Notes: generated by a model not told the origin, from the letters alone. Positions 1 to 64,000 are shown, counted from the first letter of the stretch. The stretch: DNA of 64,000 bases from an uncultured Hormoscilla sp. (GCA_963921275.4 OZ001293.3:2784001-2848000), one strand, 5' to 3'. A program made the numbers and translations.

Positions 1-336
1 TTCTACTTTAGTCTAGCAATTTTACAGCAATGGGGGGTACGCAAGGTGCAGGTAATTACCTCCCCCACCCATCTCCCTCGGGCGAAATGGCTAGGTCAAA
101 TCATCCTTGGCGCTCGCGGCATGTGGGTGGATACTTATACTGTAAAGGAAAAAGGCATTCCTGGCAATCGCGAGTCATGGCTCAAGACCAGTCTTGATGT
201 CACTCGCGCTTTAGTCTGGGCTGTCCTTAGTCAATTTTACCAGCCGAGTTGCTCGGAACTGTTGCCCCTTACCCAGGTTAACATGAATTATTGGCAACAG
301 CAAGGTTTTCATTGCGAACATCAAGGTGGTTTGTGA
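1..336 (+). CDS. YdcF/DUF218-family protein, C-terminal part (5' end outside window)
   Basis: ITSPTHLPRA matches the YdcF VTSxxHxxRA motif; stop at 334-336. Confidence 0.6.
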   Translation, partial: FYFSLAILQQWGVRKVQVITSPTHLPRAKWLGQIILGARGMWVDTYTVKEKGIPGNRESWLKTSLDVTRALVWAVLSQFYQPSCSELLPLTQVNMNYWQQQGFHCEHQGGL

Positions 337-480
337 ATTGTGAATTACTAATGGCTAATTGTTAATTGCGAACCGGGGCACGGCTGGGGTACAATTATTT
401 TCGTTTATCCCGTTCATCTCCTGATGCCGTGCCCCTACCAGATTTTGCTAATTGATAATTCACAATTCACCATTTAAAAT

Positions 481-2802
481 TCACAATTCTCCATTCACTA
501 ATTGTGCTTTAATTGTGGAGATGCTTACTTTACAGAAATACTGGCGGCGAAATTGTTCTTCTTCGACAGCAGCTAAAAAGTTTTTGAGGGCAACTGATGA
601 TTTGATCGCTTCTTCAACGGGATGCCAGGCGATCTGCAAACTGGCGGCGTCTAGAGGAATAATAGTAAAACCCAGATCCTTGAGGGCTTCCAGTCCCAAA
701 TTGACCGCAGCAGACACTAGTCCCAGCTTTGCTTGCAGTTGTTGGCGGTTGGCGGTTTTACCCGTGCGACTCAGGTATTTCGCAATGCCTAGCAGTTGTT
801 GCCAGACCTCCTGGGGCGCGATCGCCTGTGGTTCCGGGTAGGCGATCGCCACTGGTTGTTGCCGTTCTCGGGCCGCTCGCAAGTACAAGTTTAAATCATC
901 CCAGCTTGACGGACATTCTGTCAATATAATTAGGGATTGATTCTCTTGGCTTATATTATCTTTCCCCCCCCGCCAGTCTAATATCGACATCTGCGGAATC
1001 TTCATTCTCGATTCCGTGCTGGGGCGCACTGCCATCAGCCGCACTTCATAATGTTTATGATAAGGATTGTAATCTAATTCCACGATCGCATCGCATCGCC
1101 TTGAGGGAATCTCCTCCTTATAGTGACCCCACCAGACTCCATTAAAGCTTCTTTCTGTAGAATCATCTCCTATTCTAAATTCGGTCTTGATGTAGCGGAC
1201 TTTCTTTCCTTTAAAATCTATAATATTTTTATTCCAGGGATTGGCAAACCAGCAGTTTTCAATCAACAGCTTGGGGACGGGGTTTCCCATACCACAAGGT
1301 TCTAGCAGTTTCAGTTGGCGAAACAAATCTTTTCCTAATTCTGCTACTGTCACCACTAGGTCAGCCGGCCATGTTGGTGTTGCTTTCACTGCTGTATCCA
1401 TACTCCGCAATTGCTGATTTATTGCTTCGGTAAATAGGGGGATATTCTCAACTGGTAAACTCAGACCCGCAGCGAAGGGATGACCCCCAAATCTATCTAA
1501 TAGCTGTGCTTGGGATTTTACCAGTTGGTAAAGGTCAATTCCGGCGACAGATCGGGCAGAACCTCTGGCTATAGATTGATTTTCATTGACTTCGGTACTG
1601 AGTAAAATAATGGGGCGATCGCAGATTTGGGCGACTTCAGCAGCTACTAAACCGAGAACCCCTACATGCCATTGAGGGTCGTCAAGCACTATAATCTCAG
1701 TCGTAGATAAATCTAACTGGGATAGTTTTTCTGGGACATCTGCGGCGACATCTTTCTGCAAAGCTTTGCGACGAGTATTAGCCAATTCTGCCGCTTCTGC
1801 TAATTCCAGGCAGCGGTTGAGATCGCGACTGGTGAGTAATTCAACGCAAAAGGAAGCGTCGCCGTGAATGCGACTGACAGCGTTGATGCGCGGACCCAGT
1901 CCAAAAGAAATATCTGTGGGGCGATCGCCATTTCTCTGGCATAGTTCCAGCATTCGCCCCACCCCAGGACGCCTGCGAGACTGGGGTGCTTTCTGAAAAT
2001 CTGCTTGCAATTGTTTAATCCCCACCTGCGCCAAATAACGGCAATCTCCACTTAACTGCACTAAATCGGAAATTAGACCGATCGCCACTAAATCCAATAA
2101 ATCTTCTAGGGGCTGTTGCGGCACATCTGGCATTGCTCGATAGAGGGCTTCTATTAGTTTATAAGCAACTGCCACCCCCGAAAGGTGAAACAACGGATGT
2201 TCTGCGGGCAGATAGCGGGGGTTAATAATCGCCGTTACCGGAGGACGTTCGGCCAGCAGCACGTGGTGATCTGTGATAATCAGATCTATTCCCATCTGTC
2301 TAGTATACTCTATTTCTGCTAAGTTGGTGCTGCCCGTATCGCAGGTAACAATTAGTTTAGTGCCCTCGTGGGCGATCGCCTCTATTCCCTGGCAGTTTAA
2401 GCCGTGGGATTCTGTGAGGCGATCGGGAATATAGTATGATAGTCGATCGCGGGGGAAAAACTGCCCCAACCCATCCCAAAGCACGGCAGTGGAGGTGACT
2501 CCATCGGCGTCAAAATCTCCCCAAATGGTCACAATTTCCCCAGCAACCCTAGCTTGCTGCAATCTTTTTACCGCCCAGTCCATTTCGGCACCGAACTCCC
2601 AGGGACTCGCTGGTTGATACAGATTCGGATCTAAAAATCCTGCTAGCTTTTCCAGGTCTTGGATCCCCCGACTCCATAGCAGTTGGGCCGCCTGATCGAC
2701 CTTGGGGAGGTTGGGTGCGTGGCCTTGCACCGCTTGCACGAACCAGTCAGGAGGGTTTGATGATGAAATTAACCACGGGATATTTTTATTTTGATCGGAC
2801 AT
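481..2802 (-). CDS. recJ: ssDNA-specific exonuclease RecJ (DHH/DHHA1)
   Basis: GDFDADG, TDHH, GPRINA, RGSARS and GGHPFAAG motifs; 773 aa. Confidence 0.95.
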   Translation of the reverse strand: MSDQNKNIPWLISSSNPPDWFVQAVQGHAPNLPKVDQAAQLLWSRGIQDLEKLAGFLDPNLYQPASPWEFGAEMDWAVKRLQQARVAGEIVTIWGDFDADGVTSTAVLWDGLGQFFPRDRLSYYIPDRLTESHGLNCQGIEAIAHEGTKLIVTCDTGSTNLAEIEYTRQMGIDLIITDHHVLLAERPPVTAIINPRYLPAEHPLFHLSGVAVAYKLIEALYRAMPDVPQQPLEDLLDLVAIGLISDLVQLSGDCRYLAQVGIKQLQADFQKAPQSRRRPGVGRMLELCQRNGDRPTDISFGLGPRINAVSRIHGDASFCVELLTSRDLNRCLELAEAAELANTRRKALQKDVAADVPEKLSQLDLSTTEIIVLDDPQWHVGVLGLVAAEVAQICDRPIILLSTEVNENQSIARGSARSVAGIDLYQLVKSQAQLLDRFGGHPFAAGLSLPVENIPLFTEAINQQLRSMDTAVKATPTWPADLVVTVAELGKDLFRQLKLLEPCGMGNPVPKLLIENCWFANPWNKNIIDFKGKKVRYIKTEFRIGDDSTERSFNGVWWGHYKEEIPSRRCDAIVELDYNPYHKHYEVRLMAVRPSTESRMKIPQMSILDWRGGKDNISQENQSLIILTECPSSWDDLNLYLRAARERQQPVAIAYPEPQAIAPQEVWQQLLGIAKYLSRTGKTANRQQLQAKLGLVSAAVNLGLEALKDLGFTIIPLDAASLQIAWHPVEEAIKSSVALKNFLAAVEEEQFRRQYFCKVSISTIKAQLVNGEL

Positions 2803-3291
2803 TTCTAGTATAACTCAACTGTATATTTATGCTAGCATAGGAAGGTGATGTAGCTGACGATCTTTTTTATGGTGACGAGCTGACTGTATTGGCGATCGCA
2901 CCCTGAGTGAATTAAGAAACCCGGTTTCTGGGTTCCAGCCCGTGACACTGCATCAAGATTAGGATATGATATATAGAGTTCAGGGAGGTAACATACCCCA
3001 TATGGCAGAAACAACTGTAAAATATAGAGTCCTGAAGGCGATGGAGTCGATGCCGCAATCTGTTACATTTGACGATGTGATGGATCGGGTTTCCTTCCTG
3101 TACAAAGTTGACCGAGGGCTCAAACAAGTTGAAGCTAGCGATACTATATCCCATGAAGAAGCTAAAAAGCAAATTAAGACATGGCACGGATAAAGCTGTA
3201 TGTACTCTTTTGCCCAGAAACCAGGTTTTTACTCCAGATATTTTGCTCGGACATTTCTAGTATAACTGAACTGTATCTTTATGCTAGCATA
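2795..3291 (+). repeat. 45-bp direct repeat (2795-2839 / 3247-3291, 2 mismatches) containing the recJ start codon and leader
   Basis: tcggacatttctagtataact(c/g)aactgtat(a/c)tttatgctagcata seen twice. Confidence 0.9.
3002..3193 (+). CDS. Small orphan antitoxin-like protein
   Basis: MPQSVTFDDVMDRVSFLYKVDRGLKQVEASDTISHEEAKK resembles small antitoxins paired with RelE/ParE toxins; GGAGG before ATG 3002. Confidence 0.6.
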   Translation: MAETTVKYRVLKAMESMPQSVTFDDVMDRVSFLYKVDRGLKQVEASDTISHEEAKKQIKTWHG

Positions 3292-3332
3292 TAAAAGTGA
3301 GCACGCGAACAAGAATTTATCGGAATCGTTCC

Positions 3333-4118
3333 ATGACGGAAAATATTGAATATCGTTACCTAGCAGCTTGCGCGATTGCCCGGGAGGCAGGCAAGCTTGC
3401 CCTAAGCTATTTCCAAGATGTCAGCCAATTGACGGTTGAAGTCAAGAAAGTACAGGATCTGGCTAGCATTGCCGATCGGGAAGTAGAAGAGTCGATCGTC
3501 ACTAGGCTAGCAGCAAGTTTCCCCTTCGATGGATTTTTGGCAGAGGAGCGGGGCGGTGCTGTGTCCCCCGACAGCGCTTTCTGGGTAATTGACCCGATCG
3601 ACGGTACTTCTAATTTTATCCGGGGCATCCCTTTCTTTTGCGTGGCGATCGCCTATATGCTAGCAGGGGAGATTGAAATTGGCATCATCTACGACCCGGT
3701 GGCGGACGAACTCTTCGCAGCACGTCGGGGTTTAGGTGCCACCCGCAACGGCAAGACAATTCAGGTGACTGACTGTAATGATATTACCAAAGCTATGGTG
3801 ACTTTTGATTTTAATTATCGTACTACTATAGAGCGTTTCCTTGCCAGTACCGAGCAATTGCTCTCAGCACAGTGCGATACCCGTCGCCTCGGATCCGGGG
3901 CCCTCGCGATCGCGCATGTAACCGACGGTCGCAGCGACGCCTATTGGAACTTCCACCATTATCCTTGGGACGCGATCGCTAGCCTAGTGATCGCGCGGGA
4001 AGCTGGGGGTTGGACCAGTAATTTTCTAGCTGGGGAGGGGCTAACTAAGGGCAATGAAGTCCTCGTTTGCACCCCAGGGATTAAAGATGTTATGATTGCT
4101 GCTACTGGCATTAGTTAA
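3333..4118 (+). CDS. Inositol monophosphatase (SuhB-like)
   Basis: WVIDPIDGTSNF, LAEE, RRLGSGAL and PWDAIA motifs. Confidence 0.9.
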   Translation: MTENIEYRYLAACAIAREAGKLALSYFQDVSQLTVEVKKVQDLASIADREVEESIVTRLAASFPFDGFLAEERGGAVSPDSAFWVIDPIDGTSNFIRGIPFFCVAIAYMLAGEIEIGIIYDPVADELFAARRGLGATRNGKTIQVTDCNDITKAMVTFDFNYRTTIERFLASTEQLLSAQCDTRRLGSGALAIAHVTDGRSDAYWNFHHYPWDAIASLVIAREAGGWTSNFLAGEGLTKGNEVLVCTPGIKDVMIAATGIS

Positions 4119-4134
4119 AATCTCTTGACCTCCC

Positions 4135-4329
4135 ATGTTTGAGCTGACATTCACCGCCAGCGCACTCGACGATCTGCACTACTTCAAGAAGTCAGAGCAG
4201 AACCTCGTTCTCGATAGCGTAGAACAGCAACTGATTCGGGAACCATTGACGGTGACACGAAACAGAAAATACCTCCGATCGAGATTACTTAGTGCAAGGA
4301 AACTACAAATTGAAGTATTTGAGATATGA
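4135..4329 (+). pseudogene. Truncated RelE/ParE-type toxin
   Basis: MFELTFTASALDDL...IEQQL-like N-terminus; the C-terminal half is replaced by repeat sequence. Confidence 0.55.
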
Positions 4330-5083
4330 TTGGTCCCTGAATAAGCAGTAAATTATTCCTCATTCCCAGGCAGGTTCGTAGTTCGTAGGGGTGCAGTGAT
4401 TTGCAAAAATTTTAAAGTTGTAGGTTGGCGGTATGAAACCCAACCAATACTGCCCGCCGCCATTGCTGCACCAGTTTTTCAACACAAACAGGTAACATTA
4501 AAATCTGAGTTGTGCTATAATGAAATAAGTTGTTAAGATCGTACCCGAGGACCATGAGTAATAACCAGAGTAGCAATGACAGACTCGATCGCATCGAGGC
4601 AGCATTGGAAAATTTGATGAGTGTAGTCGCCGACCTCCAGAAAGAATAGCAATGCAGCAACAATGTATAGAAATGCAGCAACAATGTATAGAAATGCAGC
4701 AAGAACGTTTGGAAATGCAGCAAGAACATCTGCAATTAGTGCGAATTGTTTCCCAGCAGCAAAGTCACATTGTGGGAATGCAAGCTGAAATCAAAGGACT
4801 GCAAACAGAAAGCAATCGTATTCAAGAATATCTGTTTGGTCAGCAACAACAAAATAATCAAGATGATTAATTATTCATTGCGATCTAGTAAGGTGGACAA
4901 TGCCCACCCTACAGAGAATCTAACTGGTAGTGATCGCGATCGGGCAGTATTAAATTTTATCAGTCAGTACCTGGATGAAGTTGACTGAGAGTATCTCGTG
5001 CAAAGAAACTACAAATTGAAGTATTTGAGATATGATTGGTCCCTGAATAAGCAGTAAATTATCCCTCATTTTCAGGCAGGTTC
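4292..5083 (+). repeat. 86-bp direct repeat (4292-4377 / 4998-5083)
   Basis: Both copies read directly; about 4 mismatches. Confidence 0.9.
4554..4870 (+). pseudogene. Small coiled-coil protein (RLDRIE type), frameshifted, with about four 21-nt tandem units
   Basis: MSNNQSSNDRLDRIEAALE...stop; continues as the MQQQCIE heptad ORF 4652-4870. Confidence 0.55.
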
Positions 5084-5086
5084 TAT

Positions 5087-5204
5087 CGTTCCCTGGCTCC
5101 GTCTGGGAACGCACAGCTGAGGCTCTGCCTCCGGTCTCTCATGCTCTCGTTCACTGGAGGCAGAGCCTCAAAACGTCCGTTCCCAGCCATAGACTGGGAA
5201 CGAG
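5087..5204. repeat. REP-like multi-hairpin element (cgttccc...gggaacg / gaggctctgcctc...gaggcagagcctc); relatives near 8720, 26300, 33313-33510, 51900, 52990, 55450, 57310-57420
   Basis: Nested inverted repeats recurring across the window. Confidence 0.85.
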
Positions 5205-5232
5205 TATACAAAGGATCTAACGAGAGAATGGT

Positions 5233-5943
5233 TCATTCACTCCAGGACTGAAGATAATCCAAAGCCGCTTCGATGCTCTCAAATTTATGATGCAAAATTT
5301 CTCCCTGTTGCCGGAAAATATCCACCACTACACCGACCACTGGGTTTAATTCCACGTCAGCGATCGCATTTTCCACCATAGTTTGTAATTGTATTGCTAC
5401 AGGTTCGAGAATTTGTTTCCCTAGTTTTATACGTTGTTGTTCGCTCAAATTTTGATAAGTTTCGAGGGCGGATACTGCATAATTAGCCGCCTCGCGGTCC
5501 GGCCACAAAATCTCAATGCCATAATTGCGAAAAACGGAAACGATATGTGCTTGTGGGACAAACAAAAGATTAGCACCACTCGATTCAACCATTCGCAAAG
5601 GTTCTGGCGTAAAATCACCTGCTAACACTACAATAGAAGCACGCAGAGTTGGATGCGATCGTTTTAGATCGGGATGTTCTCGGACAGGCTTTGAGGCTTT
5701 TTCGGTGGCATGTTTCGCTTTCTGGATAATTTTGCTTTCAATAATAGCGTAAGGTTTTTCCTGGCTATCTACGATTAAGCCATCATGTTGGCAAAGTTTA
5801 CCATTAAAATCGGCCAGTTTTCCTTTGGGAATAAAATTAAAGTCGGTTCCGTACAAACAAGCTTGCACAACCAGATGAATTTCATCTTCTAGAAGTTTAC
5901 CCAGCTTTTGTCCGAAAGCCCGACCGGCACCACTTGGGTTCAT
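5233..5943 (-). CDS. Putative PD-(D/E)xK restriction endonuclease
   Basis: HDGLIV...AIIESK motif; directly downstream of the methyltransferase. Confidence 0.6.
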   Translation of the reverse strand: MNPSGAGRAFGQKLGKLLEDEIHLVVQACLYGTDFNFIPKGKLADFNGKLCQHDGLIVDSQEKPYAIIESKIIQKAKHATEKASKPVREHPDLKRSHPTLRASIVVLAGDFTPEPLRMVESSGANLLFVPQAHIVSVFRNYGIEILWPDREAANYAVSALETYQNLSEQQRIKLGKQILEPVAIQLQTMVENAIADVELNPVVGVVVDIFRQQGEILHHKFESIEAALDYLQSWSE

Positions 5944-5984
5944 CGCGTTTCCTCTGTTATCTGGATCTAAATTTTGACATCATA

Positions 5985-7283
5985 TTACCCCTCCACCCAG
6001 AGGCGTCCTTCATGCAGGGGAACCGAATGCTTGCGGTTGCGCCATTTATTATTGCGATCGCGCGTCTTCTGAAACCGAAAAGACCGAAAACCCGCCGCCA
6101 AAGCCAGTTGTCCCAGCCACCGGTCCACGGGCAGGTAAACCCCATAAGGTGCAGAGTCACCCACCATAAAGCAGATCCGGCAAGGACTGGCGGTGACCCG
6201 CCGCAGGGCATGCCAAACCTTGGCTAAATCGCTAAAATAAGCGACCACCATCAGATGATAAGGCTTCTTTCCCCCGTGGTGCCCCCTTTCTGCCGCCAAC
6301 TGTTCGCAAATTGGCACAATTTCATCGAGTAACGGCGCGAGATTAGGGTCAGCTAGAAACAATTCTAACTGTTCTCGATCGGCTGCCACATGCTGAGTAC
6401 AAGACCGAATCAAATATTTTCTGACGGTTTGCTGAAGGTCTTTCCAACGCTCTACTTCCCCCCAAAACGTCATTTCCAGACGGGTGGCATCTGCATAATC
6501 ATAATTATTGGTATAAGGGGGCGAAGTGAGGACTAAATTCGCCCAACCATTGGGGATAGACTGACAAACTCTGGCATCTTCAAGATATTGCCGTGCAGTT
6601 ACACTTGTTTGTGCCTGAGTTTGCCGCATATCTGCGACCATATTCTGAATTTGTTTTTCATAAGCAGTCAAAGGCGTTAAGGATTTGGCTTTTCTTTTAT
6701 TGGGAAGCACGTATTGCCATGGGGCGGTTCCCACTGGCGAACAGATCCGCAGAATTGCCGTAATTGCTAACCAGTGCAGTTCGGATATTGGACTGGCGTC
6801 AGCAAGATGCTGCCACCCTTGCTTCAAAGCATCCAATTCCACCAAGACTTCTGTGGGATAACACTTTTGAATTAGAGACGGATAGTTAGATGTAGATCCG
6901 GGGAACTGTTTGGCAAGAACCTGTATTTCTTGCGCTGTTTCCATAAATTGCGGCACGGACTCCGAGTAAGCCAGCTTGGCCCGCGCAATTCTGGCCACAA
7001 ACGGGTGTGCTTCTACTCCCAAGGTGGCAACTCCACAGCCTTCCCCGGCAATTAAAGTAGTGCCTGCACCGGCGAAGGGATCGAGTAACTTCACCTCACC
7101 TTGTTGCAAGGCCATTTTAATTTCTTGTTCGACCCATTGTGCTGAGAAACCCGCTGAGTAGCGAAACCATCTGTGAACTGGTAAACTCATATTATCTACA
7201 AAGGAAGAACTCCGCTCGTGGATAGCTGGAGAAGACTGTTCTGGCACCAGGTCTGGGAACAGCGATAATTGTTGACCTTGCAT
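5985..7283 (-). CDS. N4-C/N6-A DNA methyltransferase
   Basis: DPFAGAGTT SAM-binding motif and TSPPY catalytic motif. Confidence 0.9.
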   Translation of the reverse strand: MQGQQLSLFPDLVPEQSSPAIHERSSSFVDNMSLPVHRWFRYSAGFSAQWVEQEIKMALQQGEVKLLDPFAGAGTTLIAGEGCGVATLGVEAHPFVARIARAKLAYSESVPQFMETAQEIQVLAKQFPGSTSNYPSLIQKCYPTEVLVELDALKQGWQHLADASPISELHWLAITAILRICSPVGTAPWQYVLPNKRKAKSLTPLTAYEKQIQNMVADMRQTQAQTSVTARQYLEDARVCQSIPNGWANLVLTSPPYTNNYDYADATRLEMTFWGEVERWKDLQQTVRKYLIRSCTQHVAADREQLELFLADPNLAPLLDEIVPICEQLAAERGHHGGKKPYHLMVVAYFSDLAKVWHALRRVTASPCRICFMVGDSAPYGVYLPVDRWLGQLALAAGFRSFRFQKTRDRNNKWRNRKHSVPLHEGRLWVEG

Positions 7284-7306
7284 TTATACGATCCTCTTTA
7301 GATGTT

Positions 7307-8233
7307 GGTCGGGATCGAGCTGGGAATCACTCCCCAACCCTCCAAGAGCGAAACCTGAAGAGCGACTGGAACCGCACACGGCTACTGGTTGGTAAGCTGT
7401 TGTCATCAGTAGGATTACTGGGGGTTACCCCCGTTGTCCCTTACCCTTTGAAATTTTACCCCTTATGGTCAATCCTATTGGACCGTTTAAGTACTGAGCT
7501 GCGGAAGGTTCGCGGAGGATAGTTCAGCAAACCATACTCGCCGCTCTTTACTAACATCTTCCCCATTCTGCTTTCCGCTTTTCGTAAGGGCTCTGAACTT
7601 TACCTGGCTAAGATTTGAATCCAAAATTCGTACTTTCGGAATTTCTCCCTAGTTCTGTGACATTAAGGTTACTTTTCCCAAGGGTGTCTTACCATATCCG
7701 TCCTACGTCTGCATATCCACAGGCATTACCCTGGGCGTTAGCTTCTTAGGACATCCTTCTTCTTCGTGGCTTGCGCTTTACATCTAACTTGTCCAAATGG
7801 GGACAGCTCACGAGAGGTTACTTCGTTCCCTAGTATCATTTCACGATGCTTTTAGGTTCCTACTATACCCCGGGAGTTCTTTGAGTACGTTATTAGCCAG
7901 AGGCAAGAGCTAATACTAACTACCATTTCCCTTTTTGGGCAAGCGCATAAGCCTTCTTCCGCTGGTTCTGGTTAACGAGGTTTACATAGGTTCGCTTGTT
8001 CTAACCATTAGCATCTTTCCTAGCGGCGTCACCGGCTTAGGCTGCCAGTTATCCTACATTTAAGTCCTCGGGAGGCACCACGGCGATGTGGCTCCGTAGC
8101 ACCTCCGACCGGTAGTACCCTCGACCCCCGTACCTGGGGAAAGGGAATTTAACCCCCATGATAACCAGAGTTATCTGGCTGATAGAGCCAGACCCGACTT
8201 TCACCTACTGGCTTATGCCGGAACGAATCGCAC
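7307..8233 (-). mobile_element. ORF-less group II intron (927 nt), domain V degenerate
   Basis: 5' GTGCGATTCGTT at 8233; D5/D6-like end ...ctcgatcccgacc at 7307; colinear with the intron at 17581-18451. Confidence 0.85.
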
Positions 8234-8303
8234 TACCACATACCAGTCATCGGCTTCAACAGTCTAACTCTGCTTCTGGCAGAATGATAAGTTCTTCAAC
8301 CAT
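8234..8303 (-). pseudogene. ParE-type toxin N-terminal remnant
   Basis: MVEELIILPEAELD...ADDWY, frameshifted; overlaps the antitoxin stop. Confidence 0.5.
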
Positions 8304-8517
8304 TGCGATGACGGACGTAGTGCTTGACTTCTTCCCAAGAACGACCAGCGCTCGGATCTCTTAAGTAGTTAGCTTTGCGTCTAGCTAACTCTTCTTTTTG
8401 CCAATCCGTTACAGGAACTTGTTCTGGGGTTGCAGCAATATTGTCCCACAAGTCCTCAACTAATTGCAATTTCTCTGTAATTGGCAACTCTAACAGCTCT
8501 GCGAATTGTGCATTCAT
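8296..8517 (-). CDS. Addiction-module antitoxin
   Basis: LPITEKLQLVEDLWDNI...WQKEELARR...SWEEVK signature. Confidence 0.8.
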   Translation of the reverse strand: MNAQFAELLELPITEKLQLVEDLWDNIAATPEQVPVTDWQKEELARRKANYLRDPSAGRSWEEVKHYVRHRNG

Positions 8518-8985
8518 GATTGCTACCTTTGCTAGTACGCTAGTCGCTTTCCTTTGATTGTAACGCATCTACCGCTTTTCCCGATCGCCTAGCGCGGCCC
8601 GATGCGATCGCCCTACCAGCGCCCGATCGCCTGTAAACCCTGGGGACGCCTATAGGGAACGCACAACCGTGAGGCGAAGCGGACGGTCATCAGGCGATCG
8701 CGCTACCGGTCCCGAGTTCCCTGGCTCTGCCTCCGGTCACAAGCAGAGACACCACCGGTACAGATCCAGAGACCGGTCCCGAGAGTTGGGACTGAGACTG
8801 AGAAGGAGAACGAGAGTTGGGTCAGAGAATGAGAACGAGAGTAACGAGAATTAATTTTTCTTTACAAAATTTTACGCGATCGGGAGATATTCTGGTATTC
8901 CTTTCGGCTAGGCTTTAGAAGTTAGTCATACCGCCCCTGGCCCCCGAAGATGCGGGGAGAACTATATTCAAAGGAGATTAAATAT

Positions 8986-10403
8986 ATGCCAGACAACAAT
9001 ACTCTGCTCACGGCTGAGAATATTGGTATCCTGAGCGGTACTCGAACTTTTAGGAATGAGGATTTAATAATTTGTCAAAATTACGTCGGTTGTGGCTTGG
9101 CTGTATAGTTCCATTGTGGGAGAATCTTGTCAAATATAATTTGCATATTTTCCTGAAAATTTGAGCTAACTTTTACTCCTGTTTGATAAATCTTATCGAT
9201 TACGGTTGTAAACACCTTTAATCCTGTCTTTGTTGTCGTTGTGGCTATCAAATTCTTGACCGTTTCCACCTTATCGAATATTACCCCTTGACATGTCCGA
9301 CTTATATGAGGAAACAGGCGATGTTCAATGGGATTATACTTAGAGGTATAGGGAGGATAATGTGCTACCCGAATTTCAATGCCTAGCTTGTTGCTAAGAT
9401 TTTGCAGATTTTCCTTAAACAGGTAAGAGCGGGAGCTGTTACTACCACCGCCATCACATAACAACAAAATTGAGGTTGCCAATGGATAGAGTATAGAGCC
9501 GTAGGTTCTCCACCAATAGCTAATTGAATCACAGGCCAATGCACTCGTGTCGTGAGATGTACCAATCTGTACATAGCCCAAGTTGTAGTTGAGATCATAT
9601 AAACCATGGGTAATGATCTTACCTTGGGCGAGATATGGCCAGTCATGGGTCATAAACCTTGATTCTCTCTTGGGTTAAGCAGAGCCCATCACGATACAGT
9701 TGACCTATAAACTCTTTTTTTTTGGTATCCATACTTATCACCGGATTTCCAGCATTTTGATAGCTCTCCACAAGAGAGTCTATATTTTCAAATTGCTCCT
9801 TGGGATCTTTATGCTCCCCAGTGGCTTTGGTATTGAAGTCCTTACGACGACGAAAGTTGTATTTTTATAGTAATTGATCTACTACCGTGACACTGACTGA
9901 AATCCCAGCATCAAGTAACAACTTGTCTGGGATTTGCTGGCGAGTTAGATGCGTCCATTTTATAGATTCATCCATCGGTGAACCTGCTGTATGGCTCTCT
10001 ATAACACGCAAAAATGCAACGTATCCCTCTATTTGATCGAGGGCCCTTTTTCGTCCACCTCCAGGCTGACGGATGCGCTCATCACTCATAGCCTGCTCAG
10101 AAGTTAGTTTTTCCATCCCTCGCCGAATAGTGTGAGCATGACAACCCAGCACTGAGCAGATGTAGCTGATACCGCCGTGACCCAGCTTGAGCGCTTCGAG
10201 CGCTGCATAGCGCCGGCGGTCTTTCTCAGACAATGACCTATAGTATCTTTCCATCTTCTGCTCGTTCGCAATCTTTTTCGGGTAGGTCTGCATGAGTCTA
10301 GGTAAATGAATCCTATGGGTTGACGGGACTCAAATAATTATAGGACCCTTTGGCTTAATTTGACAAATTATTAAATTCTCATTCCTTAGCGAGTTTGTGG
10401 GTA
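8986..10403 (+). pseudogene. PPC-domain protein N-terminal stub interrupted by ISAzo13
   Basis: AAGGAG RBS; MPDNNTLLTAENIGILSGTRTF|SEFVGT is rejoined when the IS and one TTA copy are removed. Confidence 0.55.
9053..10385 (-). mobile_element. ISAzo13-family IS with frameshifted transposase
   Basis: TIR ggaatgag(g/a)atttaataatttgtcaaa; TTA duplication (9050-52 / 10386-88); DGGGSN and HYPPYTSKYNPIEHRLF motifs. Confidence 0.9.
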
Positions 10404-11260
10404 CTAGATATCTCCAAAATAGAAATTTATGCTATAATAAGATTTGAAAATTTAATTTTGTGACGAGTATTACCTGGACATATTTGCAAGCCAAGCCTAA
10501 AGAAGCAAAACGGCTCATCGGTATCAGCTATGAAAACTTAATACAACTTATTGCAATTGCTGTTGGATAAAAATCATAAAGAAAAGGTGGAAGAACACAA
10601 AACTAGATTGATACGTAGTGGGGGCGAAACCTAAATTATTAGTAGAAGAGCAAATAAACTTTGATGTGTCAAGGATTAACATTCCAAGTATTAGGTATAC
10701 TTTTTGGGTGAAAGCTAATGAGATTTTTAATTATTGGCAAGATATTTTGCCGTTTACTTGAACAAAAAAAATGGAGAAGATGAATAATATTTATCCAAAC
10801 ACAGAATATGAGTTGATAGTCGATAGCGCAAGCCATACCAAGACCTAAAGACTATGAAGAGCAGAAAAAGTTTTACTCAGGTAAGAAGAAATACTTTGAA
10901 AAATCAATTAATTGTTTTACCTGGTAGCGTGCAGATCTTGTCGATGTTGTATCTGGAGAAAGAGGCCCAGCAAGCGATATAAATCTTGCGAGCGTCAAGA
11001 AGTTTTCGATCCAGATCAAATTTTTGCAGGGGATAAAGCCTATATTGGAGAACCTCAAATAAAACAACCGAAAAAACAGGAATTAATAGCTAAACAAAAA
11101 GAAGAAAATAGAGATTTTTATTCCCGTTTTCGTTGAATACGTCATTGGTAAAAATTTTCCGGGTTGCCAGCGAGCGATTTTGGTTAAATATTGATAAATA
11201 TGAATCGGTAATTTCGACAAAAGTTGGGTTGGTTAGATTGCGCGAATTTTAGAAGTATTA
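10404..11260 (+). pseudogene. Degenerate IS5-like (DDE_Tnp_4 type) transposase
   Basis: Fragments LIVDS, YSGKKK and AGDKAYIG with many frameshifts. Confidence 0.7.
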
Positions 11261-13275
11261 GAATCTGTTGATAGCTCTGAAAAACTTGAGATTAACCAGT
11301 ACCACCTTTGGAGCTTCGATCGATTTGATCGATTTGGGCGGGATGCCAAAACTAATGGGGTCAAAGGGCACATCATCTATAAACCCACCCCATTTACTAT
11401 CTACCTTATCTCTAGCATTCCGGTCTGGATCGTAATATATCCGCCAATCCCACCGGGATGCCGGAATTTCGGTAATTGCATTTACCTTTCCGATAATGTT
11501 CTCCCAGAATGTTTCTGGATCTTGCGCTTTGGGCAGTAAGGTACTCATACCAATGATAGCAATATCCGATGAAGGGCTACGGACAGGCGAGACGCCCGTC
11601 CTACGATCTGAATCTGCGCCCCCATCGACCTTTAGTTGCGCTAACAGGTCCGTACTTCCTGCTGCTAACAGCGTCGAAATCATGCTTTCCCACAGCATGA
11701 AGCTGCTGAGGGGACTGACGTGACCGCCGCATTCCCGCCCTTCAAACACGAATTTTCTCGCCCCTTGTTCCAGGAACATTTCCAGCAGTTTGGGCACCGG
11801 TACGTGGATGTAAGTAGCAATTCCCAGAGATTCCAACTGGGCCGCTTGATCCCGACGCCCTCCCGCTATTAAAGCAAAGGGCGGTCTAATTGCTTCTACT
11901 ACTTGTAACTGTTCTGAACGTACTGCTTCGGGCACAAATCCCAGTATACCAATTTCCCAGGGGCGATCGCCCATTTTCTGCTGCGCCTCTGTCAATAGCG
12001 ATCGCACTTGCGGACCCCGCATTAGGGCCAATGCTAACAATGGTAATCCCCCAGCTTGGGATACAGCATCCGCAAATTCCGCCTTATCGCTCACCCTGGT
12101 CATCGGACCTTGGACGATCGGATATTTAGTTCCTTGCTCGACTGCCAAGGGGGCATTTTCTCCTAGGGGCTGTAGCTTTTGGGCGATTTTAATCTGTTCT
12201 CTACTCCCATTTAGCAGTTCTTGCACGCATCTACCTGTAGTTTTGTAGCGCTCGCCATAATCTGCTGCCAACCCGATCGCCTGTCCCATGGGCCATGCCA
12301 AGCTTCCTGGCGATTCCCAACCCACCAACTCTTCAGCTTTTTCTCTCCAGGACTGCGGATTTTCTCTTTCTAACTGTTCCGCCAACTCTTGGAGAGTTTC
12401 GATCGCCTCAAACCCCGGACGATACAAAACCCGGCAACTAGCATTTAGTCTTTCCCCAATTGTAATTGCCTCTTGACCATTCAGGTTAGCTAGATGCTTT
12501 TGCCATGTCTCTGGCATTGGTGATTCCGGCATCAGCCACAATTGGTCATCTAATACTATACCCGATGCTCCCGCCGCCCGACAGGCTGCCGCTGTATGCA
12601 TGCCTATGCCACCTTGGACATATATCGGCAGCGATATTTTTTTCTCTCAGTTTCTGTAGGAGAATATAAGCTGAGTCTTCACCCACCCAGCCGCCACTTT
12701 CGTGACCTTTTGCTATTATAACTCAAGTTGCTACCTATAAAAATTGCGACCTCCCAGATAGCCATTTTGGTAAATTTATTCGCTAAAATGCCGTTTTGGG
12801 GTAAATCACAAGGTAATTTTAGCTGATTTTGGCTGATTTTGGCGCTTTGCAAGGAGTTGAGGTTCTATAGGTAGCAACTTAGGTTATTATACCATCTATT
12901 ATATCTTCCCTTATTGATGATGCCTCAACTATATCTGTAATTTAAATTAATATTTTCCTCTCTTTTGCACCCCCCATGGCTTTGATACTTTCTATTTCTT
13001 CTCCCGGCACTACCCTGATTATTAAATAATGGGGGCGAGCGCGCAATCTTTCTAATATCCTATAGTTAGCAGCAATTTGGTCTGACCGCAACCGCAATAC
13101 TACCACATCATCCTGCTTTACCAATTCTAACAGTCGCTCTATATTTCCGATCGCCTGGTCTTGGTCGCGACACAACTCCCCATCTAGTATCCCCACACCC
13201 CCTACTTGTTCCCACGGAGATGCCCGGGTGAGTCATGCTTATGGGACTACTCGAAAAGCAATCAAATGTATTCAT
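11258..13275 (-). pseudogene. Type I PKS-like gene with N-terminal nitronate-monooxygenase/FabK-like flavin domain and truncated KS
   Basis: YPIVQGPMTRVSD and FEGRECGGH, then DIAIIGM...FWENI...KWGGF; frameshifts, a MITE insertion and 3' truncation. Confidence 0.75.
12721..12884. mobile_element. 164-bp MITE with IS982-type ends
   Basis: actcaagttgctacctat...ataggtagcaacttaggt; 7-bp TSD TATTATA; ends match the IS982 at 48902-49913. Confidence 0.9.
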
Positions 13276-13423
13276 CACGCATTTTCCTCCTATGTTGTAG
13301 GTAGTATTTCCCTCTTCTTTCTGTCACCTTACCCTGTTAGCTAGCTTACCCTGGCGATCTCTTCTCCCAGGCTAACACTTCTGTCCGCAATAGGATCAAA
13401 TCTGACCCTATTATTGTATTTTG

Positions 13424-14255
13424 GGTAGTGATAAACATGTAGTGATGGCACAACTAACCCGACAAGCATTTGTTGTAATCATGCACAAAATACCAAATCG
13501 CGTGATTTTCTTCTTAGAGAATGATAATGTTTTCCAAACCAAGCGACTAATTCTTTGCCTCGTTGTTTAACCTTTCAATATGATTAGTTTTTCCAGTTTC
13601 TTTACCTACCGCAATAGTAACGCTTTTTCGGTATTGTTATATGCTTCCCAAAAAGTAAAAAAACCTCGATAAACAGGAGGTAAATATTTCCACAATTTTT
13701 TTGCTGAGACTGCGATCGTCCAACTCCTACAACTTCTCTTGTTTTTGTATCAAGTGCCAACCAAATGTTTGTTTTCTTTATTCCCAAGACTACATTTCAT
13801 CACATGTCAATTTTCCTTTGGGCTTGTCTGAAACCTTTAGATCACGGCAGATTTTTTATTAACGTTTGTGAAACCTTTACTCGACGCGCAATACCTGCCT
13901 ATTCTTTCAAGTAATAGCTCATCTATATTCTTTTTCTTTTCGGACGATACCTGCTGTCGGGTTTTCAATTTATTGCCGATTTTTGAGATATTTTTGCTTT
14001 TTATTATGAGTACTACCATTTTTTACTGTTCGCTCACAATTACAATAAGGGCAATTGGGTCGCGACGATGATGATGTGTTCATAAGTCTATACTCGCTTT
14101 TGACTAATAACATAAGAGCATTTTTCTGATGAGCTATACATGAGAATATCATTGCTATCAATTTGGCTAAGATAAAGAGCTGTTATATCATTCCTAAGAA
14201 AAGTAAGGATTAATAGAAGGATGGAATGTTCTATCACTACATATTTATCACTACC
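13424..14255 (-). mobile_element. Degenerate IS1-family element
   Basis: TIR ggtagtgataaa(c/t)atgtagtgat; CPYC...KNG and WLALDTKTREVVG fragments. Confidence 0.8.
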
Positions 14256-15184
14256 ACCCCTCGCTAGGCATCATCCGGTATGCTGACGATTTTGTCGTCA
14301 CATCCAAAGACAAAGAATCCTTAGAAACAGTGCTGATCCAGCTAAAGCAATGGATGTCTGAAAGAGGACTGGAAATCAGTACGGAGAAAAGCAAAATAGT
14401 TCACAGAAATGAGGGGTTTGACTTCCTGAGCTTCAACCTCCGCCATTACGGCGGTAAACTTTTAACCAAACCTCAAAAGTCCAAAGTCCTTGACTTTTGC
14501 AAAAAGATAAGTGACGAAGTTAAGGAAAAAGTTGATTGGGCTCAAGAAGCTATAATAAACGAATCCAATTCTCCGAGGTTTTGCTAACTCCTAGTGGGGT
14601 AAGCAAAGAAGCCTTCAGCTACATCGAGTATCGAGTGTGGCATCTTCCGTTGGGCTTTACGTCGGCATCCCAACAAATCAAAAACATGAGTCCTTAATCG
14701 TTACTTTGGAAAATGTAAGGGACGTAGCTATAACTTCGTAACTGATATAAAGGGTCGGGAAAAATTACGGGCTCTCTATGATATCAGTAGTACGTCAGGC
14801 ACATCAAAGTTAAAGGGACCGCAATGACGACCCAGCACTCCAAGAATACTGGTTCAAACGCAATATTAAAAACGGGCAAAATTACTGGTACTGGGCAAAA
14901 GGCTCAAAATATGAAAGGGTTGCCCAAGAACTGGAATTGTCCCATTGGCAATGAACCTCTATTCAACGGAGAAAAGATTGAGACTCACCACATAGTACCT
15001 GTAAAGCAAGGTGGTTCGGACGACACTGAAAACCTTGTCCATTTACACGCAGCGTGTCACAAACAGGTACATTCAAAATCCAAGAAAGAAAGGCTTGAAG
15101 TAAGGTCTTAGCCGTATGAGGGGATAACTCTCATGTACGGTTAGTCGGGGAGGGGAGAGAGGTGACTCTCAAACCTTACCCTCT
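14256..15184 (+). mobile_element. Group II intron 3' fragment (decayed RT-X-HNH plus D5/D6)
   Basis: IIRYADDF, EGFDFL and ETHHIVP...GG...NLVHLH...CH; D5 agccgtatgag...gtacggtt at about 15110. Confidence 0.85.
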
Positions 15185-15244
15185 AAAGTCTCAAGTCCAG
15201 TTTTGAAGACGAGTCGGGGAGGTGACTCTCTGGCTTAGTTTAAC
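15185..15244 (+). mobile_element. 3' half of D5 plus D6 of a second group II intron
   Basis: aaagtctcaagtccagttttgaagacgagtcgg...gcttagtttaac matches the intron 3' end at 37121-37180. Confidence 0.85.
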
Positions 15245-15252
15245 CACCACTA

Positions 15253-16284
15253 CTAATCGTCAGCAAAAATATAACGATACAGTTCACTCGGATCTGGTTC
15301 AGGACTCTCTAAGGCAAATTTTACCGCCTCATCAATCACAGCCTGAATCTGCTGATCGATCGCCTTCAGTTCTTCGGCAGAGGCCAGATTTTTTTCCGCC
15401 AGGTAAGCAGCAAAATTCTTAATCGGGTCCCGGGTAAGCCAGAATTCCTTCTCTTGCTGAGAACGCAACTCATCAGGATCTGCCAGAGAGTGACCCCGGA
15501 ATCTATAAGTCAAAGCTTCAATCAGGGTTGGCCCTTCCCCAGCACGGGCCCGGGAGACCGCCTCAAGGGCCGCTGTCCGCACCGCCAGCACATCCATACC
15601 ATCTACCTCCACTCCAGGCATGCCAAAAGCATGAGCCTTCTTGTAAATCTCCGGCACCGATGTCGCTCTGTCATGGGCCATCCCGATCGCCCATTTATTG
15701 TTCTCTACCACATAAATTATCGGCAGTTGCCAGAGAACCGCCATATTCAAACATTCAAAGAACTGACCATTATTGCAAGCACCATCGCCAAAAAAGCAAG
15801 CCGTCACTTGATCCGCCCCTGACTCGCCCATCGACTCTCGCCGGTACTTACTCTGAAACGCCGCACCAGTTGCCACAGGTATGCCCTCAGCCACAAAGGC
15901 ATAGCCCCCCAGCAGCCGGTGCTTTTCCGAGAACATATGCATAGAACCGCCACGACCTTGAGAGCAACCCGTGGCCTTACCAAACAACTCCGCCATCACC
16001 TCTTTGGCTGGCACGCCAGCACTCAAAGCATGGACATGGTCGCGATAGGTGCTACATACATAATCTTCATCAGGACGCAATGCCTTAATTACGCCGGTGG
16101 CGACCGCCTCTTGACCATTGTATAAGTGGACAAAGCCAAACATTTTGCCCCGGTAGTACATCTCAGCGCACTTGTCTTCAAACAAGCGTCCTAGTACCAT
16201 ATCTTCGTAGAGCCGTAAGCCTTCCGCTTTGGTAATTTGAACTCCATCCTTTGCGAATACCGGTAATGTGCGTTCGGAAATCAT
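15253..16284 (-). CDS. pdhA: Pyruvate dehydrogenase E1 alpha
   Basis: [22 protein letters not shown]...NN and YRFRGHS; start taken at MISERTLP. Confidence 0.97.
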
Positions 16285-16352
16285 CAAGTTTGTCCTATAA
16301 TTACGGATCGTAACTGAACTAATTTTTCTTAAGATTAAACTAAGCCAGGGAG

Positions 16353-18978
16353 TCACCTCCCCGACTCGTCTTCAGAACCGGACGATCTGCTTTTCACCTC
16401 ATCCGGCTCCTCAGCAATGCCATCCTTGTCATGGACACGGCTACTACCATCATTGGCAGTCTTTACGTCGTGGCAGTGTTTGTGCAACAGTTGTAGGTTT
16501 TCCCACCGGTCCTTACCACCTAATGAAAGTGGTTTGATGTGGTCTATTTCCCATCGGTCGCTATCCTTGAATGTTAGTCCGCATTGTTGACATTTCCCTT
16601 TTTGCCGCTTGAGCAGCTTTGCTCCTCTATTGCTTAGCTCTGGGTTCCTGCCTAGTCTCGTGCTCCAATATGTGAGGTTCCCGTCGTATGGGCTTGCTGG
16701 TCCTTTGACCTTTATGTGCCTTACTATCTCTACACTCACGTGTCGATATAGCATTACTTTCCCTTCTTTCGTCTGACATCTGAATTGCCATTTTCTGTCT
16801 TGGTCAACTGACCAGTACTTTTTGGCTATCCAATGCTTTGACTTATTCGGGTGTCTCCTCTTTGCCCAATTCCACAGGATTTCCCATAGGTAGTTGTCCA
16901 TCTTTGAGTAAACTTCCTTGCTTACTCCCGTCCTGAAGTAGTTTTCCCATCCTCGTATTACCGGGTTGAGTTTGCTTATCAAGACAGCTTGTGGAACTGC
17001 TTTATGGCTGCTTACTGTTTCTGCCAGCCTTTTCTTGTGCTTATCTATGGACTTATTACTGGGTTTGATGAGGGTTTTGTAGCCTAGGGCTTCTCCATTA
17101 CTATTCCTGCCGCTCCTGTTCTTACTTACCTCATATTGCCTTATGTTGAATCCCAAGAAGTCAAATCCTGGTTCTTCTCCTTTTAGCGTGTGAGTTATTC
17201 TCGTCTTTTCCGGCTTTAGTTCTAGTCCAACCCCTTTTAGCCACTCTGTTATGACCACTCGCGCTTCTTCTATCTTTTCTTTGTCGTCATGCATTACCAC
17301 AAAATCATCAGCATATCTGACTACTGTCAGTTTCTTTTTTTCTCTTTGTGTTTCTGCGAGTTCCATTACTGCTTCTTCTAGTCCATGTAGGGCTATATTC
17401 GCTAATAATGGTGATATGACTCCTCCCGTACCCTCTTCGGTTGCATACCATTCTTTCTTATCTATCACCCCGGCTTTTAACCATGCCCGTATTTGTTTAC
17501 GGATTGGTGATGTAGTATTCAGTTTTTTCATTAACGCTTTATGGTCAATTTTATCGAAACACTTGGCTATATCAGCATCTGGATGGGGTCGAGCCGGGAA
17601 TCGCTTCCCGACCCTCCCTTGAGGAACCGGACTTGCGATTTTCACCGCATCCGGCTACTGGGTACTAGGCCCTTTTCATAGGTAGACTTAATAGGAATTA
17701 CTTCCGTTAGCCCTTGCCGCCTGTCTTTTCTTCCCTTTCCTGGTTTAGCGAGTGGTTGTTCTGATAACCGTTAGTATCACCATTTTCAAGTCAGTTTTAC
17801 CAGTTATCCATACCTTATCCTCCACTTGCGTTTCGGATTAGTTCCGTGGCTTTTTAGGATTACTCATTCCAGCAGCTTCCTAGTATCACCGACCCACGTC
17901 AGCGCTGGCTACCCAGCATCATCTACATTACTGTAGATGTTATCCCAGGAATTACCCCGGGCATTCGCTTCTTGGGCCATCCCTCCCCCCGTGGCTTGCG
18001 CTTAACATCTAACTTGTCCTGATGGACAGCACACGAGAGGTTACTTCGTTCCCTAACAACATTTCGCGATACCTTTAGGTCCACACTATACCCCGGGAGC
18101 TATTTGAGTACTATATTAGCCAGAGTCTAAAACTAATACTAGCTACCATTTCCTTTTTAGGCCAGCGCATATAGCCTTATTTCGCTGGTTCCTTATAACG
18201 AGGCTTGCACATGTTTGCCTGCTCTAACCTTGGATATCTTTCCTAGCGGCGTCACCGGCTTAGGCTGCCAGTTATCCTACATTTGAGTCCTCGCTTAGCA
18301 CCACGATGATGTCGCTTCGTAGCACCGAGGACCGGTGTCACCCCCGTACCTGGGGGGAGGGGAATTTAACCCCCATGCGGTCAGAGTTCCCGGCTAATGA
18401 AACCGGGCTAGCGTTCCGTGTTTGACCACGTTAGGCTAGAACGAATCGCACAATACCCATTTAGGTTTCGTTTTGATACTGAGAAAGATTGCTTCGATTG
18501 CATCATGACATCCTCTTCCCGGTCTAAATCCGTAGGAGTTTCCTTCCATATACGCTTCCCATTCCGGTTCTAGCGCAATTTTCAGTAACCCCTGTGTCGC
18601 ACGGTCGTGCATTGTCGGTATTCCTAATGGACGCTTTTCGTCTCTTCCTGGCTTGGGTATCCACACTCGTCGTGCGGGTTTGGCCTTGTTTGAGATTTCT
18701 ATTTGTCCTACCAGTTCCATTCTTTGTTTTGGGGTCAGTGATTTCACACCGTCCACACCTGCTGTCTTCTTTCCCTGGTTGTCCTGTGTTACCTGTCGAA
18801 CCGCTAGACTTTTGGCTGCCCGGGATTTTACCAGTAACCTCTGGAGCCTGCGAACTGTCCGCTTATCACCACGTTGTGCCGCTCTGTAAATTCTCAGAAG
18901 CAACTTAAAGATTATCCTCTCTAGTTTTTTCCAAGGGATATCCTTCCATTCATTCATCGATTTTGACATCGTGCTCAT
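16353..18978 (-). CDS. Group II intron RT/maturase/HNH, join(18978..18452,17580..16353), 584 aa after removing the inner intron
   Basis: [13 protein letters not shown] restored in frame; YADD and HNH present; GTPQGG reduced to GTGG. Confidence 0.88.
17581..18451 (-). mobile_element. ORF-less group II intron (871 nt) nested in the RT ORF
   Basis: GTGCG 5' end; canonical-looking D5 AGCCGGATGCGGTGAAAATCGCAAGTCCGGTT at 17625-17656; boundaries fixed by host reading-frame restoration. Confidence 0.92.
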
Positions 18979-19934
18979 GACGTTTTCATTGCTAGTTGCA
19001 ACTCTACTTTTGACATTACCGTGAGGGCGTCAGCTTATCCTACCCATTACGGTAGGCTTTTGCTTCTCCGCGAAATCTTTCCCAGATATGACCTGCCCTA
19101 ATGGAGGGCAGACGTTGCGCCTTTGGTGGCTACTCTACCTATCGACCGGTGATAGAGAGTCATATCTGGTTTACTTCGTTCCTACAGACGATTGATTGTA
19201 GTTTTAGATGGATTCCCTACGCCGGGTTTATTGTCAGTGCTTACTGGTCGGGACTATAACCGCCAGCGACCTATATCCTTACCCTTTTGGGCCAGTGTAT
19301 CAGCCTTATTACACTGGTTCTGATTAACGGCGCTACAAATCTTTGCTTACGCTCATCATGACTACTTGCTCGACGATAACCGGTTTAGGCTACCAGTTAG
19401 AGCGCCTTTTATTCCCACTTTACGGATTGATGCCATCTCTACCGTAGGGAATATGCTGTCACTCCTGCACCTGGAGGGGTGGATTTTCACCACCATCATC
19501 TGTAAGTTGTCTATGCTAATGAAACCTAGCTAGTGGTCTCCTACCTGGTTTTCACCGGTAGTTTACACTAAACGAATCGCACATAGCCCCATCAGTCAAG
19601 GGTCCTGTTGTCCTTCAAGTTTGAGCTACAATGATATATGCCTATTTATGGCATATATTATCAATAAACAACAATCAACCATCTTCAACCCCTATCATCC
19701 GGACTTTGTATAACGCTATGAATGTCCTTTATATCCATGAAAAAAATCAGATTATAATATCAATTTATAACCCCCTGATGATATAATTAGAGAGGAATGC
19801 CAAAAATTATAATCGATCGGGACTGCTGTGGGTGGGAAATTTCGTTATATTAGATGATAAAAGGGAAAAGGGTTAGGGAGTTGGTGCGTACCAGGCCGGG
19901 AGACACAGCGTACCAGATCCACCAGTGCTCAATG

Positions 19935-19986
19935 TCAACTAACCACTGACAACTGATAACTAACCACTGACAACTGACCAATAACA
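19935..19986 (+). repeat. Heptamer-type short tandem repeats (similar arrays near 340, 24930, 30315, 31720)
   Basis: actaacc/actgaca/actgata units. Confidence 0.7.
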
Positions 19987-20024
19987 GCCTTAAATTAGTG
20001 AATTGCTGCTGAGGGAGACGACTG

Positions 20025-22499
20025 GTGAGAATTCCGCTCGATTACTACCGGATTCTAGGCTTGCCGATACAGGCGACTGTCGAACAGTTGGAGATGTATC
20101 ATCGCGATCGGACGATGCAACTGCCCCGGCGGGAGTATTCGGAGATCGCGATAGACTCCCGTAAACAGCTGTTAGATCAAGCCTATGGGGTGCTCTCGGA
20201 CTCCGACCAGCGTCGCACCTATGATGCGAATCTAGATGCTGCCCTGGCTGCGCCGGACCCGAAAATAGACGGAACCACCAGTGTAGAGGCAAAGGAGAAG
20301 CATCACAGTCCCAGCATAGAGATTTCAGAGGAGCAATTAGTCGGGGCCTTGCTGATCCTGTTAGAACTAGGGGAGTATGAACTGGTATTGCAGTTGGGAC
20401 GTCCTTACCTAAGCAGCAGCAAGATAAGTGCAGAAAAAGACCCCTCAGGGGCATCACAACTGGAACGATCGGATACGGTACTCACGATCGCTCACGCCTG
20501 TCTGGAACTAGGTCGCGAACAGTGGCAGCAAGGAAATTACACAACGGCAGCGGAATATCTGGAAACTGGTCAAAACTTACTGTTGAGCGAAGGATTATTC
20601 CCGACTGTGCGGGGGGAAATTGCGGCAGATCTCTACAAACTGCGTCCTTACCGCATCCTGGAATTACTGGCCCAATCAGAAGAAAAAACTTCTAGTACAC
20701 CGGCGTCGCGCAGTGGGCGACGCCAAGGGGTACAAATGCTGCGGGATATGCTCGAAGAGAGGGGCGGCATTGATGGCACGGGGGATGACGGTTCCGGGTT
20801 AGGAATTGATGACTTTCTGCGCTTTGTCCAGCAGCTGCGGGGCTACATGACCTCTGAAGAACAACAGACTTTGTTTGAGTCTGAAGCCCTGCGCCCTTCA
20901 GCCGTGGCGACTTACCTGGCTGTATATGCTCTGCTGGTCCGGGGATTTGCCCAACATAAACCGGCCCTGATTAACCGTGCTAAACGGATGCTGATGCGCT
21001 TGGGTAACCGCCAGGATGTTCATCTAGAACAAGCCGTGTGCGCCCTGCTGCTGGGTCAGACTTCCGAAGCAAGTAGGGCCCTAGAACTGAGCCAGGAATA
21101 CGAACAGATCGCCTTTATCCGAGAACATTCTCAGGGTGCCCCAGACCTGTTGCCAGGATTATGTCTGTACGGCGAGCGCTGGCTCCACGAAGAAGTGTTT
21201 ACCCACTTCCAAGACTTGCAGAAAGGCAGCACAACCCTGAAAGATTACTTCGCTGATCAGCAAGTGCAATCATATTTGGAAGCACTCCCTCAGGAAATAA
21301 ACAACTCCAGTGAGTGGACAGTGGTGCAACACCAGCAGATATCTCAAAGATCGGCTTCGATGTCTCTGGGGAGCGCTACTCGCACTACCCCAGAGACATC
21401 GACCTCAGAGCGACTAGCGCCTGCACCCCCCGGGGCTGTGTCTCCCGACCCTAGGAGCACTACCCAGGAGACACAGGAGCGCTATTTTCGCGACGTTCCC
21501 AGGCGGAGCCGTAGGAACGAGGGGGGGGCGATGGGCGAGGGGCAGTGCGAGCAGCGCGCCCCGAGTGCATCGAAGCAGTCCGTCCGTTGGGTTGAAAATG
21601 GGGGGGAGATAACAGATCCAGTTGGTGCCCCTACCCTGGTGGCACAAACCCAGTCAAGGACTACCCTGTCTCCGGAAGCTGAGGCAACGGCCGTTGCCAT
21701 CGCTCGCCCAAAAACGGCTCCTGCTGCGTCCCCCGGTGCTGCGTCTCCTGGGAGCGCTACTCGCACAAAAGAGGAGACGCAGCGCGCTACTCGCACTACC
21801 CGGGGGACGCAGAGGGTGGGTTCGAGATTGTCACCAGGACGCTCACATGCTATGCCAACTCTGAGAGATGCAAAGCAGCCAGTAGTCAAGACTGAGGGAG
21901 AGTTTTATTCGCCTAGGTTCCGTATGCTGTTACTGGCAGCTGTGGGAATTGTTAGTCTCCTGCTGCTGTGGTTTGTGGTGGGTTGGTTGCTTAGACTGAT
22001 ATTATCACGACAACCGGTACTGGAAGGGGAGCAGCTGCAAGTGCGGCTCGATCGGCCTCCTATACAGATTCCAGACCCCAATACAAATACCCGGGTAACA
22101 ACCGGTCCCATAAACAAATCAATGGCGGAGCAGGCGATCGACAGCTGGTTAACCACGAAAAGACAAGTCTTTGGTCCTAACCATAGCATCGATCGGTTAG
22201 AGCAAATATTGGTGGAACCAGCCCTGGGAGAGCAGCGGCGACGGGCGCTGGTGGCACGGCAAGAAAACTGGTACGGTCAGTACCAGCACAGAGTGACGGT
22301 GGAGAAGGTTTCCTTGATGTCAAGCGATCGCGATCGGGCTATAGTGGAAGCAATTGTCAGCGAAAAAGCAGACTTTTTTGTAAATGGTCAGTTTGACCGG
22401 GCTTCTTCGTACTTCAATCCCAATTTGCGGCTGCGCTATGAGTTAATAAACCAAGCTGGTCAGTGGCGAATTCAGAATATTATCCTTGTAAACAACTAG
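20025..22499 (+). CDS. ftn2: Cell division protein Ftn2/ZipN (ARC6-like)
   Basis: MRIPLDYYRILG J-like N-terminus, TM segment and C-terminal IMS-like domain; divergent from pdhA. Confidence 0.9.
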   Translation: MRIPLDYYRILGLPIQATVEQLEMYHRDRTMQLPRREYSEIAIDSRKQLLDQAYGVLSDSDQRRTYDANLDAALAAPDPKIDGTTSVEAKEKHHSPSIEISEEQLVGALLILLELGEYELVLQLGRPYLSSSKISAEKDPSGASQLERSDTVLTIAHACLELGREQWQQGNYTTAAEYLETGQNLLLSEGLFPTVRGEIAADLYKLRPYRILELLAQSEEKTSSTPASRSGRRQGVQMLRDMLEERGGIDGTGDDGSGLGIDDFLRFVQQLRGYMTSEEQQTLFESEALRPSAVATYLAVYALLVRGFAQHKPALINRAKRMLMRLGNRQDVHLEQAVCALLLGQTSEASRALELSQEYEQIAFIREHSQGAPDLLPGLCLYGERWLHEEVFTHFQDLQKGSTTLKDYFADQQVQSYLEALPQEINNSSEWTVVQHQQISQRSASMSLGSATRTTPETSTSERLAPAPPGAVSPDPRSTTQETQERYFRDVPRRSRRNEGGAMGEGQCEQRAPSASKQSVRWVENGGEITDPVGAPTLVAQTQSRTTLSPEAEATAVAIARPKTAPAASPGAASPGSATRTKEETQRATRTTRGTQRVGSRLSPGRSHAMPTLRDAKQPVVKTEGEFYSPRFRMLLLAAVGIVSLLLLWFVVGWLLRLILSRQPVLEGEQLQVRLDRPPIQIPDPNTNTRVTTGPINKSMAEQAIDSWLTTKRQVFGPNHSIDRLEQILVEPALGEQRRRALVARQENWYGQYQHRVTVEKVSLMSSDRDRAIVEAIVSEKADFFVNGQFDRASSYFNPNLRLRYELINQAGQWRIQNIILVNN
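21357..21402. repeat. Palindromic element with 15-bp stem and conserved 16-nt loop; copies at about 21721-21812, 27672-27715, 31200-31282, 36226-36269, 39004-39047, 61885-61980
   Basis: tcgatgtctctgggg-agcgctactcgcacta-ccccagagacatcga. Confidence 0.85.
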
Positions 22500-23163
22500 C
22501 TATACTCCGATAGCGCTGCGCTGGGGGCGCAGCCTAGGGTGTTCACTCTGGGGCTTGAGCTGGTGGATGGAGTTCATGCATAATCTGTGTCAGGATGTTA
22601 CCGGCCCCATGATACAAGGATCCCTTAGCTCAATCGAGCGTCTGGTCAAAAAATTCGGCGCCAAGCCGCGATCTTTGGAAACCCAGGGCCATAGAGTTGC
22701 AAAAGAAACTCTGGGCCCTGGGCCCAAGAGATTTGGATTCGAGATGAGCGAGAAAAGTCGAGAGCGAGTGTAACGCCGGGCCAAAACTGCCGAACAAATC
22801 ATTCGAGAGTACCGCACAGCCGAAAAAAATCAAGCCATGCAACTGTCCGACAAGCCAGATGCCGTTCCCCAGACGGCTGCCAGCGAGGTTGGCTCTGGAG
22901 ATAATGAGCCAAGTCAGTGTTCTGCTGCACGAGGCCATCACTATGGTGTGTTTATTATTCACTTAGCGGTAGCATTTGTGGTGGAGAGCTTGAACAGTTT
23001 CAGGGGAGCTGCCCGGAATTTTTCCCTGTTGGGTCAGTATTTTCCCCTGGCCTGCCCCAGCTATAGCAGTATTCGCGGCTTGGGTGTTAAGAGTGGATCT
23101 GTACGAACTGCAACGCCGTCGGGAAAATCGCCGCGACTGGTTATTTATCATAGATATGACTAT

Positions 23164-23560
23164 GTGCGATTCGTTTAGGATAAAATGACTTGACACAAGT
23201 CAAAGATTGGGAACACTAGCAGGGGATCATTAGCCCTGACAACTTATAGATGATGGTGGTGAAAGCCCACCCATCCAGGTGCTGGATTGACAGCATAACC
23301 CCGACGGTAGCGATGGCATCAATCCGTAAAGCGGGGTTAAAAGGCGCTCTGACTGGTAGCCTAAAACCGGTCAAGGTCGAGCAAGTAGTCATGATGAGCG
23401 AAAGCAAAGACTTGTAAGTGTCGTAAATCTAAACCAGCGAAAAGGCTGAAACGCTGGCCCAAAAGGGAAAGGATAATGACCGTTGGCAAATGGAGTCTTG
23501 ACCAACAAGCACCGGCAATAAACCCGGCATATAAAAGTCCATCTAAAACTACAAACAATT
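23164..23560 (+). mobile_element. Group II intron 5' fragment (domain I)
   Basis: Starts GTGCGATTCGTTTAG; colinear with the reverse complement of about 19195-19582. Confidence 0.85.
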
Positions 23561-23686
23561 AAGCTGACGAGTGAGCTGAGCGAGCGCAGCCCTGGAAACG
23601 GTCCCATTTACTGCGGTTTCCGATTGGTATCGCTCTGTCTTTGGCCTCTCTGCCGCGGGCATTGCGTCGAGCTGTTTTTCAGGGGG

Positions 23687-23927
23687 CTAGAGCGTCGGTC
23701 CAGTAGAACTTCTTTATCGCTGCGCCCCCCGGAGCGTAGCGTGGCGCAGCCATGCGCAGCGCTATGGGTAAAGTGATGAAGGACTGAGGGGGTGAGGGGG
23801 TTTCGATATCTCTGCTCCTTGCTCTTGTCCCAGGGTCCATACGGCACACAGGAGAGATCGATGAGAAAATGTTTATTTTTCGTTGATTCACAGATATTTG
23901 AGTATTATTAATGGACCGATGCTCTAG
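23687..23927. mobile_element. MITE with ctagagcgtcggtcca ends (copy 1)
   Basis: Terminal inverted repeats bounded by CTAG; same ends at 41254-41457. Confidence 0.85.
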
Positions 23928-24137
23928 GCAAGACACAGAATATGCATGAACTTTTAGGGGGAAAATCCCCCCAAAGTGAACACCCTAGGCGCAGCCATAG
24001 CGGTCAGCTTCACAATCCGGTCTCGGCTGATATACTTTCGGAGTAATTCTGAAGAGATTATTGAAAATTTGATTCTGGAGACGAAAACTGATAGAACCAG
24101 CAGCATCGATTGTAGTGAACCCACTCTTAATTAAGCA

Positions 24138-24908
24138 ATGTTATCTATGTTAACACTAGAACCAAACAAATACCAACCCCAGGTAAAAATGGGGCGGGTT
24201 CTGGTGGTCGAAGACGAAGAATTAATCCGCGAAACCATTGCTCTCACTCTCAGTGACGAAGGGTTTGACGTGCTGACTGCAGCCGATGGGAGCAGTGTGT
24301 TAGAACTGACGCACGCCGCTCGCTGCTGCGGCACGGGAGGTAAAAGTAAAATTGCCCAACTGGACGCGATCGTGCTTGACTTGATGCTACCCTATGTCAA
24401 TGGGCTGGATTTATGTCGCTTGCTCCGTCATGAGGGCTACATGGTACCGATTCTGATCCTGAGTGCTAAAAGCAGTGAAACAGACCGAGTGGTAGGTTTA
24501 GAGGTGGGTGCTGATGATTATCTGACTAAACCCTTCGGGATGCGGGAGTTGGTTGCCCGGGTCCGGGCGCTGTTGCGGCGTAACCGCTACCCTCTACCTC
24601 AGACGAGGCCGAGCGTACTGAAATTTAAGGAAGTTACGCTATATCCGACTGAGTGTCGGGTGATGGTACGAGGAGAGGAGATTAATCTATCTCCCAAGGA
24701 ATTCCGGATTCTAGAATTGTTTATGTCTCATCCCCGCCGGGTATGGTCGAGAGACCAGCTGATAGAACGGGTATGGGAACCGGATTTTATGGGGGATAGC
24801 AAAACCGTGGACGTGCATATCCGCTGGCTGAGAGAAAAACTAGAAGTTGACCCCAGTCGCCCGGAATATCTGCTGACGGTACGGGGATTTGGCTATCGTA
24901 TGGGTTAA
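24138..24908 (+). CDS. sphR: OmpR/PhoB-family response regulator (SphR-like)
   Basis: VVEDE, LDLMLP, GADDYLTKPF and TVDVHIRWLREK; paired with a PhoR-like kinase. Confidence 0.8.
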   Translation: MLSMLTLEPNKYQPQVKMGRVLVVEDEELIRETIALTLSDEGFDVLTAADGSSVLELTHAARCCGTGGKSKIAQLDAIVLDLMLPYVNGLDLCRLLRHEGYMVPILILSAKSSETDRVVGLEVGADDYLTKPFGMRELVARVRALLRRNRYPLPQTRPSVLKFKEVTLYPTECRVMVRGEEINLSPKEFRILELFMSHPRRVWSRDQLIERVWEPDFMGDSKTVDVHIRWLREKLEVDPSRPEYLLTVRGFGYRMG

Positions 24909-24980
24909 GAATTGATTGTTGATTTTTTAATTCTCCATTCTCCATTCTCCATTTATGAACTATAAACCACTAAAATAACA

Positions 24981-26255
24981 GTGTTTCTGGGATTAATATT
25001 GGGATTATTGATGGGTTTGGCTCTATTTATGTGGTGGAGAGCGCGACTCTACGCCGAACTGCAAAAGGTGCTGCCAAATAAATCTGACTCCCCATCCCGA
25101 TTCTCGATATCTCGGCTGTTATCGACGATCACCCATCTTCATCAAACTTGCTGCCAGCTGGAACAGGAAATAAATAACTGGAAACAACTTCTTCAGGTTG
25201 CCCCGATCGGCTATCTACAAGTGGATGACCAAAATCAACTGTTGTGGTGTAACCAACAAGCCTGTCAGCTGCTCTGCCTGCAACTACCGGCATCACCTCG
25301 TCTGTTATTGGAAGTTGTCCGCTGTTATGAATTGGATCATCTGATCGGACAGACCCGAGATTCTCAAAAGCCTTGCCAGCAGGAATGGATGCTTTATCCT
25401 ACCTGTGACTATGTAAGGGAGGTAAAATACGATCGGCCTCCCTTTGTCTTGCGGGGGTATGGGATATCCTTACCCAAGGAGCAGGTGGGCGTGTTCCTGG
25501 AAAACCGGCAAGAAGTGGCTGTTTTATCCGGACAACGCGATCGGGCTTTTTCTGATGTCGCCCACGAACTAAAAACGCCCTTGACTTCTATCCGTCTGGT
25601 AGCGGAAACTCTCATCTCGAGGCTTGACCCTCCCCTGCGCAACTGGATAGACCGCTTGCTCTTTGAGGTGATTCGACTCAGCGACCTGGTAGAGATATTA
25701 CTGGATCTTGGTCGCCTGGAAAAGAGGGCTTACCATTCCCTCAACCTGAAAACCCTAGATTTGCCAGCACTGATCTCGTCGGCTTGGTTGAGTCTGGAAC
25801 CCCTGGCCCGCAAAAAACAGCTACAATTATACTACACTGGTCCTGAGAGTCTGATGATTCAAGCTGACGAACAGCGGATCTACCGGGTGCTGATTAATTT
25901 ATTAGATAACAGTATAAAATATAACATACAAGCAGGAGAAATTAAAGTAAAACTCAGGCCCACAGATCGGCAGATCCAGATAGAAGTGATCGATCGGGGT
26001 ACGGGTTTTACCGAAAGTGAATTACCCTATGTATTTGAGCGGTTCTATCGGGGGGATCCATCCCGTGCCCGCAGTGCGACCGCCAATGTGACTGGCGAGA
26101 TCCGGCCGGACTTACTGTCCACTAATGGTAGTGGTTTAGGTCTGGCGATCGTGCGACAAATTATTGAAGCTCATCAGGGCTATGTGAGGGCAAGTAACCA
26201 TCCGGAAACCGGCGGTGCCTGGTTAGAGGTGTTTCTACCAAGGCAGCAACCGTAG
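24981..26255 (+). CDS. sphS: PhoR/SphS-like PAS histidine kinase
   Basis: DVAHELKTPL H-box, NLLDNSIKY, FERFYRGD and GSGLGL. Confidence 0.8.
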   Translation: MFLGLILGLLMGLALFMWWRARLYAELQKVLPNKSDSPSRFSISRLLSTITHLHQTCCQLEQEINNWKQLLQVAPIGYLQVDDQNQLLWCNQQACQLLCLQLPASPRLLLEVVRCYELDHLIGQTRDSQKPCQQEWMLYPTCDYVREVKYDRPPFVLRGYGISLPKEQVGVFLENRQEVAVLSGQRDRAFSDVAHELKTPLTSIRLVAETLISRLDPPLRNWIDRLLFEVIRLSDLVEILLDLGRLEKRAYHSLNLKTLDLPALISSAWLSLEPLARKKQLQLYYTGPESLMIQADEQRIYRVLINLLDNSIKYNIQAGEIKVKLRPTDRQIQIEVIDRGTGFTESELPYVFERFYRGDPSRARSATANVTGEIRPDLLSTNGSGLGLAIVRQIIEAHQGYVRASNHPETGGAWLEVFLPRQQP

Positions 26256-26426
26256 CCAGGTAAAGACTAATTGAAAATTAGCGCAGGCGTAGCCGTGTAT
26301 TCCCAGACGGGAGCCAGGGAACGAGGAAAATTGACAACGGACAACTGATAACTGATATGCTCCGGATTTGAAAACCCTTCAGTGTAATATTTATCCAAGT
26401 ATGAGCTGTACTACCGCAGTCTAGCT

Positions 26427-27173
26427 ATGGATGAAAGACTACAGAAAATTCTCTCCCAGTGCGGGATCGCCTCTAGGCGTGAAGCGGAAAAAATGATCCT
26501 GGCAGGCCGGGTCTGTATAAATGGTGTTGTGGTTAGCCAACTAGGGCAAAAAGCCAATCCCCTACGAGATGATATAGAAGTGGATGGTGTGCCCCTGGAC
26601 GCTGCCAATCGTCCAGGACAGCGGTATCTTTTACTTAACAAACCAGCTGGAGTAATATCTACTTGCTGGGATGCTAGAGGGCGGACTACAGTGCTCTCTT
26701 TGCTGTCAGACAGCCTGAAAGCTAGCACTGGCATACATCCTGTCGGACGCCTGGATGCAGATAGTACAGGAGCACTACTGCTCACGAACGATGGGGATCT
26801 GACTTTCCGTCTGACTCATCCGCGCCATAGCGTTCCTAAAACATATCGGGTTTGGGTGCAGGGTTTTCCATCCCAGGAGATACTGCACCAATGGCGCAGG
26901 GGAGTTATGCTGTCGGGTAGGATAACATTGCCATCTGAAGTCCGACTGCTGAAGCGATCGCCCCAAGGAGATCGGACTCTTTTAGAGGTGATTCTCACTG
27001 AAGGCAGAAACCGACAAATCCGACGAGTGGCTGAACAGCTAGGATATCCAGTTGTTCATTTACATCGTATCGCTATTGGTAAGATTCAATTGCAACAGCT
27101 GCGTCCTGGCGCTTACCGTCCCCTCAAAGATTTTGAAGTTAAGGCCCTCAAGAAATTAACCAGGCGCGGATGA
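26427..27173 (+). CDS. RsuA/RluB-family pseudouridine synthase
   Basis: S4 domain, VGRLDADSTG and EGRNRQIRR. Confidence 0.93.
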   Translation: MDERLQKILSQCGIASRREAEKMILAGRVCINGVVVSQLGQKANPLRDDIEVDGVPLDAANRPGQRYLLLNKPAGVISTCWDARGRTTVLSLLSDSLKASTGIHPVGRLDADSTGALLLTNDGDLTFRLTHPRHSVPKTYRVWVQGFPSQEILHQWRRGVMLSGRITLPSEVRLLKRSPQGDRTLLEVILTEGRNRQIRRVAEQLGYPVVHLHRIAIGKIQLQQLRPGAYRPLKDFEVKALKKLTRRG

Positions 27174-28042
27174 GGCCCATGGCAATGGTGGAGGAGTGCA
27201 ACCTATCTATGAAAAAAAATAAACAGGAATTATCCTATTTCGAGCGCCAAACCAGAGCGGATATCTTGGCAGAACTGGGGTCTATACTGTGCGAGTTGCG
27301 GCAAAAACAGTCTATCAGTATCGAGCAGCTCGCGACTAAGACAGGCATTATGCGGCGTCAACTGCTGGCGATCGAGTCAGGTGAACTGGATCGCTTGCCC
27401 GAGCCAATCTACATTCAGTATTTTATCAAGCGATATGCTTCGGTCCTGGGCTTGAATGGAACTGAGTTTGCGAGTGCTTTTCCTACTGACGGATATCTGA
27501 GACCGCCAATGCCAGACTGGAGTTATTTGCTAGCTCCTCAGTTGCGGCCCATTCACCTTTACTTTCTCTATATATTTGTGATTTTTGTCTCGCTCCATGG
27601 TCTGTCTTACATCATAAACCACCCTTTAAACCAAAATAACATCCTTTACGTTCAGCAGCCTGACGAACCTCCGATATCTCTGGGGAGCGCTAATCGCACT
27701 ACACCAGAGACATCGTCATCTGCTCCTCCAGAGCTGTCAAAGAAGGCTATACCGGTGGGGCACCGGAGGTCCGATTTTTCCGGCACGGTGCCAGTGCGGG
27801 TGACCATGACGATGGATGCGGACTCCTGGCTGTGGATAGAAGCAGATGGGAAAACCGAGTTTGAGGGCAAAATGCCCAAGGGGTCTGAGCGCACTTGGGT
27901 GGCTTCTCAACAGCTGATTATCCGCGCTGGTAATGCTGGCGGGGTGCGGATCGCCCTTAATGATGGGCTTTCTCAGAAACTGGGTGAACCTAATGTTGTC
28001 GAAGAAGTGACTTTTAAGGTTCCTCCCAAATCCAGAATTTAA
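27170..28042 (+). CDS. rodZ: RodZ-like protein (HTH, TM, C-terminal DUF4115-like domain)
   Basis: AIESGELDRLPEPIY and IRAGNAGGV; start may lie further downstream. Confidence 0.8.
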   Translation: MRPMAMVEECNLSMKKNKQELSYFERQTRADILAELGSILCELRQKQSISIEQLATKTGIMRRQLLAIESGELDRLPEPIYIQYFIKRYASVLGLNGTEFASAFPTDGYLRPPMPDWSYLLAPQLRPIHLYFLYIFVIFVSLHGLSYIINHPLNQNNILYVQQPDEPPISLGSANRTTPETSSSAPPELSKKAIPVGHRRSDFSGTVPVRVTMTMDADSWLWIEADGKTEFEGKMPKGSERTWVASQQLIIRAGNAGGVRIALNDGLSQKLGEPNVVEEVTFKVPPKSRI

Positions 28043-28046
28043 CCTA

Positions 28047-29597
28047 TTATTTCTCCTCTTTATCCTTATCCTCCTTATCTTCCTTATCCTCTTGCTGGGG
28101 CTGTGGTGCCCTGCCGTAGGTTTCGGTCATCTGTTTGAGGCGTGAACTTAACCACTCGCTCAATGAATCCTGTCGGTAGCGCCAGGCCCAGTTGCCCTCA
28201 GCTAACCCGGGAAAGTTCATCCGGGCATTACTGTCTAATCCTAAGTAATCCTGCAAGGGAACGATCGCCCAGTCTGCGACAGAGGAGAGGGCGATTCTGA
28301 TTAAATCCCAATGGATCCCGTCGGGACTGACATGACCGATATAACGCAAGACAGCATCTCTTTCCCAGTCTGCGAGTTCATTAAACCAACCCACAGTGGT
28401 GTCATTGTCGTGGGTGCCAGTGTAAACCAGACAGTTGCGCGGCAAGTTGAAGGGCAAAAACGGATTGCCAGGGCCCGAACCAAAGGCAAAATGCAAAACT
28501 TTCATGCCTGGAAATCCAAACTTGTCTCGTAGTTCTTCCACTTTTGGGGTAATTACGCCCAAATCTTCTGCCAAAACCGGTAGCTTGCCTAATTTTTGCT
28601 TCAATGTCTCAAAGAAGGCGTCCCCTGGAGCCTTCATCCACTCCCCGTTGATGGCGGTGGTTTCGCCCTGGGGTACCGCCCAGTACCCCTCGAACCCCAG
28701 GAAGTGGTCGATGCGAATCCAATCTACATAGTCCAGCATGGCCTGAAACCGCTGAATCCACCACTGGAAACCAGTTTTCTGCAAGTTTTTCCAATCATAG
28801 ATGGGGTTGCCCCATAGCTGACCCGTCTCGCTGAAGTAATCTGGTGGCACGCCGGCCATCAAAGTAGCTTCTCCTGTCTTCTCATCCAGGCAAAAGGTTT
28901 CTGGATGGGCCCACACGTCGGCGCTATCGTGAGCGACGTAGATGGGAATATCGCCAACAATCTCGACACCCTTGGAGTTGGCGTAGGATTTCAGTTCACT
29001 CCACTGCCGGAAAAACTCAAACTGGATATATTTGTAGTAAAATACTTTCTTGCTCAGATTTTGTTGCCACTTTTTGAGTGCTGTGGGTTGGCGTTTGGCA
29101 ATTTCTGGTGCCCATGTATTCCAGGCTGCTCCTTCATTGGCGTCTTTGAGGGCCATGTATAAGGCATAGTCGTCTAGCCAGCTGGCCTTCGTCTGGCAAA
29201 ACTGCTCAAATTCTTTGCGCATCTTAGCTGATGCTTGGGCTTGGAAGTTGGAGCAGGCTTTCTGCAACAGGGGGATTTTGACTTTTATCGCCCGATCGAA
29301 GTCTACTGTATCGATGGGAAATTCTGGCAGATTGGCCAAGTCTTCTTCTGCCAGTAATCCCTCTTCCAGTAGCTTTTCCGGGCCGAGCAGCATTGGGTTG
29401 CCAGCCATCGCCCCATAGGACATGTAGGGAGAGTTGCCAAATCCTGTCGGACCTAAGGGCAAGACTTGCCACACTTGCTGTAAACTCTCTGCGAGAAAAT
29501 CTATGAAGCGATAGGCTTCATCGCCTAAGTCCCCAATGCCAAAGCGGCTGGGAAAGCTGGTGGGATGCAGCAAAATGCCACTACGTCTGATATTCAT
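28047..29597 (-). CDS. malQ: 4-alpha-glucanotransferase (GH77)
   Basis: SGILLHPTS, RIDHF, AEDLG and YTGTHDNDT. Confidence 0.95.
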   Translation of the reverse strand: MNIRRSGILLHPTSFPSRFGIGDLGDEAYRFIDFLAESLQQVWQVLPLGPTGFGNSPYMSYGAMAGNPMLLGPEKLLEEGLLAEEDLANLPEFPIDTVDFDRAIKVKIPLLQKACSNFQAQASAKMRKEFEQFCQTKASWLDDYALYMALKDANEGAAWNTWAPEIAKRQPTALKKWQQNLSKKVFYYKYIQFEFFRQWSELKSYANSKGVEIVGDIPIYVAHDSADVWAHPETFCLDEKTGEATLMAGVPPDYFSETGQLWGNPIYDWKNLQKTGFQWWIQRFQAMLDYVDWIRIDHFLGFEGYWAVPQGETTAINGEWMKAPGDAFFETLKQKLGKLPVLAEDLGVITPKVEELRDKFGFPGMKVLHFAFGSGPGNPFLPFNLPRNCLVYTGTHDNDTTVGWFNELADWERDAVLRYIGHVSPDGIHWDLIRIALSSVADWAIVPLQDYLGLDSNARMNFPGLAEGNWAWRYRQDSLSEWLSSRLKQMTETYGRAPQPQQEDKEDKEDKDKEEK

Positions 29598-29761
29598 ATC
29601 TTCCCTGGGATCGAGGTCGGAAACTTTCTGAGCTTATCATAAGTAGTCAGTTGTTAGGGACTTGCGCAAAAATAGAGTACCGCTCATACCATCAATTTCT
29701 CTCAAGCGCTAGCAATCTCCTAGAGATCTGTCGGTTGGGAGATTGCTTCGGGGTCTGTTGG

Positions 29762-30156
29762 GGGTGTGGTCAAAAGTAGTTGAATTATACTTTGAAAGGG
29801 ATCGACTTGCGCGAAAGAGGAATTGAATGTGTCATTGCGAGGGGGGAATCCCTGACCGCTATTGTAGGGAATACTAGCGGATCCCCCCGAAGCAATCTCC
29901 TAAAGGGCGCGTGGAGATTGCTAGCTGGACTGCATCGGGCCGCTGCGAAGGCCGGAGGGTGTTACTCTTAACTTACAAGGATCTCTCAATTTGCCCCCCC
30001 CTCGCTCCGGACATTTGCTTAGGGTTTTTGCTCTTCAAGATATGGCCCTAAGAGCAAAGGGACCCTTCGCAGTATAGTAGAGAATCAATGCTCGGGAGGA
30101 CCGGTGAAATAGTCAGAATTTGACCTTTTCAAAACCAACTGGTTTTGACCACACCC
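29762..30156. mobile_element. 395-bp MITE with 9-bp TSD inside a repeat nest
   Basis: TIR gggtgtggtcaaaa..agttg; TSD GTCTGTTGG at 29753-61 and 30157-65. Confidence 0.85.
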
Positions 30157-30652
30157 GTCTGTTGGTGGAGTTCCCTTTCCGGAACGGTTTGGGATCCCCC
30201 CCTCGCAATGACAGCTTAGGGACTTGCGCCCAAATAGAGTACCGGTCATACCATCAATTTCTCGAAGGAGTAGTTAAATCATTGGTACATTATTAAAACC
30301 GCGAGTCCTTTAGTAGTCAGTTGTCAGTTGTCAGTAGACAGGATGCTCGAAATCCTCACAGATCGATGGTTAAGGGTTTCAGCCAATTTGACAATCCTTG
30401 ACACGGTACAAAAACTTATGTATGACTACTTAGTTAGCACGACAATGACCGGATTTCCCTCTTGTTAATCCCTGGATAAATTTGGGCGGTGACAAATGTC
30501 AAAATCATACCTGATTTGGGGTTGGTACGATCGGCGGCAGATTCGATCGGGATTGATGTTGACTTGGGAGCATTTTACCATGAGCATAAAAATATTCCAT
30601 AAAATGGGCAAGGTGCGTTGCATTTTTGTTCACGAGTAGGTAGAAAACTGAT

Positions 30653-31081
30653 ATGAATTATCGCAATCCGGCACCGACAGTTGATATTATTATAGAGCTG
30701 ATTGACCAATCCCAACGCCCGATCGTGCTGATTGAGCGGAAAAATCCTCCCCACGGTTGGGCGATCCCAGGCGGTTTTGTCGATTACGGGGAATCGGTAC
30801 AGACGGCGGCGATTCGAGAGGCGAAGGAGGAGACTCGGTTGCAGGTGAAGTTGACTGAACAATTTCATGTCTATTCTGAACCCGATCGGGACCCGCGTCA
30901 ACATACTCTCAGCGTGGTGCTGCTGGGGACTGCGACGGGTAAACCCCAAGCAGCTGATGATGCTAAGGAGGTGAGGGTGTTTGAGTTATGGGAAATTCCC
31001 TCTAATCTATGTTTTGACCATGACCAAATTATGAAGGATTACTGGCTCTATCGCAATTATGGGATCCGCCCTAGATTGTGA
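30653..31081 (+). CDS. NUDIX hydrolase
   Basis: PGGFVDYGE...[11 protein letters not shown]udix box; RDPR. Confidence 0.93.
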
Positions 31082-31306
31082 CCAGTACCAGGAAGTAGGG
31101 CATTGCTAGCACCGGCACAGTCCGATGGCAGGGTCAAGACCCGTTATGGCGATCGGGTCAAAGTGAATGCTCCCGGGAAGTGGTAGGATAATGCCTGTGC
31201 GGTTTCTCCTGGGTAGTGCGAGTACGATGCGGGTAGTGCGACTAGCGCTCTCGGGAGGCATCGAGCGACCAGGAGACGCCGCTAGGAGAAATATATAAGG
31301 GGAAAT

Positions 31307-31696
31307 ATGACTTGTAAAGTTATTCACACCGAAAAAGCACCTGCACCTGTGGGACCATATAATCAGGCGATCGCGGCTAGCGGTCAATTGCTGTTCGTTT
31401 CTGGTCAAATTGCGATCGACCCCAGCAGCAATCAGATTGTTTACAATGATGATGTTGCCAAGCAGACTTCACGGGTGATGGCCAATCTTCAAGCTGTGCT
31501 TGAGGCGGCGGGGGCCAAGTTTGAGAATGTGGTGAAAACTACTATATTTCTTAAGGATATGAATGATTTTGCTACTGTAAATCAGGTTTATGCAGGCTAT
31601 TTCGATCCGGGAAATGCCCCGGCCCGTGCTTGTGTAGAGGCTTCCCGTTTGCCACAAGATGTGTTGGTGGAAATTGAATGTATTGCGGTGATATGA
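31307..31696 (+). CDS. RidA/YjgF-family protein
   Basis: APAPVGPY, VSGQI, PARACV and VEIECIA. Confidence 0.93.
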   Translation: MTCKVIHTEKAPAPVGPYNQAIAASGQLLFVSGQIAIDPSSNQIVYNDDVAKQTSRVMANLQAVLEAAGAKFENVVKTTIFLKDMNDFATVNQVYAGYFDPGNAPARACVEASRLPQDVLVEIECIAVI

Positions 31697-31911
31697 TGGG
31701 AGCAGGTCTTGTTTGAGAGATGGCTAATGGCTAATGGCTAATGGCTAATGTCAGTAGAGTAGGCATCGCCCACCATGCCCGATCGCTATTATATTTAGGA
31801 GAGTCTTTCGTAGGCTGGGTTTCCGAACGAAAACTAGCTGGGCTAAGCCCACAAAAAGGATCGTTCTGTCAAGAAAATTGAATTGGTGGTGGGGATGGCC
31901 CACCCGACAAA

Positions 31912-33303
31912 GTGAGAGAATTTAGATCAGGTGTACCTCTGCTTCCAGCATCTATCCAACTGCGGCGATATCAGCAAGAAGCCGTAAACAGTTGGTTTGC
32001 TAATCGAGGACGGGGTACGCTGAAAATGGCGACGGGAAGTGGGAAGACGATTACGGCACTGGCGATCGCCTCGGAATTATACCAAAAGATTGGCTTACAA
32101 GGGTTAATTGTAGTCTGTCCCTACCGCCATCTTGTTTCTCAGTGGGCGCGAGAATGTGAGAAGTTTGGTTTAGAACCAATCTTAGCTTTTGAGAATGTTC
32201 ATAATTGGCAGAGTCAACTCTCCATGCAGCTGTACAATCTCCATGGGGGCAATCATCCCTTTGTGACTGTTATCACTACTAATGCTACTTTAAGTAAAGA
32301 CGGGTTGCAATCCCAGTTGAGCTATTTTCCCGAAAAAACTCTGATTATTGGGGATGAAGCCCATAACTTGGGATCGCCGAAATTAGAGGAGAGTTTACCT
32401 TGTAACATCGGGTTGTGTCTGGCTTTGTCGGCTACGCCGGAAAGGCGTTACGATGAGTCTGGGACTGATGCGATATTAGATTATTTTGGTCCGGTTTTGC
32501 CCCCAGAACTGACCTTGGCAGATGCAATAAATCAAGGGGCATTAGTCCGCTATCTTTATTATCCAGTTTTGGTGCCCCTCACGGATGATGAAGCCTACAG
32601 CTATGCCCAGTTAACTACTAAGATCGGGTGGAATTTATCTAAATTGGATGGCAATCTTGCCTTAGAAATGGCATCAAATGATGAGTTGAAAGCTTTATTT
32701 ATGCGACGGGCCCGGTTAATTGGCGCAGCGGCCAATAAGTTAGATGCCCTCAGGCAGGTGATGCGCGATCGCCTGCATACTACTCACACCTTATTTTACT
32801 GCGGGGATGGTGGGACCGAAAGCTCTATGTCGCGGCGCAGCAGTCGCCAACTCACAGCTGTAGCGCGAATTTTGGGAGGAGAATTGGGCTATCGGGTAAA
32901 TACTTACACGGCCTCAACACCCTTAGCAGAGAGAGAAAAGTTGCGCCAACAATTTGAAAGCGGGGAGTTGCAAGGTTTAATTGCTATTCGCTGTTTAGAC
33001 GAAGGAGTAGACATTCCCGCCATTAGAAATGCGATCATTCTGGCCAGCAGCAGCAACCCGCGCCAGTTCATTCAGCGGCGGGGACGAGTTTTGCGCCCGC
33101 ACCCTGGTAAGGAACGGGCGACTCTATTTGATATGATTGTGAGGCCGCCAGAGCTGGACCGCAAGACCTGGGATGTAGAACGTAACCTGCTGCACAAGGA
33201 ATTGCGCAGGTTTGTGGAATTTGCCGATTTGGCAGATAATGCAGAGGAGGCGAGAGCAAAATTGCTCGCACTTCAGAACAAATATGAATTGTTTGATGTT
33301 TGA
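31912..33303 (+). CDS. Superfamily II helicase (often annotated as dnd-associated restriction protein)
   Basis: MATGSGKT, DEAH, LSATP, LDEGVD and QFIQRRGR. Confidence 0.9.
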   Translation: MREFRSGVPLLPASIQLRRYQQEAVNSWFANRGRGTLKMATGSGKTITALAIASELYQKIGLQGLIVVCPYRHLVSQWARECEKFGLEPILAFENVHNWQSQLSMQLYNLHGGNHPFVTVITTNATLSKDGLQSQLSYFPEKTLIIGDEAHNLGSPKLEESLPCNIGLCLALSATPERRYDESGTDAILDYFGPVLPPELTLADAINQGALVRYLYYPVLVPLTDDEAYSYAQLTTKIGWNLSKLDGNLALEMASNDELKALFMRRARLIGAAANKLDALRQVMRDRLHTTHTLFYCGDGGTESSMSRRSSRQLTAVARILGGELGYRVNTYTASTPLAEREKLRQQFESGELQGLIAIRCLDEGVDIPAIRNAIILASSSNPRQFIQRRGRVLRPHPGKERATLFDMIVRPPELDRKTWDVERNLLHKELRRFVEFADLADNAEEARAKLLALQNKYELFDV

Positions 33304-33312
33304 TGTCCGTTT

Positions 33313-33510
33313 TCATCTCGTTCCCAGGTTCTACCTGGGAATGCTCTCGGGAGGCTCTGCCTCCAGTCCCAGCAGTAGGAGGCTCTGCCTCTGCTCATCT
33401 CGTTCCCAGGTTCTACCTGGGAATGCTCTCGGGAGGCTCTGCCTCCAGTCCCAGCAGTAGGAGGCAGAGCCTCCTACTGCTGGCATTCCTTGACAGAGCT
33501 AGGGAACGAG
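33313..33510. repeat. Tandemly duplicated REP-like element (82-bp period)
   Basis: tcatctcgttcccaggttctacctgggaatgctctcgggaggctctgcctcc occurs twice. Confidence 0.9.
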
Positions 33511-33539
33511 GAAAAATCTTAAATCCAAAATGGTATGAT

Positions 33540-33791
33540 ATGGAGAGGACATTTGACTATTCAGAGGGTTTTCCAGAAGTTGTTATCTCAACTGTTTTAG
33601 CTGAAAATCGTTCGGACTATAATCAAAATGCGGGTCTCAAGGAGGTGCAAGAGCCAATCGTTAGTGCTGTGCCGGAAGTCCGCAAAATTATTGAGCGGGT
33701 CTTGGAGCTGGAAAAAGATAAGCTCTATATGAAGGTTCCCAAATATATTAATGATGATATCCTGCAAATTGTTAAGGAAGAAGTGCAATGA
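33540..33791 (+). CDS. Small protein coupled to the SMC-like ATPase
   Basis: 83 aa; its stop overlaps the ATPase start (ATGA). Confidence 0.7.
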   Translation: MERTFDYSEGFPEVVISTVLAENRSDYNQNAGLKEVQEPIVSAVPEVRKIIERVLELEKDKLYMKVPKYINDDILQIVKEEVQ

Positions 33792-35854
33792 GGTTGAGGT
33801 CGATTATACTCTGTAACTTTCGTCAGTTTTATGGCAAGACTGAAGAAATTTTTTTGGCTAGCGGTGCTACGAATATTACGATCATTCACGGCAATAACGG
33901 GGCGGGGAAGACCACCCTGCTGAATGCTTTTACCTGGGCCTTGTACGAGAAGTTCAGTGCGGCTTTTACTTCTCCCCAGCAACTGGTGAACAAACGGGCC
34001 CTGCATGAAATTAAATCAGGTAAACAGGTTGAATGCTTGGTGGAAGTTGCCTTTTATCATGATAGCAGGCGCTATCGGGTCAAGCGCATCTGTCGCGCCT
34101 ATAAGAAAATGAATGGCATTGAATACAGTCCGACAGAGTTGTCGATGTGGGTGGCCGGAGATGACGGACGCTGGATGCCTACTCATCAAAACCCGGAGGA
34201 TATTATCGGACGCATTTTACCCCCCAGTTTACATCAGTATTTCTTTTTTGATGGAGAGCGCATAGAGCATATTTTTCGGGATAATCGGAAAACGGAAATT
34301 GCTGATGCTACTAAGGAGTTACTGGGTGTAGAGGTGTTTGATCGGGCCCTCAGGCACCTGAAGGCTGCTAGCAAAAGCTTGGAAGAAGAATTAGGAAACC
34401 TCGGGGATCCGCAAACCCAAAAGCTGCTGCAAGATAAGCTGAAATTAGAAGAACAGGGCGATCGCATCAGCAAGCGGCAATTGGAAATTGCTCAGGAGTT
34501 AGAAAAGCACCAGGAATTAAAAAGAACCATTAACAGTCGGTTACTGGAGCTAAGTGGTGCGAAGGAGTTACAAGACCGGCGTGCTAGCCTAGAAGCACAA
34601 GAAAAGCATCTCCGCGAACAGTTGAAACAGGCGAAAGTAGGGATCAAAAGAGCGATTAATACTAAAGAATACAGCTTTTTGCTATCAGAGGCAACGGCGG
34701 AATTTAGAACAATAGTCGAGCAACTGCGGCAGAAAGGAGAGTTACCGACGGGAATTACGCAACAATTTGTCCGGGAGTTACTCAAACAGCAGCGCTGCAT
34801 CTGCGGTGGGGACTTAAAAGAAGGCACCCATGGCTTCGATACGATCCAATCATGGATAGAGAAAGCGGGAATTGCCGATGTAGAAGAAACAGCCATTCGC
34901 ATGAGCGCCCAAATAGAAGAAATTGACAAGCAGGCTCCCGAATTTTGGCGAGAAGTGGACAGACAGCAAGGGAATGTCAAGCAATGGCGGGCGGAACTTT
35001 CGCGAGTGGAGACGGAGATGGACAATTTGAAGAACAAGCTGAGAACGAACCCCAATGAGAATATTCAGCAGTTGCAACAGCGCTTGGATGAAATTGAAGC
35101 CAAAATCAGTCAATTGCAAAGAGAAACGGGAGCCAACCACCATAAGCTAGATAAGATTAAAGCGGACATTGAGGTCAAGGTCAAGCAGATGGCCAAGCAG
35201 CAAACGAATGAGCAGAAGCAAGCTTTAGCCCAGCGACGGGTGGAAGCGACGGTGGACGCGATGAAGCGGATCTCGGAAGTTAAGAATCGTCTAGATAAAC
35301 AGTTTCGCTGGCAATTGGAACAGCGGGTGCAAGAGATATTCAGTCAAATTTCCTTTACTCCCTACATTCCCAAGCTGTCTGAAAAATACGAACTGACCCT
35401 GGTGGAGAATACAACTAAGTTAGAAGTACCCGTGGCCGCCTCTACGGGAGAAAACCAGATTCTCAGCTTGTCATTTATTGGCGGGATTATCGATCGGGTG
35501 CGGGAGTGGAGTAAAAGCAAGATGCACATGGGACCCGATAGTAGCACATTTCCGATGGTCATGGATTCGCCCTTTGGCAGTTTGGATGAAATCTATCGCC
35601 GCCAGGTAGCTTCATCTCTGCCCCAATTAGCAAATCAGCTAGTAGTTTTAGTCACGAAAACCCAGTGGCGGGTGGAGGTCGAAGAAGAAATGACTCCTAG
35701 AATTGGCCGGGAGTACCTGTTGGTATATAATTCGCCGAAACCAGATTGTGAGGAAGATAGCATCCAGTTAGGGGGAGTGAGTTATCCTTTAGTCAGACGC
35801 AGTCCGAACGAGTTTGAATATACTGAGATCGTCGAGGTAGAACGTCATGGTTAG
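33788..35854 (+). CDS. SMC/Rad50-like ABC ATPase with CxC hook (DndD-like)
   Basis: NFRQF, GNNGAGKTT, FFFDGE, CICG, STGE and MDSPFGSLD; long coiled coil. Confidence 0.9.
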   Translation: MRLRSIILCNFRQFYGKTEEIFLASGATNITIIHGNNGAGKTTLLNAFTWALYEKFSAAFTSPQQLVNKRALHEIKSGKQVECLVEVAFYHDSRRYRVKRICRAYKKMNGIEYSPTELSMWVAGDDGRWMPTHQNPEDIIGRILPPSLHQYFFFDGERIEHIFRDNRKTEIADATKELLGVEVFDRALRHLKAASKSLEEELGNLGDPQTQKLLQDKLKLEEQGDRISKRQLEIAQELEKHQELKRTINSRLLELSGAKELQDRRASLEAQEKHLREQLKQAKVGIKRAINTKEYSFLLSEATAEFRTIVEQLRQKGELPTGITQQFVRELLKQQRCICGGDLKEGTHGFDTIQSWIEKAGIADVEETAIRMSAQIEEIDKQAPEFWREVDRQQGNVKQWRAELSRVETEMDNLKNKLRTNPNENIQQLQQRLDEIEAKISQLQRETGANHHKLDKIKADIEVKVKQMAKQQTNEQKQALAQRRVEATVDAMKRISEVKNRLDKQFRWQLEQRVQEIFSQISFTPYIPKLSEKYELTLVENTTKLEVPVAASTGENQILSLSFIGGIIDRVREWSKSKMHMGPDSSTFPMVMDSPFGSLDEIYRRQVASSLPQLANQLVVLVTKTQWRVEVEEEMTPRIGREYLLVYNSPKPDCEEDSIQLGGVSYPLVRRSPNEFEYTEIVEVERHG

Positions 35855-35979
35855 TGCATATAGGTGCAAAATCATGAAGTGATCGTGGGATAACTTTATA
35901 TGTAGTTAGTTATAGTAGGGTGGGCATTGCCCACCTGACTAGTATAAGATAGGAATCATGCAAGTAATCGGAGTCCGTG

Positions 35980-36200
35980 ATGAGTAACTCTGTATCTTGA
36001 CAAAAGGCGATAGAGTATGTGGAAGCGCTTTGGATAGAAGACGAAAGGGAAATTGCCAATAAGGCAGGATGGTGACGCTAGCAGCAATTCAAGCAGGTAC
36101 GGCAAAGCGGGGTACTCTAGATCAATTTCTAGCTGATTTACTTGGATGTTGAATGAGAACTAAGCAATTCAAAATTCTTTCTTTCTCATTTAAAATTGGG
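35980..36200 (+). pseudogene. Decayed small antitoxin/toxin pair
   Basis: MSNSVS*QKAIEYVEAL...TLAAIQAGTAKRGTLDQFLADL fragments. Confidence 0.4.
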
Positions 36201-36320
36201 AAAGTATTTGGGAACAAGGAGCGAGCGATGTCTCCTGGGTAGTACGAATAGTGCTCCCAGGAGACATCGAAGCGGATCGGCCTATGCAATTTAAATGCAC
36301 GACAATTGAGGTAGAAGGTC

Positions 36321-37286
36321 ATGGTTAGTGCAGAATTGACTGTGGAACATGTGGTGACGGATACTTGGGTGCAGGCTAGCTGGGAATAATTTATGGCGCT
36401 AGCTGATAATCCAGCTTATAATAAGGGGAGGTTCTATTACGATCAGGGTGACATGAGAATTGAAATGTCACCAGTAGGCTATAGTCATGGTCAGGATAAT
36501 GGGGTAGTATACTATATATTGCTCCTTTATGCAACGATCGAGAATATCCGGATTAAAGGAGTGGTAAACACCAGTTTGAAAAGAAATGTAAGTTTCCTTA
36601 CACCGACATGGACAAATACCTATGGGAGCTGCTATGGCAATGGGCAAAAAGAAGGCATCCCAACAAAACGGGCAAATGGATTGCCAGTAAATATTGGGCC
36701 ATAACCGGGAAAGACCGGTGGAGGTTCACGGGCAAATCAAAAGAAAATGGAGAAATAAAGCTAAACCGGCACTCTGAAACTGAGATAATCAGACACACAA
36801 AGGTAAAAGGGACAGCTAGCCCGTTTGACGGTAACCTAGTCTACTGGAGCCAGAGATTAAGAAAGAGCCCGGACGTAAGCACGAGAGTGATTAACCTACT
36901 CAAGAGGCAGGAGGGCAAGTGCCAGCATTGCGGACTAACGTTTAAGAACGGCGACAAATGGGAAGTGGACCACATTCTGCCAACCTCACTGGGAGGAAAG
37001 GACTGGTACTCCAACCTACAGTTGCTACACGATTACTGCCATGATTATAAGTCTGCCAGGGATGGCAGCAAAGGCCGTATCCATGACAAGGATGACGAAA
37101 CTGAGGAGCCGGATGAGGTGAAAGTCTCACGTCCGGTTTTGAAGACGAGTCGGTACGGTGACGTACTGGCTTAGTTTAATAACTTTGAACCGCCTGCTTT
37201 GGTGGTGGAAAATGCAGCATCTTCTCTTAGGGATGATTTGGGACGGAAGCGGTTACTATAGGAAGGGTTGGGAATGCAAGAATATC
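36321..37286 (+). pseudogene. Uma2-family endonuclease interrupted by a group II intron fragment
   Basis: WVQASWE*F...MRIEMSPVGYSH, then PPALVVE...DDLGRKRLL*..LGMQEY after the intron. Confidence 0.7.
36587..37180 (+). mobile_element. Group II intron 3' fragment (maturase C-terminus, HNH, D5/D6)
   Basis: WAKRRHPNK and WEVDHI; D5 gagccggatgaggtgaaagtctcacgtccggttt; ends gtttaat at 37180. Confidence 0.9.
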
Positions 37287-38215
37287 CCAAGGTGATCGGG
37301 GGCTACCACATAGCGGAAAAACTAGGAGTACCGGGATATTTATGCCTACTATTTCCCTGCTACGTCCCCACCGCCGCCTTTGCTAACCCCATCTTTCCGG
37401 ACTGGAAACTAGGAGGTTGGTACAACAAACTGACATACAAAATCGTTCCCTGGATGAGTTTTACCTATCGGGATTTAGTGAATAGCTGGCGGTCCGAAAG
37501 CTTGCAGTTACCGCCGACTCGATATCCAGTAGGTAACTTGGTAAAAACTAACGGAAAACCGGTTCCAGTTATGCATTGTTACAGTCCCCTGGTTGTGCCA
37601 AGGCCCGATGACTGGGGGGAAGGGGCGATCGCGACCGGATACTGGTTTCTGGAACCGCCAGCGGATTGGCAACCCCCAGAGGAACTGATAGAATTTCTAG
37701 CAGGGGGAGAGGCTCCAGTTTACGTAGGATTTGGTAGTATGGCGGGGCGAGACACGCAAAAATCAACCAAACTTGTCTTAGAAGCCTTGGCAAAGTGCGG
37801 TCAGCGGGGGATAATAGCCAAAGGTTGGGGAGGTTTGGAGGCGTATGAACTGCCAAAAAACATCATTCAGGTAGAAGCAGTGCCCCATAGCTGGTTATTT
37901 CCCCAAGTAGCAGCGGTAGTGCATCACGGAGGCGCGGGAACCACAGCAGCGGGGTTGCGTGCGGGTAAACCGACAGTTATTTGTCCGTTCTTTGGGGATC
38001 AACCCTTTTGGGGGAAGCGCATTTATGAGTTAAAAGTCGGTGCTAAACCTATTCGGCAGAAAGTATTGACAGCGGACAAGTTAGCAGCTGCTATTAATGA
38101 AGTTATCAGTGATGAATTAATGGGCAAGAGGGCGCGGGCCCTGGGCGAGAAAATTAAAGCAGAGGATGGAGTGGGGCGGGCCGTTGATTTTATTGAGAGA
38201 CAGAGTCATTCGTAG
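37283..38215 (+). pseudogene. GT1 glycosyltransferase (sterol glucosyltransferase-like) lacking its N-terminus
   Basis: YVGFGSM, VHHGGAGTT and PFFGDQPFWG; no N-terminal GT28-like segment. Confidence 0.75.
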
Positions 38216-38232
38216 TGTATTAAGAAACCAGG

Positions 38233-38345
38233 GGCGTTGCACAATCACGGGATGATGGGCATAGTTGCAGCACTTTTAAACTTAGAGTACAAGCAATTTT
38301 CTGTTATGTGCAAAAAAGGGCATTATCCCCAAAATGTGCAACGCC
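38233..38345. mobile_element. 113-bp MITE (copy 1)
   Basis: TIR GGCGTTGCACA; 8-bp TSD AAACCAGG. Confidence 0.92.
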
Positions 38346-38925
38346 AAACCAGGTTTTTTGTCAAAACCTGGTTTCTGGGCTACCGCTGAATATACCCGCC
38401 GCACAATTGAGATGCATCGGGTTTACTCCGGGAAGTATACTTTGAAAGGGATTGCGCTGCGCGCACCGACAGGCTACCGGTCCTACGCGAACGACTTGCG
38501 CTTAAAGCATTATTGGTGTCATTGCGAGGGGGGGATCTGGCAGCAGTAACGAAGGTTCGCACTATCAGACCCCCCCGTAGCGCTACGCGCACTTCGTAAA
38601 AGCGCAGCGGCGCGACTCAGGAGCGCTAACGGGGGGGACGTTACTCAAAAAGCACAAGGATATCTCAATTACCCCCCCTCGCTTAGACAATTCTTTACTG
38701 CCTTCATATGCGCAGTTTATGACCGTTCAGAGTATAGTTACGCTTTAGCGCCTTCACGCAACAACAAACAACCACCTGACTAGGACATCGGTCAAGTATT
38801 GTCAGAAACCGGGTTTCTGCCGTAGTTATTAACGAGGTAGTGGGTCATAAGTAGTGATTTTAGTGCCTGAAACCCAGGGCTCCCCGTAGTGGGATCACTA
38901 CATCTTGACCACTATCGGTATATAA

Positions 38926-39300
38926 GGTAGTGATAAATATGTAGTGATGAAATTACATACCTCTATGGAAATCTTTACCTCCTGTTTATCGACAATGTGC
39001 GGGCGGTGTCTCCTGAGTAGTGCGACTAGCGATCTCAGGAGACACCGTTTGTTATACAGATTTATGGGAAGCATATAACAATGTAATTCCCAAAAAACGT
39101 CATGGTAGGTAAAGAAAGCGGAAAAACTAATCATATTGAAAGGTTAAATAACACAGCAAAGAATTAGTCGATTGGTTCGTCAAACATTATCATTTTCAAA
39201 GAAGACCGAAAATCCCATCGGAGCGATTTAGTATTTTGTGCATGATTACAATAAATGTCTATCGGGATAGATGGTACATCACTACATGTTTATCACCACC
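38926..39300 (+). mobile_element. Internally deleted IS1-family derivative
   Basis: Same TIRs as 13424-14255; TNHIER...RLVRQTLSFSK fragment. Confidence 0.8.
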
Positions 39301-39581
39301 TACAGTTTTTGGGAAAAGCCTGGTGAATTGGCCACCTAAAAAAAGTATAATAGGTAATGTGATCGACAATTGGCAACTGATAACAGACAGGCGATCTGGG
39401 CCCGTATAGGAGAAGGCAGGCAAACCCTGCTGGCGGTGGCAGGGCAGATCCCCTGGGCCGGGAACCCTGGCAAGGGAGAACCCAAGACTGGGCAATAAGG
39501 TGATATGATGATTTAACTGATAACTGACGGGCAGGCGATCCGCCCGCCCTACGCATCCGACAAGATAGAGAGAAGAAAACC

Positions 39582-40220
39582 TTGGGTATAGAACTGCGCA
39601 GTTACGTATTAATCGACAGCTTACAGCCTCAGCACGCGGCTTACATGGGAACGGTGGCGATCGGGTTTTTACCCTTGCCGGGAGATACGTCCCTGTGGGT
39701 GGAAATTTCACCGGGGATTGAAATTAACCGGATTACGGATGTGGCGCTGAAATCAACTTCTGTCCGTCCGGGGGTGCTGTTTGTAGAAAGACTTTATGGT
39801 TTGCTAGAAGTGCATTCCATCCGCCAGAGTGATACGCGCACTGCTGGCAAGGCAATTCTTTCGGCCCTGGGAGTGCGGGAGTCCGATCGACTCAAACCGC
39901 GCGTGATTTCTAGCCAAATTATCCGCAACATTGATGCGCACCAAACCCAACTGATTAATCGTAACCGGCGGGGACAGATGCTGCTAGCAGGGCAAACTCT
40001 GTACGTGTTAGAAGTGCAGCCTGCTGCTTATGCGGCCTTGGCGGCGAACGAGGCCGAAAAAGCAGCCTCGATTAATATACTTCAGGTGCAGGCCGTGGGT
40101 AGCTTCGGACGCCTCTACCTGGGGGGAGAAGAACGGGATATTATCGCAGGTTCTCGTGCAGCCCTGGAGGCGATGGAAAGCATTTATGGCCGCGTTCCAA
40201 CCAGCGATCGCAAGGAATAA
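39582..40220 (+). CDS. ccmP: Carboxysome tandem-BMC shell protein CcmP
   Basis: [30 protein letters not shown] and GSFGRLYL. Confidence 0.9.
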
Positions 40221-40336
40221 AGCACCATTTTGATTGTTCTGATTGGTTCGCTTTGCAAAGCTTAAATTGTGGTAGCGCCTTCATTTACAACCCCTATCCA
40301 AAGGAGGATCTGCCAGGGAACACGCTGCGCTATTAG

Positions 40337-41813
40337 CTACTCTGCGAGAATGTTGAACCTCTGACGATAGTTGGAAAATTTGTCGTTCACCACCTTAGCA
40401 TCGAGTCCAAACTGCTCCAGGGAGTATCGATGAATGCCATGTTTGTGCTGTTGATTGGAGCTGAGCCATCCCTTGATGTTTTCTTCCATAGTCAGAGTAA
40501 AGTCGTAGCCAAAATACTCGTATATTTGACGTACAGTCGCGATCGGGTCTTGCAGGAGGTCGCTGTATTAGACATCGTAGAATTGGCCTCGATCTGCGGT
40601 CTCTCTTACTTTCATTCCATGCTCCATTCCATTCGCCAATATATTGAGGCACTCCTCGCCTAAGGCTTTGAGATCCACATGATTAGTAAAGAATCCGCGA
40701 CCTAAAGCGAAGAAACTGCAAATAGATGGCAGCATCTTTAGCGGATCGCGGTGTGTTTGAATGATACGAGTATCTGGGAAAACTGTCATTAGAGCATTCA
40801 GACTGTATAGGTGTGTGGGTGCTTTGAGAAGCCAGCGATCGCGCCTTACGCGCCACCCTAAGAGTTGGAGTTGCTGCCGAGAGTATCGGTAGGAAGCAAT
40901 CATATCCTGCTTCTCCAGCCAATCCCCATAGGACGGCAAGTTAGCTTCAATCATAAACCAGTAGCTAGCAAACCCATGGGCCAATAGCCTCTCGCATTCT
41001 TCTGGTCCTGTGGGATTGAACGTATGGGCAACAGCCCGCTTGGTCTTGCCGTTGACCCATTTGACATACTGTTGTGTTGCTCGGATCCGGGGGTCGTTTT
41101 CACAGGTTTGAGAGTCTGGCGGAGGCGAAGGACTCATGACTTCCCATAGGTGTAGCCACCGACAAGTCGGATCTTGAGACAAAAGGTTATGAAGTAATGT
41201 GGAGCCAGTTCTGGGTAATCCTAGGATAAACAGCGGTTAGATAATCGGCACCTCTAGAGCGTCGGTCCAGTAGAGGGGGTTGACAAAAAAAGAAAATGTG
41301 TATATGCCCGCTCGCCCGTTCAGTAGAACAGATTTTGGATAAAATCATGATGTCCAGAGGGAGTGAAGGCCAGATATAAATACGAGAATATACTTATTTT
41401 TCGGACATACACAGTAGTTGAAATTTGTCAAGTATTATTAATGGACCGACGCTCTAGGATTTCGGGGTAGCGTTTGAAATCGGACTGCATCCGCGATTTA
41501 CCAACAGGCGAATGCAGGTCTTTCGCATCTGCGATCGACCAAAAAAGCTCAAAGAAGCTTCTCGATCCCGGGATGCGATCAATATGCGCAGGGGTATTCA
41601 AAATTCTTCATCTCCCCAGTCAGACAAATTGGTTTGGCGTTGTGCCGCCGACAAAAGCGACTCTTCTGTCAGGGTCGCCAAGGGCAGGCCAATTCTGCTC
41701 AGGCTAATTCCGGCCCAGTCGAGTAAGCGATACCATAAAGAGCGATGCTGCTACGCAGCCGCTACGCGAACGGACTGCTCAAAAGTGGATAGTGAATTTG
41801 TTATATCGGCCAT
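40337..41813 (-). pseudogene. Sulfotransferase interrupted by stops and a MITE
   Basis: PLFILGLPRTGSTLLHNLL, WLLKAP and IIQTHRDP. Confidence 0.85.
41254..41457. mobile_element. MITE with ctagagcgtcggtcca ends (copy 2)
   Basis: Perfect 16-bp terminal inverted repeat including CTAG. Confidence 0.88.
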
Positions 41814-42096
41814 CAGTTTTGCTTCCCTTTTGCTTCCATCTGCCCCTGCTGCTGCGCTGCCCCACGGTAGATATTGATTTCTACTCCGTTGTTCGTAGCA
41901 TCCGCTAGCTTTGCCAACGCCTGCGATTGCGCAGCACGCTTGCGCGATTGCATCTCGTGGGCATCGAGGCGATCTGGTTCTACCTCCAGGATAACATCAT
42001 TTAACTACTGAAAATATTTTTAATCTGGTGGGAGCATGTCAACTTTTATCGTGAGTAATTGCTGATATCCCAACCTGTCAACTCCACCTACACTTG

Positions 42097-43596
42097 TCAT
42101 TTGGGCCTTTTAATTCCACCACTTCGCTTAACCTCAAATCCATAACGATAAATATCAGGCATATTAATCCGCCCATCAGAACGGCTTTCAATAATTCCCA
42201 GTTGCAGTAAATACTGCAACAATTCTGACGGGTTTAATGTGGGGGGCTGTTTCTCTGGTTTTTCACTCCATTCTGTGGATTTCAGTTTGTTCGTCAAATC
42301 AGTTTTTGCTATAGGTACTTTGATACCTTTTAAGCTGGACTTTATATCTTCTAGCCAAGGATATTCTTCATGTGCTAATTCTCTAATTCTATCTTTTGAC
42401 GTATCCATTAGTGCCCCTTGCAAATCCGAAGGCTCTAGTAATTTTTCAGTCATACTTTTTGATTCTATTTTTGATAAACTTCGCTCCCCAGCCAAAGAGA
42501 ATAGCTTTAAAAATGAGCGTGGTGCCATTCTACCTCCAGCATCTTTAAGGTGGTTAGGAATCCAACGATATGTATACCCCTTCCTGGGGTTGCTACCCAT
42601 GTATTTACCCACCATTTTTTCCATGAGTAATTCAAAATTTGATTCATCCAATTTTGGTAGTATACCCAGTGACGGATGACCTTCAGAGATTAGACCCGGA
42701 ACATCACTTAAATAATCGGTCATTTCCTGTCCAGAGTTGGCTAAGCGCTTCACAAGTAACTGATACAACCATGGCGCCTTCCACTCCAGACTAATCTGGT
42801 ATCCTTGTAGCTTAGAGGCATCAGGAAATCCTAAAAAATCCTCACGAAACAGGTCTGTACGTAAAAAAATCTTTGGTCGTATCCGTTCCCAACGACGCCA
42901 CCGATCCAGCCAAAATGCCAACAGTTCGCGAATAGGGGCAGCCAGTTCGAGATAAGATAGCACTAGCCTATCTAGTTCATCATATATGACAAATAGCCAC
43001 CGATCGGTTTCGATCAATTCGGAGTCTAACCGATCCAGAGCATAATTCAGCTTTTCCAGATTCTGGCGGGCAAGTGGCAACCAGTCTGATAGCAAAGGTA
43101 GCTGGTTAGCCAAAGCCGTGCGAATTGCCTCTGGTATCCCATCACATATACTATTTAGTGCTTCTTTTTTTTCTTGAAGCATTACCCCCAACATCAACCC
43201 AATCCAGAAAGTACGCCAATCGATTCGATCTGCATTTTTCATCCCTGCTTCTACAGTCTCTGGCGTGGGGAATATTTTGCCCTTTTGTTTTGTCCGGCCA
43301 TATCCCGCTATCCATATTGTACTATCCAAAGAGGGTAAAGCCCTAATTTGCATATTTTCTACCAGCGTTTTGCGTCCGTCTCTATTTCCTAGTAAACGGA
43401 ATAATTCTGTCTTGCCAACACCGCGTCCTCCTAATATCAGTAATGCGTCCAGTTCCAAAACTCTGCGGTAATCCGGTACGGGGAGAAAGTTTTTCAGGAA
43501 AACTGTCTCATTATCGCTCTCATGCTCTGCTATTCCCCGTCCTGGTGCAATAGCAACCATTAGTTCCAGCAGTTTCTTTTTATCATAGTCTCTCAT
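42097..43596 (-). CDS. STAND-like P-loop ATPase (Sll1717-like), 499 aa
   Basis: GGRGVGKT Walker A, VIYDELD Walker B, KIFLRTD and PRSFL; wHTH-like C-terminus; AAGGAGG RBS; ATGA overlap with the upstream gene. Confidence 0.8.
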   Translation of the reverse strand: MRDYDKKKLLELMVAIAPGRGIAEHESDNETVFLKNFLPVPDYRRVLELDALLILGGRGVGKTELFRLLGNRDGRKTLVENMQIRALPSLDSTIWIAGYGRTKQKGKIFPTPETVEAGMKNADRIDWRTFWIGLMLGVMLQEKKEALNSICDGIPEAIRTALANQLPLLSDWLPLARQNLEKLNYALDRLDSELIETDRWLFVIYDELDRLVLSYLELAAPIRELLAFWLDRWRRWERIRPKIFLRTDLFREDFLGFPDASKLQGYQISLEWKAPWLYQLLVKRLANSGQEMTDYLSDVPGLISEGHPSLGILPKLDESNFELLMEKMVGKYMGSNPRKGYTYRWIPNHLKDAGGRMAPRSFLKLFSLAGERSLSKIESKSMTEKLLEPSDLQGALMDTSKDRIRELAHEEYPWLEDIKSSLKGIKVPIAKTDLTNKLKSTEWSEKPEKQPPTLNPSELLQYLLQLGIIESRSDGRINMPDIYRYGFEVKRSGGIKRPK

Positions 43597-44963
43597 GTTA
43601 CCACCTCCTTTTTCAATTTCCGCCCAAACATTTGGCAAAGTCGTTCTGCTATATTTTCATAGGGTTTGCCAGTCAACAGGCTCACAATCCCAGCCCTGGC
43701 TGACTCGGAACTTGAATTTTCCGAGAATAAAGCAATTTCTCTACGCAGTGTACTCTGCCAATCCAAGACAACTGGCCAAAAAGGAGCATCCGGATCGTTA
43801 GAGTTCGGAATATCATCACTTTCATAGTAGTAGTTTTCTTGAAAAACTGTATAGGCTCGATCGCGAAAATCTTGCAATTCCTGCTCTCTGGTAGGCATTT
43901 CTAACCCAGGAGCCATAGCATGGCACAGCAGCACGGGAAGCGGTTCTCGTGCCTGAGGTCTTGCTAGGGCTAGGCGACGAATAACGTGAGTTATTCCGGC
44001 CCAGCTTTGGCGAGATTGGGTGCCAAATATAACCGCCCCATGTGCCAAAGAAGCGATCGCCAATCCGCCAATATCGTGGAATCCTGCTCTAGCATCTAGC
44101 AGGATAAAATCTAAGGGCTTAGCTGCACCTTGCAGTTCCTTCAGCATTTCCCCCAGCGTTTCAGGTACTTGATTATTGACCAGGTTCTGGAAATCCAATC
44201 TCGCCAACTTTTCCAGATATTGCTCGTTTACAGTTCCGGCTGGCAGTAAACGCAGTGTTTCCCCCCGATCGCCCAGCAGTATTTCATCGTTGATCGATCG
44301 TAAATGGGTGCGTAACCGCCAATTACTCTTTTGAATTTGTTTCTCTAACAGGTAATCAATAACACCAAACATATCTGAAGTATCTGAAAAAAAGATTGTG
44401 GATAGACCAGGAGCCTCAAGATCCAAATCTATTATCGCCACCCGATGACCTTGACGAGCCAAGGTAAGGGCTGTCCCCACCAAGGCCGTTGTGCGACCAA
44501 CACCCCCCTTAAAGGAAAAGAATGCTACAATTGCAGGTTTATGTCCCCGATCGACTAAATCCTGTGCCCAAGGTGGATTACCTGCATCTTTATTAGTCCA
44601 TGCTTGTTTAGCAAGGTGGCGTTCTAGTATATACCAGTCAAGTTTATTACCATCATCCCAGTCTGCGCGAACCCTCTCGGAAGTAATGACCTCAATCAAG
44701 GCTTGATAACCATCCTGTTCGCCTTCTGGCAACCAGATATCTTCGCCATAGTAGGGACCGAGTTTTTGGGCAAGGCTGTCATGCAAATTAGCTATGGCTG
44801 TATCTTCCAGAGCCCCCACCGGTTCCAAGAAAACCCTAATCTTACCTAAAACATCACGGATTATGGTTATAGACTGAAGATGCTGTGTCAGTTGGCTCTC
44901 TATGGTAGGTTCCCGAAAGCATTCGATTACCTTATCAAAGGTTTCACTGAAGGTTATGTCCAT
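43593..44963 (-). CDS. ParA/MinD-like ATPase, KGGVGR variant, with a ~140-aa N-terminal domain
   Basis: FFSFKGGVGRTT, IDLDLEAPG and ILLDARAG. Confidence 0.85.
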   Translation of the reverse strand: MDITFSETFDKVIECFREPTIESQLTQHLQSITIIRDVLGKIRVFLEPVGALEDTAIANLHDSLAQKLGPYYGEDIWLPEGEQDGYQALIEVITSERVRADWDDGNKLDWYILERHLAKQAWTNKDAGNPPWAQDLVDRGHKPAIVAFFSFKGGVGRTTALVGTALTLARQGHRVAIIDLDLEAPGLSTIFFSDTSDMFGVIDYLLEKQIQKSNWRLRTHLRSINDEILLGDRGETLRLLPAGTVNEQYLEKLARLDFQNLVNNQVPETLGEMLKELQGAAKPLDFILLDARAGFHDIGGLAIASLAHGAVIFGTQSRQSWAGITHVIRRLALARPQAREPLPVLLCHAMAPGLEMPTREQELQDFRDRAYTVFQENYYYESDDIPNSNDPDAPFWPVVLDWQSTLRREIALFSENSSSESARAGIVSLLTGKPYENIAERLCQMFGRKLKKEVVT

Positions 44964-44966
44964 CCT

Positions 44967-45398
44967 CTAAAGTTCCCTACTTGAAATTCTCCCGTCCAGA
45001 ACCAGTCTGGTAACAATCTCCCTATAGATCTCATTTGCTCGCGATACCGCTGCGATTGCTTGATTCTCTGTCCAAAGGCCAGACTGGGCATAGCGTCGTT
45101 CTGGATGATTTTGAGCCAGAACTGTTTCAGTTGTCCGTGCAGTTGCTGGTTGCATGTCCAGCACCGGATACATAACTTTTAGCCGCGACATAGCCTTGCC
45201 TTCAAGTTCTTCTAGATCGTGGCCGTATTTTTTAACTGCTGCCGGGTCTCGATCTAAGTATATCTCAACTAAGACCTTAAAGGCACATTCTACCACATAA
45301 CCCGCTAAGTAAACCGCGTTGTCCCACCGCTCAGCATTTCGTAAATTAAATGCATCATTTAAATGTCTTCCTGCTGCCTGCGAAAAAGACTCTTGCAT
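44967..45398 (-). CDS. HEPN-like protein
   Basis: AVYLAGYVVECAFK...GHDL...ERRY pattern; 143 aa, predicted helical. Confidence 0.75.
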   Translation of the reverse strand: MQESFSQAAGRHLNDAFNLRNAERWDNAVYLAGYVVECAFKVLVEIYLDRDPAAVKKYGHDLEELEGKAMSRLKVMYPVLDMQPATARTTETVLAQNHPERRYAQSGLWTENQAIAAVSRANEIYREIVTRLVLDGRISSREL

Positions 45399-45445
45399 AA
45401 TTACTCTTTATCTTGACTTTATTCTCTCCCTTCTCCCTTCTCCAT

Positions 45446-46285
45446 TTACTTTTTATCGCTTTTATACCTTAGGTATTCACTCGCAAATGCGATCGCCCCC
45501 GATACTATAATCAGGAGCACACTCAGGGCATTAATATCCGGTTTCACCCCAGTTCTAATCCGGCTAAATATTTCCATTGGCAAGGTATTGTAACCGCTAC
45601 CTGCCGTAAAGCTAGAAATCAGAAAATCGTCCATGCTGAGGACGAAGGCTAACAGACCACCAGAAACAATCCCTGGCACCAACTGGGGCAATAGGACTTG
45701 CAGAAATGCTTGTGTTGGTGTCGCGCCCAAGTCTAAAGCTGCTTCTTCTAAATGTGGGTCTAAATCTGCTAACCTCGTCGAAACCACCAGGGTAATGTAA
45801 GCTAGGCAAAAGACAATATGAGCAGCTACTATAGTCCAGATGTTTAAGGGAATGGCAAACACTGCTAAAAATACTATGGTCGCCACCGCGATCGCAATAT
45901 CGGGAACAATCAGGGGTAGGTAGGATATGCCCCGGTACAAGGACTTTCCGGGAAATTGATATTTCGATAACCCCATCGCCATCAGGGTACCCAAAACTGC
46001 GGAAATTCCTACTGCCGAAAAGGCAACAATTAAGCTATTTTGCAGGGATGTGAATATCCGGCCATCATTAAATAGTTTCAGATACCACTCTAGGGTGAAT
46101 CCTGACCAACTCGCGCTATAGGCAGACTTGTTAAAACTATAAACCACAAGTACCAGGATGGGCAGGTACATGAAAACAAACATCAGCAGCGTCAAGCTTA
46201 GCTGCCATGATACTTTAATTTTACCCTTCTTTTTTAACATCTCTACAGGTATTTCTTCCTGGATTCGCGTCAAAGTATCTGTCAT
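45446..46285 (-). CDS. potC: Polyamine ABC transporter permease
   Basis: LPILVLVVYSFN, EEAALDLGA and LSMDDF. Confidence 0.9.
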   Translation of the reverse strand: MTDTLTRIQEEIPVEMLKKKGKIKVSWQLSLTLLMFVFMYLPILVLVVYSFNKSAYSASWSGFTLEWYLKLFNDGRIFTSLQNSLIVAFSAVGISAVLGTLMAMGLSKYQFPGKSLYRGISYLPLIVPDIAIAVATIVFLAVFAIPLNIWTIVAAHIVFCLAYITLVVSTRLADLDPHLEEAALDLGATPTQAFLQVLLPQLVPGIVSGGLLAFVLSMDDFLISSFTAGSGYNTLPMEIFSRIRTGVKPDINALSVLLIIVSGAIAFASEYLRYKSDKK

Positions 46286-46441
46286 GGCTTGTTAATTCTT
46301 ATTCTTCGTGCTTTTCATGCTTGTGGGGTCGCCATATTTAATTAACAGCCCGATCGCCAGACTGACGGCCAAAATTACCACCATACTCAGGGCCGAGCCA
46401 AATCCCCAATTCTGGGTAGCCCCCAAAAACTGATTATAGAT
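46282..46441 (-). pseudogene. potB: C-terminal remnant of the PotB permease
   Basis: IYNQFLGATQNWGFGSALSM...; its stop overlaps the potC ATG. Confidence 0.8.
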
Positions 46442-47555
46442 CAGTTACTTCTTGTGGTAATGGTACTATGCTTTCGCATTTTGCTAGCACCTGCTGGGGC
46501 GGGAACAAGGTGAGATTTTTCCGGAGTTTCTCCGGCAGCTTCTCGTAGGCTATCTGATTGGCCGTGGCAAAGTTTAACCGCTTAGTAATCTCTACTCCGA
46601 CTGCTGGTTGCAGCATAAAGTTAATCCAGGCATAGGCACCATCAGGATTAGGTGCCGCTTTGGGAATTACCACGGTATCTGTCCACAGAGAAGACCCACT
46701 GCTGGGGATCGCATAACTCAGGTTTGGATCGGAATCTATCATTTCACTAGCGTCTACAGAGTAACCCATGGCAATTAACAGATCCCCTGTCAATATTTGC
46801 GGTCGCCATGCGTCTGAGGTAAAGGAGGCTATGCTCGGTTTTAGTTCCACTAACCTGTCATAGGCTGCTTTAATTTCCTGTGGAGAAGTTGAGTTATAAG
46901 AATACCCCAGCATTTTCAACGTCGCACCCATTACTTCCCGCACGTCATTGAGTAAGGTTATCTGGCCCTTTAGTTCCTGCTTGTTTTCCCAAAGGTAACT
47001 CCAATCATTCGGCTGTGATTGCGCTGCGCGCACGCTACGCGAACGCAGCTTCTGGCTGTTGTAAATCAGACCTGTCGTTCCCCAGCTTACAGGTATACTG
47101 TGGCGGTTTTGAGGGTCATAAACAGGATTTTTATAATTCTCGAACAACTGGTTTAGACCTTCTATCCGTGACAGGTCTAGTTCTATCAACAGATTCTCTT
47201 CTACCATCTTCTCAACCATGTAGTCCGAAGGGTAGATAATGCTATAAGCCCCACCTCCACCTGCTAGCACCTTTGCCAGCATCTCCTCACTGGAAGACAT
47301 TACATCCGCGATCGCCTTGATGCCTGTTTGCTGGGCAAAGCTATCAAACAGGTCATCATCTGTGTAGCCTGCCCAAGTGTATATATACAGCTTGTTAGCA
47401 TCTCCTGGGCTAGTGCTCGCTGTTGGTCTGACATTGGCTAGAGTCCAGCCACAGCCTGACAGGGTCGTGGTTGCCAATGCTGCTGCTGACAATCCCAAGA
47501 ACCTACGCCTTGTCAAGGTACTTCTGCTTTTCTGTAATCTCTCTGTCTGAGACAA
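46434..47555 (-). CDS. potD: Polyamine-binding lipoprotein (Tat signal), C-terminus clipped
   Basis: TRRRFL...LSGC, YTWAGY, PSDY and WGTTG. Confidence 0.85.
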   Translation of the reverse strand: MSQTERLQKSRSTLTRRRFLGLSAAALATTTLSGCGWTLANVRPTASTSPGDANKLYIYTWAGYTDDDLFDSFAQQTGIKAIADVMSSSEEMLAKVLAGGGGAYSIIYPSDYMVEKMVEENLLIELDLSRIEGLNQLFENYKNPVYDPQNRHSIPVSWGTTGLIYNSQKLRSRSVRAAQSQPNDWSYLWENKQELKGQITLLNDVREVMGATLKMLGYSYNSTSPQEIKAAYDRLVELKPSIASFTSDAWRPQILTGDLLIAMGYSVDASEMIDSDPNLSYAIPSSGSSLWTDTVVIPKAAPNPDGAYAWINFMLQPAVGVEITKRLNFATANQIAYEKLPEKLRKNLTLFPPQQVLAKCESIVPLPQEVTDL

Positions 47556-47629
47556 TATTTTTTCATCATTGCTATTTTAACACATTCTATCTCGTTTATC
47601 TGCTGATTTTAACGAGCCTTGACAATTAT

Positions 47630-48748
47630 TCAAGCAGACAAAGCCAGGCAGTCCGTCGCGTCCCAGTAGACGTATATAGGGGTATTAGGTCTTGGCAGAG
47701 AAGCACGGTTGGGCAGTAAGACTAGCAGGCGATCGCCCGAGAGCAATTCCACAATATAATGCACGTGAGTGCCCAGGAACATACTGGTTTTCAGGCGTCC
47801 CTCAAAGCAGTTGGCGCGTCGGTCGGGTTTCTGCAGACTCAGATGAATCTTCTCTGGGCGGACACTCACCACCACTTGCTGGGACTTGTCAGTCAGAGCT
47901 GAGTGCTGTACGATAATTTTTAGCTTCTTATCTGTCTGCACCTCCATGCCCGACTGGTCTAGGTTAACAATCCTACCGCGAAACAGATTCGTATCTCCGA
48001 TAAAATCCACGACAAAGGGCGTCTGGGGATACTCGTAAATTTCGCTGGGCTCGCCCACTTGTTCGATTTTACCCTCCCGCATCACGGCTATGCGGTCTGA
48101 CAGGGAGAGGGCTTCTTCCTGGTCGTGAGTCACCATAATGAAGGTCAGCCCCAATTCTTGATGCAGATTAGAAAGTTCTACCTGCATTTCCTTGCGCAGC
48201 TTCAGATCCAGGGACCCTAAGGGTTCATCTAGCAGCAGCACAGCCGGTCTATTTACCAGGGCCCGGGCTAAGGCTACCCGTTGCTGCTGTCCGCCGGATA
48301 GCTGGGCGGGAAACCGATGGGCAAAAGCTTCCATCTGCACGAGGGTGAGGGCTTCTCCAACCCGATCGGCTATTTGGGCATTGGTCAGCTTTTTAATCCG
48401 CAGTCCAAAGGCAATATTCTCCCGGACATTCATGTGGTTAAAGAGAGCATAGCTCTGAAACACGGTGTTCACAGGACGGCGGTAAGCGGGAATCTGGTTA
48501 CTGAGCTGGCCCAGAATCAAGACTTCCCCAGCCGAGGGCGTCTCAAATCCAGCGATCAGGCGCAGGGTTGTGGTTTTGCCACAGCCTGAGGGCCCGAGAA
48601 TCGAGAAAAATTCCCCTTGACGGATCTTCAGATCGACTCCCCATACAGCTGTTTCGCCATTGAACACCTTAAATACCTTGCGCAGTTCAACATCGAACTC
48701 CACATCTGTTTTCGTTCTGGCGAGCGGGCGTGTAACGGTTTGAGACAT
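47630..48748 (-). CDS. potA: Polyamine ABC transporter ATPase
   Basis: GPSGCGKTT, NTVFQSYALF and LSGGQQQR; TOBE-like C-terminus; AGGAGG before ATG 48748. Confidence 0.92.
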   Translation of the reverse strand: MSQTVTRPLARTKTDVEFDVELRKVFKVFNGETAVWGVDLKIRQGEFFSILGPSGCGKTTTLRLIAGFETPSAGEVLILGQLSNQIPAYRRPVNTVFQSYALFNHMNVRENIAFGLRIKKLTNAQIADRVGEALTLVQMEAFAHRFPAQLSGGQQQRVALARALVNRPAVLLLDEPLGSLDLKLRKEMQVELSNLHQELGLTFIMVTHDQEEALSLSDRIAVMREGKIEQVGEPSEIYEYPQTPFVVDFIGDTNLFRGRIVNLDQSGMEVQTDKKLKIIVQHSALTDKSQQVVVSVRPEKIHLSLQKPDRRANCFEGRLKTSMFLGTHVHYIVELLSGDRLLVLLPNRASLPRPNTPIYVYWDATDCLALSA

Positions 48749-48901
48749 GTGGCAACCTCCTGAGCAGCGATGCCCCCCGCTGGGTATATTTAAAATTATA
48801 TCATATTTATACATCTTTGTCAACAGACCCAGTTCGAGAGTATATGCGGACGGGTTCTGTGATTTTTGTGAGATTGAAATCCCAGACCTGGGTTTATTTT
48901 A

Positions 48902-49913
48902 ACCTAAGTTGCGACCTATTAAAAAAAATATGAATTACCCACTTAGACTTTACAGATATTTGGGATATTTCGTAGCTTTTGATACAAAATTATATTTTTT
49001 TTGTGCTAGACGGCGGGTTGGCTGTTTATAGGTTATAATGTACTAAAATAATAGTTAATTGCTGGGGGATGTAGATGATGGAAGATATGATTACAACAAT
49101 TTTTGTTCTTTGTGACGAGCTACTAAAAGCGTTAAATATAAAAGAAGATCCACAAGTAAAAATGAACAATGCCGAAGTGATGACAGTCGGATTAGTTGCT
49201 GCATATTTTTTCGGAGGACACCACGATCGCTCTTGTCAATTTATGGTCCAACACAAGTATATAAAAAATCTGTTAAGTAAAAGTAGGTTCAATCGTCGAT
49301 TACACAATATTGAGGAACCAATTTGGATGTTTTTCTTCCAAGTTATAGCTCAAACATTTAAAGAGCTCAATCCGGGTCAAGAATATATTCTTGATAGTTT
49401 CCCGGTGCCAGTATGTGATAATATTAGGATTGATAGATGCCAAATTTATAACAAGGAAGAATATCGAGGGTATATTGCCAGTAAAAAACGTTATTTTTAT
49501 GGATTAAGAGTTCATATGTTGGTAAACAAAAATGGAAAGCCAATAGAATTTTATCTAGATCCTGGTAGTTATAATGATGTTAAAGTTTTGCAATCTTTTG
49601 GCTTTGACTTACCATCAAATTCAATAGTTTATGGAGATAAAGCTTATAATGATTATCAATTAGAGGATTTACTAAAAGAGTCGTCAAGTATAATGTTAAA
49701 ACCTTTGCGAAAAAAGAACTCAAAAAGAAAAGAATCTTCTTGTTTTGAATATATACAAAAAGTAACAAGAAAACAAGTTGAAACCTGTTTTAGTCGAATC
49801 ACCAATTTGTTTCCCAAGTCAATTCATGCTGTTACATCTAAGGGATTAGAGTTGAAAATAATTCTCTTTATCATAGCTTTTTGTATCCAATTTTTATAGG
49901 TCGCAACTTGAGT
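48902..49913 (+). mobile_element. IS982-family element, apparently intact
   Basis: TIR acctaagttgcgacctat / ataggtcgcaacttgagt; 7-bp TSD TATTTTA. Confidence 0.93.
49075..49899 (+). CDS. IS982-family transposase
   Basis: ILDSFPV, YFYGLRVH, YGDKAY and RKQVET (DDE). Confidence 0.92.
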   Translation: MMEDMITTIFVLCDELLKALNIKEDPQVKMNNAEVMTVGLVAAYFFGGHHDRSCQFMVQHKYIKNLLSKSRFNRRLHNIEEPIWMFFFQVIAQTFKELNPGQEYILDSFPVPVCDNIRIDRCQIYNKEEYRGYIASKKRYFYGLRVHMLVNKNGKPIEFYLDPGSYNDVKVLQSFGFDLPSNSIVYGDKAYNDYQLEDLLKESSSIMLKPLRKKNSKRKESSCFEYIQKVTRKQVETCFSRITNLFPKSIHAVTSKGLELKIILFIIAFCIQFL

Positions 49914-50066
49914 TATTTTATCTATCTGACCTCTGTACGGGAGTAATTTAGGATTTTTTTATTGGTAATTTGGCCCGGGGTCGTTAAGATGCATACTTGA
50001 AATCTCACTCTCATAGCCTACGGACACAGGAAGCCCTGAGGACGAGGCCGTGAGAACAATCAAGCC

Positions 50067-51875
50067 ATGACCTTAGTAAAATATAACTCGCGCAGCTTTC
50101 TGAGATCGACGCGCCGCACTGTTGGAAGTTATTACCAGTCCCTGGTGCTGATGTTGCTGATCGCGACCGCGATGATCGGGGGGATTGGCACCCGCTTGGT
50201 GCAGCTACAACTGATTGCAGGGCACAGCAACCTGGAAAAAGCAGAGCGAAACCGGATTCGCCTGATTCCTAAACAACCGGAACGGGGCAAGATTCTCGAT
50301 CGCCAGGGCAGAATCTTGGCCTCGTCTCGTCTGTCTTACTCTCTCTATCTGTGGCCGCCAGCGACGCGGAATCGCCAATGGCTTGAGATAAAAGCACGCC
50401 TGTCTAAAATTCTGTCAATCCCGTCAGCAGAAATTCAACAGCGGGTTGATTGTGCCTTGGGAAAGTGCGAAAGGGGCGATCGCTCGGTTTATACTTCTCG
50501 GTATCTGTTGCGGATTGCCCGAAATCTGACCCCTGCACAACTGACAGCTTTTATGGAATACAAAGACTCTCTCAAGGGCATCCTGGTAGATCCGGAAGTC
50601 ATCCGGGAATATCCCCACAAGCAATTGGCAGCCCACGTGCTGGGTTATACGGGCCAGATGAATGATGAAGACCTGAATAGGCTTCGAGACCGGGGGTATC
50701 GCATGGGAGACGAGATCGGTCAGATGGGAGTAGAGGCGGCCTTTGAGTCCCAGCTGCGGGGAAAATGGGGCGGTCGCCAGGTGTTGGTGGATAATAAGGG
50801 TGAGGTAGTAGATATTCTGAATTACAAACAGCCAACGCGGGGGCAGGATCTCTATTTAACCCTGGATCTGGATTTGCAAAAGGCTGCGGAGGCGGCTTTG
50901 GGGAATAAAAAGGGGGCAATAGTGGCCCTGGACCCGGAGGATGGTGCGATTTTGGCGATGGTCTCTCGTCCGACTTTTGACCCGAATATCTTCTTGAGTC
51001 GGATTAGTGAAAAAACTTGGCAGCAGTTGCAAAGCCAGGATGACCCTTTTGTTAACCGGGCTCTCCAGGGGTTTCCACCGGCTTCTACTTTCAAGATTGT
51101 CACCACCACTGCGGCCCTGGAGTCGGGCAAGTTTTCGCCTTATGCGGTTTTGCCTACTTATCCCTATATTCGGGTGGGGCCAATTCTGTTCTGGGATTGG
51201 AACCGGGAAGGGTTTGGCTGGCTGGGATTTCCCGGTGCGATGGCTTGGAGTAGCGACACGTTTTTTTATCAAGTAGGGCTGAATGTGGGTGGACCTCCTC
51301 TGATCGAGTGGGCCCGCAAGTTTGGCTTTGGGGAAAAAACGGGAATTGAGTTGGCTACGGAAGAGGCTTCTGGACTGGTAGCAAATCGGCGCTGGAAGGA
51401 GTTGGAACTGGCAGAAGACTGGTATCACGGGGATACTGTGAATATGTCGATCGGTCAGGGGTATCTGCAAGCTTCGCCTTTGCAGGTGGCGGTGATGTTT
51501 GCGGCGGTGGCTAATGGCGGCTATCGGGTTAAGCCTCATTTGCGGCAGAATTCCGAGGCGCAGAATTCCCGAGTGTCTTTGGATCTGAGTCCCTCTACTT
51601 TGGAAACTCTACAAATAGGTTTGCGCTGGGTGGTGACTTGGGGCACTGGGACGGTGATGAATGTGCCAACTCTGCCGCCGACTGCGGGTAAGAGTGGCAC
51701 GGCAGAAGACCCTCCCCGTAAGGTTCATACTTGGTTTGGTGCCTATGGGCCTCTGGATAAACCGGAAATTGTGGTGGTGGCTTTTGGTGAAAATTCTGGT
51801 GGCGGTGGCGGTAGCTTTGCTGGCCTGATCGTGCGTCTGGTGTTGGAGGCTTATTTTAAGCTAAAGGATAATTAG
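50067..51875 (+). CDS. mrdA: Penicillin-binding protein 2 (class B)
   Basis: RGKILDR, PASTFK (SxxK) and GKSGTA. Confidence 0.9.
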   Translation: MTLVKYNSRSFLRSTRRTVGSYYQSLVLMLLIATAMIGGIGTRLVQLQLIAGHSNLEKAERNRIRLIPKQPERGKILDRQGRILASSRLSYSLYLWPPATRNRQWLEIKARLSKILSIPSAEIQQRVDCALGKCERGDRSVYTSRYLLRIARNLTPAQLTAFMEYKDSLKGILVDPEVIREYPHKQLAAHVLGYTGQMNDEDLNRLRDRGYRMGDEIGQMGVEAAFESQLRGKWGGRQVLVDNKGEVVDILNYKQPTRGQDLYLTLDLDLQKAAEAALGNKKGAIVALDPEDGAILAMVSRPTFDPNIFLSRISEKTWQQLQSQDDPFVNRALQGFPPASTFKIVTTTAALESGKFSPYAVLPTYPYIRVGPILFWDWNREGFGWLGFPGAMAWSSDTFFYQVGLNVGGPPLIEWARKFGFGEKTGIELATEEASGLVANRRWKELELAEDWYHGDTVNMSIGQGYLQASPLQVAVMFAAVANGGYRVKPHLRQNSEAQNSRVSLDLSPSTLETLQIGLRWVVTWGTGTVMNVPTLPPTAGKSGTAEDPPRKVHTWFGAYGPLDKPEIVVVAFGENSGGGGGSFAGLIVRLVLEAYFKLKDN

Positions 51876-51890
51876 ATATGAAGCTACCAC

Positions 51891-53057
51891 GCCCGAACCC
51901 GTTCCCAGGCAGAGCCGTGGAAACGAGGGGTCCGGCTACATGAACTAAGCCCGCCTGCGCGGGCTTAATTACTTGCATCACCAGATGCACTCGGCTATCA
52001 ACTACAAGTGAGCGCACCCGTTGCCAACTCCCTGAATTTTCTTAATTGGGATAATTTCTTTTTGGCAATTCTTTTAACTCAATTGAGCATCTGTTAATCG
52101 CGTTTTTTACCCTGGCAATGGCTTCTAAAATTACCAATAAAGAAGTATTGAATTGTATGGATTATAAGAGGTTTTTAATTCTGACTTGTCCGATGGTAGC
52201 AGGAGATATAATTCCTTGGTATCCCGCTATGAATTTGTTCCGGAGCGCCCCAACTATATGATTGGTATTCTATTTTTCAGCAAGTACGGTATGCTTTGTG
52301 GGAATTAATATTATAATTGAAGTCTGAGAGCCCTTTTTTGCGGGCGATCGCTTTCTGTTCGGGGTATGGGGTGCCGGTTGTCGCCTATGGGGCTGGGGGC
52401 GAGGTTATATAGTAGGGGGGGTCTGGGGAAGAGCGGGCTTCAGTGCGCTGAAAATGGGCTTCCACTGGGCTCCGGGTTGGAGCGCCATTGGGAAGGGTTT
52501 GGCTCGAATATGGCTCGAATAGGGCCCGCTAATGGCTCGACTCAGACGAGGGTATGGCTCGACTTCGGCTCGACTTCGGCTCGACCTCGGCTCGACCTCG
52601 GCTCGGGTATCTGGTGTCACACTTTTTGTGTGAGCGAACTCACATGCATGGGTGGGGAGGGCGGCTATTATGGGCAGGAGCGATGGACGATAATTTCTGT
52701 ATAACTTCAGTTCTTACTTACAAACCGAAGGCACCGTTAGGGATCCAAAATGCGCGACAGTTGCCTTGTAATTTACCACAAAACGGCTTTTTGATACAAA
52801 TCAATTTGGCAAAATTGCTGTCAGAGAGGTCAAAAATTTTATAAGTAGCAAATTTGGTTATGTATAGGCAGAAATTAGCACGCTTGAGGCACTATCGAGC
52901 GGCCATAGTAATGCTTGTACATATCTGAATCGATCGGATGTTGATGCTGTGTTTCCGGGCACGTAGGGCCACCGAAGACACAGCCCGAACCCGTTCCCAG
53001 GCAGAGCCGTGGGAACGAGGGGTCCGGCTACTCGAACAAAGCCCGCCTGCGCGGGCT
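51891..53057 (+). repeat. ~75-bp direct repeat (51891-51966 / 52983-53057)
   Basis: gcccgaacccgttcccaggcagagccgtgg...gcccgcctgcgcgggctt seen twice. Confidence 0.88.
52501..52606 (+). repeat. GGCTCGA-based 11-nt tandem repeats
   Basis: ggctcgacttc x2, ggctcgacctc x2, plus degenerate units. Confidence 0.8.
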
Positions 53058-53199
53058 TTCAGAAAAAAGAGGGCGATCGCCAGTTATTGGCCAGTCGCCG
53101 TTTTGAACAATTGGTGACAGTTGAGAAGCCCGGTTTCGCAGGAGAAACCGGGCTTCTGGATCTATCTGAGTCAAAGGGATAGCCAAAACCTGCTAAACC

Positions 53200-53526
53200 C
53201 TATTGAACTTTTTCAACTTTCCTGATCCTCGATGTCTTTCCGTTAGTCGGGTTGCTGATGTGGGTCCAATAATTGGAGCTGTTGATTGAAATCAAGACCT
53301 CTTGACCATTATTAACCCCGATACTGTTGTAGTACCAAATAAAGTAACGATTTCCATTACGAGGAGATTTTACCATTACTTTGTAGGTACTTCCATCCCG
53401 ACCAAAACTTCGGAGAAATGTGAAAGAGACAGTGTCAGCAAGGGCTGGGCGGACGAGGGTTGGGACAGAAGTTGCTGGAATCAATACGCTTCCGATCAAT
53501 GCTGGAATCAAAAGTTTGTTATTCAT
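53200..53526 (-). CDS. Small secreted hypothetical protein
   Basis: Signal peptide ending PALA; 108 aa. Confidence 0.6.
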   Translation of the reverse strand: MNNKLLIPALIGSVLIPATSVPTLVRPALADTVSFTFLRSFGRDGSTYKVMVKSPRNGNRYFIWYYNSIGVNNGQEVLISINSSNYWTHISNPTNGKTSRIRKVEKVQ

Positions 53527-53771
53527 GAGCTGTTCATCTGTTCGTAGGGGTGCATCTCAATGCATGATATTCGTAATCCATTTGTTGGGTTTCGTGCCTC
53601 AACCAAACCTACGAATAATGCTCCAGGATTGAAGTTTCCTGGTTTCCTGGAGCATTAAAATCAATTATTTAGAGCATCGGTTAAGTTGTCTCAAAAACTG
53701 GGTTTCACGCGCGTGTTATCAACAAAATATTGACATTATCAAGAAATAAACCCGGTTTCTTGACAGACTAT

Positions 53772-54014
53772 CTAAGAGGTCCAATCGCTCAGGTCAAAGT
53801 TTCCATCATTGCTATCGCTATTCCCATTGCCGGAACCAGAGCTAGCAATGGCGGCTCCACCAGCTAATCCAACATGAGGAAGACCAATTGCAGTCATCAC
53901 AGTTGCAAAAGCCACACCGCCTACAACTTTTCCGGCAACGTTAAAGGCAGTCTTCCCTGCTTCGATCTTTAGTTCATCTTTAACGCTTCGATAATTTTGG
54001 TATTTTTTCGACAT
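53772..54014 (-). CDS. Small glycine-rich membrane hypothetical protein
   Basis: AGGAG RBS; hydrophobic Gly/Ala segment. Confidence 0.55.
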   Translation of the reverse strand: MSKKYQNYRSVKDELKIEAGKTAFNVAGKVVGGVAFATVMTAIGLPHVGLAGGAAIASSGSGNGNSDSNDGNFDLSDWTS

Positions 54015-54144
54015 CGGTTTAACTCTCCTGTACAGTTTATGTTCAGATTGACAAGTTCAGCGTCTCTGGGATTGATAGCTTACTGCTAAACTTGCTATCT
54101 ATATTTAGTCTAGCCATCCAGACTGGACAGTGCCTATAGCAAAA

Positions 54145-54235
54145 AAATAGCAATTAAATATCAATTTAGTCGCAGCTTTGATATTTAATTGCTATTTAAT
54201 TATCCTTGACAGTTATCCTGATGCTCTGTTATAGT
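54145..54235 (+). promoter_or_regulatory. Perfect 20-bp inverted repeat next to a sigma70-like promoter
   Basis: aaatagcaattaaatatcaa-N13-ttgatatttaattgctattt; TTGACA(54206)-N18-TATAGT(54230). Confidence 0.65.
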
Positions 54236-54274
54236 ATTTATAGTAAGGATGGAATCAGGAGAGGAGTAGCATTG

Positions 54275-55397
54275 ATGAGGCCGCTAGCTCAACTACGCCA
54301 GGAGTTCTTGGAATCCATAGCCGGAAAATACTTAAACGATTCTTCCCGAGAGGTCCAGAGAGTATTTATGACTAGATTCGCCTATGATAATCAGTTCAAG
54401 AAGAATGACGATCTGGCTAAAACTCTGGGAAAAGAGCCTGTCACTTTTCCCAAACAGTTGAGTGCTGTATACCAAGCGTTCGCCTTGGATGCTGGTCCGA
54501 TCGATGGTAGAGGGGCAAGAAAACAAAAGGCACTGGAATTATTCCGTTGGTTGTGGAACGATCGCTTCCCTGAGTAGCAAAAGCACCAGGGAATTGTCCC
54601 GCAAGCCGGTTCAACACAGAACGGGCATGTGGTTGGAGGATCCAGAGGGAGCAACTGAACCAAAACGCAAATTGACGATCGAGTTGCAAGAGATTAGAAA
54701 TATAGGTATGGTCAAGAGTAAGACGAAAAAGGAGCTGGTTCTCGATATCGATCAACTTACCCTGGAAGAGCTACAGGCTATTAACGAACTTCTGAAAAAA
54801 CTGGCGGGCGATGACTCAATGAAAATTGAAGGAACCAAGCAAGGTAGTGTTGTCCTAGTATTGGGAGGTTCCGAAGCAGGTCTCGATCGCCTTGAGTATC
54901 TGGTAAAATCAGGACAGCTCACGGAGTTGTTGGGAATTCCGATTAAGGAGATCCGGGACGAGAAACCGGTAACATTGAGCCAGTGGTTTCGGGGGATCTT
55001 TGAAGCTGGTTGGCAGCAGGTGGAAGATTTGCTGACTCCACAGCAGTTAAGTGCAACTGTGTGGAGCGATCGCCTGGAACGTGCTAAACTGATTAACTGG
55101 AGGGCTGACTTACTCAGTCACGCTGTTGTTTTACTCGTCAACCTGAAGCGGGAGAGCGAAGATATTGTTACTGTCAGACTCAAGCTGTATCCCACCGGCG
55201 AGGACAGTTATTTACCAGAAAATCTCCAATTGCAGGTACTGGTTGATGCCGATGGCGAGGAGGAGGTTTTTGAAGAGGTTACGGCCAGAAGTGCCGATGA
55301 ATGGATCCAATGTACGTTTGATGCCGAACCAGAAGATGAATTTACTGTTAGACTGGTATTGGGAGAGGCGATCGCCACAGAAAAATTGGCGGTATAG
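54275..55397 (+). pseudogene. HTH-like + DUF1822 protein split by a stop/frameshift near 54575
   Basis: VTLSQWF...AGWQ...YLPENLQL...WIQ DUF1822 pattern. Confidence 0.7.
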
Positions 55398-55755
55398 TTG
55401 ACAAGATGTTGTCGGATGGGTTAAGGTAATGGAAGGTAGGATTCCGTTCTCTCGTTCCCTGACTCAGGCAGGGAACGCGCATCTAGAGGCTCAGCCTCCG
55501 GAGGAAATAAACGAGAGGCAGATATGGCAGAAGATGCATTGACTGTTAGACTGGTATGAGGAGAGGTGATGGTCACAGAAAAATTGGCGATCTAGTTGAC
55601 AAGATGTTGTCGGATGCGTTAAGGTAAGAGAAGGAAAGAACGGTAGTAGGGTTGGTGAGGGGTTGGGTAAGGGGCCTCAACCCAACCGACGAGAGGGTCG
55701 TGAGACAAACCAACCGAGATAGAGAATATTATTGATAAGGGGGAAGGGGGAAGTT

Positions 55756-58127
55756 ATGGCTAAGTTGGTTAACATATATAGATGTAATTTTGACGATGGG
55801 TTCTCGGTAAGAGCAGAAATAAAGGAAAAATATGACAGATAGCCAGTCTCCTCGGAACGGGCGATCGCCTCTGACAGGGGCAGATTACCAGCAGCGCCAT
55901 ACCTGCGGGAAAAAATCGGCAACTGGCAGAACATATATCAGAAGGTAGTCTCAAAAAATTTCGATCTAAAGCGACAGGCTTCTGTTACGAATTCTAGGGA
56001 TGAAGAAAAGGCTAAGAAAAAGGCTGGTGATGATTGCAGGAAAGTGACGGCAGATTTGAAAAGTAGCTTGAATGGGTGGCTGGAAGAGCGGGAATTTCGT
56101 CCCATAGATTCGTTGTTGCGCAACCACTTAAAGGCAGATAAGGAAATTTGGGTGCTGCTGGAAACGGATAATCATTGGTTGCGAAAACTGCCTTGGCAGG
56201 AATGGACGCTAATCCGGGATTTTCCCCAGGCAGAAGTTGCCCTCAGTTCGCCTAAGTTTCAGAGAGTGAAGCAAGTAGCAGACTCCGAGTCAAAGAAGAA
56301 GACAAAAATTTTGGTAATTTGGGGATATTATAACGAAAATAAAGGAGAACCACAGGCAATTGAGGAACAAGCACGGGCAATTGAGGAACTGGCACAAAAG
56401 ATAAATGCCGAGGTTACCTGGCTACACCAACCGTAACGAAGGGATTTAGATGAACCTATGGAAAAAAAAGTGGGATATTCTATTCTATGGAGGACATGGT
56501 GACACCTCGGATAAGGACCAGGTAGGTAAAATTAGAATTAACAAAGAAGATTGGCTAAAAGTATCGGATATCAAGAATCATCTCAAACGAGCGATAGATT
56601 ATGGGTTGAAGTTGGCTATTTTTAATGCCTGCGATGGCTTGGGATTGGCATATCAGTTGGCGGATGGGGAAGATTTACATTTGCCCCAGGTGATTGTGAG
56701 GCGGGATTGGTTGCCAGTTCCTCTAGCGCCTCTATTTTTAAAGGGCGTTGCACAATTACGAGATGATGGGCATAGTTGCAGAAGTCTTAAACCTAGACTA
56801 CAAGCCAGTTTCAGTTATGTGCAAAAAAGGGCATCATCCCCAAAATGTGCAACGCCTTTTAAAGTATTTTCTGGAAGAATTTACTCAGGGCAAGTCTTTG
56901 TATGCTGCGGTGAGGGAGGCGCGGGGGCGGTTACAGATTTCCGAGGATGAATATCCCGATGAATATCCCTGTGCCAGTTGGTTGCCCGTTATTTGCCAAA
57001 ACCCGGCTGAAACTTCCCTGACTTGGCAGATGTTGGGAGGTATTCCTGCTTGTCCCTACCAGGGGTTGCGGGCTTTCGGGGAAGAACACGCACCTTTTTT
57101 CTTTGGGCGAGAGGCATTTACAGAATTGCTGGGACCAGCGGTGAGAAGAAAATCCCTAGTGGCAGTTATTGGGGCTTCCGGGAGTGGCAATTCTTCGGTG
57201 GTTTTTGCCGGTCTTATTCCTGGTTTGCGAGAGAGGGGAAATTGGCACGTTGTTTCTTTCCGTCCTGGCAAGCGTCCGTTTGAAAATTTGGCTGCGGCAC
57301 TGCAACCACTCCTGGTTCCCAGTCTCAGGCTGGGAACGGCACCAGAGGCTCTGCCTCCAGATGAGGGGAGGGGAGGCTCTGCCTCGGGAGGTGCGTTCCC
57401 AGGTAGAACCTGGGAACGAGATGGAGGAGATGGTGAAGGAAATGGATGCAGGGGAACAACAGCTTTTCTTGGATTGTTTGCTGAAAGCGGTTAAGGGTGC
57501 TGCTTGCTTTACTCTCCTGATAACGTTGCGGGCTGATTTCTATGGATATGCCATGTCTTACCGTCCTTTTGCTGATGCGTTGCAGGGTGCTTGTCATAAC
57601 CTGGGTCCGATGAAACGGGAGGAACTCTCCGATGCTATTGTTTTGCCTGCCTCAAGCTGAACGTGCAGCTTGAGGCGGGTTTGCAGGAACGCTTGATTAA
57701 TGAATTGGATGTGGCAGGTAACAATTTACCTTTGCTGGCCTTTACTTTGGAACAACTGTGGTATAAACAGAAAAATGGTCTGCTGATTTATCGGGCTTAT
57801 GATGAGATTGGCGGAGTAGAAGAGTCTCTGGGCAATCATGCGGAAAATGTTTATTTGCTGTTGAGTGAGCCCGATCGTGATCGGGCCCGGCGAGTATTCG
57901 TGCAGCTAATTCAGCCTGGTGAAGGGACGCAAGATACCCGCAGGTTGGCGACTCGCGCTGATGTGGGTGAAGAAAATTGGGATTTGGTGACGCGGTTGGC
58001 GTCACAAGAGGCGCGGTTGGTGGTGACCGATCGCAATCTTGTTTCTGGGGAAGAAACTGTGGAAATTGTCCACGAGGCGCTGATTGGCGGTTGGGAACGG
58101 TTGAAAAAGTGGATGGACGTTGAGTAA
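55756..58127 (+). pseudogene. CHAT + nSTAND1-type ATPase, multiply disrupted, repeat tail missing
   Basis: LPWQEW, GGHG, FNACDG, CPYQGLRAF, GASGSGNSS (Walker A K>N), LRADF, LPLLAF and EIVHEAL. Confidence 0.85.
56744..56856. mobile_element. 113-bp MITE (copy 2) inside the CHAT gene
   Basis: TIR GGCGTTGCACA; 8-bp TSD TTTTAAAG. Confidence 0.92.
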
Positions 58128-58140
58128 TTTGGTCGTGAAT

Positions 58141-58536
58141 TTATGGAATATCGCAGTAAAAGGATGTTGCAACTGAAACCTTATTCTCAACAAAACACGT
58201 CAGGAGCTTTTTCGTAAGCACAAAAGCATTAGTAAAGACTTCAATGAACTCAAACCCATTATTACTGGCGTGAACAATGTAGTCTGGGAGATGTTTGACG
58301 ATAGTAGGTTCTCCGCTAATAAACTGAATTTTTTTACAGTTCATATTGGCTGCTTGAGTGATGATCTCCAGATACTTTTGAGGAGATAGAATGTTCTTTG
58401 TTTCTGGATTGGGGCCTGATTCAGCGTAACAATGTACGCATTCCATGTTACACAAAGAAGTTAACTCTAGCCAAATAAAATCTAGTTCTCCTTTAATCAC
58501 AACATTTGGTAACTCTTTAATTGCAGTAACTGTCAT
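58141..58536 (-). pseudogene. Radical SAM protein, 3'-truncated
   Basis: WLELTSLCNMECVHCY (CxxxCxxC), GEP and FTN; only about 131 aa remain. Confidence 0.8.
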
Positions 58537-58570
58537 TTTTGATCTCCGTAATTGCATTACAGTGCGTCTA

Positions 58571-58870
58571 TAGCGGATTGCATTCGGATGAGGTACAGAA
58601 GAACCCGCTATCACTGGCAGTGCCAAGCAAGGGATGTATCTCAAGTGAAATCCAGAGCAGGTAGTCGCCGGTGAGCGACTGTAGGTTTGTACCTGGCGAT
58701 CGACTGTAGGTCTGCACCTCAAGTGAAACTCGGAGCAGGTAGTCGCCGGTGAGCGACTGTAGGTTTGTACCTAGTGCTCGACTGTAGGTCTGCACCTCAA
58801 GTGAAACCCAGAGCAGGTAGTTGCCGGTGAGCGACTGTACATCTGTACCTCGTCGGAATGCCAACCGCTA
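58571..58870. mobile_element. TA-flanked 300-bp MITE containing a 78-bp tandem array
   Basis: 29-bp imperfect TIR tagcgg...gaggtacaga; units start at 58641, 58719 and 58797. Confidence 0.8.
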
Positions 58871-59076
58871 TATTTCTATCTTGCTAGCCGTGTCTACTTT
58901 TGGTGGATCATATTGAGATCACTTTTGAGATCACTTTTTTCAGGTTCCAGATGATCTATAATTGATCTAAATAAAGGAACAGATGATCTTCTGTACAAGG
59001 GAGCGCTATTTTGAGGTCGGTAAAATCGCCGAAAGCATTACTATACAAGGCTTTGGTGAATTAAAAAATTTCATGA

Positions 59077-59178
59077 TAGCGGTTTTCACCCTAGTGAGGT
59101 ACATCTCTGACAGGGCACTATTGGCACAAAAACGCTGAAGACCTATTGTTATGCACATCATCAGCTTGAAAAATGCTA
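59077..59178. mobile_element. Short MITE related to 58571-58870
   Basis: tagcggttttca...gaggtaca and a degenerate inverse ...tgaaaaatgcta. Confidence 0.6.
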
Positions 59179-59262
59179 TAGTTATCAAAAAAGGTCAGTC
59201 TATCGCATCAAAACCTTGCTGAGCAAGGCTTACAGCATTAAACAGATTAAGCGAAGAAAGGC

Positions 59263-60770
59263 ATGGCAAATACTCTCAAGTTATCTGAACAGGGGTTTGA
59301 ACTGGTGGAGGCAGCGCGAAAAAGGAAGGGCTGGAATGCTCAAGAGGATAAATGGTTTTTAGAAGCTAAGGTTGGCCCAGGTACCTTGAAGCGCTTCAGA
59401 GCAAGGCAGCCAGTTCGGCGTGAGAATTTTATTAGTTTTTGCAAGGCAGTCGGAATCGAGAACTGGGAAGATGTTGCTGAAAATCCTCAACTAGCAGTAG
59501 GAGATATCAGACCAGACTTCTTCGCTTACCACAAGGCTTGGGTTGGTAGAGACTCTCTAGTAACTCAATTAAAAGAGAAGCTAGAAGACTCTTGTCGTAT
59601 ATTAATACTCCTCGGAATCACGGGAATTGGGAAAACAGCTCTGGGTGAAAAACTAGCACTCGATCTATCGGCTCTGTTCGGGGGGGATTGGAAAAACAGG
59701 TTTCGTAGAGTAAATTTCGATCACAAAATAGGAGATACTCCTAAATCTGAAGATTTTGTTGATGTCGCCAAGGGATGGTTAAAATCATGGGAATACAATC
59801 TTAATCTAGAAGATATTCAGCCAGAAAATTTACTGCAAATTTTGCTTAAACACCTAGATGAAAATATAGTTTTTATAGTAATAGATTCCCTTGAAGAGTT
59901 ACTTACTGGTAATGAGAATGAGGGTTGGGGAGATTTTGTTGATAAATGGTGGGGTATTTTTTTTCGGGCTGTACTGTCTAGGGAATCTTTTTCAAGTCGA
60001 ATAATAATTACGTCTCAGGATTTACCATCCAAAATACCTCATTCTCGCTACTCAAACTTTTATCATTGTGAAGTTATTTACGGATTAGAAAAGCCAGAAC
60101 AGGAAGCATTGTTCAAAATAACCGGGTTTGAGATTGATGATGGATCTTCAGATTTACCCATATTAATGCGATGCGAATTGGAAGTGCTTACTTAGGGCAT
60201 CCTCTTACTTTAAGGGTCATAATAGGAGAGATATAGGAGAGATATAGGAGAGATATAGGAGAGATATGGAAATCTTTTGATGGAAATGTAAATGCTTATT
60301 GGAATGAGGTTGGTAAAGTAGAAAAAGTAGAAAAAGTAGAAAAAGATGTAGCAGAAGCAAAAGAAAACCTTAAAATAGTTGGAGAGAGTGACAATTGGGA
60401 ATTACACAAATTAACAATGGTTTTGCGTAAAGTTTGCAAAGAAACGATAGGAGAAGCTTTTAAACGCCTGAAGAAATATTCGCCAGATGGGTATATGCTA
60501 ATTTGTTCTAGTTCAAAATATCGAATTCCATTCAATAAAGAAGGATTTATGATTTCGTTTATGTATCTGAAAAAGGCTTTTCTTAAGCAGGATTGTGATA
60601 GCAAACGTCAAGAAAAAACACTAAAGGATTTACAAGATCGTTACCTTGTTGAGGAGTCTATTGAAAACAACCATAAAGTTTTTGGACAGCACAATTTAAT
60701 CCGTAGTGTAGCTTTGAAATGTAATAAGCAGTTAAAAGAAGAGTTAAAAAGCAAATACAATCTCAATTAA
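59263..60770 (+). pseudogene. HTH + NB-ARC-like ATPase, frameshifted
   Basis: WVGR, GITGIGKT, IVIDSLE, IIITSQ, then GHPLTL in a shifted frame. Confidence 0.8.
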
Positions 60771-60854
60771 TATAATATGGCAAACGATCGAAGTAAAAAC
60801 TTTTTGAAAGTTTAAATATAAAGATAACCCCAGAAGAAATCTCCATAGATTCAT

Positions 60855-61721
60855 ATGAAGACTATGCTGCTGTTGAACTTAACAAAATACGCTCCACCTT
60901 CTGATGATAACTTAACAAAAGTAAACGGTTATTTGCTTTCTTTTGGCCATCTTATTGATGCAAAAGATTGGTCAAGAGCAAGGGATGTGATTAGGTTTAA
61001 GTTGAATGACGATAATCATGTAGAGTTATGCGATCAAATAGCGATTTGGGGAGAATATTCAAAGGCATTAAAATATTATGAAAAAATTCTTGGAAAGATT
61101 GATGCAGATACTGATGTTTTCTGCCTGAATGGTATGACCAATATTTACGGTAATCAAAATGAATTTGAGGAGGGAATTAAGTATGGCGAAAAAGCTTTAG
61201 AAAAAGCTAAAGAAATTGGTAATATTTATATGGCCGCACAGTTAGCATTTAACATTGCCTGGTGTTATAATTCTCGAAAAAAATATATCCAGGCTACCGC
61301 GTTATATAACGAATCTTTAGATTTTGCACGCATGTCAAATAATAAATTCGTTGAAGCTAGAGCTTTAGAGGGTTTGTCTACTGTCAACCTATATTTAAAA
61401 AATTACGATCGGGCTATTTATTATGGACATGCAAGTTTAAAATTAGCAGAAAGTTACGACAATCTTCTTGCAAAGACAAGTTCTTTTTTGATATTAGGTA
61501 TTAGTTATCTATCTAAAAACAATTATGAACAAGCAATTCAATATACTCAGGAAGGAGTCAATCTAGCTTGCCAATCTAGTGCTCCATGTAATGAAGCATG
61601 GGGTTGTAATTTTGAAAAGATCTATTTCAAAATGGAAAAATATGAAGAAGCAGAAAAGTATTTGCAGGAAAGTTTGGATATTTTCAAAGAGCTTGGTAAT
61701 TATCGTGGTCAAAGTGCTTGA
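60855..61721 (+). CDS. TPR-repeat protein, probably damaged at both ends
   Basis: Repeated A..Y...AL..A TPR patterns. Confidence 0.7.
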   Translation: MKTMLLLNLTKYAPPSDDNLTKVNGYLLSFGHLIDAKDWSRARDVIRFKLNDDNHVELCDQIAIWGEYSKALKYYEKILGKIDADTDVFCLNGMTNIYGNQNEFEEGIKYGEKALEKAKEIGNIYMAAQLAFNIAWCYNSRKKYIQATALYNESLDFARMSNNKFVEARALEGLSTVNLYLKNYDRAIYYGHASLKLAESYDNLLAKTSSFLILGISYLSKNNYEQAIQYTQEGVNLACQSSAPCNEAWGCNFEKIYFKMEKYEEAEKYLQESLDIFKELGNYRGQSA

Positions 61722-62039
61722 AACTTTGTCTAAGGTATTCAGTGAGATTAGTGCCTACATTGAACAGAATAATCCAGTTGGGTTTCGTGCCTCAACCCAA
61801 CCTACGAAAAAATTCATATTATCCCAGACTAGCTTAACAGACCATGTTTTTAGTCGGTTTTCAACCTACTTGAGCTATTAGCCGGCGCTATCCCCCGGGT
61901 AGTGCGACTATGATGTCTTGGGGGTAGTGCGATTAGCGCGTCCCCTGGAGGGGGGACATCAAGCTCCCGGGGGATAGCGTGGGTTTGCCGGGATAAAGGG
62001 ACAGATGAAAGATCTCTCCAAACGCAATTAGCTAATATC

Positions 62040-64000
62040 TTAAGGCACTTCGATCGGGATCAGGGACTGTTCGGGAACCTGTTCGCGGAACAGTCCCTCG
62101 GAGGAAAGCACTAACACCAAGCGCAGGGGCCAATCTGGAGGTACGTGTAAATCTGCCCAGGGAACTGCTATTTCCAAACAATCCTGGAAAGCTACTTGGG
62201 CGCGGCTGGAAAGATTATACCATTGATAAAATTCCCTGGCCTCTTGAAACCAACAAGATTGCTCTCGCAAATCAATCCCGAGATGGTGATGGAACAGATA
62301 GTTCGCAGGGGCAACATCAGGCACGTCTATCAGAGGCATGGGACTGTTTGTCATCGGTCGATCGGGATAGAACCACAGCAAGTTCAACTGGTCGGGCAAA
62401 TCTTTACTCGGTTGCACGCCACTCTTAAAATCTACCCGGAGATAAAAGTTGAGGTGATCGACTCCATACCAGAGGCGCTGGATAACAGAACTTCGATGCA
62501 TGGTACCCCGCGCGCCGCCAATTTCCATCCGTCCCGCTTTATCCCACTCTTGTTCATCGACAATGCCATCGATAATGGGATGGATAAAGCTTTCCGGTTG
62601 ATGGTCTCCTCTGACCTCGTGAAGTTCCACAGGACTCCTTAACTCTGAGGGAACGGGTTCGTTCAATGCCTCGTAGATAGCAATCAAATGTTCGCGAAAA
62701 AGTTGGTCAAAAATAGCATCCTGGTTGGAAGAATGACCTTCCCCAAACCACCAAAACCAGTCAGAACCTTCGGCGGCGTAGAGGGCCTCCCAAACTTCGG
62801 GATTATTTTCTGCCGTTGCCTCGGGATGCTTCGCTAAAACTTGCCTCGCTGCTGTCAGCAAGTCCCAGGCGCGGTTTTTCGCCTTGTCTCCGATCCAAGT
62901 AGTGAAGCTGCCATCTACCCAAGAACCGCTGTGTAACTTTTCCGCTGGGATGGTTTCTAGGGGTGGGAATTGCTCGATAAATTCCGATACAGTTACTAAC
63001 TTCAGATCCTCGTGATGCGACAGGCGATCGTACAGGTTTTCTAAGAATAGCTTGCCATCTTGCTGATAGAATTCCCAGCAGTTTTCTCCATCTAAGGCAA
63101 TGGTGACTAACCAGGGTTGTGTCAGTTCCCTGCCGCCATCACCCTGTCTGTGGATCAGACTGCGCCCGATCGCCTGCAAATGTCCCACTAAATCAGCAGC
63201 AGCTTCAGCCGGTTCCATCCCCGCATAGGTAAAGCCGATCAGATCGGACAAGCGGTGGTCTCGGAAGACGATCGCCAAATCTCCAAAAGGCGTCGGCAAG
63301 CGATAAGGTTGATAGAGGTACTCTGGTTCCAGGACATTTCCCGCCTCATCTCGATGAAAGAAATGGTGGAGAGTCCAACCCAAAACCGCTTCATCCGAAC
63401 ACAGCCACTTAAACCCTTGTTTCGCTACATCTGGTAAAATCGCCGGACTGACAGATTGTTCTGAAGGCCAAAGTCCGCGCGGTTCCCGTCCGAACCTGTC
63501 TTTATACATATCCCAGGCTTTTTGTAAATGCCTAGGAATATCTGAGGCCCATTGAAATCTTTCTGCGGGCAAAGTCATATTAGGCACCGCCACCCGACCC
63601 GCATTTGTATCCGCCAGTAAGGGTAAGATCGGATGAGTGTAAGGAGTTGTCATCACCTCCAACTGACCTGCATCTTGCATTTTCCGATGTTGGGGGACTA
63701 TCCGACCTAATATTTCCCGCTGCTTAGAATATATCCGCTGTCGATCGCCCAAAGTAAAATCTTTACCCTGCTTTAACCAGCCAGCAATATCCGGGTCATC
63801 CCAGAACAGCGGGTCAAACCATGCCAGATTATGCCAAGCTAACAAATCATTGTAATCTGCTGCTTGCCAATTTTGCATACACCAAGTGCGTCCCTCTTCT
63901 TGGCGCTGATTATATAGTTGGGCGTAACGGGGATGAGGATCGATGAGAGTATGGTGATTGGCATCAAAGAAATGCTCAATGATATATTTTCGCTGTTTTT
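62040..64000 (-). CDS. GH57 glycoside hydrolase (5' end outside window)
   Basis: HPILPL, GLWPSE, ALDGENCWE and AEGSDWFWW. Confidence 0.93.
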   Translation of the reverse strand, partial: KQRKYIIEHFFDANHHTLIDPHPRYAQLYNQRQEEGRTWCMQNWQAADYNDLLAWHNLAWFDPLFWDDPDIAGWLKQGKDFTLGDRQRIYSKQREILGRIVPQHRKMQDAGQLEVMTTPYTHPILPLLADTNAGRVAVPNMTLPAERFQWASDIPRHLQKAWDMYKDRFGREPRGLWPSEQSVSPAILPDVAKQGFKWLCSDEAVLGWTLHHFFHRDEAGNVLEPEYLYQPYRLPTPFGDLAIVFRDHRLSDLIGFTYAGMEPAEAAADLVGHLQAIGRSLIHRQGDGGRELTQPWLVTIALDGENCWEFYQQDGKLFLENLYDRLSHHEDLKLVTVSEFIEQFPPLETIPAEKLHSGSWVDGSFTTWIGDKAKNRAWDLLTAARQVLAKHPEATAENNPEVWEALYAAEGSDWFWWFGEGHSSNQDAIFDQLFREHLIAIYEALNEPVPSELRSPVELHEVRGDHQPESFIHPIIDGIVDEQEWDKAGRMEIGGARGTMHRSSVIQRLWYGVDHLNFYLRVDFKSGVQPSKDLPDQLNLLWFYPDRPMTNSPMPLIDVPDVAPANYLFHHHLGIDLREQSCWFQEAREFYQWYNLSSRAQVAFQDCLEIAVPWADLHVPPDWPLRLVLVLSSEGLFREQVPEQSLIPIEVP

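Follow-up and report, generated by a model that had tools for sequence, protein, structure and literature searches.

An intact HEPN, KGGVGR ParA-like and ORC/Cdc6-like ATPase operon in an uncultured Hormoscilla sp., assigned by sequence to the predicted HINPO/PDC-M28 class

A three-gene operon of an uncultured Hormoscilla sp. was assigned by sequence to the HINPO/PDC-M28 class, of which it is a typical, catalogued member and not a new system. The operon was located in a window of 64,000 nucleotides (the whole stretch of DNA that was analysed), and all positions are counted from the first letter of this window. The three genes are encoded on the minus strand in the order HEPN (gene A), ParA-like ATPase (gene B) and P-loop ATPase (gene C), and each open reading frame is intact. 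In the first-pass annotation, the trio had been described as a candidate uncharacterised system; this description could not be upheld, as the trio is catalogued both as PDC-M28 and as HINPO, though experimentally untested. The features are as follows.

42097-43596, minus strand: gene C, P-loop ATPase, 499 aa from the ATG at 43596
43593-44963, minus strand: gene B, KGGVGR ParA-like ATPase, 456 aa
43617-44546, minus strand: ParA/MinD-type SIMIBI ATPase domain of B (aa ~140-449), ConB2 'KGGVGR' clade
44559-44963, minus strand: N-terminal domain of B (aa 1-~135), compact alpha/beta domain in the AlphaFold model
44967-45398, minus strand: gene A, HEPN, 143 aa
43593-43609, minus strand: B/C junction, ATGA stop/start overlap at 43596-43593, ribosome-binding site AGGAGG at 43609-43604
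44961-44969, minus strand: A/B junction, stop codon TAG of A at 44969-44967, AGG spacer (3 nt), ATG of B at 44963

The three co-oriented, uninterrupted reading frames reported initially were recovered by ORF calling on the minus strand. Direct reading of the junctions likewise confirmed the 3-nt gap between A and B, the ATGA overlap and the strong ribosome-binding site, with AGGAGG placed 7 nt 5' of the ATG of gene C. The overlap together with this AGGAGG implies translational coupling of B and C. The longest ORF of gene C is 42097-43638 (513 aa, counted from TTG); its true start was set at the ATG at 43596 by alignment of orthologues, hence the length of 499 aa. The trio extends over approximately 3.3 kb without a stop or frameshift, and HMM E-values of 7e-13 to 1e-80 for the three products exclude chance ORFs. 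Neither promoter-like sites (5, versus 7.8 ± 2.6 in shuffled sequences) nor terminator-like sites (4, versus 4.7 ± 2.4) were found in excess around the trio.

Class assignment was based on the PADLOC models PDC-M28A (gene A, E 7.4e-13), PDC-M28B (gene B, E 1.9e-63) and PDC-M28C (gene C, E 9.6e-81), each of which was matched over nearly the whole profile by contiguous genes on one strand. PDC systems of PADLOC-DB v2 are untested candidates that were nominated because of their location within BREX, DISARM or type I RM loci (Payne et al., bioRxiv 10.1101/2024.01.29.577857); unlike these, the present copy follows an ABC-transporter operon and is not placed inside such a locus. The name PDC-M28 was taken from the PADLOC library output and has 0 occurrences in the main text of the Payne et al. 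preprint. HINPO was defined computationally as HEPN, inactive NTase-ParA and ORC/CDC6-like AAA+ (Li, Burroughs and Aravind, bioRxiv 10.64898/2026.10.19.760177, October 2026). According to the same preprint, ParA proteins of the ConB2 clade are marked by a Walker-A Lys-to-Arg exchange and by PG after the sensor-1 DxD, ParA-ORC fusion is occasional, and the N-terminal domain of the ParA is extra and evolves fast. The trio shares the three-gene order, a small HEPN of the PA-HEPN1 type 3 nt upstream of B, a ConB2 ParA with Walker-A Arg, PG and the extra N-terminal domain, an ORC/Cdc6-STAND AAA+ protein downstream, ParA-ORC fusions, and mostly filamentous-cyanobacterial relatives. No architectural difference from HINPO was found; the assignment of the N-terminal domain as an NTase rests on the preprint. 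The literature search returned no papers under the names PDC-M28, KGGVGR or Sll1717, HINPO in the biological sense was found only in the preprint of Li, Burroughs and Aravind, and experiments on HINPO/PDC-M28 were not found. The initial proposal of a conflict system with two NTPases and a HEPN effector agrees with the predictions of PADLOC and of the HINPO preprint; the function itself stays a prediction.

Gene C encodes an AAA+ ATPase of the ORC/Cdc6-STAND clade (Sll1717 family, PDC-M28C) with conserved Walker A (GGRGVGKT, K62) and Walker B (VIYDELD, D206) motifs. The Pfam ORC-CDC6-like match was weak (E 0.013). Comparison of the structural model using Foldseek and VIA-align yielded ORC1/ORC2/Cdc6, PABY2304, TnsC, CED-4 and BrxC, and gene C is related to ORC/Cdc6-like AAA+ ATPases of defence and transposition (BrxC of BREX, TnsC, MuB). 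The C-terminus forms a winged helix, and no sensor repeats were found; STAND NTPases of the NB-ARC/NACHT type combine a NOD core with C-terminal TPR/WD40/LRR arrays. The label "STAND-like" given at first is approximate.

The gene B product matched the NCBIfam model AAA_KGGVGR with an E-value of 3.3e-55. Its Walker A motif is FKGGVGRTT (residues 151-159), in which K152 is the signature lysine and R157 stands for the P-loop Lys; all 100 aligned homologues share this substitution, which was recorded already at the first reading. P185-G186 come after D179-x-D181; D179, D181 and P185 do not vary in the 100 sequences, and G186 hardly does. Conservation among the homologues extends to K152, D179, D181 and D290 (Walker B), the residues for catalysis and dimerisation in ParA. 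B differs from the ATPases of ParABS and MinCDE, as R157 departs from the canonical KGGxGK[ST], and a scan of 46 window ORFs gave no match to a ParB or MinE family, in line with the absence of a partner noted before. Both features argue against a housekeeping positioning or segregation module, in which a ParA-type ATPase would place cellular cargo and have no conflict role, since Arg for the P-loop Lys is a hallmark of the conflict clade ConB2. The position immediately behind an ABC transporter operon of the polyamine type, with no promoter-like site between, would suit a housekeeping module. However, the distribution of the family is patchy even within genera (any C-family match: 4/10 in g31, 7/8 in g37), a HEPN gene is linked to the trio, and the system is decayed in relatives, so that this explanation was regarded as highly improbable.

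AlphaFold modelled residues 1 to ~135 of B, which include IIRDVLGKIRVF, as a separate, confidently folded alpha/beta domain (pLDDT 94.1), in accordance with the extra domain of ~140 aa described initially. Helices were predicted at residues 5-16, 19-24, 54-71 and 86-96, and strands at residues 29-36, 42-48, 72-77 and 109-114. In the HINPO preprint (bioRxiv 10.64898/2026.10.19.760177), the B-type N-terminal domain is classified as an inactive Pol-beta-like nucleotidyltransferase. Among 100 aligned homologues, just D37 and G40 of the core are nearly invariant, and a conserved acidic triad is absent. Alignment of a 100-sequence profile of the domain against 27 MNT ORFs using hhalign resulted in a probability of 0.3% (control with the ParA part, 0.6%). 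The best 50 VIA-align matches of the whole B model all fell on the ParA domain and none on the N-terminal domain, and a search of the ESM Atlas with residues 1-135 gave no usable match.

Gene A encodes a HEPN protein of the PA-HEPN1/PDC-M28A type, which is PF05168-like. The Pfam HEPN match of A itself (E 0.0022) is under the curated cut-off; PF05168 was matched by 23/24 aligned members of the A family at E ≤ 0.01 (best 2e-7). Invariant positions in this alignment are D15, R24, E37, C38, K41, G59, H60, L62, P99 and Y125, and R101, R102 and Y103 are nearly invariant. The Rx4-6H motif is absent from the family, as no His was found 4-6 residues past R101/R102 in the 24 sequences. From RY in place of Rx4-6H it had been concluded that A may be non-catalytic. 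This was premature, as the invariant His60 lies upstream of R101/R102, and an invariant His upstream of the Arg pair is a possible alternative HEPN active site according to Anantharaman et al. 2013 (PMC3710099). The same paper links the MAE_18760 HEPN family to ParA/Soj. Membership of A in this family was considered and rejected because the MAE_18760 family retains Rx4-6H and has other fusions. A search of the PDB with a profile of the 24 A-family sequences yielded nothing meaningful (best E 0.09, a GCN4 chimera).

The distribution of the trio was analysed in a sample of 301 genomes of the phylum, since a peptide-pattern search of genome contigs with too specific patterns had recovered just three near-identical Hormoscilla loci. 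A C-family match at E ≤ 1e-20 was present in 27/301 genomes, and the stand-alone form of C of ~500 aa (E ≤ 1.6e-60) in 10/301, including this genome. All 10 such stand-alone loci outside this genome were fetched and their gene order was checked. Three-gene conservation, set beforehand as a test, was found: A, B and C occur together in the same order and on the same strand at 8/10 loci, the remaining two being one locus that is truncated within B by the contig end and one decayed remnant. A paralogous form has B and C joined in one protein of ~870-930 aa. One such ORF (L015:4716-7406) matched both PDC-M28B (E 1.3e-40) and PDC-M28C (E 9.4e-27) and is preceded by an ORF of 152 aa matching PDC-M28A (E 1.3e-8). 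Five of the best 150 representatives of B have lengths of 907-1377 aa. That the three genes are functionally coupled is supported by their conserved order and by the B-C fusions. Most named relatives belong to filamentous cyanobacteria (Okeania, Anabaena, Dolichospermum, Microcoleus, Nostoc, Scytonema, Nodularia and Trichodesmium).

Insertion sites of the trio vary between genera. Inspection of 74 flanking ORFs at 9 cyanobacterial loci revealed as defence-like just Csx3 and PDC-S03/Uma2 (one locus each); further matches were CAST TnsB/TnsC (one locus), TnpB (one locus) and two probable false methyltransferase matches, and the rest were housekeeping genes. Defence-island context outside this genome is thus weak. 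The variable sites, the mostly housekeeping neighbours and the sporadic occurrence of the split form would also be expected of a selfish, toxin-antitoxin-like addiction cassette that is kept by post-segregational killing and has no defence role. Another HEPN-ParA/Soj dyad was proposed as a toxin-antitoxin pair in 2013 (PMC3710099); however, that dyad contains the MAE_18760 HEPN, which keeps Rx4-6H, unlike A. Moreover, the large third gene, for an ATPase, always accompanies A and B or is fused; it would be superfluous for a simple toxin-antitoxin pair. The toxin-first order is atypical of type II pairs. Toxin-antitoxin and defence roles are not mutually exclusive. An addiction cassette was considered improbable.

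The trio is probably a standard HINPO/PDC-M28 system of filamentous cyanobacteria, a class predicted to be directed against mobile elements (phages or plasmids), and would act in the order C, B, A. Observed were the domain identities, a gene order that is conserved, close translational coupling and fusions of B with C; the defence role itself and every functional step are what we infer. C would use its AAA+ core and winged helix to bind the DNA of an invader or some other cue of infection. It would then act on its obligate partner B, a putative ParA-type dimerising or polymerising NTP switch with Arg for the P-loop Lys, the NTase-like N-terminal domain of which may hold or regulate the small HEPN protein A. 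Upon activation, assemblies of B would form on nucleic acid, and A would be released or activated as an RNase, with R101/R102 and the alternative His60 as candidate catalytic residues. The infected cell would be shut down by A and the rest of the filament thereby protected.

A contact between A and B was weakly suggested by complex prediction, with a score of 0.56 versus 0.00 for the best of three controls and no interface reported. Contacts agreed to at least 83% among three runs, and partner pLDDT was at least 62. In calibration, the mark applied was reached by 116/157 solved complexes and 2/215 mismatched pairs; at scores of 0.60 or lower, it was reached by 18/157 solved complexes and by both passing mismatches. 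A more specific wiring can be proposed, in which HINPO would be a domesticated MNT-HEPN pair under the control of two NTPases: the degenerate NTase-like domain would dock and sequester a HEPN-T RNase, the ORC-like protein would upon sensing DNA trigger ParA dimerisation or polymerisation and release of the RNase, and RNA cleavage by His60/Arg101-102 would kill the infected filament cell. This proposal is speculative and rather unlikely. Like MNT-HEPN (MntA-HepT), the trio combines a small HEPN with a partner bearing a Pol-beta-type NTase-like domain (according to the HINPO preprint), and A falls into the PF05168 (HEPN-T) branch, which is associated with NTases. In contrast to MNT-HEPN, the B domain is without G[SG]...DxD (just D37 and G40 are conserved) and has no profile similarity to the 27 MNTs, the HEPN gene stands first in the operon, A is without Rx4-6H, and two NTPase modules are added. 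A second comparison is offered by ParA-HeH subtype 4, a HEPN tRNA anticodon nuclease system that was experimentally characterised in Salmonella, as reported in bioRxiv 10.64898/2026.10.19.760177. It likewise has an NTPase of the ParA family, a partner that senses DNA and a HEPN effector encoded together in an operon, but differs in the ParA clade (ConB1), in the sensor (HeH, not ORC-like) and in the HEPN family.

Docking is not part of the HINPO section of the preprint, which suggests nucleotide sensing by the iNTase and a back-up HEPN. In the model of Li, Burroughs and Aravind taken strictly, recognition of invader DNA by the ORC-like protein nucleates ParA multimers. In this model, the multimers are the primary effector and work by coating or containing the invader, the HEPN serves only as a reserve suicide effector or binds RNA without catalysis, and the N-terminal domain of B is a nucleotide sensor and no HEPN dock. 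The lack of Rx4-6H in A and the conserved ParA residues are compatible with this model. On the other hand, A is retained in 8/8 complete split loci and upstream of the fused form, and together with the invariant His60 and the near-invariant R101/R102 this retention argues that A is an active, integral component; the weakly predicted A-B contact also points away from the strict model, which was judged rather unlikely. The strict model and the C-to-B-to-A scheme are not directly discriminated by the present evidence.

In the Hormoscilla genome, the trio is placed directly downstream of a polyamine-type ABC transporter operon, the PotC-like permease of which ends 47 nt upstream of A. The trio had been described as wedged between potC and a dead sulfotransferase. 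The potC gene indeed adjoins A and the sulfotransferase (40337-41182) contains one in-frame stop, but it is located ~0.9 kb past the end of C and is not adjacent. A Pbe system is present 6.2 kb from the trio (PbeC, E 0; PbeA, E 6e-158), and the window also contains a type II restriction-modification pair; both were counted in favour of a defence role. GC content of the trio (0.38-0.48) and of the flanks (0.43-0.53) gave no sharp compositional boundary, which was sought as a sign of recent transfer. Sister Hormoscilla metagenome-assembled genomes (MAGs) carry the trio at the same potC site (dS 0.04-0.15); this synteny shows that the trio was not recently acquired, contrary to one suggestion of the first-pass annotation.

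The same suggestion had taken the intactness of the operon as a sign of selection, for which the data are weak. Two sister MAGs contain frameshifting indels of 1-2 nt in C, and one of them also in A, so that this lineage of symbionts may not require the system. The dN/dS values were 0.51-0.69 for A, 0.32-0.55 for C and 0.24-0.28 for B (full length, versus two sister MAGs), with 0.27 for the potC control. The indels and the values of A and C would fit a functionless relic nearing decay that is intact by chance, like many neighbours in this sponge-symbiont lineage. The surroundings are consistent with such decay, as they comprise, besides the interrupted sulfotransferase, split nSTAND1 and transposase ORFs and the PbeA without its first ~240 residues, and just the C-like half survives of a second, fused-type copy in this genome. 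Against a relic speak the absence of stops and frameshifts over the entire operon, the retention of all catalytic motifs, and the dN/dS of B, which resembles that of potC. In addition, full-length orthologues of C with 98% and 88% identity are present in other metagenomes, and the MAG indels may be assembly errors. The relic explanation was therefore regarded as quite improbable.

The locus adds no new kind of system; its value lies in being an undamaged and clean representative of a predicted immune system found commonly among filamentous cyanobacteria. In this sponge symbiont the operon is intact, whereas copies in relatives have decayed, a hint that part of the lineage still faces pressure from phages or plasmids. 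At stake are NTP hydrolysis by a ParA with an Arg P-loop, RNase activity of a HEPN without Rx4-6H, and the cue that is sensed by the ORC-like ATPase. Answers would show whether partition-type ATPases act as immune switches and how filamentous bacteria sacrifice single cells.

The three genes of the trio were present in the ORF list at the positions given by the first-pass annotation:

44967-45398, minus strand, gene A (HEPN), 143 aa
43593-44963, minus strand, gene B (KGGVGR ParA-like ATPase with an extra N-terminal domain), 456 aa
42097-43596, minus strand, gene C (P-loop AAA+ ATPase), 499 aa

The start of gene C was taken as the ATG at 43596 instead of the TTG at 43638 in the ORF list, because the orthologues begin there; the resulting N-terminus, MRDYDKKKLLELM, aligns with the orthologue consensus MSxFNKQKLLELM. 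Both junctions read as annotated: A and B are joined by TAG, AGG and ATG, and B and C overlap in ATGA with AGGAGG 7 nt upstream. The PotC-like permease gene adjoins A, with 47 nt from its stop to the start of A. The sulfotransferase named as the other flank is indeed dead, by one in-frame stop only (...QFYDV*YSDLL...), but lies about 0.9 kb past C. The interval (41183-42096) contains only short ORFs without family or Rfam match, and a promoter-like TTGACA-N18-AATATT is located immediately past the C stop (42042-42013, minus strand).

The system had been proposed as uncharacterised, but it is already catalogued (PDC-M28) and described computationally (HINPO). All three proteins matched the three models of this one PADLOC candidate system (PDC-M28A, 7.4e-13; PDC-M28B, 1.9e-63; PDC-M28C, 9.6e-81). 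Payne et al. (bioRxiv 10.1101/2024.01.29.577857) extended PADLOC by 145 'phage defence candidate' systems, all untested, which were nominated because they lie within loci of BREX, DISARM or type I RM; the name PDC-M28 is a label of the PADLOC library and is absent from the main text of that preprint. HINPO was described in computational work by Li, Burroughs and Aravind (bioRxiv 10.64898/2026.10.19.760177, 22 Oct 2026) as enriched in multicellular bacteria. As presented there, it comprises a ParA of the ConB2 clade whose N-terminal domain, an inactive Pol-beta-type nucleotidyltransferase (iNTase), evolves rapidly, an upstream gene that encodes a hitherto uncharacterised HEPN (PA-HEPN1), and a downstream gene for an ORC-CDC6/STAND-clade AAA+ protein, sometimes fused to the ParA. 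A literature search found no experimental paper on PDC-M28/HINPO, and 'HINPO' in a biological sense only in this preprint. The window trio is a typical member of PDC-M28/HINPO; the observation was real, and its general interpretation as a conflict or defence candidate is reasonable.

Protein B carries the annotated motif (FKGGVGRTT, residues 151-159) and was assigned to 'KGGVGR-motif variant AAA ATPase' in NCBIfam (3.3e-55), with only generic ParA/CbiA N-terminal matches in Pfam. An AlphaFold2 model (100 diverse homologues as input; pLDDT 94.1, pTM 0.92) bore out the extra N-terminal domain as a separate alpha/beta fold of residues 1-~135. R157, D179, D181, P185 and D290 are invariant among the aligned homologues, and K152 and G186 nearly so; both ConB2 hallmarks of the preprint, the Walker-A Arg and the PG motif, are thus found and conserved.

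Protein C belongs to 'P-loop ATPase, Sll1717 family' (NCBIfam, 6.9e-33) and matched Pfam ORC-CDC6-like weakly (0.013). Its structure model (pLDDT 89.4) matched BrxC, archaeal ORC1/ORC2/Cdc6, PABY2304, CED-4, RdrA and TnsC in Foldseek (E 1e-5 to 4e-3). By these model-based matches, C is placed as an ORC/Cdc6-STAND-clade AAA+ protein; 'STAND-like' was approximately right, except that no sensor repeats are apparent.

The HEPN call for A was supported by the PADLOC match and by PF05168 matches in 23 of 24 aligned family members (E<=0.01, best 2e-7), A itself scoring 0.0022, under Pfam's own cut-off. No Rx4-6H was found in the family alignment, where H60, within GHxL, is invariant and R101, R102 and Y103 are almost so. 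The suggestion that A may be non-catalytic is premature: Anantharaman et al. 2013 (PMC3710099) describe NTase-associated HEPN-T proteins (PF05168), e.g. AF0298, which retain the basic residue and have lost the motif His, and in which a strongly conserved, more N-terminal His could make an alternative active site. H60 is a candidate for such a site.

Matches to C were present in 13 genomes among 41 relatives and, at E<=1e-20, in 27 genomes of a 301-genome phylum sample. They fall into stand-alone frames of ~500 aa (E<=1.6e-60; 10 genomes including the Hormoscilla window genome) and frames of ~870-930 aa (1e-21 to 1e-31). The proteins A, B and C served as tblastn queries against all 10 stand-alone loci outside the window genome. 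Eight kept A-B-C in order and strand at 56-67% identity; in one (L013) the contig ends inside B, and another (L021) is a remnant with A residues 1-106 against C residues 189-499 and B lost. The longer frames are B-C fusions, as in locus L015 (4716-7406, 896 aa; PDC-M28B 1.3e-40, PDC-M28C 9.4e-27), where a 152-aa ORF upstream matched PDC-M28A (1.3e-8). Lengths of 907-1377 aa occurred in 5 of the best 150 B representatives. A paralogue with B and C fused is Rosetta-stone evidence that the two would act together. Locus L015 (G090:C152:72000-89600) has both forms ~2.6 kb apart, a split trio (10028-13347) adjoined by a TnpB gene, and HEPN plus fused B-C (4716-7875).

The nearest named records were Hormoscilla MAGs (87-97% protein identity). 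In one of them (L009) the trio lies at the identical site behind the same ABC-transporter genes with 97.9% nucleotide identity. The trio is therefore inherited within the genus, against the earlier suggestion of recent acquisition. The GC profile across it has no sharp boundary. L009 has a 1-nt deletion in C (~codon 336); a second MAG (L010) has a 1-nt deletion in A (codon 25), a 2-nt insertion in C (~codon 429) and paired 1-nt indels. Such indels could reflect either true decay or errors in the MAGs. When the sister MAGs were compared, NG86 dN/dS, noisy at such small divergences, was 0.51-0.69 in A, 0.24-0.28 in B at full length (0.43 in residues 1-174), 0.32-0.55 in C and 0.27 in the potC control. 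From these estimates B looks constrained like its housekeeping neighbour, A and C less so. Of a second, fused-type copy in the window genome only the C-like half is left, a 541-aa ORC-like ORF (L022, G000:C1:5345500-5357500; 4843-6468, minus strand; PDC-M28C E 9.5e-27) abutting a truncated CobN gene, with a ParE toxin ORF close by.

In other cyanobacteria the trio is flanked by housekeeping genes, common within genera and different between them. A PADLOC scan (E<=1e-8) of 74 ORFs flanking the trio at 9 loci revealed no clear defence island: Csx3, PDC-S03/Uma2, CAST TnsB/TnsC and TnpB were matched in one locus each, and two methyltransferase matches are probably false. In L014 (G136:C56:11800-25300) a Tn7 module of type V-K CAST-like kind (4042-6018, plus strand), broken up into TnsB (two ORFs) and TnsC, runs directly up against the 3' end of C. 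The window itself contains a Pbe-type system ending 6.2 kb from the trio, whose helicase appears to miss its N-terminal third; a type II restriction-modification pair (5233-7283); a decayed conflict-system cluster with broken TRADD-N/nSTAND genes (54462-61721); group II intron remains (15107-18978 and 36608-37180); and transposase genes, the IS4-like one in a low-GC patch (0.30-0.34) directly upstream of a potA-like gene:

5233-5943, minus strand, REase_II-like ORF, E 2.3e-9
5985-7283, minus strand, MTase_II, E 3.9e-127
9081-10293, minus strand, ISAZ013-type DDE transposase, two ORFs
15107-15184 (plus), 17583-17659 (minus) and 37104-37180 (plus), group II intron domain V/VI RNA matches
18436-18978 and 16353-17645, minus strand, split reverse transcriptase/maturase
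31912-35854, plus strand, Pbe-type system (PADLOC)
31912-33303, plus strand, PbeA-like helicase, only profile positions 244-681 matched
33300-33791, plus strand, 163-aa ORF of Pbe, no family match
33788-35854, plus strand, complete PbeC, PADLOC E 0
36608-37174, plus strand, lone HNH ORF ending at the intron 3' element
49075-49899, plus strand, IS4-like DDE transposase
54462-55397, plus strand, TRADD-N/DUF1822 protein
56748-57494 and 57663-58127, plus strand, nSTAND1 in at least two ORFs
59263-60195, plus strand, weak nSTAND-like ORF
60855-61721, plus strand, TPR protein

The predicted complex of B with A scored 0.56 (best of three controls, 0.00; no interface reported). Of 157 solved complexes 116 passed the mark, as did 2 of 215 mismatched pairs; at scores <=0.60 it was passed by just 18 of the 157 and by both passing mismatches. 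Three runs shared at least 83% of contacts, with partner pLDDT of at least 62. The prediction lends weak support to A-B pairing. A falls in the NTase-associated HEPN-T branch, and the N-terminal domain of B is NTase-like by the preprint's assignment, which hhalign against 27 MNT proteins did not bear out (probability 0.3%; control, 0.6%). The pair may thus descend from an MNT-HEPN module in which the HEPN would dock on the putative dead NTase domain. The predicted complex is compatible with such a dock, without placing the interface.

Domain identities (for the N-terminal domain of B, a separate alpha/beta fold), kept gene order with tight coupling, B-C fusions, and the conservation of the NTPase motifs and of a His/Arg set in A are shown here. 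Of the two-NTPase switch over a HEPN effector proposed earlier, the domains and the gene coupling stood, and the functional steps are those that we infer. The model favoured in the preprint (10.64898/2026.10.19.760177) has ParA multimers as primary effector, the HEPN as back-up and the iNTase as nucleotide sensor. In the two-NTPase switch, the ORC-like ATPase C would sense invader DNA and drive the ParA-type switch B, for which the Arg-for-Lys replacement in the P-loop suggests slow or regulated hydrolysis, and A would act as an RNase effector leading to abortive infection or dormancy.
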